NCBI GenBank assembly: GCA_013204125.1
Contig: JABMOP010000605.1
Location: forward strand, 1 to 59,179
From: Rhodospirillales bacterium
GTDB lineage: Bacteria > Pseudomonadota > Alphaproteobacteria > Rhodospirillales > UBA2165
Direction: 5' to 3'
DNA length: 59,179 bases
Shown: piece after piece, positions 1-59,179 of the stretch
Layout of the letters: each line of letters starts with the position of its first letter
Numbering within the stretch: the first letter of the stretch is position 1
The notes under the pieces: generated by a model
Database searches by the model: none
What the model was told of the DNA's origin: nothing
Seen by the model: only the letters and a program-made list of their open reading frames with translations
Position numbers and translations under genes: made by a program

Positions 1-171
1 CGGCAATACCGACTATCGTATTTCGCCCGATAATATTCCTTTATTTTCTGAAAATTGCGGTCCCAAGGATTCTCAGGTGCAGCAGGCCCACTATGACAAA
101 ATAGCCGATTCGTACCTGGAAAATTTAAATTATCCCCACACACAGGAATACTTGGCCATCTTGACAGATTA

Positions 172-837
172 TTGCTCGAAATAGTCGGTGACGAACCATT
201 GGGGCTAGTCGCAGAAATTTGTTGTGGACGCGGCGAAGCTCTTGATCTTTTTCAAGATAAAGTCGACAGCGCCCTGGGTGTAGACATTTCCATCAATATG
301 CTGGCCGCCGCACGATCAAAATTTATTTCGCCAAATTTTCTATTCGTGCAAGGGGATGCAACATCACTGCCAGTCATAGAAAATTGTATTGATACGGTAA
401 TTATGTTCGGCGGCATTCACCACGTAAAAGACAGATCACGCCTATTTTCTGAAATCTATCGCGTTATGCGGCCCGGCGGCAGATTCATATGGCGCGAACC
501 AGTGAGTGATTTTTTCATCTGGCGTTGGATTAGGGCCATCATCTACCGAGTGTCATCGCACCTCGAACCAGAAACCGAACGCCCGCTGCTTTATAGTGAG
601 ACAGTTCCGATTTTGGAAAAAATCGGTTTTGAAATGGATGTTTGGCAAACCTGCGGATTCTTGGGATTTTGCATTTTCATGAATAGCGATGTTCTTGTCT
701 TTAACCGCCTTTTCCGATTCATTCCCGGTATTCGAAAAATTACACAAATTATGACCGAGTTCGATGACTGGGTTACGCGGCAGCGTAGCTTTCGAAATAT
801 GGGTTTGCAGGTAATTGGGGTCGCCCGTAAACTATAG
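172..837 (+). CDS. class I SAM-dependent methyltransferase (3' portion; the 5' portion lies in another frame, see findings)
   Basis: 221-codon ORF. SAM motif I VAEICCGRGEA, then VDISINML, FVQGDATSLP, FGGIHHV, RVMRPGGRF. The TTG at 172 is only a nominal start. Confidence 0.8.
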   Translation: MLEIVGDEPLGLVAEICCGRGEALDLFQDKVDSALGVDISINMLAAARSKFISPNFLFVQGDATSLPVIENCIDTVIMFGGIHHVKDRSRLFSEIYRVMRPGGRFIWREPVSDFFIWRWIRAIIYRVSSHLEPETERPLLYSETVPILEKIGFEMDVWQTCGFLGFCIFMNSDVLVFNRLFRFIPGIRKITQIMTEFDDWVTRQRSFRNMGLQVIGVARKL

Positions 838-844
838 GCTATTG

Positions 845-3127
845 ATGTCGAGTGTGAGCGCGAGATACTCGATAACATTTCCTACAATCACCCGGATTCA
901 AACGACAGTAAGCCTCAAAATCACTCGATTAGATTTACTAGGTCGGTTCTATTTATTCGGCCGTCCCTATTCTTTTGCAAAATATAGCCGTACCAGAAAA
1001 TTCATGGGATACTTCGAGACCCTCGCCGCAGTAAAATTTACCATCGTCGCGATGGTATTTTTCATTGCCCTCAAATGGAACTTTCTTCCGCAAACCCGCA
1101 GACACGTGGTGGTTTGGGGGGCTATCTGGTTATTGATGGCGACTTCAGAATATTGGGCCTTTGGTAATGCATCATATATATTTTTGAATGCCGAGTTGGA
1201 ATATAGCCTTCCCATTAATATATTTATGAATGAATGGTATGACGGCGGCATTTTCTCCCACGCTTTTGCTGGAGGGAATGATGTTTACGCAATGGCCGCT
1301 GGCACCGGACAGTTTGTTTCGCTCGAAAGAATATTGCTGGCAATTTTCCCATTGTGGTTGGCGTCTTTCTTCCACAAGGTAATGGTTTTTTGGATTGGCT
1401 TTTCCGGTATCTATCTAATCAGTCGGCGATTTGCCGGTTTGGAACGCAGCACTGCCTTTGCCCTCGCCGCATTATCAACTTTAGCCGCCCATCCATTTGT
1501 AACGACGACAACTTGGGTGCATGGAGTAGGCTATGCAATTTCGGCGATGGCGATTTATTTGTGTGTTTTGCGATATGGGCGCCGTTGGTATTTCACGGGC
1601 ATCATAGCACTGAGTATTTTGCAGGCTGTCAGTAGCACGCCGACAAATAGTCTGGTAACGGTATTGGCCGCCGTATTTTTTGCGGCTTTATTTTTCGGAT
1701 TTCGACGTGCAATTGCCGTTATTCCGGCGATCCTCATAATCGTCCTCTTTACCTTATTTAATTGGCATGAATCCCTTTATGCAAAAGCCCTTGTCGCACC
1801 CCTCACGGATCGAGTGATGGATCATTCTTTTAGTAAACCAGAATTTTTCCAGATCCTCGATATAGCGTTTAAACAATTTGGACCGTTCGGCCAGATTGAA
1901 GTTCCAATTATCATATTGGCGGGATTGGCAGTTCTGTTAAGCCTGCGGCATCGTCTTTTCGGATGGGTTTTAATTGCCCTTCTATTATCCGTTTTTTCGG
2001 GATTCGTTATCGAAAATATCCCTTGGCGCAAAATTGGCTGGAATATTTTTGCCGGTTATCAATTCAGCTATATTTTTTACTCGGCGTTTGCCTTAGCCTA
2101 CGTGGTCGCTGGTTTTGCACTGGGGGAAATAGGGCGCCGAAAGCAGGTTCCATGGCGAATAATTAACGCCGCTCTTATGGCGCTGATGGTTGGCAATTTC
2201 TTTTGGGCAAAATCTTTCAGCATTTCTAACTGGTTGAGTTCGGGCGGGTTGTCGGTTGTGCCGCAGGTCCAAAGGTTGGAGGCCGTCCGCGACCTCCGTA
2301 ACAAGCCAATTCGTGTGGTTACCGTTCCGTACAGAATTCCGGAAAACATGCTGGCGGCAGCGGGTTTGATGGCTGCCAATGGCAACTATAATCTGCGCCT
2401 CCAACGCCAAGCAGTATTTTGGAATAAGGGCATCCTAAAACACCCTTCGAATACGGTCGGACAATCAACGCTTCTATCGAAGTATTTTGATTTTAAATGT
2501 TGCGACCGTTACGATATTGCCGAACACGCCAATATCGATTTTCTTCGAATTTCCAATGTCGGATATATTTTCAGCAAGCTTCCTTTAATAGGAGGCGGGT
2601 TGGTCCAAGTGTATGGGCCAAAAGACGAAAGGGCGCCGGTGCGCCGTGCCGAACCAATCCGACAACGCCTAGCAGGATATTTTACCGAAAATTTCGAACC
2701 GTCGCCTATTCGAACCTACGCAATAGCTAATCCATTGCCTATGGTGTTTGCCGCTAGTGACTTAGTGGTCGCTCAGCAAGGAATCAACGATAGCGACTAT
2801 ATGAAATTGGTTGGAAAATTCGCGCTCCAACGGGCTGCAGTCGTCAGAACCAAGGTTAAAAATTCTGTCCGTATATTCAAAAGCCTAAAAATTAATGAGT
2901 TTCAGATGGTCCGTGACGGCGTAGACATCTCTCTCGACGCGCCGGATGGCGGCGTGGTGATCGTCAATTTACCTCACACGCCGTTTTGGCAGGCGGAACA
3001 AAACGGCATTCCGTTAGAGCTTTTTCCAACCAATCAAATTCATATGGGAATTGCCGCCCCGCCAGGTTCGAAAAATATCAAACTTCGATACCGCAGGCCA
3101 TTGTTACGAGACAAATTGTTTGGATAG
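845..3127 (+). CDS. large polytopic membrane protein with a ~300-aa hydrophilic C-terminal domain (YfhO/GT-C-like or polymerase-like; function not assignable)
   Basis: The ORF is open from TTG 815, with in-frame ATGs at 845 and 1004, so the start is uncertain. Many hydrophobic helices over roughly the first 470 residues, acidic residues in the first long loop (NAELEY, NEWYDGG), then a soluble C-terminal part. Confidence 0.6.
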   Translation: MSSVSARYSITFPTITRIQTTVSLKITRLDLLGRFYLFGRPYSFAKYSRTRKFMGYFETLAAVKFTIVAMVFFIALKWNFLPQTRRHVVVWGAIWLLMATSEYWAFGNASYIFLNAELEYSLPINIFMNEWYDGGIFSHAFAGGNDVYAMAAGTGQFVSLERILLAIFPLWLASFFHKVMVFWIGFSGIYLISRRFAGLERSTAFALAALSTLAAHPFVTTTTWVHGVGYAISAMAIYLCVLRYGRRWYFTGIIALSILQAVSSTPTNSLVTVLAAVFFAALFFGFRRAIAVIPAILIIVLFTLFNWHESLYAKALVAPLTDRVMDHSFSKPEFFQILDIAFKQFGPFGQIEVPIIILAGLAVLLSLRHRLFGWVLIALLLSVFSGFVIENIPWRKIGWNIFAGYQFSYIFYSAFALAYVVAGFALGEIGRRKQVPWRIINAALMALMVGNFFWAKSFSISNWLSSGGLSVVPQVQRLEAVRDLRNKPIRVVTVPYRIPENMLAAAGLMAANGNYNLRLQRQAVFWNKGILKHPSNTVGQSTLLSKYFDFKCCDRYDIAEHANIDFLRISNVGYIFSKLPLIGGGLVQVYGPKDERAPVRRAEPIRQRLAGYFTENFEPSPIRTYAIANPLPMVFAASDLVVAQQGINDSDYMKLVGKFALQRAAVVRTKVKNSVRIFKSLKINEFQMVRDGVDISLDAPDGGVVIVNLPHTPFWQAEQNGIPLELFPTNQIHMGIAAPPGSKNIKLRYRRPLLRDKLFG

Positions 3128-3129
3128 AT

Positions 3130-3954
3130 TCAATTTTCTGTGGCAATTGTGGGAAAACTCTCACCGAACTTAACGCCAACTGCGCACCAAGACATCTCAT
3201 TCACATCCGCCAATTTGATATCCGTCAGTCCGGCTTGTTCCATAAGCGCGCGCACTTCATCCCGGCGCCAATAATTTGCAATTTTCGGTAACATTTGATC
3301 GAGCATGATGTGGAGAAGATGCCGAAACGGAAAATTTCTCAGGAGTTTAAAGTATTCCAGACGCCTCAGGCCTATTCTCAAAAGCAGCCACAACAATGAT
3401 GCCGGCGCATAAGCAAAAATTCTTAATAAGGGCATTGGCAGCCAGCTAAATATTGCTTGGCGTAAGGGATTCAGAATTGCCAGGTAAAGCCCCATATTTT
3501 CACGCCCATACACCCAAATGAGAACGCAGCCTCCCGGCTTAACGGCGTCACGCATTTTCTGGATAGCCAATTCGGGTTCGGCCAGGTGATGGATGACCCC
3601 GATGCTGAAGGCGATATCAAATTCCTCTGGCCGATCAAGTTCATATATACTCTTGAACGCGACCTCAACCGAAGAAAAGGGTGCTAGATTTCGTCGCGCG
3701 CTGGCAAGCGACCGATCATCGACATCAATCGCCATGCCTCCGGTTGCCCCAAATTTCATTGCCCAAACGCTATTGCGCCCAGCGCCGCAGCCAACGTCGA
3801 GGAATTTTTTTTCCGTCCAATCCGTTGCCGGATTTAGCAGGCAGGTCCATCGTCGGAACTGTTCCTCTTGTTCGGGTGAAAGATCAGAAAATGCATCCCA
3901 CGAATAACCAAATCTATCCGGAGAACCGGTGGCGGCGTCAGGTGATAAATTCAT
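3130..3954 (-). CDS. class I SAM-dependent methyltransferase
   Basis: 274-aa ORF. Motif I FLDVGCGAGRNS, DIAFSIGVIHHL, VKPGGCVLIWVYG. Confidence 0.85.
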   Translation of the reverse strand: MNLSPDAATGSPDRFGYSWDAFSDLSPEQEEQFRRWTCLLNPATDWTEKKFLDVGCGAGRNSVWAMKFGATGGMAIDVDDRSLASARRNLAPFSSVEVAFKSIYELDRPEEFDIAFSIGVIHHLAEPELAIQKMRDAVKPGGCVLIWVYGRENMGLYLAILNPLRQAIFSWLPMPLLRIFAYAPASLLWLLLRIGLRRLEYFKLLRNFPFRHLLHIMLDQMLPKIANYWRRDEVRALMEQAGLTDIKLADVNEMSWCAVGVKFGESFPTIATEN

Positions 3955-4100
3955 TGCAACTCGTTCTTCTGAATTTGCTTCGCTCTGTCAGAGAATCGAG
4001 GTGCTGACGGTGGCTTACACCGCCGGTTTCTGACTCTTTCTATTTTGTAATAATTGTTTACCATGGGATATCTTAACGGTCCAAAATCCGGAAGAAAACC

Positions 4101-5060
4101 ATGAAAATAGAGCTTTCTATAGTCATTCCGCTGTACAATGAAGAGGCCAATATTGATGAACTATATGATCGTTCCATTGATGCGTTGGACCAATTAGGTA
4201 AATCCTTCGAGATCATCTGTGTGAATGACGGTAGCCGTGATTCAACGGAGGAACATCTAGCCAAGTTGGCGAGTAAAGATAAGCGGATCAAAGTTATTAA
4301 CTTTCAGGTTAACAAAGGTCAGACGGCGGCAATGATGGCAGGCATTATTCAGTCGAAAGGTGACATCATAATTCCTATGGACGGGGACCTGCAGAACGAT
4401 CCCAAGGACATTGAGCATCTACTGAAAAAGTTGGATGAGGGTTATGACGTCGTTTCGGGTTGGCGCAAAGTCCGCATTGACGCTGTCATCCTGCGCAAAA
4501 TTCCTAGCCAAATTGCCAATTGGATAATTTCCAGGATATCGGGTGTCCACCTGCACGATTTTGGTTGCACACTGAAAGCCTATCGACGGGAAGTCCTGCA
4601 AGACGTTAGGCTTTATGGAGAAATGCACAGATTCGTGCCTATTTTCGCCAAATGGCAAGGCGCAAAAGTAGCCGAAATCCCGGTCAACCATTTTGCACGC
4701 ACCAATGGCGTATCAAACTATGGCATTGAGAGAGTACTAAAAGTAATTCTTGATTTGATCGTCGTGAAATTTCTTACTCAGTACGAAACAAAACCGATTT
4801 ATGTGTTCGGCTTGTTCGGTCTTTTCAATTTGTTTATCTCATTTTTAGCGGGGCTATTTGCTGTATATCTACGCGTGTTTGAAGGGATATCCTTCATTCT
4901 GACGCCGCTTCCCCTGCTCGTGATAACCATATTTATGCTTGGCATCATGTGCATTTTCTTAGGTCTGTTAGCGGAAATTCTTGTCCGTATCTATTTTGAA
5001 TCCCAGGACAAGTCGGTTTACAACATTAGAAGCACAATAAATTGCGTGGATGACGAATAA
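4101..5060 (+). CDS. GT2 polyprenyl-phosphate sugar synthase (ArnC/GtrB/CsbB/DPM1-like)
   Basis: LSIVIPLYNEE, ICVNDGSRDST, DGDLQNDP, plus two C-terminal TM helices (IYVFGLFGLFNLFISFLAGLFAVYL and LLVITIFMLGIMCIFLGLLAEIL). SD-like GGAAGAAAACC precedes the ATG. Confidence 0.85.
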   Translation: MKIELSIVIPLYNEEANIDELYDRSIDALDQLGKSFEIICVNDGSRDSTEEHLAKLASKDKRIKVINFQVNKGQTAAMMAGIIQSKGDIIIPMDGDLQNDPKDIEHLLKKLDEGYDVVSGWRKVRIDAVILRKIPSQIANWIISRISGVHLHDFGCTLKAYRREVLQDVRLYGEMHRFVPIFAKWQGAKVAEIPVNHFARTNGVSNYGIERVLKVILDLIVVKFLTQYETKPIYVFGLFGLFNLFISFLAGLFAVYLRVFEGISFILTPLPLLVITIFMLGIMCIFLGLLAEILVRIYFESQDKSVYNIRSTINCVDDE

Positions 5061-6919
5061 TGTGCGGCATTGCTGGCTTTATTGGAGCCGGCGACGAGAC
5101 AGATATTCGGAAGATGACCGCCGCAATCGAACATCGCGGGCCAGACGGCGAGGGATACTTCGTTGACGAAATCAATCGAGTTTTCCTTGGGCATCGGCTC
5201 TTGTCGGTTATTGATATTTCCGATGGCGCTCAACCGATGTGGAACCGTAGTCATTCAATTGGAGTGATTTTTAACGGCGAGATATATAACCACCGAAATC
5301 TACGTAGCGAACTAGAATCGTTGGGCCACCAATTTACGACGGATCATTCGGATACAGAAGTTCTCGTGCACGGCTATGAACAGTGGGGCGAAAATCTTCC
5401 GGAACACCTAAACGGCATGTTCGCTTTCGCGATTTATGATCGCCGTAATCATCAAATATTCCTTTCCCGTGACCGATTTGGCGAGAAACCACTTTTTTTC
5501 ACAGATCAACCGGGGTTATTTGCTTTTGCCTCCGAAATAAATTCGCTTCTGTGCCATTCGGCGTTGGCCCCGAACATCAATCCCGTCGCTTTGCAGAAAT
5601 TTTTTGCCTTTGGATTCCTGCCGGCTCCCTGGACTCCCTACAAGAATATTTTCAAGCTGCACGCTGGCCAAAGCCTAACATATAGGCTCAAAGAAATGCG
5701 GCTTACAAAAAAGCGTTATTGGAAGTTCAAAATAGAACCTTTCGAACGTAAACCAAGTTTGGCGGAAGAGAAGGATTGGGCCCAGGAATTGAGGCATCTT
5801 TTATCACAAGCAGTCCATCGGCGCTTGGAAAGTGACGTCCCACTCGGATTTCTGCTCAGTGGTGGCATCGATTCTAGCGCCATACTGGCGTTGGCAGCTG
5901 AACATATGGATGCTGAGAGAATAGAATCTTTCACGATTGGCTTTACCGAACCTTCTTTCGATGAGTCGGGCTTTGCCAGTTCGATGGCGCAGCGGGTCGG
6001 CAGCAACCACCACCTCGAAATTTGCGACTTCGATGCGGCAATGACATTGATACCGTCGATTCTTGCGAAACAAGGCGAGCCGATCGGCGACAGCTCTATT
6101 ATACCCTCGCATATGGTTTGCGAATTTGCGCGGCGCAATGTCACCGTCGCCTTAAGCGGCGATGGTGGCGATGAGTTATTTGCCGGGTATGATCCCTTCA
6201 AAGCGCTGGCGCTGGCACAATGGTACCAACGGCTGGTACCGAAAAAATTACACAATGCAGTCTGTTTGTTGGCGGCGCGTATGCCCAAATCTGATGCAAA
6301 TATGAGCCTGGACTTCAAACTCCGCCGTTCGTTACGAGGCGTCTATTTTCGCCCGGCCTTATGGAATCCAGTCTGGATGGGGGCGCTGGGTCCCGATGAT
6401 ATCTCCGATTTGTTTTCCGAACATTTGGACGTTGACGAGCTCTATAGCGAAGCCATCGAATTATGGGATAATTGCGCCAGCGACAACCATATCGATAGAA
6501 CCATGGAATTTTTCACAAATTTGTACCTGTCAGATGATATTCTTGTGAAATCAGACCGTGCTAGCATGGGTGTATCTTTGGAACTCAGGACGCCCTTCCT
6601 GGATATAGATTTGGTGAATTTTGCACGGCGTCTTCCAGCTTCAGTTAAATTTGCCAAAGGCGAGGGCAAACTAATTTTGAAAAAGGCGTTAGAAGGCATC
6701 TTGCCCGACGATATTATCAGGCGCCGTAAAAAAGGGTTTGGTATTCCATTGAGCCGCTGGCTTAAGAACATGCCGATCCCGCCACTTGATGACCCAAAGC
6801 TCCAATCTATGGATATGTCCTGGCTCGCTGACAAATGGCATCGGCACGCAACAGGCAAGACCGATGAACGCCATGCTTTGTGGTGCTGGTTGGCGCTCCA
6901 CCACATGCCTTTGACATAA
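5060..6919 (+). CDS. asnB: asparagine synthase (glutamine-hydrolysing) family amidotransferase
   Basis: N-terminal MCGIAGF with the Cys2 nucleophile, PP-loop LSGGIDSS, 619 aa. TAATG overlap with the upstream GT2. Confidence 0.9.
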   Translation: MCGIAGFIGAGDETDIRKMTAAIEHRGPDGEGYFVDEINRVFLGHRLLSVIDISDGAQPMWNRSHSIGVIFNGEIYNHRNLRSELESLGHQFTTDHSDTEVLVHGYEQWGENLPEHLNGMFAFAIYDRRNHQIFLSRDRFGEKPLFFTDQPGLFAFASEINSLLCHSALAPNINPVALQKFFAFGFLPAPWTPYKNIFKLHAGQSLTYRLKEMRLTKKRYWKFKIEPFERKPSLAEEKDWAQELRHLLSQAVHRRLESDVPLGFLLSGGIDSSAILALAAEHMDAERIESFTIGFTEPSFDESGFASSMAQRVGSNHHLEICDFDAAMTLIPSILAKQGEPIGDSSIIPSHMVCEFARRNVTVALSGDGGDELFAGYDPFKALALAQWYQRLVPKKLHNAVCLLAARMPKSDANMSLDFKLRRSLRGVYFRPALWNPVWMGALGPDDISDLFSEHLDVDELYSEAIELWDNCASDNHIDRTMEFFTNLYLSDDILVKSDRASMGVSLELRTPFLDIDLVNFARRLPASVKFAKGEGKLILKKALEGILPDDIIRRRKKGFGIPLSRWLKNMPIPPLDDPKLQSMDMSWLADKWHRHATGKTDERHALWCWLALHHMPLT

Positions 6920-6979
6920 TTTGGAAGTTTTGGAAATTCAAATTTTATGCAGGTTCGCCAAAGTAGCCTTGAATATAGA

Positions 6980-7004
6980 GACCTTTTGGTAAAGGTCACT
7001 TTTC
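6980..7004 (+). terminator. weak candidate intrinsic terminator downstream of asnB
   Basis: 7-bp stem GACCTTT/AAAGGTC with a 4-nt loop (6980-6997), followed by ACTTTTC. The stem is short and AT-rich and the U-tract has only four Ts. Confidence 0.3.
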
Positions 7005-7225
7005 AGAACATTTAAAAACGAGTACGGTGACCTTGCGTTCGGGAGTTGCCCTGAAGACGAATTGTTATCGCAGAATTGGATGCACGAACTCGATATGATT
7101 TAGTAGAAGATATTTTTCCGGACTCGAGCAATATTGAGATTTCTATGGCGTGCTTAATCTAGAATAAATGAACTTTCTCGAATGAGGGTCCGCATGACGA
7201 GCGGCAAAATGTGAGGAGATATAGG

Positions 7226-7396
7226 ATGCCTGGAATTTTAAAGGGAAATTTTGAGACAAAAAAAATGGTCGCCATAAAGGACGACCATGAAAATATTGAA
7301 GACCGATTTGAATCCGAAGCCTTGAAACAACTGGGCGGATCCATAGCATTTGTTTCCAAGAAAAAAGTTAAGTGGAGCGCCAAAGGCGACTCGTAA
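7226..7396 (+). CDS. small hypothetical protein (56 aa, lysine-rich C-terminus)
   Basis: ATG preceded by GAGGAG (7213-7218) at 7-nt spacing. The ORF ends 43 nt before the DUF115 gene. No family recognised. Confidence 0.35.
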   Translation: MPGILKGNFETKKMVAIKDDHENIEDRFESEALKQLGGSIAFVSKKKVKWSAKGDS

Positions 7397-7439
7397 GCGC
7401 TAATGATCATATATCGGCCGCACCCACGGTACTTAGCCC

Positions 7440-8477
7440 ATGGCTGATACCTCAATCGTGAACGGTGAACTTACCCTTAAACTTTTACCGCACATGTCGG
7501 AGATGACCCACAATCGCTTCGGGCAGCTTTGGCTTGAAAATGCTGAAGCCAATGCACGGCACTTGGGCCAAGGGCAGTCAATTGAGCGTCTTCGCAACGC
7601 TCCTTTAAAGGAAGGCGACTCGGCGGTAGTCATTGCTGCCGGTCCGTCTCTCAAGCGCCATGACCCGGGCCGTAAAATTGTCGACACCGGCTACCGGGGA
7701 ACATTAATCGCGACAGATTCCGCAATGGCCTACTGCCTGCGTAATGGTTTGGTTCCAGATCTTGTCGTGACCCTAGACCCTCATGCCACTCGAATTGTCC
7801 GATGGTTTGGCGATCCGTCCCTTACCGAAGAAAATTTGCGCCAAGACGACTATTTTAAGCGCCAAGATCAAGATGATGCTTTTGCCGATGAGTTGCGCGC
7901 GAACGATGAAATGTTGGAGTTATTAAGCCGACACGGCAAGAATATGCGCATCGCTCTTTCAACTTCGGCCTCGCAAGCGGTCGTCAATCGGGCCATCGAA
8001 ACCGGCATGCAAATTTATTGGTGGAACCCAATGTTTGATGACCCGGATAAGCCCGGAAGTGCATCCGCCAAGCTGCAGGCGCAAAACGGCATGCCCTGTA
8101 TCAACGCTGGTGGGAACGTCGGAACTGCTTGTTGGATGATGGCGGATGTTGTTCTCGCCAAAAAGCATGTCGCATTGGTCGGTGTGGATTTCTCATATTA
8201 CGATGGAACACCGTACAAAAATACGCAATATTACAAGGAGGCTGTAAATCTCGTTGGCCAGGAAAACTTGGATTCTTTATTCGTTAGAATATTTAATCCC
8301 CATTTGGGCGAGTGGTTTTATACTGATCCCGCCTACTTTTGGTATCGCGAAGCCTTCCTGGAACTGGTTCAGGATGCTGACTGCAAGACATACAACTGCA
8401 CAGAGGGCGGTATTCTGTTCGGAGACAATATAGAAGTGGTTAGATTTGACGAATTTCTAGATACATTTAGGAGCTGA
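7440..8477 (+). CDS. DUF115 / MptE-like (motility-accessory-factor, Maf-type) domain protein
   Basis: VVIAAGPSLKRH followed by LIATDSAMAYCLRNGLVPDLVVTLDPH matches the MptE-like/Maf core pattern. 345 aa. Confidence 0.6.
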   Translation: MADTSIVNGELTLKLLPHMSEMTHNRFGQLWLENAEANARHLGQGQSIERLRNAPLKEGDSAVVIAAGPSLKRHDPGRKIVDTGYRGTLIATDSAMAYCLRNGLVPDLVVTLDPHATRIVRWFGDPSLTEENLRQDDYFKRQDQDDAFADELRANDEMLELLSRHGKNMRIALSTSASQAVVNRAIETGMQIYWWNPMFDDPDKPGSASAKLQAQNGMPCINAGGNVGTACWMMADVVLAKKHVALVGVDFSYYDGTPYKNTQYYKEAVNLVGQENLDSLFVRIFNPHLGEWFYTDPAYFWYREAFLELVQDADCKTYNCTEGGILFGDNIEVVRFDEFLDTFRS

Positions 8478-8554
8478 TTATAGCCAAAGTTCTGTTCATA
8501 AACCCTGTTGTCCGCGAGGAAAGCACCCCGAAACACGTACCCTATGGAATCGCG

Positions 8555-10018
8555 TTGCTGGCAGCGATCATTATGGAAGAAGGACATCTGGTCCAAGTCT
8601 ACGATGCCAACGCATGGCGCAAGGGGGACGATACCCTGCGTGAGGTTTTGCTAGCCGATAACTGGGAGGTTATCGCACTGGGCGGAATAACTACGGCTTA
8701 CGGTTCGATAAAGCATATCGTATCAATTGCCGGCGATATTTGCCCCGAAGCTACACTGGTGCTTGGTGGCGGCGTCCTGACTTCGCTGCCGCGTGAGATT
8801 ATGACCTGGTTGCCACATATCGACGTTGGCGTTATCGGTGAAGGATTTATAACTTTTCCCGAAATTCTTCAGAAAGTCGACGATGGCGACGCCGATTGGG
8901 CGAATGTTCCGGGTACAATTTCCCGGAGGGCAGATGGCAAATTGGTGATATCGCAGCAGCGCCAACTGTTGGATGATCTTGACTCTTTACCCTATCCAGC
9001 TTGGGACCTATTTCCCTTGGAGGAAGTCTATTTCCCAAATAGCGCCTCGTTGTATTCCGAAGAAGGTATGCTATCGACGCGGCGGCTCGATATCAATTCA
9101 TCGTATGGATGTTCGATGGTCTGCCGTTATTGTTTCCATCTCGGCATATCCGGTGACATGAAATACGTAGAGAATGCAGATGGCGATTTCAACGTCACCT
9201 TTGACCAAGCAAATGATTACACCAGAACAATCCGCTACCATAGCCCCGAATACATTGTAAATCTGGTGCACCATGCTCGTGAAAAATATGGCGTCGATTT
9301 TATTGGTTTTCTCGACGAAAATTTGATGACTATGGACAAATTTTCGAACCGAACATGGATGAAAGAAATTTGCCGTCTTTGGCACGAACATGACCTCGCG
9401 CCTAAAAAACTTGCTGATGGCACTTGGAGCGGCGTCTATTGGGGTGGCACGAGTCACGCATCGCTATGCACACCGGAAATATTAAAAATTATGGGCGAGG
9501 CAGGCTGCTCTCATCTTGTCTATGGCTACGAATCCTTTGCCCAACACGTTCTAAAGACAGTCGGAAAAGGGGCAACCCGGAAACACAATATTCAGAGTTT
9601 TTTCTGGACCCTGGAGGCAAACATTCGCCCGATCCCCAATCTTATCATTGGGTTTCCGATCGAGGATTTCGATTCAATTCGCGAGAACGTGTTGGCTTGG
9701 GAGGAACTGGGAATTATTGTAAAGCCACATTTCGCAACGCCCTATCCAGGTTCGGAATGGTTCGCAACCTACCGCAAGGAGATAGAGGAGCAGTACGGTG
9801 GCGACCTCGAATCATTCCTTCTTGACGTTGGCGACGCCAGTGCAATTTCGGCAGTTATCTCGCATAATTTCAACGCCGTTGAATTGGTCGTCCTACGCGA
9901 CATGATGCTGTCGAAAAATATCAAACGAATTGACGAATATGAACAAATTTGGCGGAAAAACCATGGACTTCCAGAAGATGCGCCGTCGACGATATTCCAA
10001 AAGCCGTTAAAAAATTGA
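8555..10018 (+). CDS. B12-binding-domain radical SAM protein (class B-like)
   Basis: CX3CX2C cluster motif SSYGCSMVCRYCFH. N-terminal Rossmann-like B12-binding region. The conserved N-terminus continues in frame upstream to 8471, which lacks a canonical start codon (see findings). 8555 is a TTG and the first ATG is at 8573. Confidence 0.8.
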   Translation: MLAAIIMEEGHLVQVYDANAWRKGDDTLREVLLADNWEVIALGGITTAYGSIKHIVSIAGDICPEATLVLGGGVLTSLPREIMTWLPHIDVGVIGEGFITFPEILQKVDDGDADWANVPGTISRRADGKLVISQQRQLLDDLDSLPYPAWDLFPLEEVYFPNSASLYSEEGMLSTRRLDINSSYGCSMVCRYCFHLGISGDMKYVENADGDFNVTFDQANDYTRTIRYHSPEYIVNLVHHAREKYGVDFIGFLDENLMTMDKFSNRTWMKEICRLWHEHDLAPKKLADGTWSGVYWGGTSHASLCTPEILKIMGEAGCSHLVYGYESFAQHVLKTVGKGATRKHNIQSFFWTLEANIRPIPNLIIGFPIEDFDSIRENVLAWEELGIIVKPHFATPYPGSEWFATYRKEIEEQYGGDLESFLLDVGDASAISAVISHNFNAVELVVLRDMMLSKNIKRIDEYEQIWRKNHGLPEDAPSTIFQKPLKN

Positions 10019-10134
10019 ATATCCCGTATTGCCTGAACCACTCTGAAACTACGTCAATTACTCGTCAAACATCACATCGAGCAGCTTCGCGGATCAGCTC
10101 AATAATTGGTGCGGGCGGGGTTCGGTTTGGCTCT

Positions 10135-11220
10135 TCATTTTTCAAGCCCTGATTTTGGAAGTTTAAAAATTTTGTCGATACAAGTGGGTCGCGGGTGCAA
10201 TCCATCAAAGAATTCAGCGGGTCCACACCCGGAGCGGCTAGCATCGAAACTGCCGACAACGGAGACACCCAATTTTGATGCGATGTGACGGATTTTAGCT
10301 TCTGCCTCTTCGACCAAATTCCAATCCTTATTTCCTTTGTAGCGCTCGGTCACGATCGGGTGGTAGGGAGGAAGAAAAATTCGGACCGTAATACCCCTAT
10401 CTAGCATATAGCTGAGAAACTGCTGAAATTTTGATACTTGAGAATTGTTTATTTCTTGATAACCATCGAATCCGTGCATCCGGCCACGACGCATAGTTCC
10501 CAACGACACCTCTCGGGCAACCTCATCCGGTGACCGGTTCCGCCATGTTTCAGGATAGATCAGAGACATATCGGGCCTACGCACAGCGCACTTCGTGTCC
10601 GCATTTTCGGCGGCTTGAATTTCTTTACAACCATCGTCATTTGAACTTTGAATCGATGCAAAAAACCGCCGCAGGGAAAATACATCGGAGTAAGCCCAAC
10701 CGCCGGAGTCTCCAGCCTCCAAGATCGGTACATTAATTTTCCGGCTGAACTTTATAAGGTCTTTGTAATATGGCCGAAAACTTTGATCCCATTTATGGAT
10801 TTTGAAAATCCATGGATCCAGTCCCAGCAAAACGGTCTTCGGATAAATGCCACGTTGGTCATAAAGGGCAAACAGACCCATATACGTTTCGAGAATTGCC
10901 GTATCAACAGCATGGTTAAGCACTCGACCGCTACCTGACAGATGCCTTTTTGCAACCTGCATAGAGCGACTAGAGCCGAAAATAATGCTTTCTGGTGCGA
11001 CATCTAGGCGCCGAATGAGATATGCTTGTACCGCCGGAATATTAAATTCCCAGCTGCCCTGCACATATTTTCCTCCCTCGATGATTTTGGCGATGCGCAA
11101 TTCAACGCCAAAGTCCTCGCGGAAATATTTTCCCAAATTGACCGTGACATTGACTGTGCCAACCAGCCCTAGTGCTGTAAAAAAGACGACAACGAAAGCA
11201 ATCAGGTTGGGCATAATCAA
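10135..11220 (-). CDS. membrane-anchored DltD/SGNH-like acyl-transfer accessory protein (MBOAT partner)
   Basis: N-terminal TM anchor LIAFVVVFFTALGLVG, Ser block IIFGSSRS, C-terminal FFDGLHP (D-x-x-H-like). 4-nt overlap with the upstream MBOAT gene. Confidence 0.5.
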   Translation of the reverse strand: MIMPNLIAFVVVFFTALGLVGTVNVTVNLGKYFREDFGVELRIAKIIEGGKYVQGSWEFNIPAVQAYLIRRLDVAPESIIFGSSRSMQVAKRHLSGSGRVLNHAVDTAILETYMGLFALYDQRGIYPKTVLLGLDPWIFKIHKWDQSFRPYYKDLIKFSRKINVPILEAGDSGGWAYSDVFSLRRFFASIQSSNDDGCKEIQAAENADTKCAVRRPDMSLIYPETWRNRSPDEVAREVSLGTMRRGRMHGFDGYQEINNSQVSKFQQFLSYMLDRGITVRIFLPPYHPIVTERYKGNKDWNLVEEAEAKIRHIASKLGVSVVGSFDASRSGCGPAEFFDGLHPRPTCIDKIFKLPKSGLEK

Positions 11221-12713
11221 AAATTAAAATAGAGAAATTCGGAAGACTTCGAAAGATATCCGACCGAAATGGCGGCCCCCAGTCCGATGGCAGCGCCCCA
11301 ACTCCTATTATTGGTCCAGGTCAGAATATTCTCCGGACGGCTCTGATTGGATTCAGTTACCCAATCCTGTGAATTGGGGAAAAATAAGGTAATTGCCAAA
11401 CATCCTAAAATCCATAGGGCACCAATAAGGCTAAACCTCGTTATTGGCACAAAATTTACGCCGAGCGCGGACACCAAAGGCCCCAAAGAACCCAGATAAC
11501 TCTGGTGGTTAAGGCCCAATTCCATTCCATTGACCCCGGTCATGCCTTTAAGAATGGCAAAGGCAGCATCCAAACTCTCTGCCCGAAAAAATACCCAGCC
11601 GACGACGACCGCAATAAATGTTAGTAACCAAGCCAAGGCCCTGCCCGGCCGTGAGGTTGCACCGCCACCAGTCCAATTCTTCCAAACACGGTTGACCAAT
11701 AGGTAAATCCCATGAAGGGCACCCCATATGACAAAATTCCAAGCGGCGCCATGCCACAGGCCACCCAGCAACATTACGATGAGCAAGTTACGCATTTGGA
11801 ATATTGAACCATAACGATTTCCGCCCAACGGAAAATAGAGATAGTCGCGCAGAAATCTGGATAACGTCATGTGCCAACGGCGCCAAAAGTCGGTTATATC
11901 ACGGGCTTTATAAGGCGAATTAAAATTAATCGGCAGACGAATGCCAAAGATACGCCCAGCCCCCAAGGCCATGTCACAATAACCTGAAAAATCAAAATAT
12001 AATTGGAATGTATAGGCCAGAGCGCCGCTCCAAGCTTCGAAGAACGTGATCGTAACAGTAGGGTCCATCGCGGCGGAAAATATTTCGGTACTGAAGGGAG
12101 AAATATTGTCGGCAATCAAGACTTTCTTGGAGAGACCAATAGTAAATAGCGCCAACCCCTCGGCCACTCCCCGGTAATCTATATCGATCCACGGCTTTCT
12201 TAGCTGCGGTAATATTTCAGCTTGATGAACGATGGGGCCGGCGATGAGTTGCGGAAAGAATGTAACAAAAAGCACATACTCAACGGCGTTATGAGGCACC
12301 GTCAGCCGACGATAAGAATCAACCAAATAAGCAATCTGTTGGAAAGTAAAAAATGAAATTGCCAAAGGTAAAATGATGTTTTGCGCCGGTATAGAAAATT
12401 CGGCGACGTCGTTGAACACGTCAATCATAAAATTGGTGTATTTGAAATACCCCAGCAACGCCAAATTGAATATAATTCCGAGCCATAAAATCCAACGTGA
12501 CGGGGTTTGGGAAAGACGTTTACCACAAAGGAAATTCACGCTCACAGATAGGAGAATCACCCACAGGAAAATTGGGTTCCACCACCCGTAAAAAAATATT
12601 GAAGCCCCAACCAGCCACAAAGATTCCGCTAGCCACCAGCGCCGAAATACAACATAGCCGCCGATCACAATAGGGAGAAACACAAATATGAATTCGTAAG
12701 AATTAAAAAGCAT
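11217..12713 (-). CDS. MBOAT-family membrane-bound O-acyltransferase (AlgI/DltB-like)
   Basis: FWRRWHMTLSRFLRDYLYFPLGGNR and GGLWHGAAWNFVIWGALHG, with the conserved His. Polytopic, 498 aa. Confidence 0.9.
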   Translation of the reverse strand: MLFNSYEFIFVFLPIVIGGYVVFRRWWLAESLWLVGASIFFYGWWNPIFLWVILLSVSVNFLCGKRLSQTPSRWILWLGIIFNLALLGYFKYTNFMIDVFNDVAEFSIPAQNIILPLAISFFTFQQIAYLVDSYRRLTVPHNAVEYVLFVTFFPQLIAGPIVHQAEILPQLRKPWIDIDYRGVAEGLALFTIGLSKKVLIADNISPFSTEIFSAAMDPTVTITFFEAWSGALAYTFQLYFDFSGYCDMALGAGRIFGIRLPINFNSPYKARDITDFWRRWHMTLSRFLRDYLYFPLGGNRYGSIFQMRNLLIVMLLGGLWHGAAWNFVIWGALHGIYLLVNRVWKNWTGGGATSRPGRALAWLLTFIAVVVGWVFFRAESLDAAFAILKGMTGVNGMELGLNHQSYLGSLGPLVSALGVNFVPITRFSLIGALWILGCLAITLFFPNSQDWVTESNQSRPENILTWTNNRSWGAAIGLGAAISVGYLSKSSEFLYFNF

Positions 12714-12758
12714 CAGACCAATTATCCGGCAGACTGCATGCCGTCGCCGTGTTTGGTT

Positions 12759-14576
12759 TTATCTCTCGAAGTTGGGTGTGTTGTTTTCAGTATATGCAGC
12801 CAACCTCCGAAATAACGGGCTCGTCTCAAGAAGTTCATTAAACGTACCAGTTGCCTCCAAACGACCTTCATTCAATAAGACGAGGCGGTCGCAATTTCGG
12901 ACCGTACTAAGACGATGGGCGATAATAATCAACGTCTTTTGGCCGCGAAGCATATTTATGGATTCCATAATGATATTTTCTGTTTCAGTATCAAGCGCCG
13001 AAGTCGCTTCATCTAGAACCAAAATGCTGGGGTTGTTATAAAGTGCCCGCGCGATGCCAATGCGCTGACGCTGTCCACCAGATAAGCGAACACCGTTCTC
13101 GCCCAATACAGTGTCGGCCCCTTTTGGCAAACTCTCTACGAAATCTCCCAAAGCCGCCATTTTTAAAGCTCGTTTTACTTGGTCTTCATCGATGTCCCGG
13201 TCAACCAACCCAAGCGCCACATTATTTCGAATGGTATCGTCAAAAAGATATATGTGTTGTGGAACATATCCGAGGTTCTTCTGCCAGGCGCGAATATTGT
13301 TATTCACATCGCTGCCATTAACGAGAAGGCGGCCTCCTGAAGGCAACAATAGGCCGAGCAGAACATCAACGAGTGTTGTCTTACCAGCGCCGGAAAGCCC
13401 GACGAGAGCGGTCGATTCTCCTGACTGGATTGATAAAGAAATATCGTTGAGAACGGAGGCGTCGCCGCCGGGATATTCGTAGTCAACATGTTGAAATTCT
13501 ATAGCAAAATTTTCGGTGCTAAGTTTGTCGTCGCCGACGATGGCGCTAAGGGGGGACGGCTTGGATTCGAGAAAATCATAATAAATTTCGCTGATCGCCG
13601 CGGCACCTACTTTGATACTGGCCAAACTGCTGGCAATGCGGTTGAGAGAAGGAAGCAAGCGAAAGGCGGCGATGCCAAATATACCAATCTTCGGCAGTAC
13701 ATCTGTGAGGTCCTTCGAAGACCTGAGCAACATCACCATCACTAAAATAAGGACAGCAACGGCAACGATTTCGATAATCGGCCGCGGTGAATAAGTCACA
13801 ACATTCGCGAAATTTTTATATCTAGCCTGTTTTTTGCGGTGATATGCAAAGGCATCCGCGAAATATTTTTCGCGCGCCAGTATCTTGGTTTCCTTAATGG
13901 CGCCAAGCCCTTGGCTTACCCAAAGGTTCACATACGCTCCGTGGTAATGGATCCGGCCTCCAATCCTTTCAATGTGCTTACGCAAAGTAAAATAATAAAT
14001 CGTCAGCGTTAATCCCAACGCAAAACTAGCAACAATGGCTTCTACTGGACTGACAATTGTGATGGCTGTAAGAACACCCAAGCTGACACATGATTCCATA
14101 ATCAAATTCAGAAATGGTAACAAGCCAGCCTGAAATACATTGGCTGTTGCAATCGTCACATTGTGCATGAGTTTGGCCGAATTTCGAAGCAAGTGGAATG
14201 GATATGGCCGAGATAGGTAGGCCCCAAACAAGCGTGTGCAAAATTCAGCCTCTTCATTGAAAATGAACCGCCCCTGGAGAAATTGGAAGCCTAGCAAAGC
14301 AATATTCTTGACGGCGAAAAATACGATGATGACGGCGCCAAATATGACCGCAAATTCCAATGGCTTTGATTGGCCGTAAGTGCGATAAAATTCTCCGATA
14401 ACCGGCATAGACATTATTTTATCTGGCGAGACGAGGAGTTGTAGAATCGGCAGAAACAACCCGATGCCGATCAATTCCAGCAAGGCGGTGCCAATCATCA
14501 TGACAAAAAGCCCACCCATCTTGAATTTCGCTCGCCTGTCGAATAACGAGAATAATTGGTGAATTTGTTTGATCAA
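12759..14576 (-). CDS. ABC exporter, fused permease + ATPase half-transporter (MsbA/PglK-like)
   Basis: Six-helix N-terminal TMD. Walker A GLSGAGKTT, signature LSGGQRQR, Walker B ILVLDEATSALD. Confidence 0.9.
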   Translation of the reverse strand: MIKQIHQLFSLFDRRAKFKMGGLFVMMIGTALLELIGIGLFLPILQLLVSPDKIMSMPVIGEFYRTYGQSKPLEFAVIFGAVIIVFFAVKNIALLGFQFLQGRFIFNEEAEFCTRLFGAYLSRPYPFHLLRNSAKLMHNVTIATANVFQAGLLPFLNLIMESCVSLGVLTAITIVSPVEAIVASFALGLTLTIYYFTLRKHIERIGGRIHYHGAYVNLWVSQGLGAIKETKILAREKYFADAFAYHRKKQARYKNFANVVTYSPRPIIEIVAVAVLILVMVMLLRSSKDLTDVLPKIGIFGIAAFRLLPSLNRIASSLASIKVGAAAISEIYYDFLESKPSPLSAIVGDDKLSTENFAIEFQHVDYEYPGGDASVLNDISLSIQSGESTALVGLSGAGKTTLVDVLLGLLLPSGGRLLVNGSDVNNNIRAWQKNLGYVPQHIYLFDDTIRNNVALGLVDRDIDEDQVKRALKMAALGDFVESLPKGADTVLGENGVRLSGGQRQRIGIARALYNNPSILVLDEATSALDTETENIIMESINMLRGQKTLIIIAHRLSTVRNCDRLVLLNEGRLEATGTFNELLETSPLFRRLAAYTENNTPNFER

Positions 14577-14592
14577 TAAATATTATCCAAAA

Positions 14593-15231
14593 TTATTGAG
14601 ATATAAATTCCGTGAAAATTTGACGTCCGACCGAAGCACTCATTTCGGGATGAAATTGGAAACCAAATAAATTCTCATGGTGAATAGCCGCACAGACAGT
14701 GTGGCCATGATAGTCAATTTCAGCCAGCCTATTAGCGGGATTGTCTGGTACGGCGGCGTAGGAATGGACGAAATAAACTTGCTCCCCTTCCTTAGTTTTT
14801 GAAAGCGGCGTTTCATTCCAACCAACGCCTGCTGACATTCTTAAGGGCATCCACCCGACCAAAGGGATTCTGTGTGGTTGGCCATCAACGGTGGTGCTGG
14901 GAATAAGACATACCTTACCTGGTATTAAATCGAGACCCTCGCTCACTCCAAACTCTTCACTTTTACTCAACATAAATTGCATACCTAGACATATGCCCAT
15001 AAACGGTCGGCCTCTATTGGTAAACTTGTGAATGGCTTCGGACAGGCCGTTGGCGTTAAGAACCTGCATACCGTGGGAGAAGGCGCCAACGCCCGGTAAT
15101 ATAAGAAAATCCGCCGTGGAAATTTCACCGGCAGTGGTAGCAACAACCGCATCACCGCCGGCATTTCTAACAGCACGGACAACCTTGAGAAGGTTACCAA
15201 TACCACAATCCACGATGGTTATTTTCGCCAT
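14593..15231 (-). CDS. hisH: imidazole-glycerol-phosphate-synthase-type glutaminase subunit (HisH paralog, WbuY-like)
   Basis: ILPGVGAF, nucleophile GICLGMQ, HSY, QFHPE. 212 aa. Confidence 0.9.
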   Translation of the reverse strand: MAKITIVDCGIGNLLKVVRAVRNAGGDAVVATTAGEISTADFLILPGVGAFSHGMQVLNANGLSEAIHKFTNRGRPFMGICLGMQFMLSKSEEFGVSEGLDLIPGKVCLIPSTTVDGQPHRIPLVGWMPLRMSAGVGWNETPLSKTKEGEQVYFVHSYAAVPDNPANRLAEIDYHGHTVCAAIHHENLFGFQFHPEMSASVGRQIFTEFISQ

Positions 15232-15977
15232 TAAATTCGGCGCACCGGTAATTTGGCGTCAAGGGCCGCGTTTCTAATATCGGAGACGGTGGAGCGGTTG
15301 GCATGTAGGACATCGGCCATGGCCGCTGCATTAACATTTCCACCTTCATACAACTCGGACAGGTGCTCAAACACTCCCATACCTCCACAAGCAATCAGAG
15401 GAACATCGACATATTCCGTTATCGCCGCGTAAAGAGGAATCTCATAACCATTTCGGGTACCTTCCCGATCTATGGACGTAACCAATATTTCGCCGGCGCC
15501 GAGTTCCTGCCCTCGCTTTACCCAGTCAATCACATCTACGCCTGAACGCTCGCGACCATTATCCGTATAACATTCCCACTTCCCAGCGCCGATATTTTTT
15601 GCCTCGATTGATAAAACAACGCATTGAGAGCCAAACGCATTAGCAATTTCGGAGATAAGTTCCGGACGATTAATAGCCGCTGTATTCAAGGCAATCTTGT
15701 CCGCCCCGGCAAGAAGAAGATCCCGCACATCATCCACCGAGCGGACGCCACCGCCAACGGTAAGGGGGACAAATATATTTTCAGCCGTATAGCTGACAAT
15801 TTCTTTTAAGTTGTTACGGCCATAAAGACTGGCGACAATATCCATATAGATAAGCTCATCTACACCATCTTCGAAATATTCTCGAGCTCGTTCTTGAGGA
15901 TCACCGACCACCCTCAGCCCTTCCAAATGCACCGTGTTAATCAGGTTCTGGCCTTTAATATCAAGGCGGGCTATCAA
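15231..15977 (-). CDS. hisF: HisF-like cyclase/synthase subunit (WbuZ-like)
   Basis: IARLDIKG, GVDELIYMDI, PLTVGGGVRS, GADKIALNTAA, IACGGMG. TTG start, 1-nt overlap with hisH. Confidence 0.85.
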   Translation of the reverse strand: MIARLDIKGQNLINTVHLEGLRVVGDPQERAREYFEDGVDELIYMDIVASLYGRNNLKEIVSYTAENIFVPLTVGGGVRSVDDVRDLLLAGADKIALNTAAINRPELISEIANAFGSQCVVLSIEAKNIGAGKWECYTDNGRERSGVDVIDWVKRGQELGAGEILVTSIDREGTRNGYEIPLYAAITEYVDVPLIACGGMGVFEHLSELYEGGNVNAAAMADVLHANRSTVSDIRNAALDAKLPVRRI

Positions 15978-16023
15978 GCGGAGATTAGATATTTTATGCT
16001 TACTAATTAAAAAATCCCCGCCA

Positions 16024-17058
16024 CTATTCTATCATTTCTAATGTGATTTTTGTGCCGGCGATAATATCGCGGCAAGCACATTTCTCCAGCAGTTCGCCAA
16101 TGCGAGACGGTGTCATACCGTCACCTGGTCGTTGAGCTACGATCAAATCCTCCGTCAGAACGGTTCCCTTTGCGATATCCACCTTTGCTGTCAGACTTTT
16201 TCGAGCCCACAAAATTGATTCCTGCTCAGCCATTGACAAAATCTTTTTGCCCCCAACAACCGCGGCTTCAACATCCCGGAGATCAGAAATAAATGACGAT
16301 AAATTTGTAGGATCACAACTTACCTTCCAGTCTTGCGCATTTGGAACGTCACGGTCGATGGTAATGTGCTTCTCAAGAACATCCGCGCCGAGAGCAACCG
16401 CCGCCAAGGGTACCGCGGTTCCCGCAGTGTGATCGGAATATCCGACAGGTCCGGGGAAGAACTCCCTGATCTGGCCCATGACAGATAGGTTCACATCGGC
16501 AGGTTCGGTCGGATAACTAGTGACGCAATGTAGGATCGCCAATTGGCGGCAACCTTCGTCAGCTATGACTTCGGCGGCAGCATATATATCGGTCAACTCA
16601 TAGAGCCCTGTGGACAGAATAATAGGTTTGCCAAGACGAGCGATTTTGCGCAACCAGGGAAGATTCCCAACTTCACCGGATCCAATCTTAAAGGCCGGCA
16701 CGTCAATTTCCTGGTCGAGGAATTCCACAGATTCTTCGTCATGGCCTGTACATATGAAAGTGATGCTCCGCTCGCCGCAGTACTTATAAATTGACTTAAT
16801 TTGATCGTTTGAAAGTTCTTTCGAGCGCAACCTTTCACGCCACTCAGGGGCGCTTGGGCCAAAAAGTTTATCGGTTTGAAAATGCTGGAACTTAACAAAA
16901 TCGGCACCCGCTTCGACCGCCAAATCGACCAAAGCGAAAGCCTTGTCCATGCTGCCGAAATGATTGACGCCGGCCTCGGCGATAACCAAGCAAGGCGCAC
17001 CCGGGCCGATGGTTCGGTCCGATATCCTAAACTCCGATTGAAAGTTGTTGATGGCCAT
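16024..17058 (-). CDS. neuB: NeuB-family nonulosonic acid synthase (copy 1)
   Basis: CLVIAEAGVNHFGS, GADFVKFQ, GYSDHT, C-terminal SAF-type domain. ATG 17058 is preferred over the ORF-track start at 17112, which would overlap sqdB by 40 nt. Confidence 0.85.
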   Translation of the reverse strand: MAINNFQSEFRISDRTIGPGAPCLVIAEAGVNHFGSMDKAFALVDLAVEAGADFVKFQHFQTDKLFGPSAPEWRERLRSKELSNDQIKSIYKYCGERSITFICTGHDEESVEFLDQEIDVPAFKIGSGEVGNLPWLRKIARLGKPIILSTGLYELTDIYAAAEVIADEGCRQLAILHCVTSYPTEPADVNLSVMGQIREFFPGPVGYSDHTAGTAVPLAAVALGADVLEKHITIDRDVPNAQDWKVSCDPTNLSSFISDLRDVEAAVVGGKKILSMAEQESILWARKSLTAKVDIAKGTVLTEDLIVAQRPGDGMTPSRIGELLEKCACRDIIAGTKITLEMIE

Positions 17059-17072
17059 TGATTGGAACCCGA

Positions 17073-18266
17073 TCAGACCAATATATTGCGCGTCGGCGTG
17101 GGGAAGCACCACTTTACATTTGGAAGAATAAGCTGCTTATCGATGCGTTCCTTATGCTCAATCGCGACGTCAATCATGTGCGAGACAACTTCGTCGGTCA
17201 GTAGGTGCGGCTCCAAGCCCAATTCCACAAACTTTGAGTTCTTGGCGTTAAAATAGTGGTCCTCCTGCTCTACGCGCGGATTCTCGATATGCTCCAACTC
17301 AACATCCAATCCTTTCGAGGTGGCAACCTTCTGGACCAGTTCAGCAAGTTCTATGACTGAGAATTGTTCGGTGAATTGGTTAAAAACTCTGAATTCGCCT
17401 GATTCAGCTGGGTTTAAAACGGCCAATTCTACGCAACGCAGCGTATCACGTATGTTCAAAAATCCGCGAGTTTGCCCGCCTTTACCATAGACCGTTAGCG
17501 GCGTTCCGGTTACCGCCTGCACGACAAATCGATTGAGAACGGTGCCAAAAATAGAGTCATAATGAAAGCTGGTTGAAAGATCTCGATCCAGAAGTGTTTC
17601 GTCGGTTTCAATACCGTAAACAACACCTTGATTTAGGTCCGTCACCCTCATCCCCCAAATACGACACCCAAACTCTAAATTGTGTGAGTCGTGAACTTTC
17701 GACAAGTGATAAAAAGAGCCAGGCTTTTTTGGGTAGAGCATTCGATCTTTGCGACCGTTATGCTTAACGTCCAGCCATCCTTCCTCAATATCAATATTGG
17801 GTGTACCGTATTCTCCCATGGTTCCCAACTTAACTATATGAGCGTCAGGGCAGGAATGCCTCAAGGCGAACATAAGGTTCATGGTGCCCAGAACATTGTT
17901 GCGTTGCGTGGCAACGGCTTTTTCCCGATCGTGCATTGAATATGGCGCCGACGGTTGTTCAGCAAAATGAACGATCGCTTCGGGTTGGAATTCTTCCAAC
18001 ATAGAGTATACAAAACGGTGATTTTCGGCGATATCGCCGATGAAAAGATTGATATGTTTATTCGAAATTTCTTCCCATCTGCTTACACGCGATTGCAGGG
18101 TACGGATGGGCATTAAGGGCTCAACACCAATTTCCGCTTCCCAATACCGCTTTGCTAGATTGTCGGCGATTGCGACCTCGTGGCCTTGCGCCGAGAAATA
18201 CATGGCGGTCGGCCAGCCAAGATACCCGTCACCGCCAAGAACTAAAATTCGCATACGCTTCTCCAT
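17073..18266 (-). CDS. sqdB: UDP-sulfoquinovose synthase (SQD1/SqdB family SDR)
   Basis: Full-length by-eye match to SqdB hallmarks: LGGDGYLGWPTA, KLGTMGEYGTPNIDIEEG, PGSFYHLSKVHDSHN, TDLNQGVVYG, YGKGGQTRGFLNIRDT, FRVFNQFTEQFSV. 397 aa. Confidence 0.8.
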   Translation of the reverse strand: MEKRMRILVLGGDGYLGWPTAMYFSAQGHEVAIADNLAKRYWEAEIGVEPLMPIRTLQSRVSRWEEISNKHINLFIGDIAENHRFVYSMLEEFQPEAIVHFAEQPSAPYSMHDREKAVATQRNNVLGTMNLMFALRHSCPDAHIVKLGTMGEYGTPNIDIEEGWLDVKHNGRKDRMLYPKKPGSFYHLSKVHDSHNLEFGCRIWGMRVTDLNQGVVYGIETDETLLDRDLSTSFHYDSIFGTVLNRFVVQAVTGTPLTVYGKGGQTRGFLNIRDTLRCVELAVLNPAESGEFRVFNQFTEQFSVIELAELVQKVATSKGLDVELEHIENPRVEQEDHYFNAKNSKFVELGLEPHLLTDEVVSHMIDVAIEHKERIDKQLILPNVKWCFPTPTRNILV

Positions 18267-18326
18267 AAATAAAAACTGTACCTAGGCACATATATAAGTA
18301 TTAGCGGGAAATCTGATAAATTTGAC

Positions 18327-19547
18327 TTATTCGACAACATGTCTCAACTCCCACTTATTGCCTACCATGTGCCACAGAAGAGGGGAACGAAAACGGTTAA
18401 TCACCTGCCAAAACATGTCTTCGTCAATTTCAATATATTCCAGAAATTCGTTGAAATACTTCCGCGGAAATTCGCCGTCATAGCGGTGAATAAGAGCTAT
18501 TGCCTCTTCCCTAGTAAGATGACGGTTTCTCACTTCCTGAGCAGATTCATAGGTGGCGCGCCCGAGCCCAAATTTGATATAGGTCGTGTAATAATGGAAC
18601 CCATCAGCCTTATCGTCGAGGCTATTATATTTTGAATAAGTACCTTCCGTGCGATCAGGATTTGGTAAAAATCCGCAATTTTCTACAGCGTAATAATATT
18701 TTTCCTGTGGGCGCCACTTCTCGTAAAACCCCATATGATGGACCTCAACATTTTTCTCTTTGATGTCTTCAAGGGCGACCGGCGTATAAGGTTGGAGATC
18801 ACCCTCGTCCAGACCTTGATCCAGCAATTCTTGATATACGTACCCCGAGAGATAAATATTTTTTTGTTCTTCCCGGGGAATTGAATAATATTTTGGATTC
18901 ATTTTTGGCTCGAAGGCTTCGCTAATATTGGTTCCACCTTCGGCTTGACTTTCGCCATACATCACCAGGTTGACGTTATATTTGAGCGCCATTTTGGGGC
19001 CGATTTGCTTTTGCCCTAAAATGAACGGTTGAAAGGGGTGAAGCAAATTGACGAAAGCCATCCGCGTTAGCATTCGATGGACCCGCCGATTGGGGTGAAA
19101 GCTTATATTATCGTATCCACCATCCAACCACGCCTCAAAATTACGCAAGCCAATTTCGGTGTACATGTGGGGCGGCCAAGTTACGGTCAACGGGTTCATG
19201 CCGTACTTGTATTTTAGAACATGGGAGACAAACATACTGTCTTTGCCGCCGCTTCCTGGAACAATGACATCATATGATCCATCCGTACGACGATGACGAT
19301 CCAACAACATCTCGAGTTGTTGCCGACGATCATCCCAATCAATTTCGTTATACTTCAGTTCGTGGTATTGGCAGGCGGAGCAGATGCCGTTTTCGTCGAA
19401 AAAAATGGTTTCTTTCTTGTTTTGGTTCTTAAATTCCACAGTCGATGAAGGCCGTTGGTTGGAAACGACGCAGCGCTTACAAAACTTGATCTCCTGGGGA
19501 AGGCCCTGGTCGTGAAGTGACGTGAGCTCCGAGTTTCCCCCACTCAT
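18327..19547 (-). CDS. N-acetyl sugar amidotransferase (PP-loop, WbuX/PseA-like), copy 1
   Basis: N-terminal Cys pairs CKRCVVSNQRP...CSAC, PP-loop VPGSGGKDS, HPFQPFILGQK. 406 aa. Confidence 0.85.
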   Translation of the reverse strand: MSGGNSELTSLHDQGLPQEIKFCKRCVVSNQRPSSTVEFKNQNKKETIFFDENGICSACQYHELKYNEIDWDDRRQQLEMLLDRHRRTDGSYDVIVPGSGGKDSMFVSHVLKYKYGMNPLTVTWPPHMYTEIGLRNFEAWLDGGYDNISFHPNRRVHRMLTRMAFVNLLHPFQPFILGQKQIGPKMALKYNVNLVMYGESQAEGGTNISEAFEPKMNPKYYSIPREEQKNIYLSGYVYQELLDQGLDEGDLQPYTPVALEDIKEKNVEVHHMGFYEKWRPQEKYYYAVENCGFLPNPDRTEGTYSKYNSLDDKADGFHYYTTYIKFGLGRATYESAQEVRNRHLTREEAIALIHRYDGEFPRKYFNEFLEYIEIDEDMFWQVINRFRSPLLWHMVGNKWELRHVVE

Positions 19548-20043
19548 AAGGAGAGCCCAGTTTCAAATCTTTGCCCCTTATGGGCACTTCGATCAGGCTG
19601 GTACGGGGCATGACCCATACCGGCTTTTTCGACAAACCGGGCGGGCATAGCCCCGCCGTGAGCAGAATGTGACCGGTTGTGGATATAATCATACTTCCGG
19701 GCCGCGAGCCCGAGGCCCTCGCGTGTGCCGAGCGCCCGTTTACAGCCACCACGGCGGCGCATCTGTGAGCCTTCCTCGCAATAGATACGACGTAAATTCT
19801 TCTGCTTCATATTTAGTCTTCCCGGGTCATTAGGATAGGCAGACGGTAATAGCCAAATCGCCGACGCTCCGCAGGCCGCGCCCAAAGGCGCTCACGGATC
19901 GGGGCATCGTCAGCTTTAACGGACTGGTAGCGAACCGAACTCCGATCGGTTCCGGTGGTGTTGTATGCCCGCAGCTCTCTAATCACGCATGTCTTACGCA
20001 AATAAAAAGTGGCCTCGCTGAACCTTGAACGCTTCATAGCCAT
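19544..20043 (-). mobile_element. decayed IS3-family insertion-sequence remnant (internally deleted, frameshifted transposase)
   Basis: Two overlapping short ORFs carry islands of IS3 OrfA/OrfB sequence. These are MKRSRFSEATFY; DDAPIRERL..ERRRFGYYRL; NMKQKNLRRIYCEEG.QMRRRGG.KRALGTR; and a C-terminal YIHNRSHSAHGGAMPARF. About 0.5 kb remains, against about 1.2-1.3 kb for an intact element. Confidence 0.6.
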
Positions 20044-20294
20044 CTCCTTTATAGGTGATGGACTTTACTTTAAAATGGAGGAAGATTCGCAGCTCGCGTA
20101 ACCTGATCGTGAAGGTCTTGGTTTGCACCGGAAACAAAGCTCAAGCGCTACGTAAATTAAACATTTCCCTTGTTTATGGCATGCCGTGAAACGGCTTAGG
20201 ATTTCACCGCATGAATTACCCCACAAGGGGCTAAATGGCAACCGCTTTGGGAGCGACCGCTAGCGGCATAAACATGACTCTATCTGGCGCGTTT

Positions 20295-22460
20295 TCAGTG
20301 CTGCAACCCGGAAATTCGATAATGATGTTCCGATTTTCTGGTCAGTTGCGTTTGGTCGAAAATCGGATGGCGGAACAGCTTTTGAACATGCACTTTTGAC
20401 AGAATACGTCCGATACCAACTATCGAGTCGCCATATATGCCCAAATACCGCTCGACCAGTTCCTTTTGGCTATCTTCGAGGACAAAATGCACTGTTTCGG
20501 GTTTCTCAAATTGGTATGCAGAGAGAGGACCGGGATCCGGATCGTCCTCGTAGGCTTTCACGTTAAAACGCATTTTAGCAATAACGTCTTTATCCCGAAA
20601 CTCGAACAAGTTCGTCATACGGTGCAGATGGTAGGTTTGGGCGTCCTTGGTAAAGGCGACGGCATCTTCAGAATCAACCTTAGACTCGCGAAGGTAATGA
20701 AGGAAGGTGCTCTGCGCCAGTTCCGCCAACTGGGGCCCATGCTGGGTAATGGCTAGAGTCTTGTAAATGAACAACAGGTTATTGCCCAAATCCCCTTTGA
20801 TATAACTGTCAATAACGTCCGGACCGTGGACAAATTTCACCAAGTCTTCGCGTCGCTCCCACAACTCATCCCGCGTGGCCTCGGTAAAGGATTCATAGAA
20901 TGCGCTGAGGTCACCATTGACCAGTGCCTCTGATATCAGTTCCATCCACCTGTATACCGACAGCCCGAGTTGTCGGAGAAGTTTGAGTAGAGTACCGAAG
21001 ATACCGTCATTGTAGAAGATCGTCACTATCAGATGGAATTTCCGGCAATCGACATAATCTTCGAAAGATAGCGTATCCGAGGCCACGCAAATTTCTCCGA
21101 TCTCAGCAGCCACTATGGGTTCGCCGAAAAGCTCAAAATTTCCATAGCAGCGAGGCAGGACACGGTATTTAGACACCATACCAAATTTTTCTTTGCTGAT
21201 CTTGGTATTCATGTCTGTACCGGGCAGCAGCATAAGCTGGAACAGAAGGATGTTAGTAAAGCCCGCATCCATCACCACCTGTACCGTGCGATGATGTGTG
21301 GCTTTTGAATCGCCCGGGAGTCCGAGGATGATTTCGCTGTATGAATTTGCGCCAACTCGGTTGGCGTCCAACGCCAGTTCCATAAGGCCGTCAGCCGAAA
21401 TATTGGTCCGCTTTATATTTTCAAGAACTTGTTTGTCTAGACTTTGTACTGACCCTGAAAGTCGTAGCGCGCCATCAATCAATTGAGAGGCCTCCAGAAC
21501 ACGTTCTTTCTTGTTTTTGCCGGTGGCAACGTTGATATATTCGGGCCATTGATATTTTTTACGTGTGCGGGCGAGTTCTTTGCAGGTATCAATATCCTCC
21601 GGATACATACCGAAGTTCGAATCCGCTATGAACAAATCGTTGCGCCCGCCTTCCTTCCTCCCCTCGGCCATTTTTTTTCCGATATAATCGAGTTCAGAAA
21701 ATATTTTTTCACCGGAATTTTTGTATACTTTGTTGTAATAACCGACACCTTCAACGCAAAAGGTGCAACTGAAAGGGCAGCCGCGGTTTGTTTGAATAAT
21801 CGGCAGCAGTAGGCCATCAAAAAATTCGTCCAGACGACCGCCGGCATAAGGTGAGGGAATCTCCGTCAGATCGCGAATGCGTTCAATGGAATCAGCAAAT
21901 TGAGCTGAACCATCTTTGGAAATAGCCTGAACGGACGGAATGCGCGATCGCTTTACAGCCTCGACGTCTGAGGAATGTTCATCCAGCGATTCCAACAGTC
22001 TCGCGAAGGCTAGCTCACCTTCTTTGATAATATAGAAATCGACCATCGGAATTTTTTGCAGTAATTCCATTTGCTCGTCGACGTCCACTGGATAATTTGG
22101 GCCGCCAAAGACGATGACGGTTTCCGGAGATTTCCGTTTGACCGCTTCAGCAAACGCATAGGACAGTGAAAAATTCCAAATGTAATTACTGAAGCCAATG
22201 ACGTCCGGCGGGCCAGATTCCTCCAACGCTTCAATTAATTTTTCTGGAAACTTAAACAATCGGATTGGTTCGGGCAACTCGATCTGCGTTTCGGTAAATG
22301 TCGCAATGCCGCCGATTGCGTTGGGAATGACATCGGCTGCTATGGTTTGTTGAGTATAGGTCAGATCAGCGATCCATACAGATAGATCGACCTTTCGGCG
22401 CGACGTGGCGCCGGAGTTCTTCCTGTTAATGTCCCGTTCGGAATTATTTTTATGCATCAT
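20295..22460 (-). CDS. B12-binding-domain radical SAM protein (721 aa)
   Basis: B12-binding-like N-terminal region (VIGFSNYIWNFS, VIVFGGPN), radical SAM motif NRGCPFSCTFCVEG, and a long C-terminal extension. Confidence 0.8.
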   Translation of the reverse strand: MMHKNNSERDINRKNSGATSRRKVDLSVWIADLTYTQQTIAADVIPNAIGGIATFTETQIELPEPIRLFKFPEKLIEALEESGPPDVIGFSNYIWNFSLSYAFAEAVKRKSPETVIVFGGPNYPVDVDEQMELLQKIPMVDFYIIKEGELAFARLLESLDEHSSDVEAVKRSRIPSVQAISKDGSAQFADSIERIRDLTEIPSPYAGGRLDEFFDGLLLPIIQTNRGCPFSCTFCVEGVGYYNKVYKNSGEKIFSELDYIGKKMAEGRKEGGRNDLFIADSNFGMYPEDIDTCKELARTRKKYQWPEYINVATGKNKKERVLEASQLIDGALRLSGSVQSLDKQVLENIKRTNISADGLMELALDANRVGANSYSEIILGLPGDSKATHHRTVQVVMDAGFTNILLFQLMLLPGTDMNTKISKEKFGMVSKYRVLPRCYGNFELFGEPIVAAEIGEICVASDTLSFEDYVDCRKFHLIVTIFYNDGIFGTLLKLLRQLGLSVYRWMELISEALVNGDLSAFYESFTEATRDELWERREDLVKFVHGPDVIDSYIKGDLGNNLLFIYKTLAITQHGPQLAELAQSTFLHYLRESKVDSEDAVAFTKDAQTYHLHRMTNLFEFRDKDVIAKMRFNVKAYEDDPDPGPLSAYQFEKPETVHFVLEDSQKELVERYLGIYGDSIVGIGRILSKVHVQKLFRHPIFDQTQLTRKSEHHYRISGLQH

Positions 22461-22499
22461 GGTTCTGGAGTCCTCGATAAACCGGTTCCCATTCGCAAA

Positions 22500-23210
22500 T
22501 CATTCGGGCGCGACACTCGCCGTCCCTGCAGGCTTGCGCCCCCATCCAAGCGCTTGGCGTTCCTTACTCCACCGAATCCACTTATGCCAGCTTTTCTTAG
22601 CCGGAATCAGTCTCGTAATATCGGCCAGGAAAAGGAAAAATCTAGAGTGCCAGACTGATGGCAGCTGAGTGATAACCTCTGTCCGCACGTCGGCAAATCC
22701 ATATATTTCAAGACACATCCCAAGCGACCGAGTTGTGAAGGGAGTAACATGGGTAAAGCCGGCGTAGTAGTCATCCCAGCAATAGATCCAATCGGGTGTG
22801 AAGATAGCAACCTGTCCGCCGGGCTTTAACACCCGCATGATCTCTTTCATGTAATTCTCTATCTGCGGCAAATACAGATGTTCAATTACGGATTTGCTGA
22901 ATACCACGTCGACGGAGTTGTCATCCAAAGGTAACGGGTTTTCGGCAAAGTTGCAGATGTGGGTAACATTCGGCCCCCCTTCGCGATCGATGCCGATTAT
23001 ATCGAACCCTAGTTCTTCAAGCGCTGCCATCTGGTCGCCGCGACCACAACCCAAGTCGAGAACTACCCCTTCCCTGACTTCGAGTTGATCGTAGAAGATA
23101 TGTTTCATCAGAAGGTACGGGTAACGGTTAGTTGGGATTCCCGCCAACACGACATTTCGGTAGGAGTGGTCCGGGCTGATTTTGGTATTCGGGTCCGCTA
23201 CATTGCTCAT
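22500..23210 (-). CDS. class I SAM-dependent methyltransferase
   Basis: VLDLGCGRGDQ, IIGIDRE, VVFSKSVIEHL, VLKPGGQVAIFTPD. Confidence 0.85.
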   Translation of the reverse strand: MSNVADPNTKISPDHSYRNVVLAGIPTNRYPYLLMKHIFYDQLEVREGVVLDLGCGRGDQMAALEELGFDIIGIDREGGPNVTHICNFAENPLPLDDNSVDVVFSKSVIEHLYLPQIENYMKEIMRVLKPGGQVAIFTPDWIYCWDDYYAGFTHVTPFTTRSLGMCLEIYGFADVRTEVITQLPSVWHSRFFLFLADITRLIPAKKSWHKWIRWSKERQALGWGRKPAGTASVAPE

Positions 23211-23935
23211 GATTGCGCTTGGTCCATATGTGGCAGAGATATCAAGCCGCTGGTCAGCATAGCTGCGGCCAGCAGGAGGTCTTCTGGGCCATCAAGATCG
23301 AAGTCGTAAGGGCTGGGAATTTCCGACGCGACCGATGGCTCCGAGAAAAAATCACCGCCGGCTAATAGCGATTGCGGTCGGGCGGCAACGACATTGCCGA
23401 AGACGAAATATTTCGGCTTGCGTTGTTTGTTGTAGGCTACCTTACGTTCCTCTGCGAAGACGAAAGACGCCCGTCCACTTTCTACCTGCCTTTGATTCCA
23501 GGCATGATGATTATGCGGAACAGGCGTCACGGTTTGGGCGGAAACGGCCTCTGTTTCACCTCCTGTAATTGCCAACAGATCCGTTATATGTTCGGGCAGA
23601 AGAAACGGACTGGTCGGCTGAATGAGAAACAACCAATCGGGCGCGATTTCCTGATGCTTCCTCGAACGATCCAAAAACTCTCGACAGACATCGGCGACAG
23701 CAGTGTCGTCGCCGGCGAGTTCATCGGGGCGGCGGTCGATCTCGATACCCAAGCCGGCCACGGTCTCGGCTATTCGGTCATCATCAGTGGAACACAAAAT
23801 GCGCTCAAAACATCCGGCCGACAGCGCTGCCCTGATGCCATATTCAATCAAGGGGTGCCCATTTACTGAGACAAGGTTTTTTTGCGGAATACTCTTCGAT
23901 CCCCCCCGCGCCGGAACCATTGCCCAGGCTTTCAT
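23207..23935 (-). CDS. neuA: acylneuraminate (CMP-nonulosonate) cytidylyltransferase family, copy 1
   Basis: AMVPARGGSKSIPQKNL..NGHPLIEY, LIQPTSPF. 4-nt overlaps on both sides. Confidence 0.8.
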   Translation of the reverse strand: MKAWAMVPARGGSKSIPQKNLVSVNGHPLIEYGIRAALSAGCFERILCSTDDDRIAETVAGLGIEIDRRPDELAGDDTAVADVCREFLDRSRKHQEIAPDWLFLIQPTSPFLLPEHITDLLAITGGETEAVSAQTVTPVPHNHHAWNQRQVESGRASFVFAEERKVAYNKQRKPKYFVFGNVVAARPQSLLAGGDFFSEPSVASEIPSPYDFDLDGPEDLLLAAAMLTSGLISLPHMDQAQS

Positions 23936-24888
23936 AACGCCGGCTCCAGACCAAGGGCGCGCGCCGCCTTCTCAACCACGTACATTTGAGTTTCACTCCA
24001 GGCGTCTATTGTCGATCCACCGATATGTGGCGTTAGGATTAGGTTGTCATGATTCCGAGCGTATTTAACAAGCCGACTCTGAGAAAAATGCGCGGGGAAA
24101 TTTGGGTCGTACTCTCCATCAATGGTGTCTAATGCCGCGCAGTGGAGGTGACCTGATTCCAGCAAATCGAGCAACGCATCCGTATCTAGAAGTTCACCCC
24201 TGGCGGTGTTTATCACCATCGCGCCGGACGGCAACGCCGCCAGAATATCGCTAGAGATCAGATTCTCTGTTTCGGCATTGGCCGGAGCATGGAGACTAAG
24301 AATATCAGCATTGGATGCCAACTGATTTAAGGACGCCAAGCCGCCTTCGATGTAAGGATCGTAATAATCCACAGCCATGCCCATAGCGCGCGCGATATCC
24401 GCAACCTTTCGCCCCAACCGCCCATAACCGACAATGCCGAGGCGCAGTCTGGAAAACATCCGGGGCGCACCCCACGGTCGCCGGTCCCAATTACCCTCAC
24501 ATGTGCTTTTATGCGCTGCCGGAATTTGTCGCCAGGCCGCTAGCATTAATCCGATGGTATGTTCTGCGGTCGGCGTAATTGTATCAAGAAAGTCCTGTTC
24601 ATCATGCAATGCACAGACAGCGATACCTCGGCGTGCAGATTCCTTCATATCAATATGAAACACACCAGTGGTGTTCGAAATCACGGCCCTTAAGTTTGGA
24701 CAACGATCTAATTTTATTTTATCCAAGGCATAACCCAATGGGGCAAACAATACTGATACACTTTCTAGAACCGCATCGGTATCGTTCCGCGGATCATCCA
24801 ATTCAATTAATTCGAACAATTCTCTGGCGCGGCTGAGCGGCGCTCGTTGATAACTCAAAACCCTGTAATAGAGTGCGTTGGGTTTCAA
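23932..24888 (-). CDS. D-isomer-specific 2-hydroxyacid dehydrogenase (phosphoglycerate-dehydrogenase-like)
   Basis: NAD motif LGIVGYGRLGRKVA, INTARGELLD, TPHIGGST. Confidence 0.8.
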   Translation of the reverse strand: MKPNALYYRVLSYQRAPLSRARELFELIELDDPRNDTDAVLESVSVLFAPLGYALDKIKLDRCPNLRAVISNTTGVFHIDMKESARRGIAVCALHDEQDFLDTITPTAEHTIGLMLAAWRQIPAAHKSTCEGNWDRRPWGAPRMFSRLRLGIVGYGRLGRKVADIARAMGMAVDYYDPYIEGGLASLNQLASNADILSLHAPANAETENLISSDILAALPSGAMVINTARGELLDTDALLDLLESGHLHCAALDTIDGEYDPNFPAHFSQSRLVKYARNHDNLILTPHIGGSTIDAWSETQMYVVEKAARALGLEPAL

Positions 24889-26030
24889 TATGTCATCCTC
24901 TTAATCATCAGGCGATCATCGATGGGAATAGTGGAAAGAACGGAAACAATGCGCTCACCTGCCCGGCCGTCACCAAAGGGCTGTTCACAGTTTCTGGCTG
25001 CAGCCTTAATTTCAGGATCGGAGATCGCACCTTCCAAAGCACGTTGAATTGCTCCACGTTCATGATCCACGGTGACCATGTTGCCGGCATGTTGTCTGCC
25101 CTCTTGACGGCGCCCAATATTTACGGCCGGCAATCTGAAATAAGGTGTTTCGATGAGCCCGGCTGAAGAATTGCCAACCAACACTGCAGCGCAATTTAGC
25201 AGCCCCCAAAACAGAAAAGCGTCCAGATTGACCCGAACTCGAAATTGCGGCGGTTGCGCAATTTCATCTATTGCTGTCAGTACACCTTCATACCCTGGAT
25301 CGGAACAAGGATGGACAACAACAGCTTGGTAGTTACTGGCTCGGACCGCCTCTAGGGTCTCGGACATTTGAAAGTAGGCGTCTTGCGGTGCCGTGGTTTC
25401 CGAATGTTGTAGAACAACGATGACCGGTTTTTCCGGATCTAAGCTTAGTTCCTTATATACTTCGTTTGCCGGAGCATATTCACCGGCGACAATCAAGTCG
25501 ACATGATTATCGCCGACCTGATGAATTCGCCACGGCTCCTCTCCCATGCTGCGAATGCGGTCGGCGCTGCTTTCAGTAGACGGAAAATGCAAATTGGCCA
25601 GCTTGGTAACGGCATGGCGTATTTGTTCGTCATGTGACCCCGATAGATCGCCGCCTTGCAGATGGGCGATTGGTATTCCTAAAACGGTTGCCGCCATTGC
25701 TGTCGCCAAGACTTCGCCGCGATCGCCATAGAGGACACAAATATGCGGATCATGCTCCTCCAATACATCGGCCATTTTGGTTGCGCAGAGACCAAGGGCG
25801 CGGGCTCTGCTCACCGCAAGGTCATCCTGTTGCTCCATATCGACAGCTGCGGTAACAACGAATTCTTTCTCGACTTCTTTGATGGTTCTACCAAACTTAG
25901 CGCTGACATGTTGATCGGTAACGACCAATTGTAGATCCAGATTCGGGTCATCGCGAATCAGCCTCAACATCGGCTTCATAGCGCCAAATCCACCTCGTTT
26001 TCCTGTAAGTACAAATATTTTTCGCATCAT
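24885..26030 (-). CDS. NeuC-like UDP-sugar 2-epimerase (hydrolysing), divergent copy
   Basis: IFVLTGKRGGFGAMKPMLRLI, LQLVVTDQHVSAKFGRT, HLQGGDLSGSHDEQIRHAVTKLANLHF. Confidence 0.75.
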   Translation of the reverse strand: MMRKIFVLTGKRGGFGAMKPMLRLIRDDPNLDLQLVVTDQHVSAKFGRTIKEVEKEFVVTAAVDMEQQDDLAVSRARALGLCATKMADVLEEHDPHICVLYGDRGEVLATAMAATVLGIPIAHLQGGDLSGSHDEQIRHAVTKLANLHFPSTESSADRIRSMGEEPWRIHQVGDNHVDLIVAGEYAPANEVYKELSLDPEKPVIVVLQHSETTAPQDAYFQMSETLEAVRASNYQAVVVHPCSDPGYEGVLTAIDEIAQPPQFRVRVNLDAFLFWGLLNCAAVLVGNSSAGLIETPYFRLPAVNIGRRQEGRQHAGNMVTVDHERGAIQRALEGAISDPEIKAAARNCEQPFGDGRAGERIVSVLSTIPIDDRLMIKRMTY

Positions 26031-26038
26031 AGCCCTTA

Positions 26039-27796
26039 TTAGGCAGCCCCTGTGGTTGCTTCCGACTGAGTAGCTTTATTTTTAAGCTCATCTCGAATTA
26101 CGTCATAGATAACCTTGCCGGAAAGGTCGATCAGCTTGTCAAACCGCTCACGCGGATATTCGGCTTCTCCGCTTTCGATAGCGCGAATTTTTTCAATTAC
26201 CTCTTCGGCGCGCCGAACGCATAGCTCTGGAAATTCTCTGTAATAGCTAGGTAAATCCGGCGGGTACGTATCCCATACATAGGTTATCAATCCATATTGG
26301 ATCGCCTCGGCGGCAACCGAGGAAGTGTCGTTCGATACAGCGTATCGGCACTCAAGCATCAAGGGATAACTGTTGCCGCTATAAAACTTTATATTTTCCG
26401 GCGGATTGTCAATTATACTTGTTAAATTCAAATGGTATTCGCTACGGGCAGAGTATTTTTCCTTAATAATAATTTTTCGGTCGGGAAAAGCGCGCGCCAG
26501 TTTTACCGCTTCGCCAAATAGCTCACGTTCGCCCAACAACCGGGAAATGAAAAAAATGATGTCGCGGCTACGGGGTTCTGATAGGCGGCCCAATTGCTCA
26601 CGTGTCATCCCGAAAGAGCCAACAGCACGATACTGCATTTTCGCAGGCCATTTCTCCCTATAATGCTGATCGTAGGGATAATCCCCAAATACAAAATAGG
26701 TATCAAAATCAACGTAGCGGGTTCGGGTGTCAATTATGCCCGGTATAGGCAATCCATGAGCAAGACCCAGCGAAGTCGCACCCGAGCGACGAAGTTCATC
26801 AGTCCGGATAATATGCTCTGAATTATAATCATCCCGGCTTAGAAAATAATTTACTGGATGCCGTTGGAAGAGAGTACGAAAGAGGATCCTATTAAACGGA
26901 AGTTTAACGACCGCAAAAAATAAGTCCGCCGGCAATTGATGGCAATACCAGAACAATCGAAAGATATCTTTTAGAACTAGCAAGGCAGTCGCCACACCAT
27001 CGCCAACGGTAAGGTGTAGTTCATCCGGATGGATGCCTTGAAATCCGGTAAATTCATCCCAACTGGCGGCCTCTCGCCGTTGTTGATGATTACGAAAGAC
27101 AAACAATACCTCGTCCTTACTGTCGGTAATTTCCGAAACCAAATAAGTCGTCCGTTGGTCGAGTACAAAATCGGCGCCAAGATGGACTGTTTTTGCATCC
27201 AAAGCGACGCGCTTTATGCGCCGCAGAATCCACAACCATGAATACACTACCAAGCTCACTGCGGTCATCGCCGCCGAGAAAACACCGCCACTTTTAATGG
27301 TCTTAACAGGAAATGTTGGCTCCGCGCCATAATACCGGCGATACCATAACGGGATATCCCGGTCTATACCGGAAACCTCAGCAACTTGGTCGCCGGTGTC
27401 CGATAGGCGTTTCAAGGTCGTTACAATCCATAGTTTCTGAGTGTATTGGCAGGCGGCATGCTTAATCGCGAGCGCGTAGTCCGGGAGTTGTTCGAGGCGG
27501 TCGAACCGGTAGTCGCCTGCTATACCGTCTTCCAGTTTCCTGAAAAGATCTGGATATTCCGGCATCCAGGAATGTACGAAATACCGTTGATCGGACGGAA
27601 ATAAATCCTCAATCGGCAACACTGCCCCCCGGCGGCACATGAAATTATACAACCGGCGCCAGACTCCGCGCAGCATCGGGAAGCCGATGCCGATTTCAAT
27701 CACGTAGATTGGGCGACCCTGGAGATAGGCTCTCAGCGCCCGCCATAATCCCGATAAATTGAGAGCGACGATACAAGCACGGTCCACCCTACTCAT
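26039..27796 (-). CDS. hypothetical protein (585 aa), possible GT-B-like glycan transferase or polymerase
   Basis: Long ORF in operon context with no catalytic motif recognised. The C-terminal pattern KIIIKEK...YAVSNDTSSVAAEAIQYGL resembles a GT-B C-terminal Rossmann half. Confidence 0.55.
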   Translation of the reverse strand: MSRVDRACIVALNLSGLWRALRAYLQGRPIYVIEIGIGFPMLRGVWRRLYNFMCRRGAVLPIEDLFPSDQRYFVHSWMPEYPDLFRKLEDGIAGDYRFDRLEQLPDYALAIKHAACQYTQKLWIVTTLKRLSDTGDQVAEVSGIDRDIPLWYRRYYGAEPTFPVKTIKSGGVFSAAMTAVSLVVYSWLWILRRIKRVALDAKTVHLGADFVLDQRTTYLVSEITDSKDEVLFVFRNHQQRREAASWDEFTGFQGIHPDELHLTVGDGVATALLVLKDIFRLFWYCHQLPADLFFAVVKLPFNRILFRTLFQRHPVNYFLSRDDYNSEHIIRTDELRRSGATSLGLAHGLPIPGIIDTRTRYVDFDTYFVFGDYPYDQHYREKWPAKMQYRAVGSFGMTREQLGRLSEPRSRDIIFFISRLLGERELFGEAVKLARAFPDRKIIIKEKYSARSEYHLNLTSIIDNPPENIKFYSGNSYPLMLECRYAVSNDTSSVAAEAIQYGLITYVWDTYPPDLPSYYREFPELCVRRAEEVIEKIRAIESGEAEYPRERFDKLIDLSGKVIYDVIRDELKNKATQSEATTGAA

Positions 27797-27961
27797 TTAA
27801 CGCCGTCAACAAAGCAACTCGCCTATTTTATCCATCTTGTTCAATTGGTTTGGCCTCCGGTCGAGAATTTTGAAGAATCTCATTATCAGAGCCTCAAACA
27901 AATAGGTGATGCCATTTGGATTAACGTGTGCCGCATGGAGAAGAATGCGGAATGGTTCTGT

Positions 27962-28690
27962 TTACAAAGGGGATCGTTCTTTAACTCCATTTTCGGGAAC
28001 TTCGCCCTGAGCTATCAGAGCTCTAATAATTATCAAGTCCAATGGCGTATCAATGTCTATAGAACGTTCAGGTGGCATAATATGGGCGACGGATTGCGCG
28101 TTCACAAAGATTTTATTTTCGCGGAAGCGTTGGATTTCGGCAACGTAAACAGCCCCATTGAGGACGTAAGAGACAGGTAAATTTTGTCGCCTATGGCCAT
28201 CTTCAGGATACGGCAGGATCCGGTCCATGTGCCCGTCTGGGTCAATGTGAAACATCCAATAAGGCGACTTCGCGACCTCAACCACGGTGACCGCGGAGGC
28301 CATCCCATTCTCCAAACAAAGCTCAAGGCAGGCATCGATGTCCCTTCCGATTCTAAGGGGTGAAGTCGGCTGCAAAAGCACCAACAGATCATACTCTTTG
28401 TCTAAACTATCGAGAGCATGAAGGATCGTTTCCTCGACCGAAGCCTCGTCGGTTGCTAAATGAGCAGGACGGACAAAGGGAATCTCGCATCCGACAGCCT
28501 CGGCGGCGGCGATTATTTCCGGATCGTCCGACGATAGAATTGTACGGTCAATATATTGCGAATCCCAAGCGGCCTTGATGGTCCAGGCGATCAGCGGGCG
28601 ACCGCCAACGTCAGCAACGTTTTTACCGGGTAGGCCCCTGGACCCGCCACGCGCCGGAATAATCGCTAGAACTGATTTGTCTTCGATCAA
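27962..28690 (-). CDS. neuA: acylneuraminate (CMP-nonulosonate) cytidylyltransferase family, copy 2
   Basis: LAIIPARGGSRGLPGKNV..GGRPLIAW, LLQPTSPLR. Confidence 0.85.
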   Translation of the reverse strand: MIEDKSVLAIIPARGGSRGLPGKNVADVGGRPLIAWTIKAAWDSQYIDRTILSSDDPEIIAAAEAVGCEIPFVRPAHLATDEASVEETILHALDSLDKEYDLLVLLQPTSPLRIGRDIDACLELCLENGMASAVTVVEVAKSPYWMFHIDPDGHMDRILPYPEDGHRRQNLPVSYVLNGAVYVAEIQRFRENKIFVNAQSVAHIMPPERSIDIDTPLDLIIIRALIAQGEVPENGVKERSPL

Positions 28691-28723
28691 CCTATTTTAC
28701 CGATGTCATTCGATTGACGTATC

Positions 28724-29704
28724 TTAATCCGTGTCTTGAAGACCGGGTGTTCCTAAGCCGTGCGTATCATAGCAGGTCTTACACAAAGGTAATTCATCAT
28801 GGCGCATATCAACCAGCATATCTCGGAAGTAGTTCATTTTTTCCGAGTGCCAGATTTCTTTGATCGAGGCTTCACGGACATCGCCTATGATCATCGTATT
28901 TTCGCTATCCATGCAACAAGCCGTCACCGTGCCATCCCAATTAATGGAAATTTTGTCGAAAACTTCCGGGCACTCCGGATGCTTCCGAACGACCGATTCT
29001 TGCTCTTTAAGCGGTTTGAGCATGGCCAGTTCGTCTGGCCGCAAACGAACAGCATTAAGATCAACATATTCCAATACCGTGCGTCCAACATTGACTTCAT
29101 CGGCAATGTTCTCGAATAATTTTCTAAATTCTCGAACCTGCTCTTTGGTCTCGTAGGTAATTGTTGTCGACGCCTGGACGAAGGGTTGGCGGAGTTTGCC
29201 CCGGCGCTCAATAAGACGGCCCATCGTAGAAACAAGTTCGTCAAAGAAATCGATATTTCGCATCTCTTTGTAGCTTTTGCGATCCACCCCTTGAAAAGAA
29301 AATTTGATTGAATCGAGAGGAACTTCCAAAAGTGCGTCGACCATTTCGTCACTCATCTGCGAACCATTTGTATTAATATGCAAAAGATGCCCTTGCGCCT
29401 TCGCCGCGCTTAGAAATTCCAATATATGAGGATGGGTCAACGGTTCGCCCCAACGAATGAACCGGAGTGGCGTGCCGTACCCTTTAATGCCGTCCAAAAC
29501 ACTTTCGAAGATGTCCTTCGACATAAAGCCTTTATCTCGTTCTTGCGAAAAATTACCGGTAGGGCACATTAAACACCTGAAATTACAGGTGTTGGTCATC
29601 TCAATGTCGATCATGTAGGGAAAATCAGGAAGATTATCCAGTTTATGCCTGGAATCGCCCGCGTTGCACCGATCATAACTTTTCTGCAATGGATTTTTGA
29701 TCAC
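28724..29704 (-). CDS. radical SAM protein with a SPASM/twitch-type C-terminal Cys cluster
   Basis: MTNTCNFRCLMCP (CX3CX2C). C-terminal CPEVF...GTVTACCMD...LPLCKTC. GTG 29704 gives a GTGA overlap with the upstream stop. The ORF-track ATG at 29740 would overlap by 40 nt. Confidence 0.8.
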   Translation of the reverse strand: MIKNPLQKSYDRCNAGDSRHKLDNLPDFPYMIDIEMTNTCNFRCLMCPTGNFSQERDKGFMSKDIFESVLDGIKGYGTPLRFIRWGEPLTHPHILEFLSAAKAQGHLLHINTNGSQMSDEMVDALLEVPLDSIKFSFQGVDRKSYKEMRNIDFFDELVSTMGRLIERRGKLRQPFVQASTTITYETKEQVREFRKLFENIADEVNVGRTVLEYVDLNAVRLRPDELAMLKPLKEQESVVRKHPECPEVFDKISINWDGTVTACCMDSENTMIIGDVREASIKEIWHSEKMNYFRDMLVDMRHDELPLCKTCYDTHGLGTPGLQDTD

Positions 29705-31635
29705 TTTTCTAATCCTTTTGATAATGTCTTGGTACCGCAATCCAACGAGCCTTCAATCACCTGCCAGAAGCGTAGAGATGCGTCGGGAATTTCTCCAAAC
29801 GCACACAAATATTTCAGGATCGCCTGTCGGTCGGGCCGCCAACCCGCGACCAACGCCGCCACAAGATCGCGTGGTGTATCGAAAGCCTGTAAGCGATCGG
29901 TGTATTTGCGCGCCATCAAAGAAGGGTAATGACGAAGCGCAAAATATGGTTTGCCGACGGCAAATGTCTCTATCAGCGAGCCTGAACTTACGGGACCGAT
30001 CACAAGATCGGCCCATTTTAAATGTTCGGTCAATGGCCCGGATTTATAGATCTCACAATCAAGGTCGTAATAACGAAAAGCCTCTTGGTAATAAGAGAGC
30101 CTCGGGGTGCCCGGGTGGATTTTCAATCGAATGGTTTTAAAACCCAAATTTTTAAGTTCCCTGACAATTTCCACTGAATAGGAAATTTTTGTCGAGTGAA
30201 GGCCGTGTATGTCATAGCCGTCAACCCAGGATCCGAGAATTAGAATTTTTTCAGATTGGCGGGACACCGATGGTCGGTCTGCTTCGGCGGCAACAATATC
30301 AATCCCCGGATAACCGGTGCGAACCGATTTAACGGGTGATCCCGTCGCTCGAAGCCACTCTTCCTGCTGCAGACCCCAGGCGAAAAATTGACTGATCAGG
30401 GGCGGTCCATAAGCATCCCCGGTCCTGATATCCAATTTTTGATCCGACAACAACATGCCGTTAGACAACTCATCCACGGGCACGCCATTCAAGTTGGCGA
30501 TTTCTGCGATTAAGCGGTTGAGCGCATTGCCGGCGTCACCGATGCCCACCCGAGCAAAGCGATGGCGCTGGAAGAACCGCTCATAGCGCTTGACCATCGG
30601 CGCCCGGGATTTCAGCCAGCCCTTGTCAAATACGCGGCCTCGAATGAATTCCCGTCGACGCAGTTCCATTCCCTCCGCCGGCGCGTTCCAGGCTGCTATC
30701 ACCTTGCCCGGGATATCATTGACTTCGTCTTCCTCGGACCGCGTGAGGCGCCCGGAAGGAAGGTTGGTCAAAAGGATACCCCGGCGCCAACATCGCCACA
30801 GAAAACGGAGATTCTTGGGCCATTGTCCGGCTAACAGAACCAAAGTTAATCGATCACTGTCGAAAGCCTTCATGAGGGGCTCGATGACCTGCCAGTTATT
30901 TAGAATGAAAATCTTAGGACGATTTCGCAGGTGCGGCGCTGTGATATAGAAAATGGCGCCGACCGTCAGAGAATATATTTTACGGAGCCAGGGACGAAAT
31001 CCGGATTCTGGCGTATTGATCCCCATATGTAACGTATCGGGCCACAATGGATCAGCCGGGTCCGGTGGGTCGAGGGCATCAATAAATAGTGCGCCATGGC
31101 TCTCGGCAACCTCGGCGACCAAAGTTCTCTTGAGAGCGTCATCGAGAAGTTGATTTTCTGTTTGCACGTCGATTAGTAGGATTTCCTCGGGTTTGAATTG
31201 TTCCGTCAGCCGGTGCAGCGCGCATAAAAGACGCTCGTAGGATTTGGTGAACAAGGCACTGTCCTGAAGGAACTGCTTGCCCATCGAGACCCCGCGAAAT
31301 TCTGTTATATCGTTGCCATTTTCGTCAATCATCCAACGGCTGCTACGTAGATATAATTCCAATGGAGAATCGGTATCGTCTGGCCAATATTCCATCGCTG
31401 TCTCGTAATGAATTCCGTGACCGCCTTTATCCACCCATTTGCGCCAGCTCAACCAATCGGTGCTGATGACCAGAGAATCTGTATCATCGGCATTCAGCGC
31501 AGCAAGATGGCAGCAATGGGAAATAAGAATTAGACGTCGATAGCGCGCCTTAAGTCGATCCGTCGGCTTCAGGACCGAAAGCTCAGTCAACCGATCAATG
31601 GGATTATCCGCCACAACCTTGCTGGCCACGATCAC
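29701..31635 (-). CDS. hypothetical protein (~645 aa), possible GT-B-like glycan transferase or polymerase
   Basis: Long ORF. C-terminal pattern TIRLKIHPGTP...ADLVIGPVSSGSLIETFAVGKPYF. GTG 31635 gives a GTGA overlap; the alternative is ATG 31671. Confidence 0.55.
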   Translation of the reverse strand: MIVASKVVADNPIDRLTELSVLKPTDRLKARYRRLILISHCCHLAALNADDTDSLVISTDWLSWRKWVDKGGHGIHYETAMEYWPDDTDSPLELYLRSSRWMIDENGNDITEFRGVSMGKQFLQDSALFTKSYERLLCALHRLTEQFKPEEILLIDVQTENQLLDDALKRTLVAEVAESHGALFIDALDPPDPADPLWPDTLHMGINTPESGFRPWLRKIYSLTVGAIFYITAPHLRNRPKIFILNNWQVIEPLMKAFDSDRLTLVLLAGQWPKNLRFLWRCWRRGILLTNLPSGRLTRSEEDEVNDIPGKVIAAWNAPAEGMELRRREFIRGRVFDKGWLKSRAPMVKRYERFFQRHRFARVGIGDAGNALNRLIAEIANLNGVPVDELSNGMLLSDQKLDIRTGDAYGPPLISQFFAWGLQQEEWLRATGSPVKSVRTGYPGIDIVAAEADRPSVSRQSEKILILGSWVDGYDIHGLHSTKISYSVEIVRELKNLGFKTIRLKIHPGTPRLSYYQEAFRYYDLDCEIYKSGPLTEHLKWADLVIGPVSSGSLIETFAVGKPYFALRHYPSLMARKYTDRLQAFDTPRDLVAALVAGWRPDRQAILKYLCAFGEIPDASLRFWQVIEGSLDCGTKTLSKGLEK

Positions 31636-32987
31636 GAGGTGATCCCCGTCAAATCTAATTGTCGAATGCATTGATTGCCGTATCGGTCATTGGCCGCAAT
31701 GCCAATACGAACAACATCTTCCAGCGGTAAAGTGTCCCCGTGAAACGCGTAGTACCACTTTCGACCAGAGGGCGAAAAATCGAGATTGTCATGGATGAAC
31801 CGTCTGGATTTGGTCTCGATGGCAAGAAAGGGTTGGGGACCAAACACCTCCCCAGCGGCGCAGACTATTTCAACATACGCGACGTCATTTCCCCCCGCCG
31901 GTCTAAAATGAAGTTCGAGGTCCACGGCAGCAGGTTTATCACCCTCTTTGAATGCGACGGCCTGAAAGGCATTGACGGCTTCGTCGAACATAAATGGTAC
32001 ATCGGGATATTTTTTTGCTGACACCGCGATGAGATCACGCAGATATTCAATCTCGGGCTCCATATCGCGGTAATCATGATTGGCCACACCCACCAAAGTC
32101 GGCAAGCCCTCGGCGGCGCGGGCAAATGCTTTGTCCATTTCTGGTTGGTCGAGATTGGCAATGCGGTTGAAGACATTTAAGGACCGAGCTATCAGCCGCC
32201 GACAATGACCAGGAACTTGATAATTGTCGTGGCTCGGATGATATACGGACCAATCCGCCGGCGCCTGGCGCCAGTCGCCAGAGCGACCGTTGCGGAAATC
32301 CACATGGGCATCAAATTCGGCTGGATCCGCTACTGCCATATTTGACGTATCAAAGGGAATCCACTGTTCAAGAAACCAATTGCTGTCCGGGCGTTCCGCC
32401 TGAAACCCCGCTCGGAAAGCGACGGGAAACCATTGCCGTTCAATAACCTTTCTGCTCAATATCTCAAAAATTTCAGGGCTACGGAAATAGTGGGTCGCAC
32501 AATTATGCGCGTCTCGATAAGTAGACATAGGGTGAAAATGCCAATGTAGGGCATCGCTGCAATCTGATTGTTGCAATAACCGTTGGCGATAATGGTCGAA
32601 CACGGCGTGGAATCCCGTGGCGCGCCGGCGTGGATTGTAATCATAATTCACATGGTCGAGACAAAACCAATTGAAAACCCAGCCACCGCCAAAAGAATCT
32701 GTCATTCGGTTCCGGAATTGCGGATCAGTTACGCGGTCGAGCATTTCATCCACTTTGCTCCAGTCATCCATAAAATTCTGGTTGTGGTCGCCCAATAAAT
32801 TGCGGGCATCTTGCTCGCGCCCGCCGAGGTCTAATTCACCTTGGCGAATGAGCTCCAGATTTATGGAGGTAGGGGCAATGCCAGATATACCAAGGTACTC
32901 TTCAAGACGTTGGAACTTGACTTCGGGCGACTCGTACAGAGGCCCTTCGGTATCCACGCAATGTACAAAATGCACAGTAGCTGACAC
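31632..32987 (-). CDS. hypothetical protein (451 aa), His/Asp-rich, possibly a metal-dependent carbohydrate-modifying enzyme
   Basis: Long ORF in the operon. VHFVHCVDTEGP, HWHFHP, ANHDYRD. No confident family assignment. Confidence 0.55.
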   Translation of the reverse strand: MSATVHFVHCVDTEGPLYESPEVKFQRLEEYLGISGIAPTSINLELIRQGELDLGGREQDARNLLGDHNQNFMDDWSKVDEMLDRVTDPQFRNRMTDSFGGGWVFNWFCLDHVNYDYNPRRRATGFHAVFDHYRQRLLQQSDCSDALHWHFHPMSTYRDAHNCATHYFRSPEIFEILSRKVIERQWFPVAFRAGFQAERPDSNWFLEQWIPFDTSNMAVADPAEFDAHVDFRNGRSGDWRQAPADWSVYHPSHDNYQVPGHCRRLIARSLNVFNRIANLDQPEMDKAFARAAEGLPTLVGVANHDYRDMEPEIEYLRDLIAVSAKKYPDVPFMFDEAVNAFQAVAFKEGDKPAAVDLELHFRPAGGNDVAYVEIVCAAGEVFGPQPFLAIETKSRRFIHDNLDFSPSGRKWYYAFHGDTLPLEDVVRIGIAANDRYGNQCIRQLDLTGITS

Positions 32988-33024
32988 TATTTAAAACTCA
33001 CTTTTAATGCTGAATGATCAGATA

Positions 33025-33288
33025 TTATTTGCTGGCGGCGATATGATCGGCCAAGTTACCAAGAACCAGCAATTCCTTTTCGATAAGTTCGTCACCGGAA
33101 ATCTTAACGCCGTAATCCTTTTCAATACGAAATAGGATGTTAATTAGGTCCAGTGAATCCAATTCCAGATCATTTTGTAAATTCAGCCCCGTTGCATCGC
33201 CTTCGGGAAAAATTATTTGATCGGTATTGGCGTCTTTTATTAGATTGATCAGTTCAAGAACCAGATCTTTATTATTATCGTTGCTCAT
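33025..33288 (-). CDS. acyl carrier protein
   Basis: 87 aa, acidic. Phosphopantetheine site LELDSLDLINILF. Confidence 0.85.
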   Translation of the reverse strand: MSNDNNKDLVLELINLIKDANTDQIIFPEGDATGLNLQNDLELDSLDLINILFRIEKDYGVKISGDELIEKELLVLGNLADHIAASK

Positions 33289-33290
33289 AA

Positions 33291-34256
33291 TTAATCCTCA
33301 TAATTTGCGGTCAAGATCGTACTTGCCCAAGAAAGCCCAACGCCAAACCCAGATAAAAAAATGTTATTTGGCTTAACGTCTTGAGATAAAATTTGCCGCT
33401 CAAGGGCGATCGGAATCGTCGAAGATGTAGTGTTGCCGGTATCTTTCATATCAATCACCAGTTTATCGTCCGGAATTTTTAGTAGTCCCGCCAAAGACTT
33501 AAGCATGAAACTATTTGCCTGATGAAATAACCAGAGATCAATGTCGCTTTTGGTCTTGCCGTTCCGCTCTAGGCATCTTTCCACGGATTTTGGAACTTCT
33601 TCCATCACCAGAGAAAATATTCCCCGCCCATCCATAAACAACGGTTCTACAATATCGCGGCGCATTGCACTGCCACGCGCAATCAACTCTTCATGGCGGC
33701 TGCCATCCGTCCCAAAATCCAATTGTCCGACGGTGTAAATAGGATGCGGTCCCAGCAGAGTAGCCGTTGCGGCATCGCCAAAAAGGGGCGCCGTGGCCCG
33801 ATCGGCCGGAGACACCAATTTCGAATAGGTTTCGGTGGTAACCAACACCCCCCGCTCTATGCCCTGAGCCTCCATCAAAGCCAGCGCCGTGGCCAGTCCG
33901 TAGACATACCCTGAACAGCCCAAATTAATATCCATCGCAGCACAATTGGATGATAAATTTGTGCGATCCTGAACCAAAGCGGATACGTGTGGTAGGCAAT
34001 AATCAGGCGTTTGGGTTACCACAATGAGTAGTCCTATGGATTTTACATCAACGCCGGTTTGGTCAAATAATTTAAGGCAAGCGGCAACTGCCAAATCCGA
34101 GGAAAATTCGTCGTGCGCCGCAAAATGACGGCTCGTGATGCCGAGTTTATTACGGATAAACGGCTCCTCAAAATCATGCTCGGCAATTACGGTTGTATTG
34201 GAGATGGGGGTGCCGGGAAGATAGAAACTGATTGCTTGAATTCCAACAGCCATCAT
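33291..34256 (-). CDS. 3-oxoacyl-ACP synthase III (KAS III/FabH-like)
   Basis: Cys-His-Asn triad context: NLGCSGYVYGL, LFHQAN, GNTTSSTIPIAL. 321 aa. Confidence 0.85.
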   Translation of the reverse strand: MMAVGIQAISFYLPGTPISNTTVIAEHDFEEPFIRNKLGITSRHFAAHDEFSSDLAVAACLKLFDQTGVDVKSIGLLIVVTQTPDYCLPHVSALVQDRTNLSSNCAAMDINLGCSGYVYGLATALALMEAQGIERGVLVTTETYSKLVSPADRATAPLFGDAATATLLGPHPIYTVGQLDFGTDGSRHEELIARGSAMRRDIVEPLFMDGRGIFSLVMEEVPKSVERCLERNGKTKSDIDLWLFHQANSFMLKSLAGLLKIPDDKLVIDMKDTGNTTSSTIPIALERQILSQDVKPNNIFLSGFGVGLSWASTILTANYED

Positions 34257-34280
34257 CCAAAACCATTCTTCAAAGTTTGG

Positions 34281-34973
34281 CTACGCAAAATTTAAATCCT
34301 GAGTATCTTGCGAAGCGAAACCTATCGTGAAGTCATAAATCGTCGAGTCAAAATCTAAGGATATTTTACTGAGCGTGTGGCGGTAACCCTCCAAATCGCC
34401 CATGCCTATATTCTCAACCTTCATCTGGCCATCCGACAGACTAATAGTTTTCGGAAACACAAAACCTCGACAGGAAACGAACTTGAACTTCACCAAACGT
34501 TGTGGCTCCACGTCGGCTACTGTTTTCAGGTGAAGCTGCTTATTGACTTCGACCACACCCTGGATCAAATCATAGTGAGATAGAATATTTTGAAGTTCGG
34601 CATTTCCTTCAAATGGGCCGCTTAGATGAATTTCTCCAACGAATGTCTGTTCGATCGATTCCCGCCGCTTTACAACCAACTTCGGCTGATCCGCATAAAG
34701 TCCTACTAAATAATTTTTACCATCAATTTCACAAAACATATCGGCGAGCGCATTTGCGCCTTGATGCTTGGCGGCAACCTGCTCAGCATCAAATACTCGG
34801 ATTGTATCATCGTTTATAATTTTTTGACGAATGTTTAAGCGCCTAACTCTCACTTCGGCTAGCCCTTTTCCGTGCATTTTGACAACAGTTTCTCGAAATT
34901 TCTCAGCGAGCGTCGGGCCGTGAATATAGTCTCGGGCACCGTTTAAGAAAAAATCAGATCGGATGGAGTACAT
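34281..34973 (-). CDS. hypothetical protein (230 aa)
   Basis: ORF tightly packed between the MaoC and KAS-III genes. No motif recognised. Confidence 0.55.
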   Translation of the reverse strand: MYSIRSDFFLNGARDYIHGPTLAEKFRETVVKMHGKGLAEVRVRRLNIRQKIINDDTIRVFDAEQVAAKHQGANALADMFCEIDGKNYLVGLYADQPKLVVKRRESIEQTFVGEIHLSGPFEGNAELQNILSHYDLIQGVVEVNKQLHLKTVADVEPQRLVKFKFVSCRGFVFPKTISLSDGQMKVENIGMGDLEGYRHTLSKISLDFDSTIYDFTIGFASQDTQDLNFA

Positions 34974-35029
34974 TTTTTACTTAATCTCGGCTTTAATTAT
35001 CCACATTTTCTGATTTCATGATTGATGCT

Positions 35030-35446
35030 TCACGATGCATGAATTTTGACGGTAAAATCACAATCGACAACTTGCTCGCCATGCTGATTGACGCATATTC
35101 CTTTGACTTTTAAAGCGCACATGGATTCGATACGACCAACTACTTCTACCGATGCCGTAATCTCGTCCCCCATGTAGACCGGCTTCAAAAATCGTGTGGA
35201 TTTTTCGAGCGCGACAACTGTCGTGTTGTCAGAGCCGAAGGTCTGCACCAGCGCACCAGCGAGCCGGCTTTCCTGAACAAAGCCGTTTGAAACCCGCGCC
35301 AGAAATCCAGCCCGGCGACCAACCGCATCATCGAAATGAACTGGATTGTCGTCCCCGCTAATTTCGGCAAAAAGGCGGTTGTCTTCTGCTGTTACGATTT
35401 TCTGAAACGTTCCCTTATAGCCAATTTTGAAGTCGTCATATTTCAC
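35030..35446 (-). CDS. MaoC-like (R)-specific enoyl thioester hydratase/dehydratase (hotdog fold)
   Basis: Hydratase-2 type motif EISGDDNPVHFDDAVGRRAGF. 138 aa. Confidence 0.8.
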   Translation of the reverse strand: MKYDDFKIGYKGTFQKIVTAEDNRLFAEISGDDNPVHFDDAVGRRAGFLARVSNGFVQESRLAGALVQTFGSDNTTVVALEKSTRFLKPVYMGDEITASVEVVGRIESMCALKVKGICVNQHGEQVVDCDFTVKIHAS

Positions 35447-35452
35447 CTAAAT

Positions 35453-36649
35453 TCATACTCCGATTCGAGTGTAGACTCGCTTTTCGCTTTCTATTGCGGC
35501 AAGTTTGAATTGACCGGACGTTGGATCCGGACAACTGTCATTGAGTGACATATTTTCATAATCAATTATTGATTTTTCATACTCTTCAATGGAAATTCTT
35601 CGGCGCGCGCTAAGGGCCTGCTCGACTTTCAATTGATCTGCCATTTCGGCCCAAGTGTCCCTGAATTCTCCACGTAGCAAAGCAGCTCCGCAGCCGGAAC
35701 CATAGGAAAACAAATAGCAGCCATCCAGATCCTCTTTTAATTTCGTAGGATCAGTGGTTTCGGACAAAGAAAATTCAAGCTGGCTGGCCAAAGACAGCCA
35801 CAGGCTGCCAGTGTAGATATTCCCGATGCGCGCGGAAAATCGGCAGGATCGCTCCACCTTGGCGACAAAATGTTGTTTCCAATCGATTTTTTCATCAATC
35901 ATTACGGCGATACGCGCGTGCACTTGCTGCACCAGCTTTGGATAGGGCGTATGGTAAATAAAGGCGGAATTGCCATTAATTTTTTCAAGGGCCCCAAAAC
36001 ACGAATTTGCAGCGTCGATATAGCATTGCGTAGAATACAAGCCGTCAACGATCGGGTAAATTTTATCGAGGGGTTTCCAAAAATCCCAAACTTGTCGGCT
36101 ATAGGTGCTTAATTCCTCGAGTGAAAGCAATCTGGGGTTTCTACTCAATAACATGGCGACGGCGCCGGCGCCTTGCGTTGGCTCACCCAAGCTTTCTTTG
36201 CCGTATCTGGCAATATCAGAAGCGATAACCAGCGCATATTTATTTTTTGGATTATGCAGCCAATCGAGCGCCGCCAAAACGCCATATGTGGCACCGGCAC
36301 AAGCGTGCACAATATCATAGGTCCGGCAGGATGTTGAGATTCCCAGCAAGTCATGCACATGAGCGGCTGTCGGTTTTGATTTGTCCACGGCGCTCTCGGT
36401 GCCGATAACCAACATTCCAACGTCTTCAGGAGACACCCCTGCCTCTTGCAATACTTTAAGGCCTGCGTTGGCGGCCAGCACGACGACGTCTTCGCTTGGC
36501 ATAGCAACCGCCGCGTTGTGGATTCCTATTCCTACCAAATATTTCTTAGCGTCAATATTTCTTGCCGCAGCCAAGTCGGTCAAATCGAGATACTGATCGG
36601 GAAAATAGACGGCAAGATGGTCCAACCCTATTACGTCTGTATTATTCAT
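35453..36649 (-). CDS. hydroxymethylglutaryl-CoA/ACP synthase family enzyme
   Basis: The N-terminus VIGLDHLAVYFPDQYLDLTDLAAARNIDAKKYLVGIGIHNAAV and the active-site Cys region IVHACAGATYGVL fit HMGS (MvaS/PksG-type). 398 aa. Confidence 0.8.
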   Translation of the reverse strand: MNNTDVIGLDHLAVYFPDQYLDLTDLAAARNIDAKKYLVGIGIHNAAVAMPSEDVVVLAANAGLKVLQEAGVSPEDVGMLVIGTESAVDKSKPTAAHVHDLLGISTSCRTYDIVHACAGATYGVLAALDWLHNPKNKYALVIASDIARYGKESLGEPTQGAGAVAMLLSRNPRLLSLEELSTYSRQVWDFWKPLDKIYPIVDGLYSTQCYIDAANSCFGALEKINGNSAFIYHTPYPKLVQQVHARIAVMIDEKIDWKQHFVAKVERSCRFSARIGNIYTGSLWLSLASQLEFSLSETTDPTKLKEDLDGCYLFSYGSGCGAALLRGEFRDTWAEMADQLKVEQALSARRRISIEEYEKSIIDYENMSLNDSCPDPTSGQFKLAAIESEKRVYTRIGV

Positions 36650-36702
36650 GGCGATGTAAAATTATTCATTTAATTGTCGTCGGTCTTTTATGCGGTGTTT
36701 GG

Positions 36703-37500
36703 TCATTCGCGCCAGGGCGACTGCGTGGGCGGGCGATCACACCAGATATATATATCTTCGGTCATTAGATCGGTTACGGCTTTTACAAAATTTCCCATTG
36801 AATAAGCATAAACATGGCCGGCACCAAGGGGATAATTTTTGACCAGATCAGTTTCGTCGAGGTGTTGGAAAATCCATTTTGTGTTGCTTCGCTCAATGCC
36901 GCAATCGCGGTACCACACATGTAAATAGAATGGCTCGACAGTCTTCTCACCGTCCCGCATCACCGGATGCATAAATTCCTTGGTATAGCGGTATGGAACG
37001 GCCATGATTTGCTCGACATGATGGACCGTACTGCAGGTGTGGCGTGGATATAGACCGATACTTATGCTCAATGTGTCCATGCTCGCCATTCTGCCCTCTG
37101 GCGTATTAGGGCCGAAGGCATGCCGCGAAACATTTTGCGTAATCTCCCCAGCCTGGGGGCCAATAGCGGCATAGGATACGAAAGGATGAAAACTGCGCAA
37201 GGCCTCGGGTTGGCGCCGCACGAACTCGGATAATTGTCCAACTTGGTAAACCGGCGTCGTGGCAGGGTCGAACACAATATCCGTATTGCAAAGATTGGTT
37301 GATCCCGTTGGCACCACCAACGTTCCTTCCGGCCCTAACAATTCCAGGAGCGCCTTGAAATGAGCTTCGAGTACCGCCGTTCCGCTCATATCTTCGTAAA
37401 CCATCAGAGGCACGAGATCAGAGGTCACGTAAACAACGCTGGCCTGATCAACGCCCAGTGCTGCATAGGTTTCAAGAATATCGTCGAAAGAATATGCCAT
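36703..37500 (-). CDS. AAC(3)/Antibiotic_NAT-family N-acyltransferase
   Basis: LGVDQASVVYVTSDL, GPEGTLVVPTGS, ALRSFHPFVSYAAIGPQAGEI. ATG 37500 leaves a 2-nt gap to the upstream stop. The ORF-track start at 37539 would overlap. Confidence 0.75.
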   Translation of the reverse strand: MAYSFDDILETYAALGVDQASVVYVTSDLVPLMVYEDMSGTAVLEAHFKALLELLGPEGTLVVPTGSTNLCNTDIVFDPATTPVYQVGQLSEFVRRQPEALRSFHPFVSYAAIGPQAGEITQNVSRHAFGPNTPEGRMASMDTLSISIGLYPRHTCSTVHHVEQIMAVPYRYTKEFMHPVMRDGEKTVEPFYLHVWYRDCGIERSNTKWIFQHLDETDLVKNYPLGAGHVYAYSMGNFVKAVTDLMTEDIYIWCDRPPTQSPWRE

Positions 37501-37502
37501 CT

Positions 37503-38828
37503 TTAACCATCTTGCCAAACCGTGTGGCGCAAAGACCAAGCGGCGTTTTCATATTTCCATAGATGCGGTGATCGAAATCGATCCGCTAGATGAAGTAAAT
37601 AATCCTTGTCCATTATCGGCTGCTCGAACATGGATGAGGCGCCCGGAAATTGTTTTTCCGGAATACTCAGATAGTTCATAAGCTCATCAATGAATCGCTC
37701 GGGAAACTCGCCATCATAGCGGCGTACCAGGGCGATGCCTTCCTCCCTATTTATATCGCCGGAACGAATTTCCTGGGCGGCGTCATAGGTCGCTCGCCCA
37801 ATGCCGAACTTTATGTAAGTCGTGAAGTAGTGGAGATCGTCGATTTTGTCATCGATGCTGTTATATTTACTATATGTGCCTGGCGTTCGCTCCGGCGAAG
37901 CTTCAAATCCCCCATGTTCAACGGCGTAAAAATAACAAGTCTGCGGATGCCATTTAAGATAATAACCTAGATAATGGACTTCCGTTTGCGCCTTTTCCAA
38001 TTCGCTGACACGGGCCGGTATATAGGGTTGTAGTTCATGCCGATCGACATCAAAATATCGAACTAAGTCGCGCAACGATACTCCACTCAAAAATAATTTT
38101 TCCTCATCTTCAACTGAATAGTATTCGGATTCTCGTTGTGATACTTCGTTATCAGCATTTGGATTACCATATTCCGCTTCGTTCTCTCCATAAAACACCA
38201 ACGGAATATCGTGCAGAACCGACATTTTTGGCGCAATGGCTTTTTGGCCAATTATGAACGGCTGAAACGGATGAAACAGGTTTTCGATAGCCAACCGTGT
38301 CAATATTCGATGAACACGTCCGTTTGGCGTTACCAGAGTATTGTCAAATCCAGAATGCAGCCACGCTTCAAAATTACGCCAGCCCCAATCGGTATAAATA
38401 TGCGGCGCCCAAGTAACCGTAAGAGGATGCATTCCGTATTTATATTTCAGAACGTGAGAGGCGTAAAAACTATCCTTACCCCCGGAACCGGGAACGATAC
38501 AGTCATAGCTGCCGTCATTTTTCCGAAATTTATTGCATAGGTCGATCAGCTGCTTTTCGCGCTCATCCCAGTCTATCTCATTTTGTTTTTTATGCGCCGC
38601 TCGACAAGGATCGCAAATGCCATTTTCGTCTATGTAGATTGTCGACTTTTTGCTTTTTATGTCGTGCTGGTACTCGACTGCCGAATTCGGGCGCTGATTT
38701 GAAATAATACAAGATTTGCAAAACCGCACATCTTCCGGCAGGCCATATTTAGCAGGTAAGGGCTTGGTCCCAGCGACGTTGGTAAATGGCGATATGTCCT
38801 CATTTTTAGGTCTGGGATAAGGTTGCAT
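37503..38828 (-). CDS. N-acetyl sugar amidotransferase (PP-loop, WbuX/PseA-like), copy 2
   Basis: CKSCIISNQRP...CDPC, VPGSGGKDS, HPFQPFIIGQK. Start uncertain (ATG 38828, 38903 or 38933). 38828 avoids a 77-nt overlap with the upstream gene. Confidence 0.8.
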   Translation of the reverse strand: MQPYPRPKNEDISPFTNVAGTKPLPAKYGLPEDVRFCKSCIISNQRPNSAVEYQHDIKSKKSTIYIDENGICDPCRAAHKKQNEIDWDEREKQLIDLCNKFRKNDGSYDCIVPGSGGKDSFYASHVLKYKYGMHPLTVTWAPHIYTDWGWRNFEAWLHSGFDNTLVTPNGRVHRILTRLAIENLFHPFQPFIIGQKAIAPKMSVLHDIPLVFYGENEAEYGNPNADNEVSQRESEYYSVEDEEKLFLSGVSLRDLVRYFDVDRHELQPYIPARVSELEKAQTEVHYLGYYLKWHPQTCYFYAVEHGGFEASPERTPGTYSKYNSIDDKIDDLHYFTTYIKFGIGRATYDAAQEIRSGDINREEGIALVRRYDGEFPERFIDELMNYLSIPEKQFPGASSMFEQPIMDKDYLLHLADRFRSPHLWKYENAAWSLRHTVWQDG

Positions 38829-38856
38829 TCGATCTTCGGTCCTCGCGGGTTTGCGG

Positions 38857-39909
38857 TCATGGAAATATTTTTGAAAATTCGTAATTGGCTCGCTGGAAAT
38901 CATCGATCTTCCCCACGTCGATCCAATATTCACGAACCGGAAAAACAGTGGATTTCATCCCAGTTCCTATAATCAGTTTGAACAGGTCCGTCATGTCCAG
39001 ATGTTCGTCTTTTACGATCAATTTGAGGATTTCAGGCTCGAGAACATAGATCCCCGCATTAACAAAAGACGTGTAAACCGGCTTTTCCTCTAGGTCGACA
39101 ACATATTGGTTGTCGATGGTTACCACGCCAAAGGGAACCTGGTAATCGTATTCACGCACGCACATGGTAGCCTGTGCGCCTTGTTCTTTATGAAAATCAA
39201 GAAGGTTATTGAAGTTTACGTTGGTCAACACATCGCCGTTCATTACAATTAACGGCTCGTTCAGATCCTCGACCGGCAGCAAACCGAGTGCGCCGGCAGT
39301 TCCCAGTTGGCTATCTTCCACCAGATATTGAATGTTCACATTCCAGTGGTCACCATTACCAAAATGCTCCTTGATCATTTCGGCTCGATAATTCACGGAT
39401 AAATAGAATTTGTAAAAATTACCATCAATAAAGGTTTTAAGTATGGTCTCGAGAACTGGATATCCGCCGACTTTCAGAAGGGGTTTGGGCCTATTTTCTG
39501 TCATTGGCATAAGTCGATGACCCAACCCGCCCGCCATAAGAATTACGCGATTATTATTTCTATCGTTCGTTTCTAAAAGCTCATCTTCGATGGTGAGTCC
39601 GACAATTTGCGACTGGGCGTTAATAATTGGAAGCTGGCGAACAGAATTCGATCTCATTATTTCGAGCATTCGCTGTTTGCCATCGTCGGGCTTAGCGACC
39701 GTGAATTCACGACGCATTATTTCTATAACTGGGGATTCCAACGAAAGGCTGCGGATTAGGCCGCGGCGAACATCACCATCGGTAACGGTTCCAATGAGTG
39801 CATCATTTTTGTCAACGACCAAGCAAACCTTTTCCACACAGTCGTCGATGATGCGGATAGCATCCGCTATTGTATGATCCGCAGAGACAACGGTCTTCTT
39901 CCATCTCAT
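38857..39909 (-). CDS. tandem-CBS-domain sugar-phosphate nucleotidyltransferase (PtmE-like)
   Basis: N-terminal CBS pair, then VILMAGGLGHRLMPMTENRPKPLLKVGGYPVLE. Confidence 0.8.
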   Translation of the reverse strand: MRWKKTVVSADHTIADAIRIIDDCVEKVCLVVDKNDALIGTVTDGDVRRGLIRSLSLESPVIEIMRREFTVAKPDDGKQRMLEIMRSNSVRQLPIINAQSQIVGLTIEDELLETNDRNNNRVILMAGGLGHRLMPMTENRPKPLLKVGGYPVLETILKTFIDGNFYKFYLSVNYRAEMIKEHFGNGDHWNVNIQYLVEDSQLGTAGALGLLPVEDLNEPLIVMNGDVLTNVNFNNLLDFHKEQGAQATMCVREYDYQVPFGVVTIDNQYVVDLEEKPVYTSFVNAGIYVLEPEILKLIVKDEHLDMTDLFKLIIGTGMKSTVFPVREYWIDVGKIDDFQRANYEFSKIFP

Positions 39910-39911
39910 AA

Positions 39912-40565
39912 TTAAGATTCTTTCCCTATAGGTCCGGCAGGCCGCGCCGGAACACCAAAAACGGTTGCCCGAGCCGGTACGTCCCGGATCACGAGTGCGC
40001 CTGCGCCAATTACTGCACCGTCACCAATGTGAATATTCTGGATGGTTGTACTTGCACATCCGATATGACATCCGTCTCCAATTGTGACGCCGCCTGAAAT
40101 GATTGCTCCTGGCGCAATATGCACATGATCGCCGACATAATTGTCATGGTCGACAACCGCGCCACTGTTGATCAGGCTATTGTCACCGAGACGGGTGCCG
40201 GGTTGGATCACAGCTCCGGCCATAATCTGAACGCCTTCTCCGATGTCGCAGTCGGACGCGATTGACGCGGACGGGTGAACCACGGCTACAAAATCGAAAT
40301 TTCTCATTTTGAAGTGATCGAAAATTCTTTGGCGGTCGCCGGTGTCTTTGGTGGAACCGATCCCGTTGACCAATGAAATATCAGATGGGGCGATTTTATC
40401 TAAATACTCGTCACCACCTATCACCGTAACGCCATGAACCAGAGAGCCATGAAGGCTGGAATTTGCATCCAATAGGCCCGTTATTTCAATGGAATTAAGC
40501 TTAAGGGCTTCGATCAGAACTTTTCCGTGTCCACCCGCACCAATTATAATGACGGGGCGGCTCAC
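39912..40565 (-). CDS. NeuD/PglD-family hexapeptide-repeat amino-sugar N-acetyltransferase
   Basis: VIIIGAGGHGKVLIEAL N-terminal Rossmann-like part, followed by left-handed beta-helix repeats (IGEGVQI, IGDGCHI, IGDGAVI). Confidence 0.85.
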   Translation of the reverse strand: MSRPVIIIGAGGHGKVLIEALKLNSIEITGLLDANSSLHGSLVHGVTVIGGDEYLDKIAPSDISLVNGIGSTKDTGDRQRIFDHFKMRNFDFVAVVHPSASIASDCDIGEGVQIMAGAVIQPGTRLGDNSLINSGAVVDHDNYVGDHVHIAPGAIISGGVTIGDGCHIGCASTTIQNIHIGDGAVIGAGALVIRDVPARATVFGVPARPAGPIGKES

Positions 40566-41635
40566 GATTCAATAATCTCATCGGGGGCATAATTCCGTGA
40601 AGCAACGCGGCCCAGCCAGTCCCAATAGTGCATCGGAGAAATGCCCGTGCCGGGACGTTTGGAAGTCAAATTTTCCGAGGTAAATCGCTCTCCCATTTTT
40701 ATCGCCCGCGCGGCCACTAGGCTACGGCGAGCGGCTTGGGCGTTGCCATTTTCCGACGCCGTCGGTGCCTTAATTCCGTCGCCAAGGGATGAGGCTGCAT
40801 TGCGGATAGCGGAAATCATACCAACAAGTTCCGGCGGCTCTAGCGAAGCCAAATGATCCGGACCAGATAAAGTTCGGTCCATAGTAAAATGTTTTTCTAT
40901 TACTTCGGCGCCGAGGGATACAGCAGCAATCGCAATTTCCGATCCTAGCGTGTGGTCGGAATATCCCACGGGTAGGCCGAATACATCGCGCATATGATCC
41001 ATTGCACGTAAATTAACTTCCTCCATTGGCGCCGGGTATTCGGTGGTGCAGTGGAGCAGCGTAACCTTTTCCAGAAGAACCTTTTTCCCTTCCTCAGAAG
41101 CATAGGCCTCTTCGAAGCCACCCCTATTTGGATCATCACCGCCGTCAATATAGCCGAATGCAAGGACGCCGAGAGCAGCCTCAATATCCGAGAGATCGGC
41201 CATCCCCGTTGATAAAATTATCGGCTTTCCCGTTTCCGCCGCTTCCAATAACAAGTGCCCGTTGGTCAACTCTCCAGATGCAATCTTAATCAATGGAACA
41301 TCAAGATCGTCGGTAAGGAAATGCAGGCTATCGACATCAAATGGAGTAGAGAGAAATGTGATCCGCTTTTTACTGCAGTAATTTGCCAATTCATGAAATG
41401 ACTGGCGATCCAGCTGAAGACGGCGCAATAAATCCAACTGGCTTTCCGCATTTTTCGTATTTCGTGTTTGATATTCCGCTTTCGCCGCACTCGCAGTTAC
41501 AATCTGTTCAGGTTGATAGGTCTGAAACTTTACCGCATCTGCACCGGCGCCAGCGGCGACGTCGATCATTTGAAGTGCAATATCCAAATCACCGCAATGA
41601 TTAACACCCGCTTCAGCAATGATAAAGGGGATCAA
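40562..41635 (-). CDS. neuB: NeuB-family nonulosonic acid synthase (copy 2, LegI-like by context)
   Basis: FIIAEAGVNHCGD, GADAVKFQTY, GYSDHT, C-terminal SAF domain. 4-nt overlaps on both sides. Confidence 0.9.
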   Translation of the reverse strand: MIPFIIAEAGVNHCGDLDIALQMIDVAAGAGADAVKFQTYQPEQIVTASAAKAEYQTRNTKNAESQLDLLRRLQLDRQSFHELANYCSKKRITFLSTPFDVDSLHFLTDDLDVPLIKIASGELTNGHLLLEAAETGKPIILSTGMADLSDIEAALGVLAFGYIDGGDDPNRGGFEEAYASEEGKKVLLEKVTLLHCTTEYPAPMEEVNLRAMDHMRDVFGLPVGYSDHTLGSEIAIAAVSLGAEVIEKHFTMDRTLSGPDHLASLEPPELVGMISAIRNAASSLGDGIKAPTASENGNAQAARRSLVAARAIKMGERFTSENLTSKRPGTGISPMHYWDWLGRVASRNYAPDEIIES

Positions 41636-42819
41636 TTCGTTAATTGTATTTTGCCTGGCAGGTCAAAAAATTTCTTCCGTTTAAGCACGGCTAAGTCACA
41701 ATCCTCCAAATACCGGGTGATCGCTTTCGCCGTACCACCTTTGCCAAAAGGTGTTTCTTGGTTTCGGATGCTGGCGCGAAATTCGGCGTCTTTGGTTTTA
41801 TCGATCGCCCGCCGAATCTCTATTTTACTTGCGCCACAATCTATAACCGACGTTGCTCGGAGTCTGCCGCGTTGGCGATCCCCGATATTAACGGTAGGCA
41901 CCTTCATGATTGGCGCCTCGATCACGCCACTCGATGAATTTCCAAGCACGGCCGTCGCCAGCGCCATCAACGATAGATAGTTTCGCAGCCCGAGTGAATC
42001 ATACAAAGTGGCTTGTCCGGGGTGATTTTTTACGTACTCGTGAATTAATTCATTGATCTGCGAGTATCCGGGATCGGCATTTACTCCAGTAAAAATTACA
42101 TTCGATTCGCTGCGTTCATTGAGCGCCTCAAGCAAGGCCGAAATCCCATCTTTCCCACTGTTCTTTTCGAGAGTTTCAGGATGGTATGTTACGAGAAAAA
42201 CTGATTCCTTGAGTTGGATTTTTAGAATTTTTTCAAGTTCCGACTGGTCCAGTAAATCGGCACCAAGCACATTGTCTACGGCCAAGGCGCCAACATTCAA
42301 CACGCGCTCTGGATTTTCGCCCAACTGGATTACTCTCCGCGAATATTCTTCACTCGCAGTAAAATGCAGAGAGGCCAATTTTGTGATCGCATGGCGGAGA
42401 GAATCATCCATAGCCGCTTCGGTAATTTCACCACCCTGAATGTGAGCAAGGCTAATACCCTGAATGAAGGCTGCCTGAGAAGCCGCAAACATTTCATAAC
42501 GATCGCCAAAAGCGACCATAATATCCGGCTTTAATCGGTCCAAGGCCAGGGCCATGGCCGAAACGCCTTCACCGGTGGCTACGGCGACCGAAAGGGCGGA
42601 ATCATCCGCCGGTTCAATTCCAACTCTTTCGTCGATGTGTAGTCCATCCTCGGTTATTTCCGCCACTGTATTGCCAAACCGGGGCGACAAATGAGAACCG
42701 GTAACAACTAGTTGCAAAATCAGGCTTTGATTGAGATTTATTTCGTGAAGCAAGCTTCGCATATGGCCAAAATCGGCGCGCGTACCGGTCACAACGCATA
42801 TTCTTCTGGGCGTTAACAT
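41632..42819 (-). CDS. neuC: UDP-sugar 2-epimerase (hydrolysing), NeuC/LegG-like
   Basis: ICVVTGTRADFGHMRSLL, LQLVVTGSHLSPRFGNT, HIQGGEITEAAMDDSLRHAITKLASLHF. Confidence 0.9.
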   Translation of the reverse strand: MLTPRRICVVTGTRADFGHMRSLLHEINLNQSLILQLVVTGSHLSPRFGNTVAEITEDGLHIDERVGIEPADDSALSVAVATGEGVSAMALALDRLKPDIMVAFGDRYEMFAASQAAFIQGISLAHIQGGEITEAAMDDSLRHAITKLASLHFTASEEYSRRVIQLGENPERVLNVGALAVDNVLGADLLDQSELEKILKIQLKESVFLVTYHPETLEKNSGKDGISALLEALNERSESNVIFTGVNADPGYSQINELIHEYVKNHPGQATLYDSLGLRNYLSLMALATAVLGNSSSGVIEAPIMKVPTVNIGDRQRGRLRATSVIDCGASKIEIRRAIDKTKDAEFRASIRNQETPFGKGGTAKAITRYLEDCDLAVLKRKKFFDLPGKIQLTN

Positions 42820-43964
42820 TAAATCGTTTTTACCCCGCGACGCAGGGCATCAATGACCCGTTCCTGATCAATCTCGGTTAAAGCAGTCGAGCAAGGAAGC
42901 GTAACAATCCTTTGCCATAAATCTTCGCAAACTCTTTGCTCTGTCTTCGGCGCCGTTAGATAAGGTTTTTGCAAGTGCACCGGACACCAAAAAGGGCGAC
43001 TGTCAATGTCTGCATCCCGCAGAAATTTACGGAGTTGATCGGCAGCTTTGACATCAGCCGCAACCAGCCCGGAATACCAGCAAGCTCCCAAAACCGAGGG
43101 TATCGAAGGAAATGGTTCTAGTTGAGGCAATTCCGCTATCGCCGCGTCGTAGCGCCGCCGAATCAACTGCTTGGCGATTGTAAAATCCGTCAATCGCTCA
43201 ATCTGGGCGCACCCGACGGCGGCGGCAAGATTTGTCATTCGGTAGTTAAAGCCAACTTGATCATGACTGTAGCCATCTCCCCGGCGCGCGGTTGTCGTCA
43301 GGTGCCTCACTTTTGCCAATAGATCTTCAACATTCCCACTGACGGCCCCTCCGCCGCCCGCGGTAATTGTCTTATTGCCGTTGAAAGAATAAACCGTCAA
43401 ATCCGCGCCCAAATGACCCACGGGCCGGCCTTTATATGTAGCGCCTATGGCGGCCGCTGCATCGGCGATGACGGGAATATTTAAACTTTTAGCAAGCGGA
43501 ACCAGCTCATCCATATCAGCGGGTAGGCCGAGCACATAGACCGGCAAAATGGCAGCGACTCTCCGGCCCGTCGGCTTATGAAATGTCCCCCCTGAGCGTT
43601 GTTCACACTCCGTCAGCAATCGTTCCCGCAGCAGGTTAATATTCACTGTCCAGGTCGTCGAATCTACATCGAACAACCACGGAACCGCACCACAGTAATC
43701 AATTGCGTTGGCGCTAGCGATGAACGTGTAGCTCGGCAAAATCACTAAATCGTCACGGGCCACTCCCAACGCCTTTAGCGCAACATGTATGCCAGCTGTG
43801 CCAGTCGAAGTGGCCACGGAAAATTTGTTCCCAACCGCCTGACCGATAAGATTTTCAAAACGATCAACGAACGGTCCGACAGAAGAAACATAGTTACTGT
43901 CAATACATTCTTGAAGGTATTTGGCTTCATTGCCGGTGAGTTCTGGAACCGCTAAGGGAATCAA
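42819..43964 (-). CDS. DegT/DnrJ/EryC1-family PLP-dependent sugar aminotransferase (LegC/PglE-like)
   Basis: GNEAKYLQECIDSNYVSSVGPFV, SFNGNKTITAGGGGAV (PLP lysine). Confidence 0.9.
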   Translation of the reverse strand: MIPLAVPELTGNEAKYLQECIDSNYVSSVGPFVDRFENLIGQAVGNKFSVATSTGTAGIHVALKALGVARDDLVILPSYTFIASANAIDYCGAVPWLFDVDSTTWTVNINLLRERLLTECEQRSGGTFHKPTGRRVAAILPVYVLGLPADMDELVPLAKSLNIPVIADAAAAIGATYKGRPVGHLGADLTVYSFNGNKTITAGGGGAVSGNVEDLLAKVRHLTTTARRGDGYSHDQVGFNYRMTNLAAAVGCAQIERLTDFTIAKQLIRRRYDAAIAELPQLEPFPSIPSVLGACWYSGLVAADVKAADQLRKFLRDADIDSRPFWCPVHLQKPYLTAPKTEQRVCEDLWQRIVTLPCSTALTEIDQERVIDALRRGVKTI

Positions 43965-43985
43965 TTAAATTTCCTTGGTCTCTGC

Positions 43986-45188
43986 CTACATTTTCTGATC
44001 TAAATCACGGTCGAGTTCGGTATGATCGAGTTCAGGCACTATTCTACGCAAGGCATTTGTGATGTCTGATTTACGCCATACATCGTTACGTTTGATCTGA
44101 GATATTTCTTCTAAAAATGCAGCGATGGCTTGGCGATGGCCTGGCGACTCGATCACTCTTCCAACTGATGAAAAGCCTGAATAATCAATATCGTCCCCAA
44201 CCCGATAAAATTCTTCGAACTGCTTTTCTCCGGTCGTATCCGAGGGCGCAAAATGACAAGGCCATTTTCCCGACACTTTTCCCATAGCCGCTTTAGCTTC
44301 TTCGTCCGACCCGCAGACCAACGCTTCATAACCTTGAAATTGTAAGAAACGTCCGGCGATTTCCGACAAACTGGTTAATGCCGACATATCAAGTCGCGGG
44401 AAAAAAGCGGCGCGGTTTTCTCCCAGGAAGGCGGCAAGAAGGCACAATTGGCCTGCTTCATCGTGTGATATGAAATATCGCTTGATATCACTCGGCGCGG
44501 CGATGGGTTGATTTTTAGAAAAGCGATACTGAAACCCTTGCAATAAACTACCGTTGGAAAAAGCAACATTGGCAAATCTTGCTGTCGACGTATGAACTTT
44601 CTGGGCATGGGCAAACAAAGTTTGTTCCATGAGGTTTTTCGTTGCACCCATTAAATTCGTAGGTCGTACCACCTTGTCGGTGGATACTGAAAACGCTCGT
44701 TTGACATCCCATCGTTCCGCCAAATCCAAATATTGATGTAATGCGCGAACATTGATGTCGATCATGCGCATTAAACTAAAAGGATCGCGCTCTGACCGCA
44801 CATGCTTCATCGCTGCAAAATTAAGAAAGTAGTCGTGGGAGGCGTATTCCTCCAAAAGGCGGTAGAAACCTGTGCTGCCAAAATCAATGCTATAGGTGGC
44901 AAATTCCGGTAACTGGGAAATTTCGGTTGAACGAAGATCGCGAACCAACTCCACCATGGAATTCTCATTAATATCCACCAAGATGAGTTTCCGCGGATGG
45001 TATTGGGAAACGAGCTTCACAAAAGCTTGGCCAATCGAGCCGGCGGCGCCGATTATCAATAACTCGCGACCAGTTATCACATCCATTAATCTATCGTGAT
45101 TAGCAGCGATATCATCGGCAAAGATAGACTTCGTCCTACCGAGTACGGCTTCAGACAACAAATTAAGAGGGTTGCGGAGTATATTCAT
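43986..45188 (-). CDS. CapD/PglF-like NAD-dependent nucleotide-sugar 4,6-dehydratase (Polysacc_synt_2 type)
   Basis: LLIIGAAGSIGQAFVKLV, MGATKNLME. ATG 45188 is preferred over the GTG at 45245. Confidence 0.85.
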   Translation of the reverse strand: MNILRNPLNLLSEAVLGRTKSIFADDIAANHDRLMDVITGRELLIIGAAGSIGQAFVKLVSQYHPRKLILVDINENSMVELVRDLRSTEISQLPEFATYSIDFGSTGFYRLLEEYASHDYFLNFAAMKHVRSERDPFSLMRMIDINVRALHQYLDLAERWDVKRAFSVSTDKVVRPTNLMGATKNLMEQTLFAHAQKVHTSTARFANVAFSNGSLLQGFQYRFSKNQPIAAPSDIKRYFISHDEAGQLCLLAAFLGENRAAFFPRLDMSALTSLSEIAGRFLQFQGYEALVCGSDEEAKAAMGKVSGKWPCHFAPSDTTGEKQFEEFYRVGDDIDYSGFSSVGRVIESPGHRQAIAAFLEEISQIKRNDVWRKSDITNALRRIVPELDHTELDRDLDQKM

Positions 45189-45597
45189 GATTGATGATTC
45201 TAGGGGGCCGGACACGCTACCGCAGACCAGGTGAATCCGAATCACCCGGCTACGTTAATTTCAGCCAACTTTTGGCAATTGGGCGCAGGCGTTTCAGACC
45301 TGCATCAAAAATCGGCCCGTAATATTACCGTTCAAGTCGGAGGTGAAATTTAAAAAAAACATTACTGTTTTTGCCGCACATCATTCTATCTTCGGGCGTT
45401 TAGATTAACAGATCACCCGCTAAATGCCGTTATTTGTTGTTCATATTGTTTCAAATTTCTATCCGGTAGCAATATTTTGACCATGTGACTTGATGACAGT
45501 TCCAACGACCGCCAACCCGCTGACCAAAAAATTTAAAAGTTACTGCACTGCGTCATGACCAGTAGCAACAAGGTTCCAAATAACATCGTGCTCACGG

Positions 45598-45633
45598 CGT
45601 GAACGCTACATCGTTCACGATATGAACGTCAAG
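45598..45633. promoter_or_regulatory. 36-nt operator/promoter-like module, left copy (reads on the minus strand)
   Basis: The minus strand reads CTTGACGTTCATATCGTGAACGATGTAGCGTTCACG. It contains the palindrome CGTGAACG-N6-CGTTCACG and a third TGAAC half-site. 27/36 identical to the right copy. Confidence 0.45.
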
Positions 45634-45948
45634 TGTATTTTGGTAATTTGTGACCGTTGGAGGTTATGGCCAACAATCTTCTTTCGCTTTGGTAATTCTA
45701 GCGACGATCCTGCCAGAAGTAACACATGACGTAACGTATACAGATAAAAATAGATCGCACTATAGCACAGAACCCCACGCAACGCATTGATAAGGTTGGT
45801 TTTATGAAAAATTTTGGGTATTGTGGCGCTGCGTTCCTTGAAGGCAGATGACTTCAGTGCATGTCCGTCTCAATATTTAGCTGAAAGCAAGTGCTTGGAT
45901 AGCTAAATTTTTAGCAGGTGCTGCTCATATGAATTGACATCATATTTT

Positions 45949-45984
45949 CTTGACGTTCATAACATGAACAGAATAGTGTTCATC
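45949..45984. promoter_or_regulatory. 36-nt operator/promoter-like module, right copy, with a sigma70-like -35/-10
   Basis: CTTGACGTTCATAACATGAACAGAATAGTGTTCATC contains the palindrome ATGAACA-N6-TGTTCAT and GTTCAT-N3-ATGAAC. TTGACG (45950-45955) and TAGTGT (45974-45979) are 18 nt apart, about 60 nt upstream of the regulator gene. Confidence 0.45.
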
Positions 45985-46042
45985 TTGTGATCATTATGCA
46001 AGTTAATGTTTCCCATGTGGGCATTTTCGATAGGCTGATTTA

Positions 46043-46684
46043 GTGGCGAATTCGCGAAACAACGCTTCAGATACGGATGCAGAAACACTGCTCGGCGTTT
46101 TGAATGCTATTGAGAATAATAGCCGTGTAACGCAGAGAGCCGTGGCTAGTAATCTTGGGATCGCCGTTGGCTTGGCCAACGCCTATCTTAAACGATGCAT
46201 CAAGAAAGGTCTGATCAAAGTATTTCAAGCGCCGGCGAATCGGTACGCTTACTATTTGACGCCAAGTGGCTTTTCTGAGAAAAGTCGATTGACTGCACAA
46301 TATCTGTCAATTTCATTCAATTTCTACCGCGAAGCGCGGACGCAATGTTTGGAATTAATTCGAATAATCGATGAGAATAATTGGAACAGAGTGGCGCTTT
46401 ATGGGGCAAGCGATCTTGTCGAGATTATGACCCTGTGCGTTGCCGATACAAATGTTGAATTGCTCGGTGTCGTTGATAAAGAAATTGAATTAGATAGATT
46501 TTCCGGTCTGACTGTTTTCCAAAATATCGAAGAAATGGATCCCATTGATGCGGTGATCGTGACGGATATAAAAAATCCTCAGACCACTTTTGACGAAATT
46601 ATCAAAAAACTGCCGCGAGAACGAGTATTGGTTCCAAGATTTTTTAATATAACCCACCACCAACCAGTAACCAAAGAGCAATGA
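46043..46684 (+). CDS. winged-helix DNA-binding regulator with a C-terminal Rossmann-like domain
   Basis: The N-terminal RVTQRAVASNLGIAVGLANAYLKRCIKKGLIKV is HTH-like. The C-terminal RVALYGASDLVEIM...VELLGVVDKE...IDAVIVTD is a beta-alpha-beta pattern. GTG start. Confidence 0.6.
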   Translation: MANSRNNASDTDAETLLGVLNAIENNSRVTQRAVASNLGIAVGLANAYLKRCIKKGLIKVFQAPANRYAYYLTPSGFSEKSRLTAQYLSISFNFYREARTQCLELIRIIDENNWNRVALYGASDLVEIMTLCVADTNVELLGVVDKEIELDRFSGLTVFQNIEEMDPIDAVIVTDIKNPQTTFDEIIKKLPRERVLVPRFFNITHHQPVTKEQ

Positions 46685-46969
46685 AACCAACAAAAATTAG
46701 CGCTTTGGATACGGTATCGGAATTCTAGATATCGGGGTGGGGGAATAGAAGCATGATATTTCTAATTGAATTTCGAAGTACCGTTAAGTCTTGGTGGCAT
46801 TTAGGCCTCGCCTGATTGCCATCATGTGCCAAATCATCAAGCAACTCGGGTGAGATAATTCACCCGGAGTGCGGTAGCATAGCTAGACCCTTTTGCCGGA
46901 TGAACTAAAATAATGGTAAACGTCGACGTCTTCGATCTTTTTGAGCATAACGGTAATTGAATATGACCA

Positions 46970-47361
46970 ATGAACACTAACAATATAATTACCGTCGCCC
47001 TCATCGGCTGCGGTTGCATCGCCGATCGCCATGCTCGGGCTTTGGTCAGTGTCGGCGGCGGAGAGTTGGCCGCTGTAGGCAATGTCGCGCCTGACAAAGC
47101 GCAAGACTATGGCGATGAGTTAGGTGTCCTTTAATTGCCAACTATCGCGAAATGGTGGCCACTTTACCGGAAATAGATCCGGTCGCGGTGATCACACCAT
47201 CGGACATGACTGCCGAACTTGGTGCTGAATTCATCAAAATATATGGCGCCCATGTGATCATGGAATGTGTCAACAGAATTTACTGCGCAGACCCCGAGCG
47301 GAAGGAAAATTGGGATTTGAGTAATTTTGTTCCCTCTTCCGCCAGCAACGAACAAGCTTGA
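46970..47361 (+). pseudogene. Gfo/Idh/MocA-family oxidoreductase remnant (frameshifted and 3'-truncated)
   Basis: 46970-47134 encodes MNTNNIITVALIGCGCIADRHARALVSVGGGELAAVGNVAPDKAQDYGDELGVL then a stop. It continues in another frame (from ~47119) as PLIANYREMVATLPEIDPVAVITPSDMTAELGAEFIKIYGAHVIMEC. Only the NAD-binding N-terminal ~110 residues of a normally ~330-aa protein remain. Confidence 0.65.
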
Positions 47362-48392
47362 AAGCCCTGCGTTCATTTTGTTCGGTTTGCGTGATCACTT
47401 TTGTGGCGTTGATCGTGCAAGAATTTGCAGTTCGCTTTACCCTGCCTGACTTCAATCCGAATAACCAACTACGATTCAATCGGCCCGATGGATCCTTGCC
47501 GGTTTTGGGTCCCTTGGGCAGGCAATTCCAGCAGGTGAAGAATTCCGGTGATTACAATGTCTCGGTCACCTTTAATCGTTACGGCTTACGCGATTCCAAG
47601 GATGTAAAATTGGCGGTCGCTGAAGACATAATTTTAGTCGGCGATTCTTTCGCCTTTGGTTGGGGCGTCAAGGAGACCGAACGCGTATCTGAACAACTTG
47701 AACGGCAACTTGGGCGAAAAATTTTTAATGTTGCTACGCCCAGCGATGTTCCTGGTTACAAAAAATTGCTGGATTATGCGCGATCAATCGGCGCCAAGAC
47801 GCGCAACGTCGTATTACTCTTCAATATGTATGATGACATCTTGTACTACGACGCGCCGTCGGCTCCAGTCCGTCCTATCCCAACAAAAAAGGTTAAAACT
47901 TCACCCCGGTGGAGCTTTCAGTCCGTGAAGGAATTTTTACTCGCCAATTCGAGTCTCTATTTCCTATCAACCTCCGTAATAACCCAAAATAGTTGGCTCC
48001 GTCACCTCGCCCTCAAAGCTGGACTGATCGTCCCCTTGACGATTTTAAGTAAGCGGACCATTGATGAGCGCGCTATTGCGTCAACCGTCAAACATTTAAA
48101 AATGATAGCCCAAAGCTACAACACCCTAATATTGTTGATTCCCAACCGAGGCATTTGGATTGGCGACAATCAGGCCTACGAGCGACAGGTTCACAGCCGA
48201 TTCCTAACGGCCCTGCAAAAATCCGGAATTCCTTTCGTTGATATGCTTCCATTTCAAGAAAGAGATGGAAATCCAATGCGTTACCATTTTGTCAATGACG
48301 GACACTGGCGACCGCTGGGCCATAGTCTGGCGGCATCTATCCTGGCCGAGCGAATGAGCGCCATGAAGCCAAACGGGCGACTGGGTCAATAA
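47358..48392 (+). CDS. membrane-anchored SGNH/GDSL-type hydrolase/acyltransferase (MBOAT partner, AlgJ/X- or DltD-like role)
   Basis: N-terminal TM anchor, block I ILVGDSFAFGWG, block V FVNDGHWRPLGH. TTG start. 1-nt overlap with the downstream MBOAT gene. Confidence 0.6.
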   Translation: MKALRSFCSVCVITFVALIVQEFAVRFTLPDFNPNNQLRFNRPDGSLPVLGPLGRQFQQVKNSGDYNVSVTFNRYGLRDSKDVKLAVAEDIILVGDSFAFGWGVKETERVSEQLERQLGRKIFNVATPSDVPGYKKLLDYARSIGAKTRNVVLLFNMYDDILYYDAPSAPVRPIPTKKVKTSPRWSFQSVKEFLLANSSLYFLSTSVITQNSWLRHLALKAGLIVPLTILSKRTIDERAIASTVKHLKMIAQSYNTLILLIPNRGIWIGDNQAYERQVHSRFLTALQKSGIPFVDMLPFQERDGNPMRYHFVNDGHWRPLGHSLAASILAERMSAMKPNGRLGQ

Positions 48393-49912
48393 TGCTTTTC
48401 AGTTCGACGGTGTTTATCTTTGCCTTTTTGCCGGTCGCGGTAGGCGGCTATCTCCTCGTCGCTCGCTTTACCAATCAGGCGCCTGTTTTCGGCTGGTTGA
48501 TTATTTGCTCGCTGTTCTTTTACGCCTATTGGAACCCGCCCTATATTGCGCTCCTTCTTTTATCGATCATGGTAAATTATTTGGTCGGCATAGAGTTGAT
48601 AAAGAATCACTCCAAACGCACTTTGCTTTTCGGTGTCAGCTTCAATCTTGGTCTCATCGCCGTTTTCAAATATTTTGGGTTTTTCATTGGATCGATCAAT
48701 ACCGTTTTTTCAGCCTCCTTACCGGCGCCTACGATCATCTTGCCCCTAGCCATTTCGTTCTTCACCTTTCAGCAGATCGCCTATTTGGTCGATGTTTATA
48801 AGGGCGAGGTGGAGGATTCCAATCTCCTTCACTATATTCTTTTCGTCAGTTTTTTCCCGCAGCTGATTGCCGGACCCATTGTCCACCATAAGGAAATTGT
48901 ACCGCAATTGGCGGCGCGCGCGGCGCGGCACTTCGAGTTTTCGGATTTCCTCTCTGGCGCCGCCATATTCATCATCGGCCTGCAAAAGAAGATCGTCATC
49001 GCCGATGGCATTGGCGTCCATGCCGATACGTTATTTTCAAATCTGGCGGGCCAGGACCCGACTCTAGTCCAATCCTGGATTGGAACGCTGGCCTATACCT
49101 TTCAGATTTATTTTGATTTCTCCGGCTATTCCGATATGGCGATCGGTTTGGCCAAAATATTTGGCATCCGCCTACCGGAAAATTTCAACTCCCCTTATAA
49201 AGCGGTAAATATTATTGATTTCTGGCGGCAATGGCATATGACGCTATCGCGCTTCCTGAAGGAATACCTCTACATCCCACTCGGCGGCGGGCGCAAGGGC
49301 GGCGGGCGGCGCCATATTAACATATTGATCACCATGCTGCTTGGCGGATTGTGGCACGGGGCGGCATGGACGTTTGTTTTCTGGGGCGCCCTTCACGGAT
49401 TGTTTTTGACCGTCAATCATCTTTGGCGGGCGGGCCGAAAGGCGCTGGGTCATGATCTGGATCGCTCTTCTTTTGTTGGATGCATGACTTCGCGCGCGCT
49501 TACTTTGCTCGCGGTGATCGTCGCTTGGGTGTTTTTTCGAGCCGAAAGCTGGCCTGACGCCTTTGCGGTGTTACGTGGCATGGCCGGATTGAACGGTGTC
49601 CTGTTGCCTGCGACCTGGGCGGCTATATTTAGCGAGAATACGGGCTTGGCGGCAAATTTAGGCATTCAATTCGTCGAAATTTTGCCCTATCAAATCGAGA
49701 CCTTGATAAGCTTGGTGGTCCTGGGTGTCATCGTATTAGCGTTGCCCAATACCAGGGAGTTGATGGCTTCGCGCGGTGAGCTGAGACTCTATTTTGGAAT
49801 TCCCTTGAGACTCCCTATTACTCCCTTCATCGTGGTTTTTGGTATTGTCGGACTTTTGGTTGTCCTGGCTCGTGGGTCTCAAACTACCGATTTTATCTAT
49901 ATGGTTTTTTAA
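48392..49912 (+). CDS. MBOAT-family membrane-bound O-acyltransferase (AlgI/DltB-like), copy 2
   Basis: FWRQWHMTLSRFLKEYLYIPLGGGRKGG, GGLWHGAAWTFVFWGALHG. Polytopic, 506 aa. Confidence 0.9.
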   Translation: MLFSSTVFIFAFLPVAVGGYLLVARFTNQAPVFGWLIICSLFFYAYWNPPYIALLLLSIMVNYLVGIELIKNHSKRTLLFGVSFNLGLIAVFKYFGFFIGSINTVFSASLPAPTIILPLAISFFTFQQIAYLVDVYKGEVEDSNLLHYILFVSFFPQLIAGPIVHHKEIVPQLAARAARHFEFSDFLSGAAIFIIGLQKKIVIADGIGVHADTLFSNLAGQDPTLVQSWIGTLAYTFQIYFDFSGYSDMAIGLAKIFGIRLPENFNSPYKAVNIIDFWRQWHMTLSRFLKEYLYIPLGGGRKGGGRRHINILITMLLGGLWHGAAWTFVFWGALHGLFLTVNHLWRAGRKALGHDLDRSSFVGCMTSRALTLLAVIVAWVFFRAESWPDAFAVLRGMAGLNGVLLPATWAAIFSENTGLAANLGIQFVEILPYQIETLISLVVLGVIVLALPNTRELMASRGELRLYFGIPLRLPITPFIVVFGIVGLLVVLARGSQTTDFIYMVF

Positions 49913-49957
49913 TTAGCAATTTATAAATTCAATTTCAGCTATGAGTATCTAAATTCA

Positions 49958-51031
49958 GTGGCCATCTCCAATACTATCCTCAGCGATCCCTATGACATCC
50001 TGCGCTGTCCAGAATGCACAGGCGAAACTCTGTCGCCCAAAGGCGCTGACGCCCTGGTCTGCACAGCCTGCAAAACCGAATTTCCGCTAGTGGACGAGTT
50101 CGGCTCGGCCTCACTCTTGGCCAGTGCATCAAAATCCGCCATCAAAGAAGACATCCAAAAATGGTGGGGTGATCTCTATAAACAAGCCTATGAGGGTCAT
50201 GAGAACGGACTCGATAGAACGATGATGGCCGCACGTTTGATTGAGTTGGAAGATCTGTTCAAAAAACGTCAAATGCTGCCTGTCGTAGAAATGCCGTTGG
50301 CAGAACTGACCGGGAAGCGCGTTCTGGAGATCGGCGCCGGCGCCGGCGCCCATTCGGCCCTGTTCAAATTCCAAGGTGCGATCATGACCTCGGTTGATAT
50401 CACGCCTGAAAGGGTTTTGGCGACGGCACGCAAACTGGATTTAGTCGAGGCGGGGGCGGGCAACACCTATCAGGCCGACGCTGAAAACCTGCCCTTTCGA
50501 GATAACAGCTTCGACATCGTCTATTCCAACGGCGTGCTTCATCACTCGGAAAATACTGACCAATGCATCGATGAGGTCCACCGTGTCCTAAAGCCGGGTG
50601 GTAAGGCGGTGATCATGCTATATTCACGCCATTCGGCGATATTCTGGCTGAATATCCTGCCCCGAGCTCTGTTGACCGGCGAGATTTTCCACTGGCCCGA
50701 GGCCCAATGGATCGGCCGCCTGACCGAAGGAAAACCAAAATTCGGCGAGACCAAAAACCCCATCACGCGGGTTTATTCAGCCAACCAGATGCGCCATCTG
50801 TTCCGATTCTTCAAAATAGAGAGCTTGCGCAAAAATAGTTTTCAGTTTGATAACTTTTGCATTCCAAAATTAACTCAAATTCGAAATGCGGTCTTCCCGG
50901 CTTTCGGCAAAAAGGCTCATCCTGGTGGCTTAATGGTTTATGGCGCACCCTATGTGGCCGAGACTAGGTTGGAGCTATATCTAGGGCGCTATTTTGGGTT
51001 TGGCTGGAACATCGTGGCGGAAAAGAAATGA
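49958..51031 (+). CDS. SAM-dependent methyltransferase with an N-terminal Trm112-like zinc ribbon
   Basis: LRCPECTG...LVCTACKTEFPLVDEFG, then VLEIGAGAGAHS, DIVYSNGVLHH, LKPGGKAVIMLY. GTG start. Confidence 0.8.
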   Translation: MAISNTILSDPYDILRCPECTGETLSPKGADALVCTACKTEFPLVDEFGSASLLASASKSAIKEDIQKWWGDLYKQAYEGHENGLDRTMMAARLIELEDLFKKRQMLPVVEMPLAELTGKRVLEIGAGAGAHSALFKFQGAIMTSVDITPERVLATARKLDLVEAGAGNTYQADAENLPFRDNSFDIVYSNGVLHHSENTDQCIDEVHRVLKPGGKAVIMLYSRHSAIFWLNILPRALLTGEIFHWPEAQWIGRLTEGKPKFGETKNPITRVYSANQMRHLFRFFKIESLRKNSFQFDNFCIPKLTQIRNAVFPAFGKKAHPGGLMVYGAPYVAETRLELYLGRYFGFGWNIVAEKK

Positions 51032-51744
51032 GCAATTTAAATGATAAGACGGCGCTAGTGACTGGCGCTACGCGTGGCATCGGGTGGGCCATCGCAGAGC
51101 GCCTTCTAGGGGAAGGTGCAAAAGTTATTGCCACGGGGACCGCCGCCAATGGCCGGGCGCCAGAGGGCTGCACCTACCGGCCCGTGGATTTCATCGATGC
51201 TTTGGCAACTGAAAAATTTGCCGCCGAGATTTCGGCGGCCGGTATCGATATTCTGATCAATAATGCTGGTGTCAATAAAAACGCGCCCTTCACCGAAATC
51301 GATCCGATGGATTTCACCCGCATCCACCAGATCAACGTCATCGCTCCCTTTCTGCTCTGCCGGGCTGTGGTTCCGGCTATGAGGGAGAAAGGCTGGGGAA
51401 GAATCGTCAACATATCCTCGGTCTGGGGCAAGAAAGGCCGCGCGCATCGAGGCACGTATGCAACGACCAAGTTTGGCCTAGACGGCATGACAGCGGCCCT
51501 CGCCGCCGAAGTAGCAGCAGATGGCATTCTGGCCAATTGCGTGGCGCCGGGCATCATCGACACCGAACTTACGAGGCGCGTTCTGGGCGAGGACGGTATC
51601 GCCGAACTTATTGCTGAGGTGCCCATGGGCCGGCTCGGTACGCCCGAAGAAATTGCCGCCTTCGTGGTCTGGTTGGCGGGACCGGAAAACACCTATATCA
51701 GCGGCCAGAACCTCTCCGTCGACGGGGGCTTATCGCGTGTCTGA
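51028..51744 (+). CDS. SDR-family oxidoreductase (FabG-like)
   Basis: ALVTGATRGIGWAI, NNAG, catalytic YATTKFGLDGM. 238 aa. ATGA overlap with the upstream gene. Confidence 0.9.
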   Translation: MSNLNDKTALVTGATRGIGWAIAERLLGEGAKVIATGTAANGRAPEGCTYRPVDFIDALATEKFAAEISAAGIDILINNAGVNKNAPFTEIDPMDFTRIHQINVIAPFLLCRAVVPAMREKGWGRIVNISSVWGKKGRAHRGTYATTKFGLDGMTAALAAEVAADGILANCVAPGIIDTELTRRVLGEDGIAELIAEVPMGRLGTPEEIAAFVVWLAGPENTYISGQNLSVDGGLSRV

Positions 51745-52813
51745 TCGGTCCTTGGTGATCCAGTCCCACACCGGTGAATACCGGGCGCATTTCGTTGAGG
51801 ACGCCCTTTCCAAATTAAATGCCGATATCCCCGAAGGCGCGCACTTCATTATCGATGCCAGAGTGGCCGATCTCTACGGCTCCGAAATGAAAAACATTCT
51901 TGCTGCCCCCTCGGTATTGCGGATCGAAGCGGTAGAGCCCAGCAAATCGCTCGATAAATTTCCGGGTTATGTCGATCACTTGGTATCCCACGCGATCCGG
52001 CGCGATCAGTTGATCATCGCCATCGGCGGCGGCATCATCCAGGACATCACCTGCTTCCTGGCGGCCACCATATTACGCGGGGTCGCTTGGCGTTTTTATC
52101 CAACGACGCTCCTTTCCCAAGCAGATTCCTGCATTGGCTCAAAAAGCTCGATCAATAGCGGTGAGGCCAAAAACATCCTCGGCACGTTCACCCCTCCCCA
52201 AGAAGTGTTCATCTCAACCCTGTTCCTCGGCAGTCTGGACGAGCGCGATGTGCGCTCCGGTGTCGGAGAGATGTTGAAAGTCCACGCCATCGATGGGCCG
52301 AGTTCGTTTCGGCTGATCGCCGGAGATTATGAGCGCTTGTTCAGTGAACCACAGGTGATGATCGGTTATGTCCGGCGCTCCTTAGAGATAAAAAGGCCCT
52401 ATATCGAGGAAGACGAGTTTGATCGTGGTCCGCGTAATATTTTCAACTACGGCCATTCTTTCGGCCACGCCATCGAGGCGGCGACGGATTTCGCCGTGCC
52501 GCATGGTATTGGCGTGACCATGGGCATGGATCTGGCCAATTGGGTCGCGGTGAGACTGGGCCTTAGCTCGGAAGACCATTTCGCAGCAATGCATTCGACG
52601 CTTAAAGAAAATTACCGTGGTTTTGAAGATCAGTTAGTTCCTTTGGAGCCGTTCCTAGCGGCACTTTCCAAGGACAAAAAAAATACCGGAACCGGCAAGG
52701 TCACACTTATCTTGCCGGGCGCCGATGGTTATGTGGCAAAAAGCCAACATGCCAACGACGGCGCCTTCGCCGAGATCTGCCGAACCTATTTTGAAAGCGG
52801 CAGGACAGCGTAA
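51737..52813 (+). CDS. 3-dehydroquinate-synthase-family protein (sugar-phosphate-cyclase superfamily)
   Basis: IIAIGGGIIQDITCFLAA, YPTTLLSQADSCIGSKSSIN, NYGHSFGHAIE, VPHGIGVTMGM. GTG 51737 overlaps the SDR stop by 8 nt. The ORF-track start at 51521 is an out-of-frame run through the SDR gene. Confidence 0.8.
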   Translation: MSDRSLVIQSHTGEYRAHFVEDALSKLNADIPEGAHFIIDARVADLYGSEMKNILAAPSVLRIEAVEPSKSLDKFPGYVDHLVSHAIRRDQLIIAIGGGIIQDITCFLAATILRGVAWRFYPTTLLSQADSCIGSKSSINSGEAKNILGTFTPPQEVFISTLFLGSLDERDVRSGVGEMLKVHAIDGPSSFRLIAGDYERLFSEPQVMIGYVRRSLEIKRPYIEEDEFDRGPRNIFNYGHSFGHAIEAATDFAVPHGIGVTMGMDLANWVAVRLGLSSEDHFAAMHSTLKENYRGFEDQLVPLEPFLAALSKDKKNTGTGKVTLILPGADGYVAKSQHANDGAFAEICRTYFESGRTA

Positions 52814-53688
52814 TGTTAAACGCCGCCAAAAATATTGCACGTTCCGTGGGCATTGATACCACCGCACTTTACCAGTCTCTATCGGCCAGAAGTCTTGACG
52901 CTGCGGCAAGGGAACAAGGTCTTTCGGATACGGCTGATAAGCTCCGCGCTATTATTCCAGATCTGCGCAATCAATATACCGGCGTGTTGGACGAGGAAGA
53001 ATATCTGCGCTACTGGGAGAAAAAAATGCGCGGGCTCCATGCATGGCAAGTGGGCTGCGTTCAAGACGCACTGGAAATTATCGGCGGACAAAATTTAGTG
53101 TTGGCGGATATTGGCGATTCATCGGGGAATCACGGAATATACCTTAAGGAAATTTTACCCGCCGGAATGATAGCGAAAGTCATCAGCGTGAATTTGGATC
53201 CCGTGGCCATCGACAAAATTAAAGCCAAGGGTGGCGATGCGATCCTCAGCCGCGCCGAAGAATTAGATCTTCTCGGCATCAAAGCCGATCTTTTTATGAG
53301 TTTCGAGACGGTCGAGCACTTAACCGACCCCGTGCGCTTCCTCCATAATTTAGCCACCGAAGGCAGCGCCGAATATCTATTTATGTCGGTCCCATATCGC
53401 CGGACCAGCCGCTTCGGCGGTTCTCACCTACGGACGATGGACGCGGCGCTACCGGACAAAATGACGGCAGAAGAAGTACATGTTTATGAATTCTCGCCGG
53501 CAGATTGGGTTCTGCTTGCACGGTTTGCGGGGTTTGAGCCGGTGTTTGAAAGCACTTATCTCCAATACCCAAAGTATTCGCTCTTTCGGCTCCTCGCTCC
53601 CTTATGGCGAAAGCTCGATTTTGAAGGTTTTTTTGGCGTCCTCCTGAAGCGAAACCTCGGATTAGCCGAGCGTTATGCGGATTGGTAG
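52813..53688 (+). CDS. putative class I methyltransferase-fold protein
   Basis: LVLADIGDSSGNHG (degenerate motif I), DLFMSFETVEHLTDPVRFL. TAATG overlap with the upstream gene. Confidence 0.5.
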   Translation: MLNAAKNIARSVGIDTTALYQSLSARSLDAAAREQGLSDTADKLRAIIPDLRNQYTGVLDEEEYLRYWEKKMRGLHAWQVGCVQDALEIIGGQNLVLADIGDSSGNHGIYLKEILPAGMIAKVISVNLDPVAIDKIKAKGGDAILSRAEELDLLGIKADLFMSFETVEHLTDPVRFLHNLATEGSAEYLFMSVPYRRTSRFGGSHLRTMDAALPDKMTAEEVHVYEFSPADWVLLARFAGFEPVFESTYLQYPKYSLFRLLAPLWRKLDFEGFFGVLLKRNLGLAERYADW

Positions 53689-53706
53689 GGCCGCCGGTAG
53701 GGCCGC

Positions 53707-55311
53707 ATGACCGTTCTTCTCTCGACCTCGAAAAATCCACCCAACCCATCGCAGTATGATTGCTGGTGCGCCGTTGGTAGCGTAAAGGCGGAGCTCAATC
53801 CAGCGGCGCGCGTACCGGGATTAGTGCAACTTTTGATTTCGGCGACAAATTTGATCGCCAACGAATGGCTCGCCCTGGGCAAAAAATTAGCAGAGGCGCC
53901 CGGGGCGGGTTTAGCTCATGCGCCGGCCTGCGCGGCCAATGCATCCGATTTTGGGCGTATGTTGGCTTGGGCCAAAGTAATCGAAACATGGGCGGCCGGC
54001 GATGAACGCGTAGCTGTTCTTTGCGACGACCCATGGATGTTCCGCCATTTGGCGGGAATCTTAGATATTCAAGCGGGCCCGCCGCCGCCCTTATTCGTGC
54101 AGTGGATCAAACTTTTCTGGCGCGGCTATATTGTCAGATCGAAATTGAGCTTGGAATTATTTTGGGCCGCTTGGCAGCTACGGGAACAGCGCCAAACTTA
54201 CCGGCAAGGCGCGGTGTCATTGCTGGTATACGGCCATCCCAATACCACGATAGAGGGTTCGGACAGCTATTTTGGTGAATTGATGAAACATTTCGTTGAT
54301 CTTAGCCGAGTTTTTCATGTGGACTGCAAACTCGGTCGGGCGCTGGAACTAACTGGAGACGGTCGCAATTTCAGCCTTCACGCGTGGGGGAACTCCCTTG
54401 CCGCCCTGACGCTATTCTCTGCTAAATGGCGGCCCGGGGAAGCCGACAAAACGGGTCCATATGGATGGCTGGTCCGCCGTGCTGCGGCGCTTGAAGGCGG
54501 CACCGGGCAACCGGCGATGATCCGCTGGCAACAAATTTGCCAAAAGGCGTGGCTGAAAGCCGCCACGCCACGCGCCGTCGTGTGGCCTTGGGAAAACCAT
54601 TCCTGGGAGCGCGAATTCGTTCGCTGCGCACGGGCCAATGGAACGGCAACCATCGGCTACCAACACACCACGATCGGCAAGCAGGAGTTAAATTATTTTC
54701 CCGGATCGAATGTCGATGGATTGGAAAGCATTCCAGACCAAATTTTGACCAGCGGAAAAGAGGGCCGGAACGTTCTGGCAAAATCCGGCATTCCCGGAAA
54801 CCGAATAGCCATCGGCGGCGCTTTCCGGGTGCGGAGCGAAGCGTCGCTCAGCCATGATCCCGACGGCCCAATATTCCTCGCACTGCCGTTCGATCACGAA
54901 ATTTGTGCCGAAATGATCGAAGCCGTTCGCCCTCTGGGCGCCGGCGGGAAAACATTTTTGATCAAGGGCCATCCGATGACGCCTTACCGGTTCAGCGAAA
55001 GCCCAGGCGTTTACGCCACTTCATTGCCCTTGGACCGCCAAGAGCCGCTGGCCGCGGTTATTTATTCGTCAACGACAGTGGGGCTGGAAGCTGTTCTCGG
55101 CGGATTACCTACTTTCGAGTTTCTGCCATCGAACAAGCCGCCCTTGGATGTGCTGCCGAGCGGTATTGAAGTCATGAAGGTCACGGCGGAAACCCTGGAA
55201 CAGAGTCTCAGCGATATCCGATTGCCGCCGTCGATCAATGCCGAAATTATCTTCTCGGCCCCAGATATGAAAATTTGGGAAGCGGCGTTGGTTCAGGAAG
55301 TCCAGCCGTGA
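53707..55311 (+). CDS. hypothetical protein (534 aa), possible GT-B-like glycan transferase
   Basis: Long ORF in the operon. C-terminal KTFLIKGHPMTP...AAVIYSSTTVGLEAVLGGLPTF resembles the C-termini of the orphans at 26039-27796 and 29701-31635. Confidence 0.55.
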   Translation: MTVLLSTSKNPPNPSQYDCWCAVGSVKAELNPAARVPGLVQLLISATNLIANEWLALGKKLAEAPGAGLAHAPACAANASDFGRMLAWAKVIETWAAGDERVAVLCDDPWMFRHLAGILDIQAGPPPPLFVQWIKLFWRGYIVRSKLSLELFWAAWQLREQRQTYRQGAVSLLVYGHPNTTIEGSDSYFGELMKHFVDLSRVFHVDCKLGRALELTGDGRNFSLHAWGNSLAALTLFSAKWRPGEADKTGPYGWLVRRAAALEGGTGQPAMIRWQQICQKAWLKAATPRAVVWPWENHSWEREFVRCARANGTATIGYQHTTIGKQELNYFPGSNVDGLESIPDQILTSGKEGRNVLAKSGIPGNRIAIGGAFRVRSEASLSHDPDGPIFLALPFDHEICAEMIEAVRPLGAGGKTFLIKGHPMTPYRFSESPGVYATSLPLDRQEPLAAVIYSSTTVGLEAVLGGLPTFEFLPSNKPPLDVLPSGIEVMKVTAETLEQSLSDIRLPPSINAEIIFSAPDMKIWEAALVQEVQP

Positions 55312-56354
55312 ATAACAAACCATCCACCCGCTGGACGATCCGCGAGGCAGGGCCAGAAGATTTAGACGCGATCCGGTCGCTCTATCTCGATGTTTGGGGA
55401 TATAACCGGCCGCGCTCCTTCGATCACTGGCGTTATCTGACTGCGCCGGACGGTCAATGCCCTGTAACCCTGGCCGCTGATGGCGAGAAACTGGCGGGTG
55501 CCTATACGGTCTGGCCGGTGAAAATAAGGGTGGGCGACGAAGTCGTGACCGGTGCGCAATCCATGGACACCATGACCCATCCCAATTATCAGGGCCAAGG
55601 CGTCTTTACCAAACTGGCCGAGGCTTGTTACGAAATAGCCGCCGCGCGCGGCACCGAAATTCTCTATGGCTTTCCCAATCCGCTCAGCTATCCGGGCTTC
55701 GTCAAGCGACTCGGCTGGACCCATACGGGTGACGTGACCCATTGGATACGCTTCATCAAGCCGTCCAAGCATCCGAAAATACCCGGCCTAGCCAAACCCG
55801 TAGCCGATCTGGCCGCCGCGTTGTTGCCAAGGGGACGGCGGCGCGATTATGAAATCACCCCAGCCAAACCGACGGATTCCGAACTTGAGCCCCTGCTGGC
55901 CCAATGGCGGCAAGAGGCTGGAACCTGCCGGATCGAACGAAACACCGAATGGATTTCTTGGCGCACCGCGCCCGAGGCGGAAAACGACTATCGGTGGGTG
56001 GCCGCGCGCCGCGGCGGCACTTTGGCTGCGGTGGGCGTTTGGGGCCGCCAGAATGAAGCTTGGGGCAAAGTTGCCGACAACAGGGCCCATCTGGTCGAGC
56101 TTCTGGGCGACGACCCACAGGCGCTGGAAGCGGTACTGGCCACCATCATCGAACAATCGGCGGCTAGCGGCTCCGTCCTTTTAGAAACCGTAACCAATGT
56201 CGAGCACATTTGCCGGGCCCTCCGCCGGGCCGGGTTCCTTAAACATCGGCAAGCGCCCTTTATCGTGCGCTCCCTCAGAAAGACCAATTTCGCAACCGAT
56301 ATCTTGGCCCATGACAACTGGCGCATCATGGGCAGCGACGTGGATACCTTTTGA
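55308..56354 (+). CDS. GNAT-family N-acetyltransferase with a C-terminal extension
   Basis: WTIREAGPEDLDAIRSLY, acetyl-CoA motif HPNYQGQGVFTKLAEA. GTG 55308 forms a GTGA overlap with the upstream stop. Confidence 0.75.
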   Translation: MNNKPSTRWTIREAGPEDLDAIRSLYLDVWGYNRPRSFDHWRYLTAPDGQCPVTLAADGEKLAGAYTVWPVKIRVGDEVVTGAQSMDTMTHPNYQGQGVFTKLAEACYEIAAARGTEILYGFPNPLSYPGFVKRLGWTHTGDVTHWIRFIKPSKHPKIPGLAKPVADLAAALLPRGRRRDYEITPAKPTDSELEPLLAQWRQEAGTCRIERNTEWISWRTAPEAENDYRWVAARRGGTLAAVGVWGRQNEAWGKVADNRAHLVELLGDDPQALEAVLATIIEQSAASGSVLLETVTNVEHICRALRRAGFLKHRQAPFIVRSLRKTNFATDILAHDNWRIMGSDVDTF

Positions 56355-57190
56355 AAAAAACTTGGGACGGTACTTTGGATGAATGGTCGGCGGCAACGCC
56401 CCTTCGTATGCGGATGCGCGATCTAATGCGCGACTTCGCGCTTCGGGCGCTGTCCACTGGAAAGCGCATAGACGCCACTACGAACTGGATTCGCTTTCCC
56501 TACTACCATCATGTTTTAGACGGCGAGCGCACCGGGTTCGAACGCCAACTTCGATTTCTCCGCCAGGCCGGCGAGTTCATTTCCATTGACGATGCCGCCG
56601 CCCTGTTGAAAGGGTCGGAACCGATTAATGGACGTTATTTCTGTGTCGGCTTCGATGATGGATTCAAAAGCTGTTTAACCGGGGCTCTACCGATCCTGGT
56701 TGAACACGCCGTTCCTGCAGTATTTTATGTCGTCACTTCGCTTATCGGCCGCACGCTGGCGCCTGATGATCCCATCACGCAGTCAACCTTCGGCTTTGAG
56801 GGGGGCAATACCAACTTAGAGTTTCTGTCTTGGGACAATTGCCGGGAAATGATTGCCGCCGGCATGACCATCGGTTCGCACACGCAATCCCACGTTCGAC
56901 TGGCGGAAATTACAGATGCGAACGCCACCAAGGAATTGACAGGCTCGAAAGCCGAAATCGAACGGGAAACTGGGAAATCTTGCCATCACTTCTGTGCCCC
57001 ATATGGGTTGCCCGATAGGGATTTTGGCAGCCGGGATAGAAAATTGGTCGCCGCTGCGGGCTATCGCTCGTTTGTTACCGGCATTCGGGGCGCCACACGC
57101 GCCGGCGATGATGCGTATAATCTAAAGCGCGACCATTTATTGGCAAATTGGGGCAACCACCAACTCCGCTACTTCCTAAGCAGAAATTAA
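56351..57190 (+). CDS. polysaccharide deacetylase (NodB-homology, CE4-like)
   Basis: FCVGFDDGFKS, TIGSHTQSHVRL. TTG start overlapping the upstream stop. Confidence 0.8.
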   Translation: MKKTWDGTLDEWSAATPLRMRMRDLMRDFALRALSTGKRIDATTNWIRFPYYHHVLDGERTGFERQLRFLRQAGEFISIDDAAALLKGSEPINGRYFCVGFDDGFKSCLTGALPILVEHAVPAVFYVVTSLIGRTLAPDDPITQSTFGFEGGNTNLEFLSWDNCREMIAAGMTIGSHTQSHVRLAEITDANATKELTGSKAEIERETGKSCHHFCAPYGLPDRDFGSRDRKLVAAAGYRSFVTGIRGATRAGDDAYNLKRDHLLANWGNHQLRYFLSRN

Positions 57191-58884
57191 TGGCCATCAC
57201 AGCGCCATTTCGAAAAATCCACAATGTTCTGAACGATCCGGTTTTGCAGCGCTGGCTGTTTGGTCGCCTCACCGGGCGCTGGCGGCCCGCGCCGTTTCAC
57301 CGCCTTCATCCCGAATATTTAAAAGGGCTGGAACTGAATGCAGAGGCCAGCCCAAACTTGGATTTAATGGATCTTCGCGACACCGCGCCTCAAAACCCGA
57401 TCCGCCTTGATCTGGCGGGGCATATCTTAAACCTTGAGCCCGGTGCCGAGCGGTCATTTATTGAGCGAGATTTTACCGATACGGAAAGCCTCCTGGCGCT
57501 GCATCGGTTTGCATGGATTCCCAATGCCGGCGGCGAGTGTGATCCAGCCTGGGTAAATTCCCTGTGGCGTTCCTGGATGGAATGCCATGGCGATCCCAGT
57601 GCGGAGGGATGGGCCTGGCACCCCTATACCGCCGCAGAGAGGCTGATCAATATCCTTGGTTTTGCCAAACGGTTTGGGTTGCCCGGCCCGCGGGAACAGA
57701 GTTTGGAAACCCTGGCCCAGCATGGTCCGGCAATCTGGCGCGGCCTCGAATATTTTGGCGATATTAATACCGGAAATCACTTGGCGAACAATGGGCGCGG
57801 GCTATTTCTGGGAGGCTTGGGACTGGGAATCGATGAATGGGCCGAGATGGGCGGTCGTATACTGGTTCGCGAAGGCGACCGCATATTTGCCGGCTCTGGA
57901 ATTTTGCGCGAAGGGTCGAGCCATTATCACCTTCTTGTTACGCGCTGGTACGCCGAATGTTGGCTTGCAGCCAGCGCGGCTGGGCGGTCGGAAACAGAGG
58001 CGCTGGCGACAATCACCGAACGAGCGCTTTCCGTGTTGCCGATTTTCGCCATGCCCGGCGGCTTCCCGCTGATTGGAGACGTATCGCCTGACTGCGCGCC
58101 GGAACATCTTGCCGGTTTGGTGGCGGGCGAGCGGACCGGATGGCTGGGCGGGTTGGAAGAAGAAGACTTCGCCGCACTGGGCACGGTCCGGCGTCAGGCG
58201 GTTTTTGATCCGACGAAAATCTCGGTGGACGGGTGGCGGCGTAAACAGATCGGAAAATGGTGTGCCATCTGGCATTTATCGCCGAGCGGTTGGGCCGAAC
58301 AGCCGGGCCACGCCCACCAAGATTTCGGGGGCTTCGAGCTACATTTTGGCAACATCCCGATATTAAGGGATTTCGGGCGCCGGTCTTACGGGCCGGCGGG
58401 AGAGCCCGACACAGGGGCGGCGGCGCATAATGCGCTGCGGATTGATGGCCACGATCCCTATCCGCCAAATAAACCTTATTATGTTGGCGAATTTCGGAGT
58501 TCCGTCTGCGGCGCCCCGCCGAATATTACCGAAACCACGAATAGCCTGAGTATTGAAACCAACGCCTTTTCGCGGCTTGGTAACGTCGGCGCTTGGAAGC
58601 GGAGCTGGCATTTTGCCGAGGACGGATTGTCCATCACCGATCAGATCGATGGCCGGGGCCGCCACCTGGTAGAGAGACATTTGCACACCACATTGCCGGT
58701 CATCCTCCAAGACGGAAAGATCGAAATTGGTCCCATCAGAATATTGACGGATGGAAAGGTCGTGGCGCGTCCATCGGCGCGTTCAAACGCCTATGGACAA
58801 ACCGAGCCGGCAACTTCCACCACCTTATCTGCCGAGGTTGATCTGCCGTGGACAGGCGCCCTGAAATTGGAGCCGTTGGCGTGA
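57190..58884 (+). CDS. heparinase II/III-like family protein
   Basis: GHAHQDFGGFELH and the preceding alpha-helical toroid-like region with NHLANNGRGL. ATG 57190 forms a TAATG overlap. The ORF-track start at 57148 overlaps the upstream gene. Confidence 0.7.
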   Translation: MAITAPFRKIHNVLNDPVLQRWLFGRLTGRWRPAPFHRLHPEYLKGLELNAEASPNLDLMDLRDTAPQNPIRLDLAGHILNLEPGAERSFIERDFTDTESLLALHRFAWIPNAGGECDPAWVNSLWRSWMECHGDPSAEGWAWHPYTAAERLINILGFAKRFGLPGPREQSLETLAQHGPAIWRGLEYFGDINTGNHLANNGRGLFLGGLGLGIDEWAEMGGRILVREGDRIFAGSGILREGSSHYHLLVTRWYAECWLAASAAGRSETEALATITERALSVLPIFAMPGGFPLIGDVSPDCAPEHLAGLVAGERTGWLGGLEEEDFAALGTVRRQAVFDPTKISVDGWRRKQIGKWCAIWHLSPSGWAEQPGHAHQDFGGFELHFGNIPILRDFGRRSYGPAGEPDTGAAAHNALRIDGHDPYPPNKPYYVGEFRSSVCGAPPNITETTNSLSIETNAFSRLGNVGAWKRSWHFAEDGLSITDQIDGRGRHLVERHLHTTLPVILQDGKIEIGPIRILTDGKVVARPSARSNAYGQTEPATSTTLSAEVDLPWTGALKLEPLA

Positions 58885-59179
58885 TACCAGACGAGCCTAA
58901 CCAAGCGGATATCAGTGTAATTATCCCGGCCTTCCGCGCCAAGTCGACCATCCACCGGGCACTCGAAAGCGTTGCGGCACAGACACTTAAACCCGCCGAA
59001 ATTATCGTCGTCGATGATGGATCGGAAGATGGAACCTTCGAAGCGGTGAAAGCTTGCCGGGCCAAAATGGAGGGGATAGAGCTAAAACTTTTCCGCCAAA
59101 CCAATCGAGGCGCCGGCGCGGCGCGGAACAAGGCGCTGACCGAAGCTCGGTGCACTATCGTCGCTTTTCTCGATGCCGA
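58881..59179 (+). CDS. GT2-family glycosyltransferase (5' part; continues beyond the window)
   Basis: GTG in a GTGA overlap, then ISVIIPAFRAKSTIHRALESVAAQTLKPAEIIVVDDGSEDGT...RGAGAARNKAL. The frame is open to the window end. Confidence 0.8.
   Translation, partial: MIPDEPNQADISVIIPAFRAKSTIHRALESVAAQTLKPAEIIVVDDGSEDGTFEAVKACRAKMEGIELKLFRQTNRGAGAARNKALTEARCTIVAFLDA

Follow-up and report, generated by a model that had tools for sequence, protein, structure and literature searches.

We take Arabidopsis SQD1 and cyanobacterial SqdB (PDB 1QRR and 1I24) to be UDP-sulfoquinovose synthases (EC 3.13.1.1). In alphaproteobacteria, a member of the same family is encoded in a sqdB-sqdD-sqdC sulfolipid operon (S. 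meliloti, Marinovum; Rhodobacter type), where SqdB is followed by a glycogenin-like GT8 transferase. The families NeuC, NeuB and NeuA constitute the CMP-Neu5Ac pathway of E. coli K1 and N. meningitidis, and known NeuC-type enzymes act on 2-acetamido substrates. Agl3 of Sulfolobus acidocaldarius, also of the SqdB family, supplies a surface glycan, not a lipid, with the same proposed chemistry of oxidation, dehydration and sulfite addition; its product is transferred as sulfoquinovose, and no linkage with NeuB or NeuC has been described (PMC4388408). In the absence of sulfite, Agl3 releases UDP-Glc-5,6-ene. TunA/Pen UDP-GlcNAc 5,6-dehydratases, also extended SDRs, form on UDP-HexNAc the 5,6-ene that is an intermediate of the SqdB mechanism. 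However, they carry the motif TCE or [ST]DK instead of TMG, have no close sequence relationship to SqdB and do not add sulfite.

The SqdB-like gene analyzed here lies in a 59,179-nucleotide stretch of Rhodospirillales DNA (the window). Its 397-aa open reading frame occupies positions 17073-18266 of the minus strand, the plus-strand frame over the same interval being interrupted by stops throughout. Note that the preliminary description gave no strand. Translation probably starts at the second ATG (18254), with GGAG 6 nt upstream, resulting in a protein of 393 aa (17073..18254) that is also the gene-caller product (P0002). All five SQD1/SqdB hallmark blocks reported earlier were found in the minus-strand translation. 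The protein matched SQD1 (1qrr) with 526 bits (E 4e-157; residues 5-386 against 3-382) and shares ~63% identity with Arabidopsis SQD1 over the full length. It contains the NAD site GxxGxxG (GGDGYLG) and the catalytic signature [ST]-M-G ... Y-x3-K with His183 (GTMGEYG, SFYHLSK), and retains T145, M146, G147, E148, Y149, Y182, H183, K186 and H96. According to a review table, TMG...Yx3K is the signature of UDP-sulfoquinovose synthase and not of 4,6-dehydratases. Consistently, the sequence after the catalytic Thr reads T-M-G without the dehydratase acid/base pair (DE, SE, DK), and models of NDP-sugar 4,6-dehydratases (RmlB, LegB, PseB, PglF) scored ≤53 bits against cut-offs above 270. The NCBIfam equivalog NF041015 scored 463.6 bits, below its cut-off of 575, but this model is apparently tuned to archaea, so that the result is weak on its own. 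Thus, the assignment to the SqdB family was upheld, by full-length homology to SQD1 and a retained catalytic core.

The predicted UDP-sulfoquinovose pocket is identical at 18 of 20 residues, as judged from a COACH prediction for diatom SQD1 mapped onto the window protein by residue spacing; the exceptions are R101P and A239V. Arg101 is conserved in SQD1, in the Nostoc, S. meliloti and Marinovum enzymes and in Agl3, and the R101A mutant of Agl3 is inactive (PMC4388408). Its role is taken here from Agl3 mutagenesis and the COACH pocket prediction only. Since this Agl3-essential residue is missing, neither sulfite addition nor even activity can be taken for granted. The preliminary description had proposed to check the sulfite-site residues; the predicted pocket at large and the TMG/YHxxK core are conserved, but Arg101 is replaced by Pro.

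Six positions distinguish the window protein from canonical enzymes: R36K, D40E, R101P, R229S, D231H and D267N. The combination K36/E40/P101/S229/H231/N267 (SQD1 numbering) was present in 16/16 members of one clade, all of which read AEQPSAP in place of AEQ-R-SAP, whereas R/D/R/R/D/D was present in all 62 canonical rows. Support for the 16-row clade was 97 SH-aLRT, and 84 SH-aLRT in an outgroup-rooted tree. As the order of the deep lineages is poorly supported in the latter, we do not claim that the subfamily arose within the canonical clade. The S. meliloti and Marinovum sqdB-sqdD enzymes, although from the same bacterial class, share only ~41% identity with the window protein, yet they keep R36, D40, R101, R229 and D231. 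Pro101 was rejected as a sole diagnostic marker, since 69 of 97 family representatives carry it, and Chloroflexi-type lineages among them keep R229 and D231. On the sequences compared, the six positions are informative only in combination and together with the clade. The phylogeny called for earlier places the protein in the SqdB family as proposed, but in a clade separate from the sampled sulfolipid-linked enzymes. By its residues and position in the tree, the window protein is a genuine SQD1/SqdB relative but not a standard SqdB; it represents a distinct, nonulosonate-linked subfamily that was never found beside SqdX or SQD2.

The SqdB-like gene stands in the middle of a run of co-directional glycan genes that abut or overlap, all of the following being on the minus strand. 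As described previously, it is flanked by a NeuB-family synthase downstream and a PP-loop amidotransferase upstream, and family matches were obtained for both. The nonulosonate synthase, NeuB2 (16024..17058), matched PF03102 with 237 bits and TIGR03569 with 325.6 bits, below the cut-off of 399.65; its open reading frame extends over 16024-17112, with the probable true start at ATG 17058, 15 nt past the SqdB stop. The amidotransferase (18327..19547) is a WbuX-type N-acetyl-sugar amidotransferase (TIGR03573, 347.9 bits against a cut-off of 203.2) and adjoins SqdB-like genes also in L085, L086 and L091. WbuX-type amidotransferases generate acetamidino groups. Its ammonia-supplying partners are a WbuZ/HisF-like protein (15231-15977) and a HisH-like glutaminase (14593-15231). 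Further upstream are a hydrolysing UDP-HexNAc 2-epimerase, NeuC2 (24885..26030; TIGR03568, 350.8 bits against 235.9), homologs of which adjoin SqdB-like genes at other loci, and a CMP-nonulosonate synthetase-type cytidylyltransferase, CMPt2 (23207..23935; TIGR03584 PseF, 103 bits, below cut-off), whose equivalents in L085-L100 carry PF02348. The island thus encodes a NeuC/NeuB/NeuA-type set of hydrolysing 2-epimerase, NeuB-family synthase and cytidylyltransferase. These are the three enzyme families of the CMP-Neu5Ac pathway in one cassette; in contrast to that pathway, a SqdB-like enzyme precedes them here, joined by CysH in some genomes, and NeuB2 forms a separate clade below the equivalog cut-off.

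Several accessory genes accompany the set. A D-2-hydroxyacid (phosphoglycerate-type) dehydrogenase (23932..24888) belongs to many cassettes but not to all, being present in L006, L007, L029, L085, L087, L090, L091, L099, L103 and L105 and absent from L013, L100 and L102. The tailoring pair of a B12-binding radical SAM enzyme (20295-22460) and a class I methyltransferase (22500-23210) occurs in part of the cassettes and is syntenic in L029, L085, L091 and L103; radical SAM genes are missing from the minimal cassettes L013, L087, L099, L100 and L102. A PglK/MsbA-type ABC half-transporter (12759..14576) recurs beside the cassette in L029, L085, L087, L090, L100 and L103. Adjoining NeuC2 is a 585-aa protein without Pfam or NCBIfam match (26039..27796). 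It has a homolog in L005, and L085 and L091 have at this position genes for ~600-aa proteins without Pfam match; we infer that it may be a transferase. GT2 and other transferase candidates are also present in the island.

We analyzed the linkage of the SqdB-like gene with NeuC, NeuB and CMP-transferase across genomes. Neighbours of these three types were found at 14 of 16 reference loci of the clade and on 6 of 7 metagenome contigs, compared to none of 62 canonical SqdB loci. NeuB and NeuC neighbours were not found at the clade members L014 and L026, nor at the close homolog L098. In the case of L014 the neighbourhood is that of a polysaccharide locus lacking both, and its product is therefore presumably used directly there. 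A homolog from Pseudonocardia autotrophica (57.7% identity), obtained in a search of plasmid records, lies beside a GT2 gene and not NulO genes. The NeuB copies nearest to SqdB group in a single clade (98 SH-aLRT) that excludes the second NeuB copies at the same loci, and its sub-groups mirror the SqdB tree. His106 and Trp284 are invariant in this NeuB2 clade, while both positions vary in other NeuB copies. A sample of 400 genomes from the same class contained three with the nonulosonate-linked type of SqdB, and exactly these three and no others gave NeuB2-type matches. In one of these carriers (G232) the set occurs in two parts, NeuC+SqdB and NeuB+2HADH+CMPt, an arrangement that matches a grouping into UDP-stage and post-UDP-stage enzymes. 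A census of 300 genomes from the phylum of L013 revealed no further carrier. The subfamily is spread over several phyla together with its own sialic-acid-type enzymes, not with sulfolipid genes, and it has co-diversified with a dedicated NeuB/NeuC/CMP-transferase set. Note that co-inheritance of an island would likewise give a SqdB/NeuB2 co-phylogeny.

Sulfite is the product of APS/PAPS reductase (CysH). At two loci, L009 and L013, a CysH gene (184 bits against a cut-off of 154; CC...CxxC and ECGLH motifs) is located directly upstream. It is the sole copy in these genomes of ~1.0 and 0.6 Mb, in which no Sat, CysD or CysI was seen. SqdB and CysH are interleaved in the NulO operon, with reading frames often overlapping or nearly abutting beside NeuB. 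This orphan CysH directly upstream of close relatives strengthens the idea of a sulfonated sugar. The adjacency was limited here to these two related loci. In the 81%-complete MAG of the window, nothing above cut-off was detected for cysH, cysD, cysI or Xsc, and consequently no sulfite source was identified there.

From gene neighbourhood and sequence alone, we tentatively favor the reading that a sulfite-dependent UDP-(N-acetyl)hexose 6-sulfonating enzyme feeds NeuC, NeuB and CMP-transferase to yield a sulfonated nonulosonate. With more reserve, we propose as its specific form that UDP-6-deoxy-6-sulfo-HexNAc is converted by the dedicated partners to a CMP-9-deoxy-9-sulfo sialic-acid-like sugar, here probably 5-acetamidino-modified. 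The SqdB-like protein, predicted to be an active SQD1/SqdB-family enzyme of the nonulosonate-linked subfamily, would oxidize C4 of the UDP-hexose with its bound NAD+, as in SQD1, eliminate water to give the 4-keto-5,6-ene, add sulfite at C6 and then reduce C4 again. Its substrate is probably UDP-GlcNAc and not UDP-glucose, because of the R101P change in the pocket, the 2-acetamido substrates of NeuC-type enzymes and the adjacent WbuX. NeuC2 would hydrolyse and 2-epimerise UDP-6-deoxy-6-sulfo-HexNAc, NeuB2 would condense the product with PEP, and activation by CMPt2 would generate the CMP-9-deoxy-9-sulfo nonulosonate. In the island, amidination by WbuX/WbuZ/HisH and possibly methylation may follow, before transfer to a surface protein or glycan.

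The main rival explanation is modeled on Agl3 in the Sulfolobus N-glycan. The enzyme would make UDP-sulfoquinovose from UDP-glucose and sulfite, and a glycosyltransferase of the island would attach sulfoquinovose directly to a surface glycan or glycoprotein. NeuC2, NeuB2 and CMPt2 would provide this same glycan with a Neu5Ac-type sugar by a separate route. Because these three enzymes alone constitute a complete Neu5Ac-type pathway, SqdB may just supply a second sugar. A catalytic core and pocket very near those of SQD1, the transferase candidates in the island and the polysaccharide locus of L014 also fit this explanation, and CysH adjacency would suit any sulfite-using SqdB. However, Arg101 is kept by the glycan-serving Agl3 and by all sulfolipid-linked enzymes down to 41% identity, which leaves the six fixed changes to be explained in some other way. 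Also speaking against direct transfer of sulfoquinovose are the restriction of NeuB2 to genomes with the nonulosonate-type SqdB (3/3 carriers and no other among the 400), the interleaving of SqdB and CysH within the NulO operon and the pairing of SqdB with NeuC in G232. We consider it only somewhat less likely than the favored reading. Production of UDP-sulfoquinovose for SQDG, with the glycosyltransferase encoded in the unassembled part of the genome, is the best-known role of the family, and the MAG is only 81% complete. Yet the assembled MAG yielded no SqdX-, SQD2- or SqdD-type partner, the best match to Nostoc SqdX being a generic GT4 (34% identity over 142 aa). The window likewise contained no SQDG-synthase-type gene, in agreement with the preliminary description, which had also suggested the genome search. 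With the gene embedded among abutting and overlapping glycan genes, and the sampled sulfolipid-linked enzymes (Nostoc sqdB-sqdX; S. meliloti and Marinovum sqdB-sqdD) all outside the clade, a role in SQDG synthesis is extremely improbable.

Alternatively, in line with the second option of the preliminary description, a related 4-keto-5,6-ene chemistry, sulfite addition may have been lost, leaving a UDP-HexNAc 5,6-dehydratase or another enzyme forming a 4-keto-5,6-ene. Its product would be reduced, methylated or captured, resulting in a sulfur-free 9-deoxy or C9-modified nonulosonate. This would account for the replacement of the Agl3-essential Arg101 by Pro and the loss of two arginines in the subfamily, and it is in line with the release of UDP-Glc-5,6-ene by Agl3 without sulfite, the radical SAM enzymes in many cassettes and the lack of detected sulfite-forming genes in the 81%-complete MAG. 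In contrast, the orphan APS/PAPS reductase in two tiny genomes without other sulfate assimilation, the otherwise unchanged pocket (18/20 residues), the minimal cassettes without radical SAM and the TMG signature, as opposed to a dehydratase acid/base pair, argue for retained sulfite addition. We regard its loss as improbable. Given the six fixed substitutions, including that of Arg101, and the co-diversified NeuB/NeuC/CMP-transferase set, plain sulfoquinovose is a less likely product than a modified UDP-sulfosugar or a compound that is passed on to the nonulosonate pathway. Of the earlier proposal, the sulfonated sugar in a surface glycan thus persists as the leading reading, aided by CysH upstream of relatives, but the notion of an ordinary SqdB amid nonulosonate genes gives way to that of a distinct subfamily.

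A 2025 paper names sulfoquinovose, the rare sulfofucose and the transient sulforhamnose as the only known carbon-sulfonated sugars, and our searches of the open literature uncovered no report of a sulfoquinovose synthase connected with the synthesis of nonulosonates. If sulfoquinovose were instead transferred directly, it would be a constituent of a bacterial surface glycan, for which our literature search also returned no description. If our favored reading is true, the product would be the first nonulosonic acid sulfonated at carbon. As a new class of sulfosugar it would be shared by Proteobacteria, Actinomycetota and ultra-small CPR bacteria, and its synthesis would be a sink for sulfite that has so far gone unrecognised. 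Provided that the cassette is one pathway, it would equip a sialic-acid-like surface residue with a terminal sulfonate that is permanently charged and resists hydrolysis, add a new substrate specificity to the SQD1 family and account for the retention of a solitary sulfite-forming reductase in CPR bacteria with reduced genomes.

The open reading frame placed at 17073-18266 in the preliminary description is real and lies on the minus strand. It encodes 397 amino acids (aa), every SqdB block quoted in that description is found in its translation, and the plus-strand frame of the same span is riddled with stops. Because GGAG stands 6 nt ahead of its second ATG (18254), and a start there gives 393 aa in agreement with the gene-caller product P0002, the SqdB-like gene most likely extends over 17073-18254, as judged from the sequence. 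The neighbors had likewise been recognized correctly as a NeuB-family synthase and a PP-loop amidotransferase. The former (NeuB2, minus strand, 16024-17058; PF03102, 237 bits) lies downstream, with a probable start at ATG 17058, 15 nt past the SqdB-like stop, and the product MAINNFQSEFRISDRTIGPGAPCLVIAEAGVNH. Upstream is a WbuX-type N-acetyl-sugar amidotransferase (347.9 bits versus a cut-off of 203.2).

The window protein aligned over its whole length with Arabidopsis SQD1 (PDB 1qrr/1i24) at ~63% identity (526 bits, E 4e-157). It contains the motifs GGDGYLG, GTMGEYG and SFYHLSK, and T145, M146, G147, E148, Y149, Y182, H183 and K186 (SQD1 numbering, counted on the SQD1 alignment) are all matched. 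A review on nucleotide-sugar dehydratases assigns [ST]MG...Yx3K as a signature to the UDP-sulfoquinovose synthases, and DE, SE or DK pairs to the 4,6-dehydratases. The NCBIfam equivalog NF041015 aligned end to end with a score of 463.6 bits, below its 575-bit cut-off. In the host metagenome-assembled genome (MAG; 3.58 Mb, 609 contigs, 81% complete), the window gene was the only close SqdB-family member.

Mutation to Ala of Arg101 in the AEQ-R-SAP segment of Agl3 abolishes activity (PMC4388408). The window protein reads AEQPSAP at this site, with Pro in place of Arg101. Across 80 loci from species-representative genomes, position 101 was Arg 61 times and Pro 20 times. In a tree of 82 sequences, 16 rows (the window protein and those of loci L005-L015, L019, L026, L029 and L049) split from the remainder with an SH-aLRT support of 97. 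These sequences derive from Alphaproteobacteria, one Rhodocyclaceae MAG, Gaiellaceae and Saccharibacteria. The 62 Arg-type (canonical) rows, including SQD1, Nostoc, Kribbella and Acidobacteriota, all fell on one side of a branch. Six columns were switched completely between the clade (16/16) and the Arg-type rows (62/62): R36K, D40E, R101P, R229S, D231H and D267N. An outgroup-rooted tree regained the window clade at 84 SH-aLRT, with a lineage order that is not firm. The preliminary interpretation is supported in part: the full-length match confirms the protein as a member of the SQD1 family, but its separate clade and six substitutions speak against a plain SqdB.

Pro101 was rejected as the lone marker of the subfamily: of the 97 full-length proteins that represent the broader family, 69 have it, and many of these 69 retain R229 and D231. 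A separate four-member SqdB-family clade (L055, L059, L075 and L081; SqdB match at ~10001-11170 in each; 100 SH-aLRT) has Pro101 and Asn267, yet retains Arg229 and Asp231. Its SqdB genes neighbor those for a thiamine-diphosphate enzyme, a GT2, an amidase and a chorismate-binding enzyme; sulfolipid and nonulosonate genes are absent there.

In Sinorhizobium meliloti and Marinovum algicola, a gene for a GT8 glycogenin-like transferase comes after sqdB, the sulfolipid operon type. Since R36, D40, R101, R229 and D231 are still present in these SqdB proteins at ~41% identity to the window protein, they are common to all sulfolipid-linked enzymes compared. Arg101 is also kept in Agl3. All five residues are replaced in the window clade, which is otherwise much nearer to SQD1. 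In a published COACH analysis of a diatom SQD1, 20 residues were predicted to surround UDP-sulfoquinovose. When these were transferred to SQD1 by residue spacing, 18 of the 20 were identical in the window protein, the differences being R101P and A239V; the loss of a large side chain is the one direct change in this predicted pocket.

The window contains two nonulosonate gene sets. Set A (~35.4-45.2 kb) is of the legionaminic-acid type, with a LegB-like dehydratase, LegC aminotransferase, NeuC, NeuB, NeuD, a PtmE-like nucleotidyltransferase and a second WbuX. Set B comprises, in order, NeuC2 (24885-26030, minus strand; 350.8 bits versus a cut-off of 235.9), a D-2-hydroxyacid dehydrogenase, a cytidylyltransferase (CMPt2), a methyltransferase, a B12 radical SAM enzyme, WbuX, the SqdB-like enzyme, NeuB2, WbuZ/HisF, HisH and a PglK-type ABC transporter; neither a dehydratase nor an aminotransferase is encoded within it. 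A gap of ~0.75 kb (19548-20294) separates the B12 radical SAM gene from WbuX and may transcriptionally separate the SqdB-NeuB2 part from the genes upstream; the distance is just ~58 nt in the closest syntenic relative, L085. Family scans gave no match for a 113-aa ORF at 19544-19885. A 585-aa protein (26039-27796, minus strand), without a match in Pfam and NCBIfam scans, is a candidate transferase for the cassette sugar. Its homolog adjoins NeuC2 in L005, and ~600-aa genes without a Pfam match occupy its position in L085 and L091. Further island genes encode an MptE-like/DUF115 (Maf-type) protein (7440-8477, plus strand; Pfam, 59.7 bits), a GT2, an Asn-synthase-type amidotransferase and MBOAT proteins, which fit the decoration of a protein or surface glycan. 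The Maf-type protein is consistent with the island's nonulosonates being destined for protein glycosylation, e.g. of flagellin.

The SqdB-like gene has NeuB2, NeuC2 and cytidylyltransferase homologs beside it at 14 of the 16 clade loci, versus none of the 62 canonical loci. The two exceptions are L026, where a glycan context is absent, and L014 (5683-11343), where the SqdB-like gene shares a polysaccharide locus with genes for a PglF-like dehydratase, a WecA-like initiating transferase and a UDP-sugar dehydrogenase. NeuB and NeuC are absent from L014, and the UDP-sugar product is presumably put to direct use there. Six of seven additional close-homolog contigs (L085, L087, L090, L091, L099 and L100) showed the same linkage, with NeuC, CTP_transf_3, SqdB-like and NeuB genes contiguous, a 2-hydroxyacid dehydrogenase mostly present and, in many cases, a 4-nt overlap between the SqdB and NeuB frames. 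In the seventh, L098, the surrounding genes encode an Asn synthase, a GT2, methyltransferases and a sulfotransferase. The smallest recurring set is NeuC, cytidylyltransferase, SqdB-like and NeuB (L013, L100 and L102). Sulfotransferase-domain genes recur near the cassettes (L087, 1-698 and 6141-6983; L098, 14834-15757; L099, 12822-13505), a hint that the relatives' glycans may be O-sulfated too. As to canonical genes, Nostoc SqdB neighbors an SqdX-like GT4. Acidobacteriota Arg-type SqdB (L020, L021 and others; ~10001-11150) has GT21/GT2-type and PMT_2 (ArnT-like) neighbors rather than SqdX, which suggests another acceptor for sulfoquinovose there.

We also compared 24 NeuB copies from SqdB-like loci. 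The 16 copies nearest the SqdB-like gene formed one clade (98 SH-aLRT) that excludes all eight second copies of the same loci, including the set A NeuB of the window, and its three sub-groups are those of the SqdB tree. His106 and Trp284 are invariant in this clade and variable in the other copies, where residue 106 is Phe, Tyr or Met; the usual T-P-F becomes T-G-H. In NeuB2 these residues may represent changes in the substrate pocket.

When 400 species genomes from the host's class were surveyed, SqdB matches with identities of 63% or more were confined to G045, G232 and G235. So were NeuB2-type matches (47-49% identity, E ≤1e-94), the next-best NeuB match anywhere reaching 42% identity (1e-72). 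Other NeuB types without the window SqdB type were found in 58 further genomes, and seven had more distant SqdB relatives with no NeuB alongside. All three carriers have the six-residue signature and the partner genes. In G235, NeuB2, NeuC2, CMPt2 and SqdB form one contiguous run, and G045 has a longer cassette including a dehydrogenase and a B12 radical SAM enzyme. G232 carries a split cassette, with NeuC and SqdB-like on contig C61 (L104) and NeuB2, 2-hydroxyacid dehydrogenase and CMPt2 on C72 (L105). This is how the genes should group if SqdB and NeuC work on the UDP-sugar and the other enzymes come in later. Among kin the distribution is patchy (1 of the 24 family members compared, by a match of the distant type, and 2 of 16 further genomes within the order). 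These results support a functional coupling of the SqdB-like gene to the NeuB2 cassette, but not an exact form of it, because there are just three carriers, related genomes do not count as independent and co-phylogeny would also follow if the island were inherited as a whole.

In two Saccharibacteria-type genomes (L009 and L013; ~1.0 and 0.6 Mb), a phosphoadenylyl-sulfate reductase gene lies directly upstream of the SqdB-like gene (NF002537, 184 bits, above the 154-bit cut-off). Its product has the CC...CxxC iron-sulfur motif and a C-terminal ECGLH, and is the only CysH match in each genome; Sat, CysD and CysI were not found in either. The placement of this lone sulfite-forming enzyme within the cassette speaks for continued use of sulfite by the subfamily. 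The absence of detectable cysH, cysD and Xsc from the 81%-complete host MAG counts mildly against this reading. A single C-terminal CysI-like (sulfite reductase) fragment was found there at a contig end (C446:5-256), and assimilatory sulfate reduction is either missing or unassembled.

In our preferred but tentative reading, the SqdB-like enzyme would run the SQD1 cycle of C4 oxidation by bound NAD+, 5,6-elimination, sulfite addition to C6 and C4 reduction. Known NeuC-type enzymes use 2-acetamido UDP- or GDP-sugars, and the N-acetyl-directed WbuX is the immediate neighbor of the SqdB-like gene in the window, L085, L086 and L091. Together with the large side chain lost from the pocket, this makes UDP-GlcNAc the probable substrate. 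From its product, NeuC2 would release 6-deoxy-6-sulfo-ManNAc, to be condensed with PEP by NeuB2 into a 9-deoxy-9-sulfo nonulosonate that CMPt2 would activate. A variant of this route would lead from UDP-glucose via sulforhamnose to 9-sulfo-Kdn.

Alternatively, ordinary UDP-sulfoquinovose might be moved straight into the glycan to which set B contributes a Neu5Ac-type sugar. This route is plausible, and only slightly less likely than the preferred one, since NeuC, NeuB and the cytidylyltransferase suffice by themselves and L014 exemplifies direct use; it leaves unexplained the dedicated NeuB2 clade and the fixed loss of residues that the glycan-serving Agl3 keeps. Sulfite-free ene or dehydratase chemistry, favored by the loss of Arg101 and a second arginine, is unlikely in view of the CysH adjacency and the intact pocket. 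Sulfolipid synthesis by the SqdB-like enzyme is highly improbable.

Known sulfohexoses comprise only sulfoquinovose, sulfofucose and transient sulforhamnose, according to a 2025 paper, and searches of the open literature yielded no paper that treats sulfoquinovose synthases and nonulosonic acids together. The SqdB-like gene thus belongs to a distinct subfamily of a familiar enzyme type and lies in a pathway context for which these searches gave no description.

What the first reader, a model, noticed from the sequence alone, without database searches (positions are those of the whole stretch)
33025..37500. ACP / KAS-III / HMG-synthase / MaoC / AAC(3)-type acyltransferase cassette wired into a nonulosonic-acid operon: candidate undescribed acyl-decoration pathway
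Seen in sequence: six co-directional, tightly spaced minus-strand genes lie directly downstream of the legionaminic-type operon and its amidotransferase. They are an AAC(3)/Antibiotic_NAT-family acyltransferase (RSFHPFVSYAAIG) and an HMG-CoA-synthase-family enzyme. Then come a MaoC hotdog dehydratase (SGDDNPVHFD), a 230-aa orphan, a FabH-like KAS III with an intact Cys-His-Asn context, and a stand-alone ACP (LDSLD). Established knowledge: HMGS plus a donor ACP plus dehydratases form the beta-branching cassettes of polyketide pathways. MvaS-type HMGS normally travels with HMG-CoA reductase in the mevalonate pathway. This window has no reductase, thiolase or PKS module; the neighbours are amino-sugar genes. 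Inference: KAS III builds acetoacetyl-ACP, HMGS adds acetate to give an HMG-type thioester, and MaoC may dehydrate it to a methylglutaconyl-type acyl. The AAC(3)-like enzyme would then transfer the acyl group to an amino group of the diamino nonulosonate or its hexose precursor. I am not aware of a described glycan N-acyl substituent made by such a cassette.
Basis: partly seen in the sequence, partly recalled or inferred. Interest (0 to 1): 0.8.

Follow-up and report, generated by a model that had tools for sequence, protein, structure and literature searches.

The report
HMG-synthase acyl cassette in sugar operon
An uncultured Rhodospirillales bacterium carries, inside its legionaminic-acid sugar operon, a small acyl-carrier-protein pathway built around a distinct HMG-synthase lineage that most likely makes a branched six-carbon acyl decoration for a surface sugar, a route I could not find described for any glycan in the searchable literature.

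Summary
Six co-directional minus-strand genes (33025-37539) encode an AAC(3)-fold acyltransferase, an HMG-synthase, a MaoC hydratase, a 230-aa orphan, a KAS III and an ACP. All catalytic motifs are intact. The block follows a Leg-type operon and a WbuX amidotransferase.

New here:
- The HMGS belongs to a separate clade: NJ bootstrap 50/50, about 41% identity to MvaS enzymes. It is much closer to MvaS than to PksG/CurD (247 versus 122/109 bits).
- The clade is found only in MAGs and metagenomes: 4 of 185,579 species genomes.
- In the 11 HMGS-clade loci outside the window (9 independent) a MaoC and a KAS III-like gene lie within about 4 kb. None of 76 MvaS-type loci has either.
- The partner acyltransferase varies: AAC(3)-fold, hexapeptide or GNAT.
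- One variant locus replaces the HMGS with a ketoreductase.
- The orphan is a double-hotdog protein from a seven-member family.

Best reading (0.6): KAS III makes acetoacetyl-ACP, HMGS gives HMG-ACP, MaoC dehydrates it, and the AAC(3)-like enzyme N-acylates an amino sugar. No step is shown biochemically; product and acceptor are inferred. It is a new variant of known KAS III/ACP sugar N-acylation cassettes. Ten literature searches found no description.

The parts
36703..37539 (-). AAC(3)-fold (Antibiotic_NAT) acyltransferase. It is the proposed N-acyltransferase that moves the finished acyl group onto an amino sugar. The probable start is the ATG at 37500 (265 aa).
   Evidence: Pfam PF02522, 116.5 bits. 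It scores only 40-69 bits against the NCBIfam AAC(3) resistance models, whose cut-offs are 270-675. The best PDB match is AAC(3)-IVa at 56 bits; FrbF and YokD also match. Relatives at 47-75% identity sit in cassette loci L001, L088, L089 and L090, and more distant family members in L005-L007, L086 and L087.
35453..36649 (-). HMG-synthase of a distinct, glycan-locus-associated clade. It is proposed to condense acetyl-CoA with acetoacetyl-ACP.
   Evidence: PF01154 and PF08540. TIGR01835 scores 317 bits, below its cut-off of 360. Glu85, Cys117 and His233 are invariant. PDB scores: M. xanthus MvaS 247 bits, E. faecalis MvaS 227, PksG 122, CurD 109. The clade bipartition has 50/50 NJ bootstrap support.
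35030..35446 (-). MaoC-type single-hotdog (R)-hydratase/dehydratase. It is proposed to dehydrate the HMG thioester to a 3-methylglutaconyl thioester.
   Evidence: PF01575, 66.8 bits. The SGDxNPxH hydratase-2 motif is kept in the window and 10 of the 11 loci compared; L090, the variant without HMGS, reads SGDYNLLH. It is 55-74% identical in the other clade loci (99% in the identical fragment L004) and always lies within about 2 kb of the HMGS.
34281..34973 (-). The 230-aa 'orphan': a double-hotdog fold protein of unknown activity. Candidate roles are thioesterase/editing, second dehydratase/isomerase, or decarboxylase.
   Evidence: No Pfam or NCBIfam hit. The family has seven proteins in 5.8 billion. 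AF2 model on a 7-sequence alignment: pLDDT 84, pTM 0.82, with a helix-plus-sheet unit repeated twice. Foldseek against the PDB returns PKS/FAS DH domains, FatA acyl-ACP thioesterases, TesB and ACOT7/12, at E 5e-6 to 1e-3 and TMq about 0.29-0.52. It lies directly upstream of KAS III-ACP in the window, L001, L088, L089 and L090.
33291..34256 (-). KAS III (FabH-like) condensing enzyme. It is proposed to make acetoacetyl-ACP from acetyl-CoA and malonyl-ACP.
   Evidence: PF08545 and PF08541. PRK09352 scores 252 bits, above its cut-off of 249. The Cys/His/Asn motifs (GCSG, HQA, GNT) align with PDB 3gwa and are kept in all loci.
33025..33288 (-). Stand-alone acyl carrier protein, 2 nt downstream of KAS III.
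   Evidence: PF00550, 28.7 bits against a cut-off of 20.8. The DSL serine motif (LELDSLDL) is present. A small ACP ORF, annotated PP-binding or an unannotated 76-84 aa ORF in the same position, lies in the cassette in L001, L003, L085-L090 and the P0003 contig.
37503..38933 (-). WbuX-family N-acetyl-sugar amidotransferase (acetamidino formation), immediately upstream of the acyltransferase. Context gene.
   Evidence: TIGR03573, 373 bits against a cut-off of 203. It is 74% identical and in the same position in L001/L002. A 51%-identical paralogue lies at 18327-19547.
38857..45245 (-). Legionaminic-type nonulosonate operon: 4,6-dehydratase, LegC-family aminotransferase, NeuC, NeuB, NeuD/PglD N-acetyltransferase and a CBS-nucleotidyltransferase. 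Context; it is the presumed supplier of the amino-sugar acceptor.
   Evidence: Pfam. NCBIfam: TIGR04181 LegC family 385 bits (cut-off 420), NeuC 439 (cut-off 236), NeuB 466 (cut-off 400), NeuD/PglB/VioB 234 (cut-off 161).
23207..32987 (-). Co-directional downstream genes. In order: 451-aa and 656-aa unknowns, radical-SAM/SPASM, CMP-nonulosonate synthetase 1, 585-aa unknown, second NeuC, 2-hydroxyacid dehydrogenase, second cytidylyltransferase. Probably the same transcription unit; their roles with respect to the acyl group are unknown.
   Evidence: The same order occurs in L001, from the 451-aa ORF to the second NeuC where the contig ends, at 56-76% identity. No intergenic terminator-like site was found, but the scan was at chance level.

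Best explanation
The six genes are a self-contained, ACP-dependent acyl-building module embedded in a legionaminic-type sugar operon. The proposed steps are below. All are inferred from family chemistry and gene context; none is shown biochemically.

1. The stand-alone ACP is phosphopantetheinylated and malonylated by housekeeping enzymes encoded elsewhere.
2. The KAS III condenses acetyl-CoA with malonyl-ACP to give acetoacetyl-ACP.
3. The MvaS-derived HMG-synthase adds a second acetyl unit to the C3 ketone, giving 3-hydroxy-3-methylglutaryl-ACP.
4. The MaoC hydratase, working in reverse, removes water to give 3-methylglutaconyl-ACP.
5. The double-hotdog protein performs an accessory step. 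This could be editing or thioesterase activity, double-bond isomerisation or decarboxylation. It is present in only a subset of loci.
6. The AAC(3)-fold enzyme transfers the branched, carboxyl-bearing C6 acyl group (or a C5 derivative) to a free amino group of a nucleotide-linked 4-amino-4,6-dideoxy-hexosamine or of the nonulosonate itself. The product would be a Leg-type sugar carrying an HMG-derived N-acyl group instead of one acetyl.

The module is portable. Other bacteria combine the same HMGS-MaoC-KAS III-ACP core with a hexapeptide or GNAT acyltransferase and with other amino-sugar pathways.
For: Shown by computation:
- All domains and catalytic motifs are intact. HMGS Glu/Cys/His and KAS III Cys/His/Asn are kept in every locus compared, and the MaoC SGDxNPxH motif in the window and 10 of the 11 loci compared.
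- The genes are 2-56 nt apart and follow the WbuX gene by 2 nt.
- The entire operon is syntenic in L001/L002.
- The HMGS forms its own clade: 50/50 bootstrap, about 41% identity to MvaS-type enzymes against a 55% median within the clade.
- In the 11 clade loci outside the window (9 independent: L004 is a fragment of the window and L003/L008 are one contig), MaoC lies within about 2 kb and a KAS III-like gene within about 4 kb. None of 76 loci with MvaS-type HMGS has either.
- The loci are glycan loci, with DegT aminotransferases, NeuB/NeuC, CMP-synthetases, glycosyltransferases, Wzy and flippases.
- An N-acyltransferase of one of three folds lies next to the core: Antibiotic_NAT in the window, L001/2, L005-7 and L086-90; Hexapep in L003/8 and L085; GNAT in the P0003 contig.
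- L090 carries the same MaoC, double-hotdog, KAS III, ACP and Antibiotic_NAT set with an SDR ketoreductase where the HMGS would be. This places the HMGS at the beta-keto-processing step.

From established knowledge (my own, not tested here): MaoC-family enzymes (itaconyl-CoA and mesaconyl-CoA hydratases) act on branched dicarboxylic thioesters with tertiary alcohols. FrbF, another Antibiotic_NAT member, acetylates a CMP-linked amine.

Published analogue: the P. syringae viosamine island uses vioS (KAS III), acp, vioR (ketoreductase) and vioB (acyltransferase) to put 3-hydroxybutyryl on dTDP-viosamine (PMC3927599).
Against: - There is no biochemical or glycan-structure evidence. All members come from uncultured organisms.
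- By similarity the HMGS is of the CoA-using MvaS type rather than the ACP-using PksG/CurD type. The intermediates could therefore be CoA esters, and the ACP could serve another step.
- The standard Leg pathway already has its own N-acetyltransferase (39912-40565), and no deacetylase is evident in the operon. The free amine that would accept the acyl group is therefore not identified.
- Hotdog enzymes can be thioesterases, so MaoC or the 230-aa protein might release a free acid.
- Operon continuity is inferred from spacing only. The promoter/terminator scan was at chance level.
- No PPTase or malonyl transferase is encoded locally.
Confidence: 0.6

Rival explanations
1. Same module, different end product. 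After dehydration the C6 unit is decarboxylated, possibly by the 230-aa double-hotdog protein, to a C5 3-methylcrotonyl or 3-methylbut-3-enoyl thioester. This mirrors polyketide beta-branching and the myxobacterial MvaS-to-isovaleryl-CoA route. The sugar would then carry a neutral, isoprenoid-like C5 N-acyl group.
For: The best PDB relative of the HMGS is the M. xanthus MvaS. From my own knowledge, that enzyme feeds a dehydration/decarboxylation route to isovaleryl-CoA. An extra hotdog-fold enzyme sits between MaoC and KAS III.
Against: The double-hotdog gene is missing from most clade loci (L003, L005-L007, L085-L087), so it cannot be a core step. It also occurs in L090, which has no HMGS and so no carboxyl to remove. 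I know of no decarboxylase with this fold. No crotonase ECH2-type or AibA/B-type gene is present.
Confidence: 0.12
2. The order of events differs. The acyltransferase first moves acetoacetyl from ACP to the sugar amine, as proposed for VioB in the viosamine island. The HMGS then elaborates the N-acetoacetyl sugar.
For: The published viosamine model has dTDP-N-acetoacetylviosamine as the substrate of the ketoreductase (PMC3927599). HMGS chemistry attacks the C3 ketone and does not itself need the acceptor's thioester (family knowledge).
Against: MaoC-type dehydration needs the acidifying thioester. An amide-linked HMG would be a poor substrate, yet MaoC is the partner most tightly conserved with the HMGS (55-74% identity, adjacent in every locus). 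The HMGS is MvaS-like, with a pantetheine-type acceptor expected.
Confidence: 0.1
3. The cassette does not decorate the nonulosonate. It makes a separate small molecule, or acylates another part of the envelope product made by this 35-kb locus. That locus also encodes B12-radical-SAM enzymes, methyltransferases, MBOAT acyltransferases and an ABC exporter. Alternatively the acyl group is O-linked.
For: In L085 the cassette lies in a glycosyltransferase/Wzy cluster with no nonulosonate or aminotransferase gene within 10 kb. In L003/L008 it sits next to integrase genes with only a hexapeptide transferase. The window locus has many further tailoring genes of unknown role.
Against: In the window and in L001/L002 the cassette is wedged between the Leg genes with WbuX and the CMP-synthetase with the second NeuC, with minimal gaps. 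NeuB is within 6 kb in L007 and L087 and within about 9 kb on the P0003 contig. Characterised members of the Antibiotic_NAT fold are amine N-acetyltransferases.
Confidence: 0.13
4. It is ordinary primary metabolism. The HMGS is a housekeeping MvaS serving mevalonate/isoprenoid or leucine-type metabolism, with KAS III acting like NphT7 as an acetoacetyl-CoA synthase. On this view the gene neighbourhood is coincidental.
For: The HMGS is closer to MvaS than to ACP-dependent HMGS enzymes. Pairing a KAS III-like acetoacetyl-CoA synthase with an HMGS is known from Streptomyces mevalonate clusters (own knowledge). The rest of the genome could not be inspected.
Against: The HMGS scores below the MvaS equivalog cut-off (317 against 360) and falls in a separate clade with 50/50 support. 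Across the 11 clade loci outside the window, MaoC and KAS III are always adjacent; across 76 MvaS-type loci, never. A dedicated ACP and an N-acyltransferase are always beside it. No reductase or kinase of the mevalonate pathway is in the window. A Wenzhouxiangella MvaS, by contrast, sits among housekeeping genes.
Confidence: 0.03

Closest known systems
Viosamine island of Pseudomonas syringae pv. tabaci (vioS KAS III, acp, vioR 3-oxoacyl-ACP reductase, vioB N-acyltransferase) and the homologous orfB-orfD genes of the P. aeruginosa PAK flagellin glycosylation island (PMC3927599)
   Same: A dedicated KAS III plus a stand-alone ACP plus one beta-keto-processing enzyme plus an N-acyltransferase. 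All are encoded inside a sugar-nucleotide pathway and put a short C4-derived acyl group on a 4-amino-4,6-dideoxy sugar. The variant locus L090 (KR in place of HMGS) bridges the two designs.
   Different: The ketoreductase is replaced by an HMG-synthase and a MaoC dehydratase. The predicted acyl group is therefore branched, C6 and carboxylated rather than 3-hydroxybutyryl. The transferase has the AAC(3) fold rather than the left-handed beta-helix. The sugar pathway is a nonulosonate (Leg-type) pathway.
Polyketide beta-branching HMGS cassettes (PksG, CurD, with donor ACP, ECH1 and ECH2)
   Same: An HMG-synthase acting in a non-isoprenoid context together with an ACP and a dehydratase, to add a methyl-bearing branch to a beta-keto thioester.
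   Different: The HMGS is not of that clade: 122 and 109 bits to PksG and CurD, against 247 to MvaS. The dehydratase is a hotdog MaoC, not a crotonase ECH1. There is no ECH2, no decarboxylating KS and no PKS assembly line. The acceptor would be free acetoacetyl-ACP.
Bacterial MvaS HMG-CoA synthases (Enterococcus, Staphylococcus, Myxococcus xanthus), including the M. xanthus use of MvaS for isovaleryl-CoA synthesis
   Same: The closest sequence relatives, at 36-47% identity. The catalytic Glu-Cys-His is the same. The myxobacterial route also follows HMG formation with dehydration to a 3-methylglutaconyl thioester for a non-isoprenoid purpose (own knowledge).
   Different: It is a separate clade, scoring below the equivalog cut-off. 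It always sits next to MaoC, KAS III, an ACP and an acyltransferase in glycan loci. No reductase is nearby. The carrier is probably ACP, not CoA.
AAC(3) aminoglycoside N-acetyltransferases and FrbF/YokD (Pfam Antibiotic_NAT)
   Same: Same fold family (116 bits to PF02522). The characterised members acylate amines of aminoglycosides or, for FrbF, of a CMP-linked amine (FrbF substrate from own knowledge).
   Different: It scores far below every AAC(3) resistance model (at most 69 bits against cut-offs of 270 or more). The context predicts a sugar-nucleotide acceptor and a larger acyl donor.
Branched C6 N-acyl groups already known from O-antigens, e.g. (R,R)-3-hydroxy-3-methyl-5-oxoprolyl on Fuc3N of Vibrio cholerae O5 (table in PMC10609480)
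   Same: The carbon skeleton of 3-hydroxy-3-methyl-5-oxoproline is that of 2-amino-HMG cyclised to a lactam. An HMG-type thioester is therefore a plausible precursor (my inference).
   Different: No gene-to-structure link could be tested here. No amination or cyclisation enzyme has been assigned. No Vibrio or Plesiomonas sequence appeared among the clade members.

Membership tests
HMG-CoA synthase family (Pfam HMG_CoA_synt_N/C) | Both Pfam domains score above their gathering scores | tested here: met
   94.2 and 85.4 bits against cut-offs of 25
HMG-CoA synthase family (Pfam HMG_CoA_synt_N/C) | Catalytic Glu / Cys / His triad | tested here: met
   E85, C117 and H233 are invariant in 23 clade sequences and in 11 loci
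Bacterial MvaS (NCBIfam TIGR01835 equivalog, mevalonate pathway) | Score above the equivalog cut-off | tested here: not met
   317.1 bits against a cut-off of 360.35. It also falls in a separate clade with 50/50 bootstrap support.
Bacterial MvaS (NCBIfam TIGR01835 equivalog, mevalonate pathway) | Works with HMG-CoA reductase and mevalonate kinases in the same genome | not testable with these tools
   None is present in the 59-kb window. The rest of the MAG was not available. The crude HMGR-motif control was uninformative.
Polyketide beta-branching HMGS cassette (PksG/CurD type) | HMGS of the ACP-dependent PksG/CurD clade | tested here: not met
   122 bits to PksG and 109 to CurD, against 247 to M. 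xanthus MvaS
Polyketide beta-branching HMGS cassette (PksG/CurD type) | Crotonase-fold ECH1/ECH2, a decarboxylating KS and an adjacent PKS | tested here: not met
   No ECH, KS or PKS domain in the window. The dehydratase is a MaoC hotdog.
Polyketide beta-branching HMGS cassette (PksG/CurD type) | Stand-alone ACP in the cassette | tested here: met
   PP-binding at 28.7 bits with the DSL serine. Its role as donor or acceptor carrier was not tested.
KAS III (FabH) condensing enzymes | ACP_syn_III N and C domains, Cys-His-Asn triad, subfamily cut-off | tested here: met
   PRK09352 at 252.3 bits against 249. The triad aligns with PDB 3gwa and is conserved in all 12 sequences compared (window plus 11 loci). 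Substrate choice was not tested.
MaoC / (R)-specific enoyl hydratase 2 | MaoC domain with the hydratase-2 motif (catalytic Asp and His) | tested here: met
   PF01575 at 66.8 bits. The SGDDNPVH motif is conserved in the window and 10 of the 11 loci compared; L090 reads SGDYNLLH.
AAC(3) aminoglycoside-resistance acetyltransferases | Score above the NCBIfam AAC(3) equivalog or subfamily cut-offs | tested here: not met
   Best score 68.9 bits against a cut-off of 270. It shares only the fold family (PF02522, 116.5 bits).
KAS III/ACP sugar N-acylation cassettes (viosamine-island type) | KAS III, ACP and an N-acyltransferase encoded inside an amino-sugar pathway | tested here: met
   compared with PMC3927599
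KAS III/ACP sugar N-acylation cassettes (viosamine-island type) | A 3-oxoacyl-ACP reductase as the beta-keto-processing enzyme | tested here: not met
   There is no SDR in the cassette; HMGS and MaoC take its place. An SDR is present in the variant locus L090.
Legionaminic-acid pathway (LegB/C/H/G/I with a PtmE-type nucleotidyltransferase) | LegC-family aminotransferase, hydrolysing NeuC epimerase, NeuB-type synthase, NeuD/PglD N-acetyltransferase, CBS-nucleotidyltransferase | tested here: inconclusive
   NeuC 439, NeuB 466 and NeuD 234 bits are above their cut-offs. LegC family scores 385 bits, below 420. The dehydratase is assigned at Pfam level only. Stereochemistry (Leg versus an epimer) cannot be read from sequence.

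The most novel reading that the evidence does not exclude
This is an unrecognised, portable 'glycan beta-branching' module. A dedicated offshoot of MvaS-type HMG-synthases works on ACP-tethered acetoacetate together with a MaoC dehydratase. It installs a branched, carboxyl-bearing C6 acyl group (HMG or 3-methylglutaconyl) on nonulosonic acids and other amino sugars of uncultured bacteria. It could also be the long-missing biosynthetic origin of the 3-hydroxy-3-methyl-5-oxoprolyl class of O-antigen N-acyl groups.
Probability: 0.4. Interest if true: 0.75.

Novelty: new variant of a known kind. Interest (0 to 1): 0.62.

Why it matters
N-acyl groups on nonulosonic acids and other amino sugars determine charge, antigenicity, and phage and lectin recognition of bacterial surfaces. 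The routes I know of use acetyl-CoA, amino acids, or a KAS III/ketoreductase pair that gives 3-hydroxybutyryl.

An HMG-synthase-based route would add a branched dicarboxylic C6 acyl group and a second negative charge to the repertoire. It would be a third physiological use of HMG-synthases, beside isoprenoid synthesis and polyketide branching. It would also give a concrete gene set to test against O-antigens whose branched C6 N-acyl groups have, to my knowledge, no known biosynthesis.

The core is four genes plus an interchangeable transferase, so it is directly testable by heterologous reconstitution. If it works it could serve as a glyco-engineering tool.

Tried and rejected
- The first genome-collection scan with peptide patterns from the single HMGS found no relative. 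It was repeated with a clade alignment.
- A word-indexed homologue search for the 230-aa protein alone returned only the protein itself. It needed a three-sequence profile.
- The single-sequence AF2 model of the 451-aa downstream protein was unusable (pLDDT 41). Its 751 representative homologues carry no Pfam domain apart from occasional fused methyltransferase or formyltransferase domains. Its function stays unknown.
- Pfam at E<=10 gave nothing credible for the 230-, 451-, 656- and 585-aa proteins.
- The control 'MvaS-type genes sit next to HMG-CoA reductase' was not borne out. A DAMG[AMQ]N motif scan hit 1 of 76 MvaS loci and none of the 15 clade sequences scanned (window plus 14 loci). A Wenzhouxiangella MvaS lies among housekeeping genes. 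Lack of an adjacent reductase is therefore not used as an argument.
- Promoter and terminator scans were at the level of shuffled sequence. They neither support nor contradict a single transcript.
- Rfam and tRNA scans of the window were empty.
- Ten literature searches combining HMG-synthase, methylglutaryl or methylglutaconyl terms with legionaminic, pseudaminic, nonulosonic, O-antigen or gene-cluster terms returned nothing relevant. The library does not cover most subscription journals.
- I rejected filing the HMGS as PksG/CurD-type, and the acyltransferase as an aminoglycoside-resistance gene.

Full report
**1. Observation**

The window is a 59,179-bp contig. The same sequence is deposited as a 'Rhodospirillales bacterium' MAG, where the 230-aa protein is locus tag HQ503_19000. 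An identical 8.9-kb fragment occurs in JGI metagenome 3300032524.

Between 33025 and 37539 the minus strand carries six tightly spaced ORFs.

| Coordinates | Assignment | Evidence |
|---|---|---|
| 36703-37539 | Antibiotic_NAT | 116.5 bits |
| 35453-36649 | HMG_CoA_synt_N/C | 94 and 85 bits; TIGR01835 317 bits |
| 35030-35446 | MaoC_dehydratas | 66.8 bits |
| 34281-34973 | no hit | |
| 33291-34256 | ACP_syn_III/_C | PRK09352 252 bits, cut-off 249 |
| 33025-33288 | PP-binding | 28.7 bits |

Using the start called in the identical fragment L004, the acyltransferase begins at ATG 37500, 2 nt after the stop of the upstream gene. The other gaps are 2-56 nt.

Upstream lies a WbuX N-acetyl-sugar amidotransferase (373 bits, cut-off 203). 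Before it is a Leg-type set:
- a Polysacc_synt_2 dehydratase;
- a LegC-family aminotransferase (385 bits, just under the 420 cut-off);
- NeuC (439 bits) and NeuB (466 bits);
- a NeuD/PglD acetyltransferase (234 bits);
- a CBS-nucleotidyltransferase.

Downstream, still co-directional, come two unknown proteins, a radical-SAM/SPASM enzyme and a CMP-nonulosonate synthetase. After these come another unknown, a second NeuC, a 2-hydroxyacid dehydrogenase, a second cytidylyltransferase and more tailoring genes. No HMG-CoA reductase, thiolase or PKS domain occurs in any main ORF of the window that I scanned.

**2. What the HMG-synthase is**

The catalytic Glu85, Cys117 and His233 are invariant in 23 relatives and in every related locus.

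Against solved structures it scores as follows:

| Structure | Bits |
|---|---|
| Myxococcus xanthus MvaS | 247 |
| Enterococcus MvaS | 227 |
| Staphylococcus MvaS | 217 |
| PksG | 122 |
| CurD | 109 |

It is therefore MvaS-like, not a member of the polyketide beta-branching HMGS clade. It is not an ordinary MvaS either.
- It misses the TIGR01835 equivalog cut-off (317 against 360).
- The large protein collection shows a sharp break. About 70 cluster representatives have 47-66% identity. Below that lie the MvaS-type proteins of Wenzhouxiangella, Myxococcota, Enterococcus and others, at 45% or less.
- A neighbour-joining analysis of 112 full-length sequences recovers that bipartition in 50 of 50 bootstrap replicates. 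Median identity is 55% within the clade and 41% across it.
- In one genome per species for 185,579 species, only four loci belong to the clade. All are MAGs: Rhodospirillaceae twice, an unclassified proteobacterium, and Coxiellaceae.
- All named cluster members are MAG or metagenome proteins.

**3. Context is the decisive evidence**

I fetched 90 loci and compared all window proteins with them. The 11 loci outside the window that carry a clade HMGS are L001-L008 and L085-L088, at 49-100% identity. They represent nine independent sequences, because L004 is a fragment of the window contig and L003 and L008 are the same contig. In every one a MaoC gene (55-99% identity) lies within about 2 kb and a KAS III-like gene within about 4 kb. 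None of the 76 loci with MvaS-type HMGS (36-43% identity) has either. L089, found later through the 230-aa protein, shows the same arrangement.

Gene tables of the contigs add three points.
- **Carrier.** A small ACP ORF lies in the cassette in L001, L003, L085-L090 and the P0003 contig.
- **Neighbourhood.** The surrounding genes are glycan genes: DegT aminotransferases, 4,6-dehydratases, NeuB, NeuC, cytidylyltransferases, glycosyltransferases, Wzy and flippases.
- **Transferase.** An acyltransferase lies next to the core, but its fold differs between loci.

| Acyltransferase fold | Loci |
|---|---|
| Antibiotic_NAT | window, L001/L002, L005-L007, L086-L090 |
| Hexapeptide | L003/L008, L085 |
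| GNAT | JGI contig of P0003 |

The complete window operon, from the dehydratase to the second NeuC, is syntenic at 45-76% amino-acid identity in two overlapping contigs of another metagenome (L001/L002).

One locus is especially informative. L090 has Antibiotic_NAT, a methyltransferase, an SDR ketoreductase, MaoC, the 230-aa family protein, KAS III and an ACP, but no HMGS. The position occupied by the HMGS in the window is thus the beta-keto-processing position of a minimal KS-KR-DH system.

**4. The orphan**

The 230-aa protein belongs to a family of only seven proteins in 5.8 billion. In all five loci where it occurs it lies directly upstream of KAS III-ACP.

An AlphaFold2 model on the seven-sequence alignment is confident (pLDDT 84, pTM 0.82). 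It shows a long helix wrapped by a sheet, twice. Foldseek against the PDB returns double-hotdog proteins. These include PKS and FAS dehydratase domains, plant FatA and bacterial acyl-ACP thioesterases, TesB and ACOT7/12, at E 5e-6 to 1e-3 and TM about 0.29-0.52.

The fold fits thioester chemistry but does not distinguish dehydratase, isomerase or thioesterase. The PKS-DH His motif is not conserved. Invariant polar residues cluster on the second central helix: Q138, E142, N144 and K145. Most clade loci lack the protein and the HMGS-free L090 has it, so it is an accessory to the KAS III/ACP/AAC(3)-like set, not to the HMGS.

**5. Mechanism**

What is shown: domain membership, intact active sites, gene order, and the strict co-occurrence pattern.

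What is inferred from family chemistry:
1. KAS III makes acetoacetyl-ACP.
2. The HMGS adds acetate to give HMG-ACP.
3. MaoC dehydrates it to 3-methylglutaconyl-ACP.
4. The AAC(3)-fold enzyme transfers the acyl group to an amine of a Leg-pathway intermediate.

MaoC-family enzymes are known to handle branched dicarboxylic thioesters with tertiary alcohols (itaconyl-CoA and mesaconyl-CoA hydratases; own knowledge). NCBIfam gives a weak RipB/Ich hit (5e-5).

The nearest described system is the viosamine island of P. syringae. There vioS (KAS III), acp, vioR (ketoreductase) and vioB (acyltransferase) give N-(3-hydroxybutyryl)viosamine, supported by mutant glycan masses (PMC3927599).

Several points remain open.
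- **CoA or ACP.** The MvaS-like nature of the HMGS argues for CoA. The invariable ACP and the thioester-dependent MaoC argue for ACP.
- **Which amine.** The Leg set has its own NeuD/PglD acetyltransferase. I speculate that the second NeuC/NeuB/cytidylyltransferase set (31-37% identical paralogues) handles the differently acylated intermediate.
- **Further processing.** The C6 unit may be modified again after dehydration.

**6. Rivals**

Rival readings and my confidence in each:
- Decarboxylation to a C5 acyl group: 0.12.
- Transfer of acetoacetyl first, then elaboration on the sugar: 0.10.
- A target other than the nonulosonate: 0.13. This draws support from L085, where no nonulosonate or aminotransferase gene lies within 10 kb.
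- Housekeeping mevalonate use: 0.03. This is contradicted by the clade split and the context statistics.

**7. Known or new**

Ten full-text searches found no paper describing an HMG-synthase in a glycan locus. They combined HMG-synthase, methylglutaryl or methylglutaconyl terms with legionaminic, pseudaminic, nonulosonic, O-antigen or gene-cluster terms. Most subscription-journal papers are not covered.

Branched C6 N-acyl groups do exist in O-antigens. One is (R,R)-3-hydroxy-3-methyl-5-oxoprolyl on Fuc3N of V. cholerae O5 (table in PMC10609480). Its skeleton equals cyclised 2-amino-HMG. That is a lead, not a tested link.

I classify the finding as a new variant of a known kind. The known kind is the KAS III/ACP-based sugar N-acylation cassette. 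The variant is the recruitment of a dedicated MvaS-derived HMGS clade with a MaoC dehydratase.

**8. Verdict**

| Item | Verdict |
|---|---|
| Observation | confirmed |
| Best explanation | confidence 0.6 |
| Interest | 0.62 |

The architecture and glycan linkage are supported and extended. The beta-branching family analogy is corrected. The chemistry is unproven. The gene set is rare and coherent, appears undescribed, and is directly testable by reconstitution. It comes from uncultured bacteria, and its product is still hypothetical.

Noticed in passing
window 14593-28690 (minus strand), compared with 37503-45245: The locus holds two paralogous nonulosonate sets: NeuB1/NeuB2 37% identical, NeuC1/NeuC2 35%, and two cytidylyltransferases 31%. 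It also has two WbuX amidotransferases (51% identical) plus HisH/HisF-like partners. This suggests two different CMP-nonulosonates, or two acylation states, made from one precursor.
   Followed up: partly
window 31632-32987 (-): A 451-aa protein lies directly after the ACP. It has 751 representative homologues in the 1.84-billion-protein library, none with a Pfam domain. Some are fused to methyltransferase or formyltransferase-N domains. Single-sequence AF2 failed (pLDDT 41). It is 71% identical and in the same position in L001.
   Followed up: partly
window 29701-31671 (-) and 26039-27796 (-): Two large soluble proteins (656 and 585 aa) have no family hit at all. They are conserved at 56-57% identity and in the same order in L001. 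They may be the transferases for the modified sugar.
   Followed up: no
window 7440-8477 (+): A 345-aa protein with an MptE-like (DUF115) domain, the domain found in Maf flagellin nonulosonate transferases. No flagellar genes are in the window.
   Followed up: no
L090 5902-9896: A sister cassette without HMGS: Antibiotic_NAT, methyltransferase, SDR ketoreductase, MaoC, 230-aa-family double hotdog, KAS III, ACP. This looks like a minimal KS-KR-DH system, probably giving a crotonyl- or hydroxybutyryl-type acyl group.
   Followed up: partly
L086 12355-13695, L087 12634-13950, L088 1581-2882, L089 11590-12885, L090 3438-4769: A DUF4910/DUF2172/HTH_47 (M28-aminopeptidase-like) protein lies within a few kb of the Antibiotic_NAT gene in five cassette loci, directly adjacent in L086, L087 and L090. 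It is absent from the window. Its role is unknown.
   Followed up: no
L003/L008 7040-12956: Here the HMGS-MaoC-KAS III-ACP-hexapeptide transferase block sits alone next to phage-integrase genes in a Rhodospirillaceae MAG. This suggests the module moves as a unit.
   Followed up: no
window 8555-10018 (+), 20295-22460 (-), 28724-29740 (-): Two B12-binding radical-SAM enzymes and one radical-SAM/SPASM enzyme lie in the same glycan locus. B12-rSAM genes also flank the cassette in L088 and L089. This hints at C-methylation or other radical tailoring of the sugar or its acyl group.
   Followed up: no
window 47358-58884 (+) and the GC profile: G+C rises from about 0.45-0.50 across the glycan locus to 0.55-0.58 beyond about 50 kb. 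A separate plus-strand cluster spans that shift. It holds an AlgX-like SGNH protein with an MBOAT, methyltransferases, an SDR, a dehydroquinate-synthase-like cyclase, a GNAT, a polysaccharide deacetylase and a heparinase II/III-like protein. The cassette itself is the lowest-GC part (0.447 at 33-35 kb).
   Followed up: no
window 10135-12713 (-): An MBOAT acyltransferase is followed by a 361-aa protein with weak DUF1574/GDSL similarity and an N-terminal hydrophobic segment. Beside them lies a fused ABC exporter (12759-14576). This suggests the product is exported and O-acylated outside the cytoplasm.
   Followed up: no
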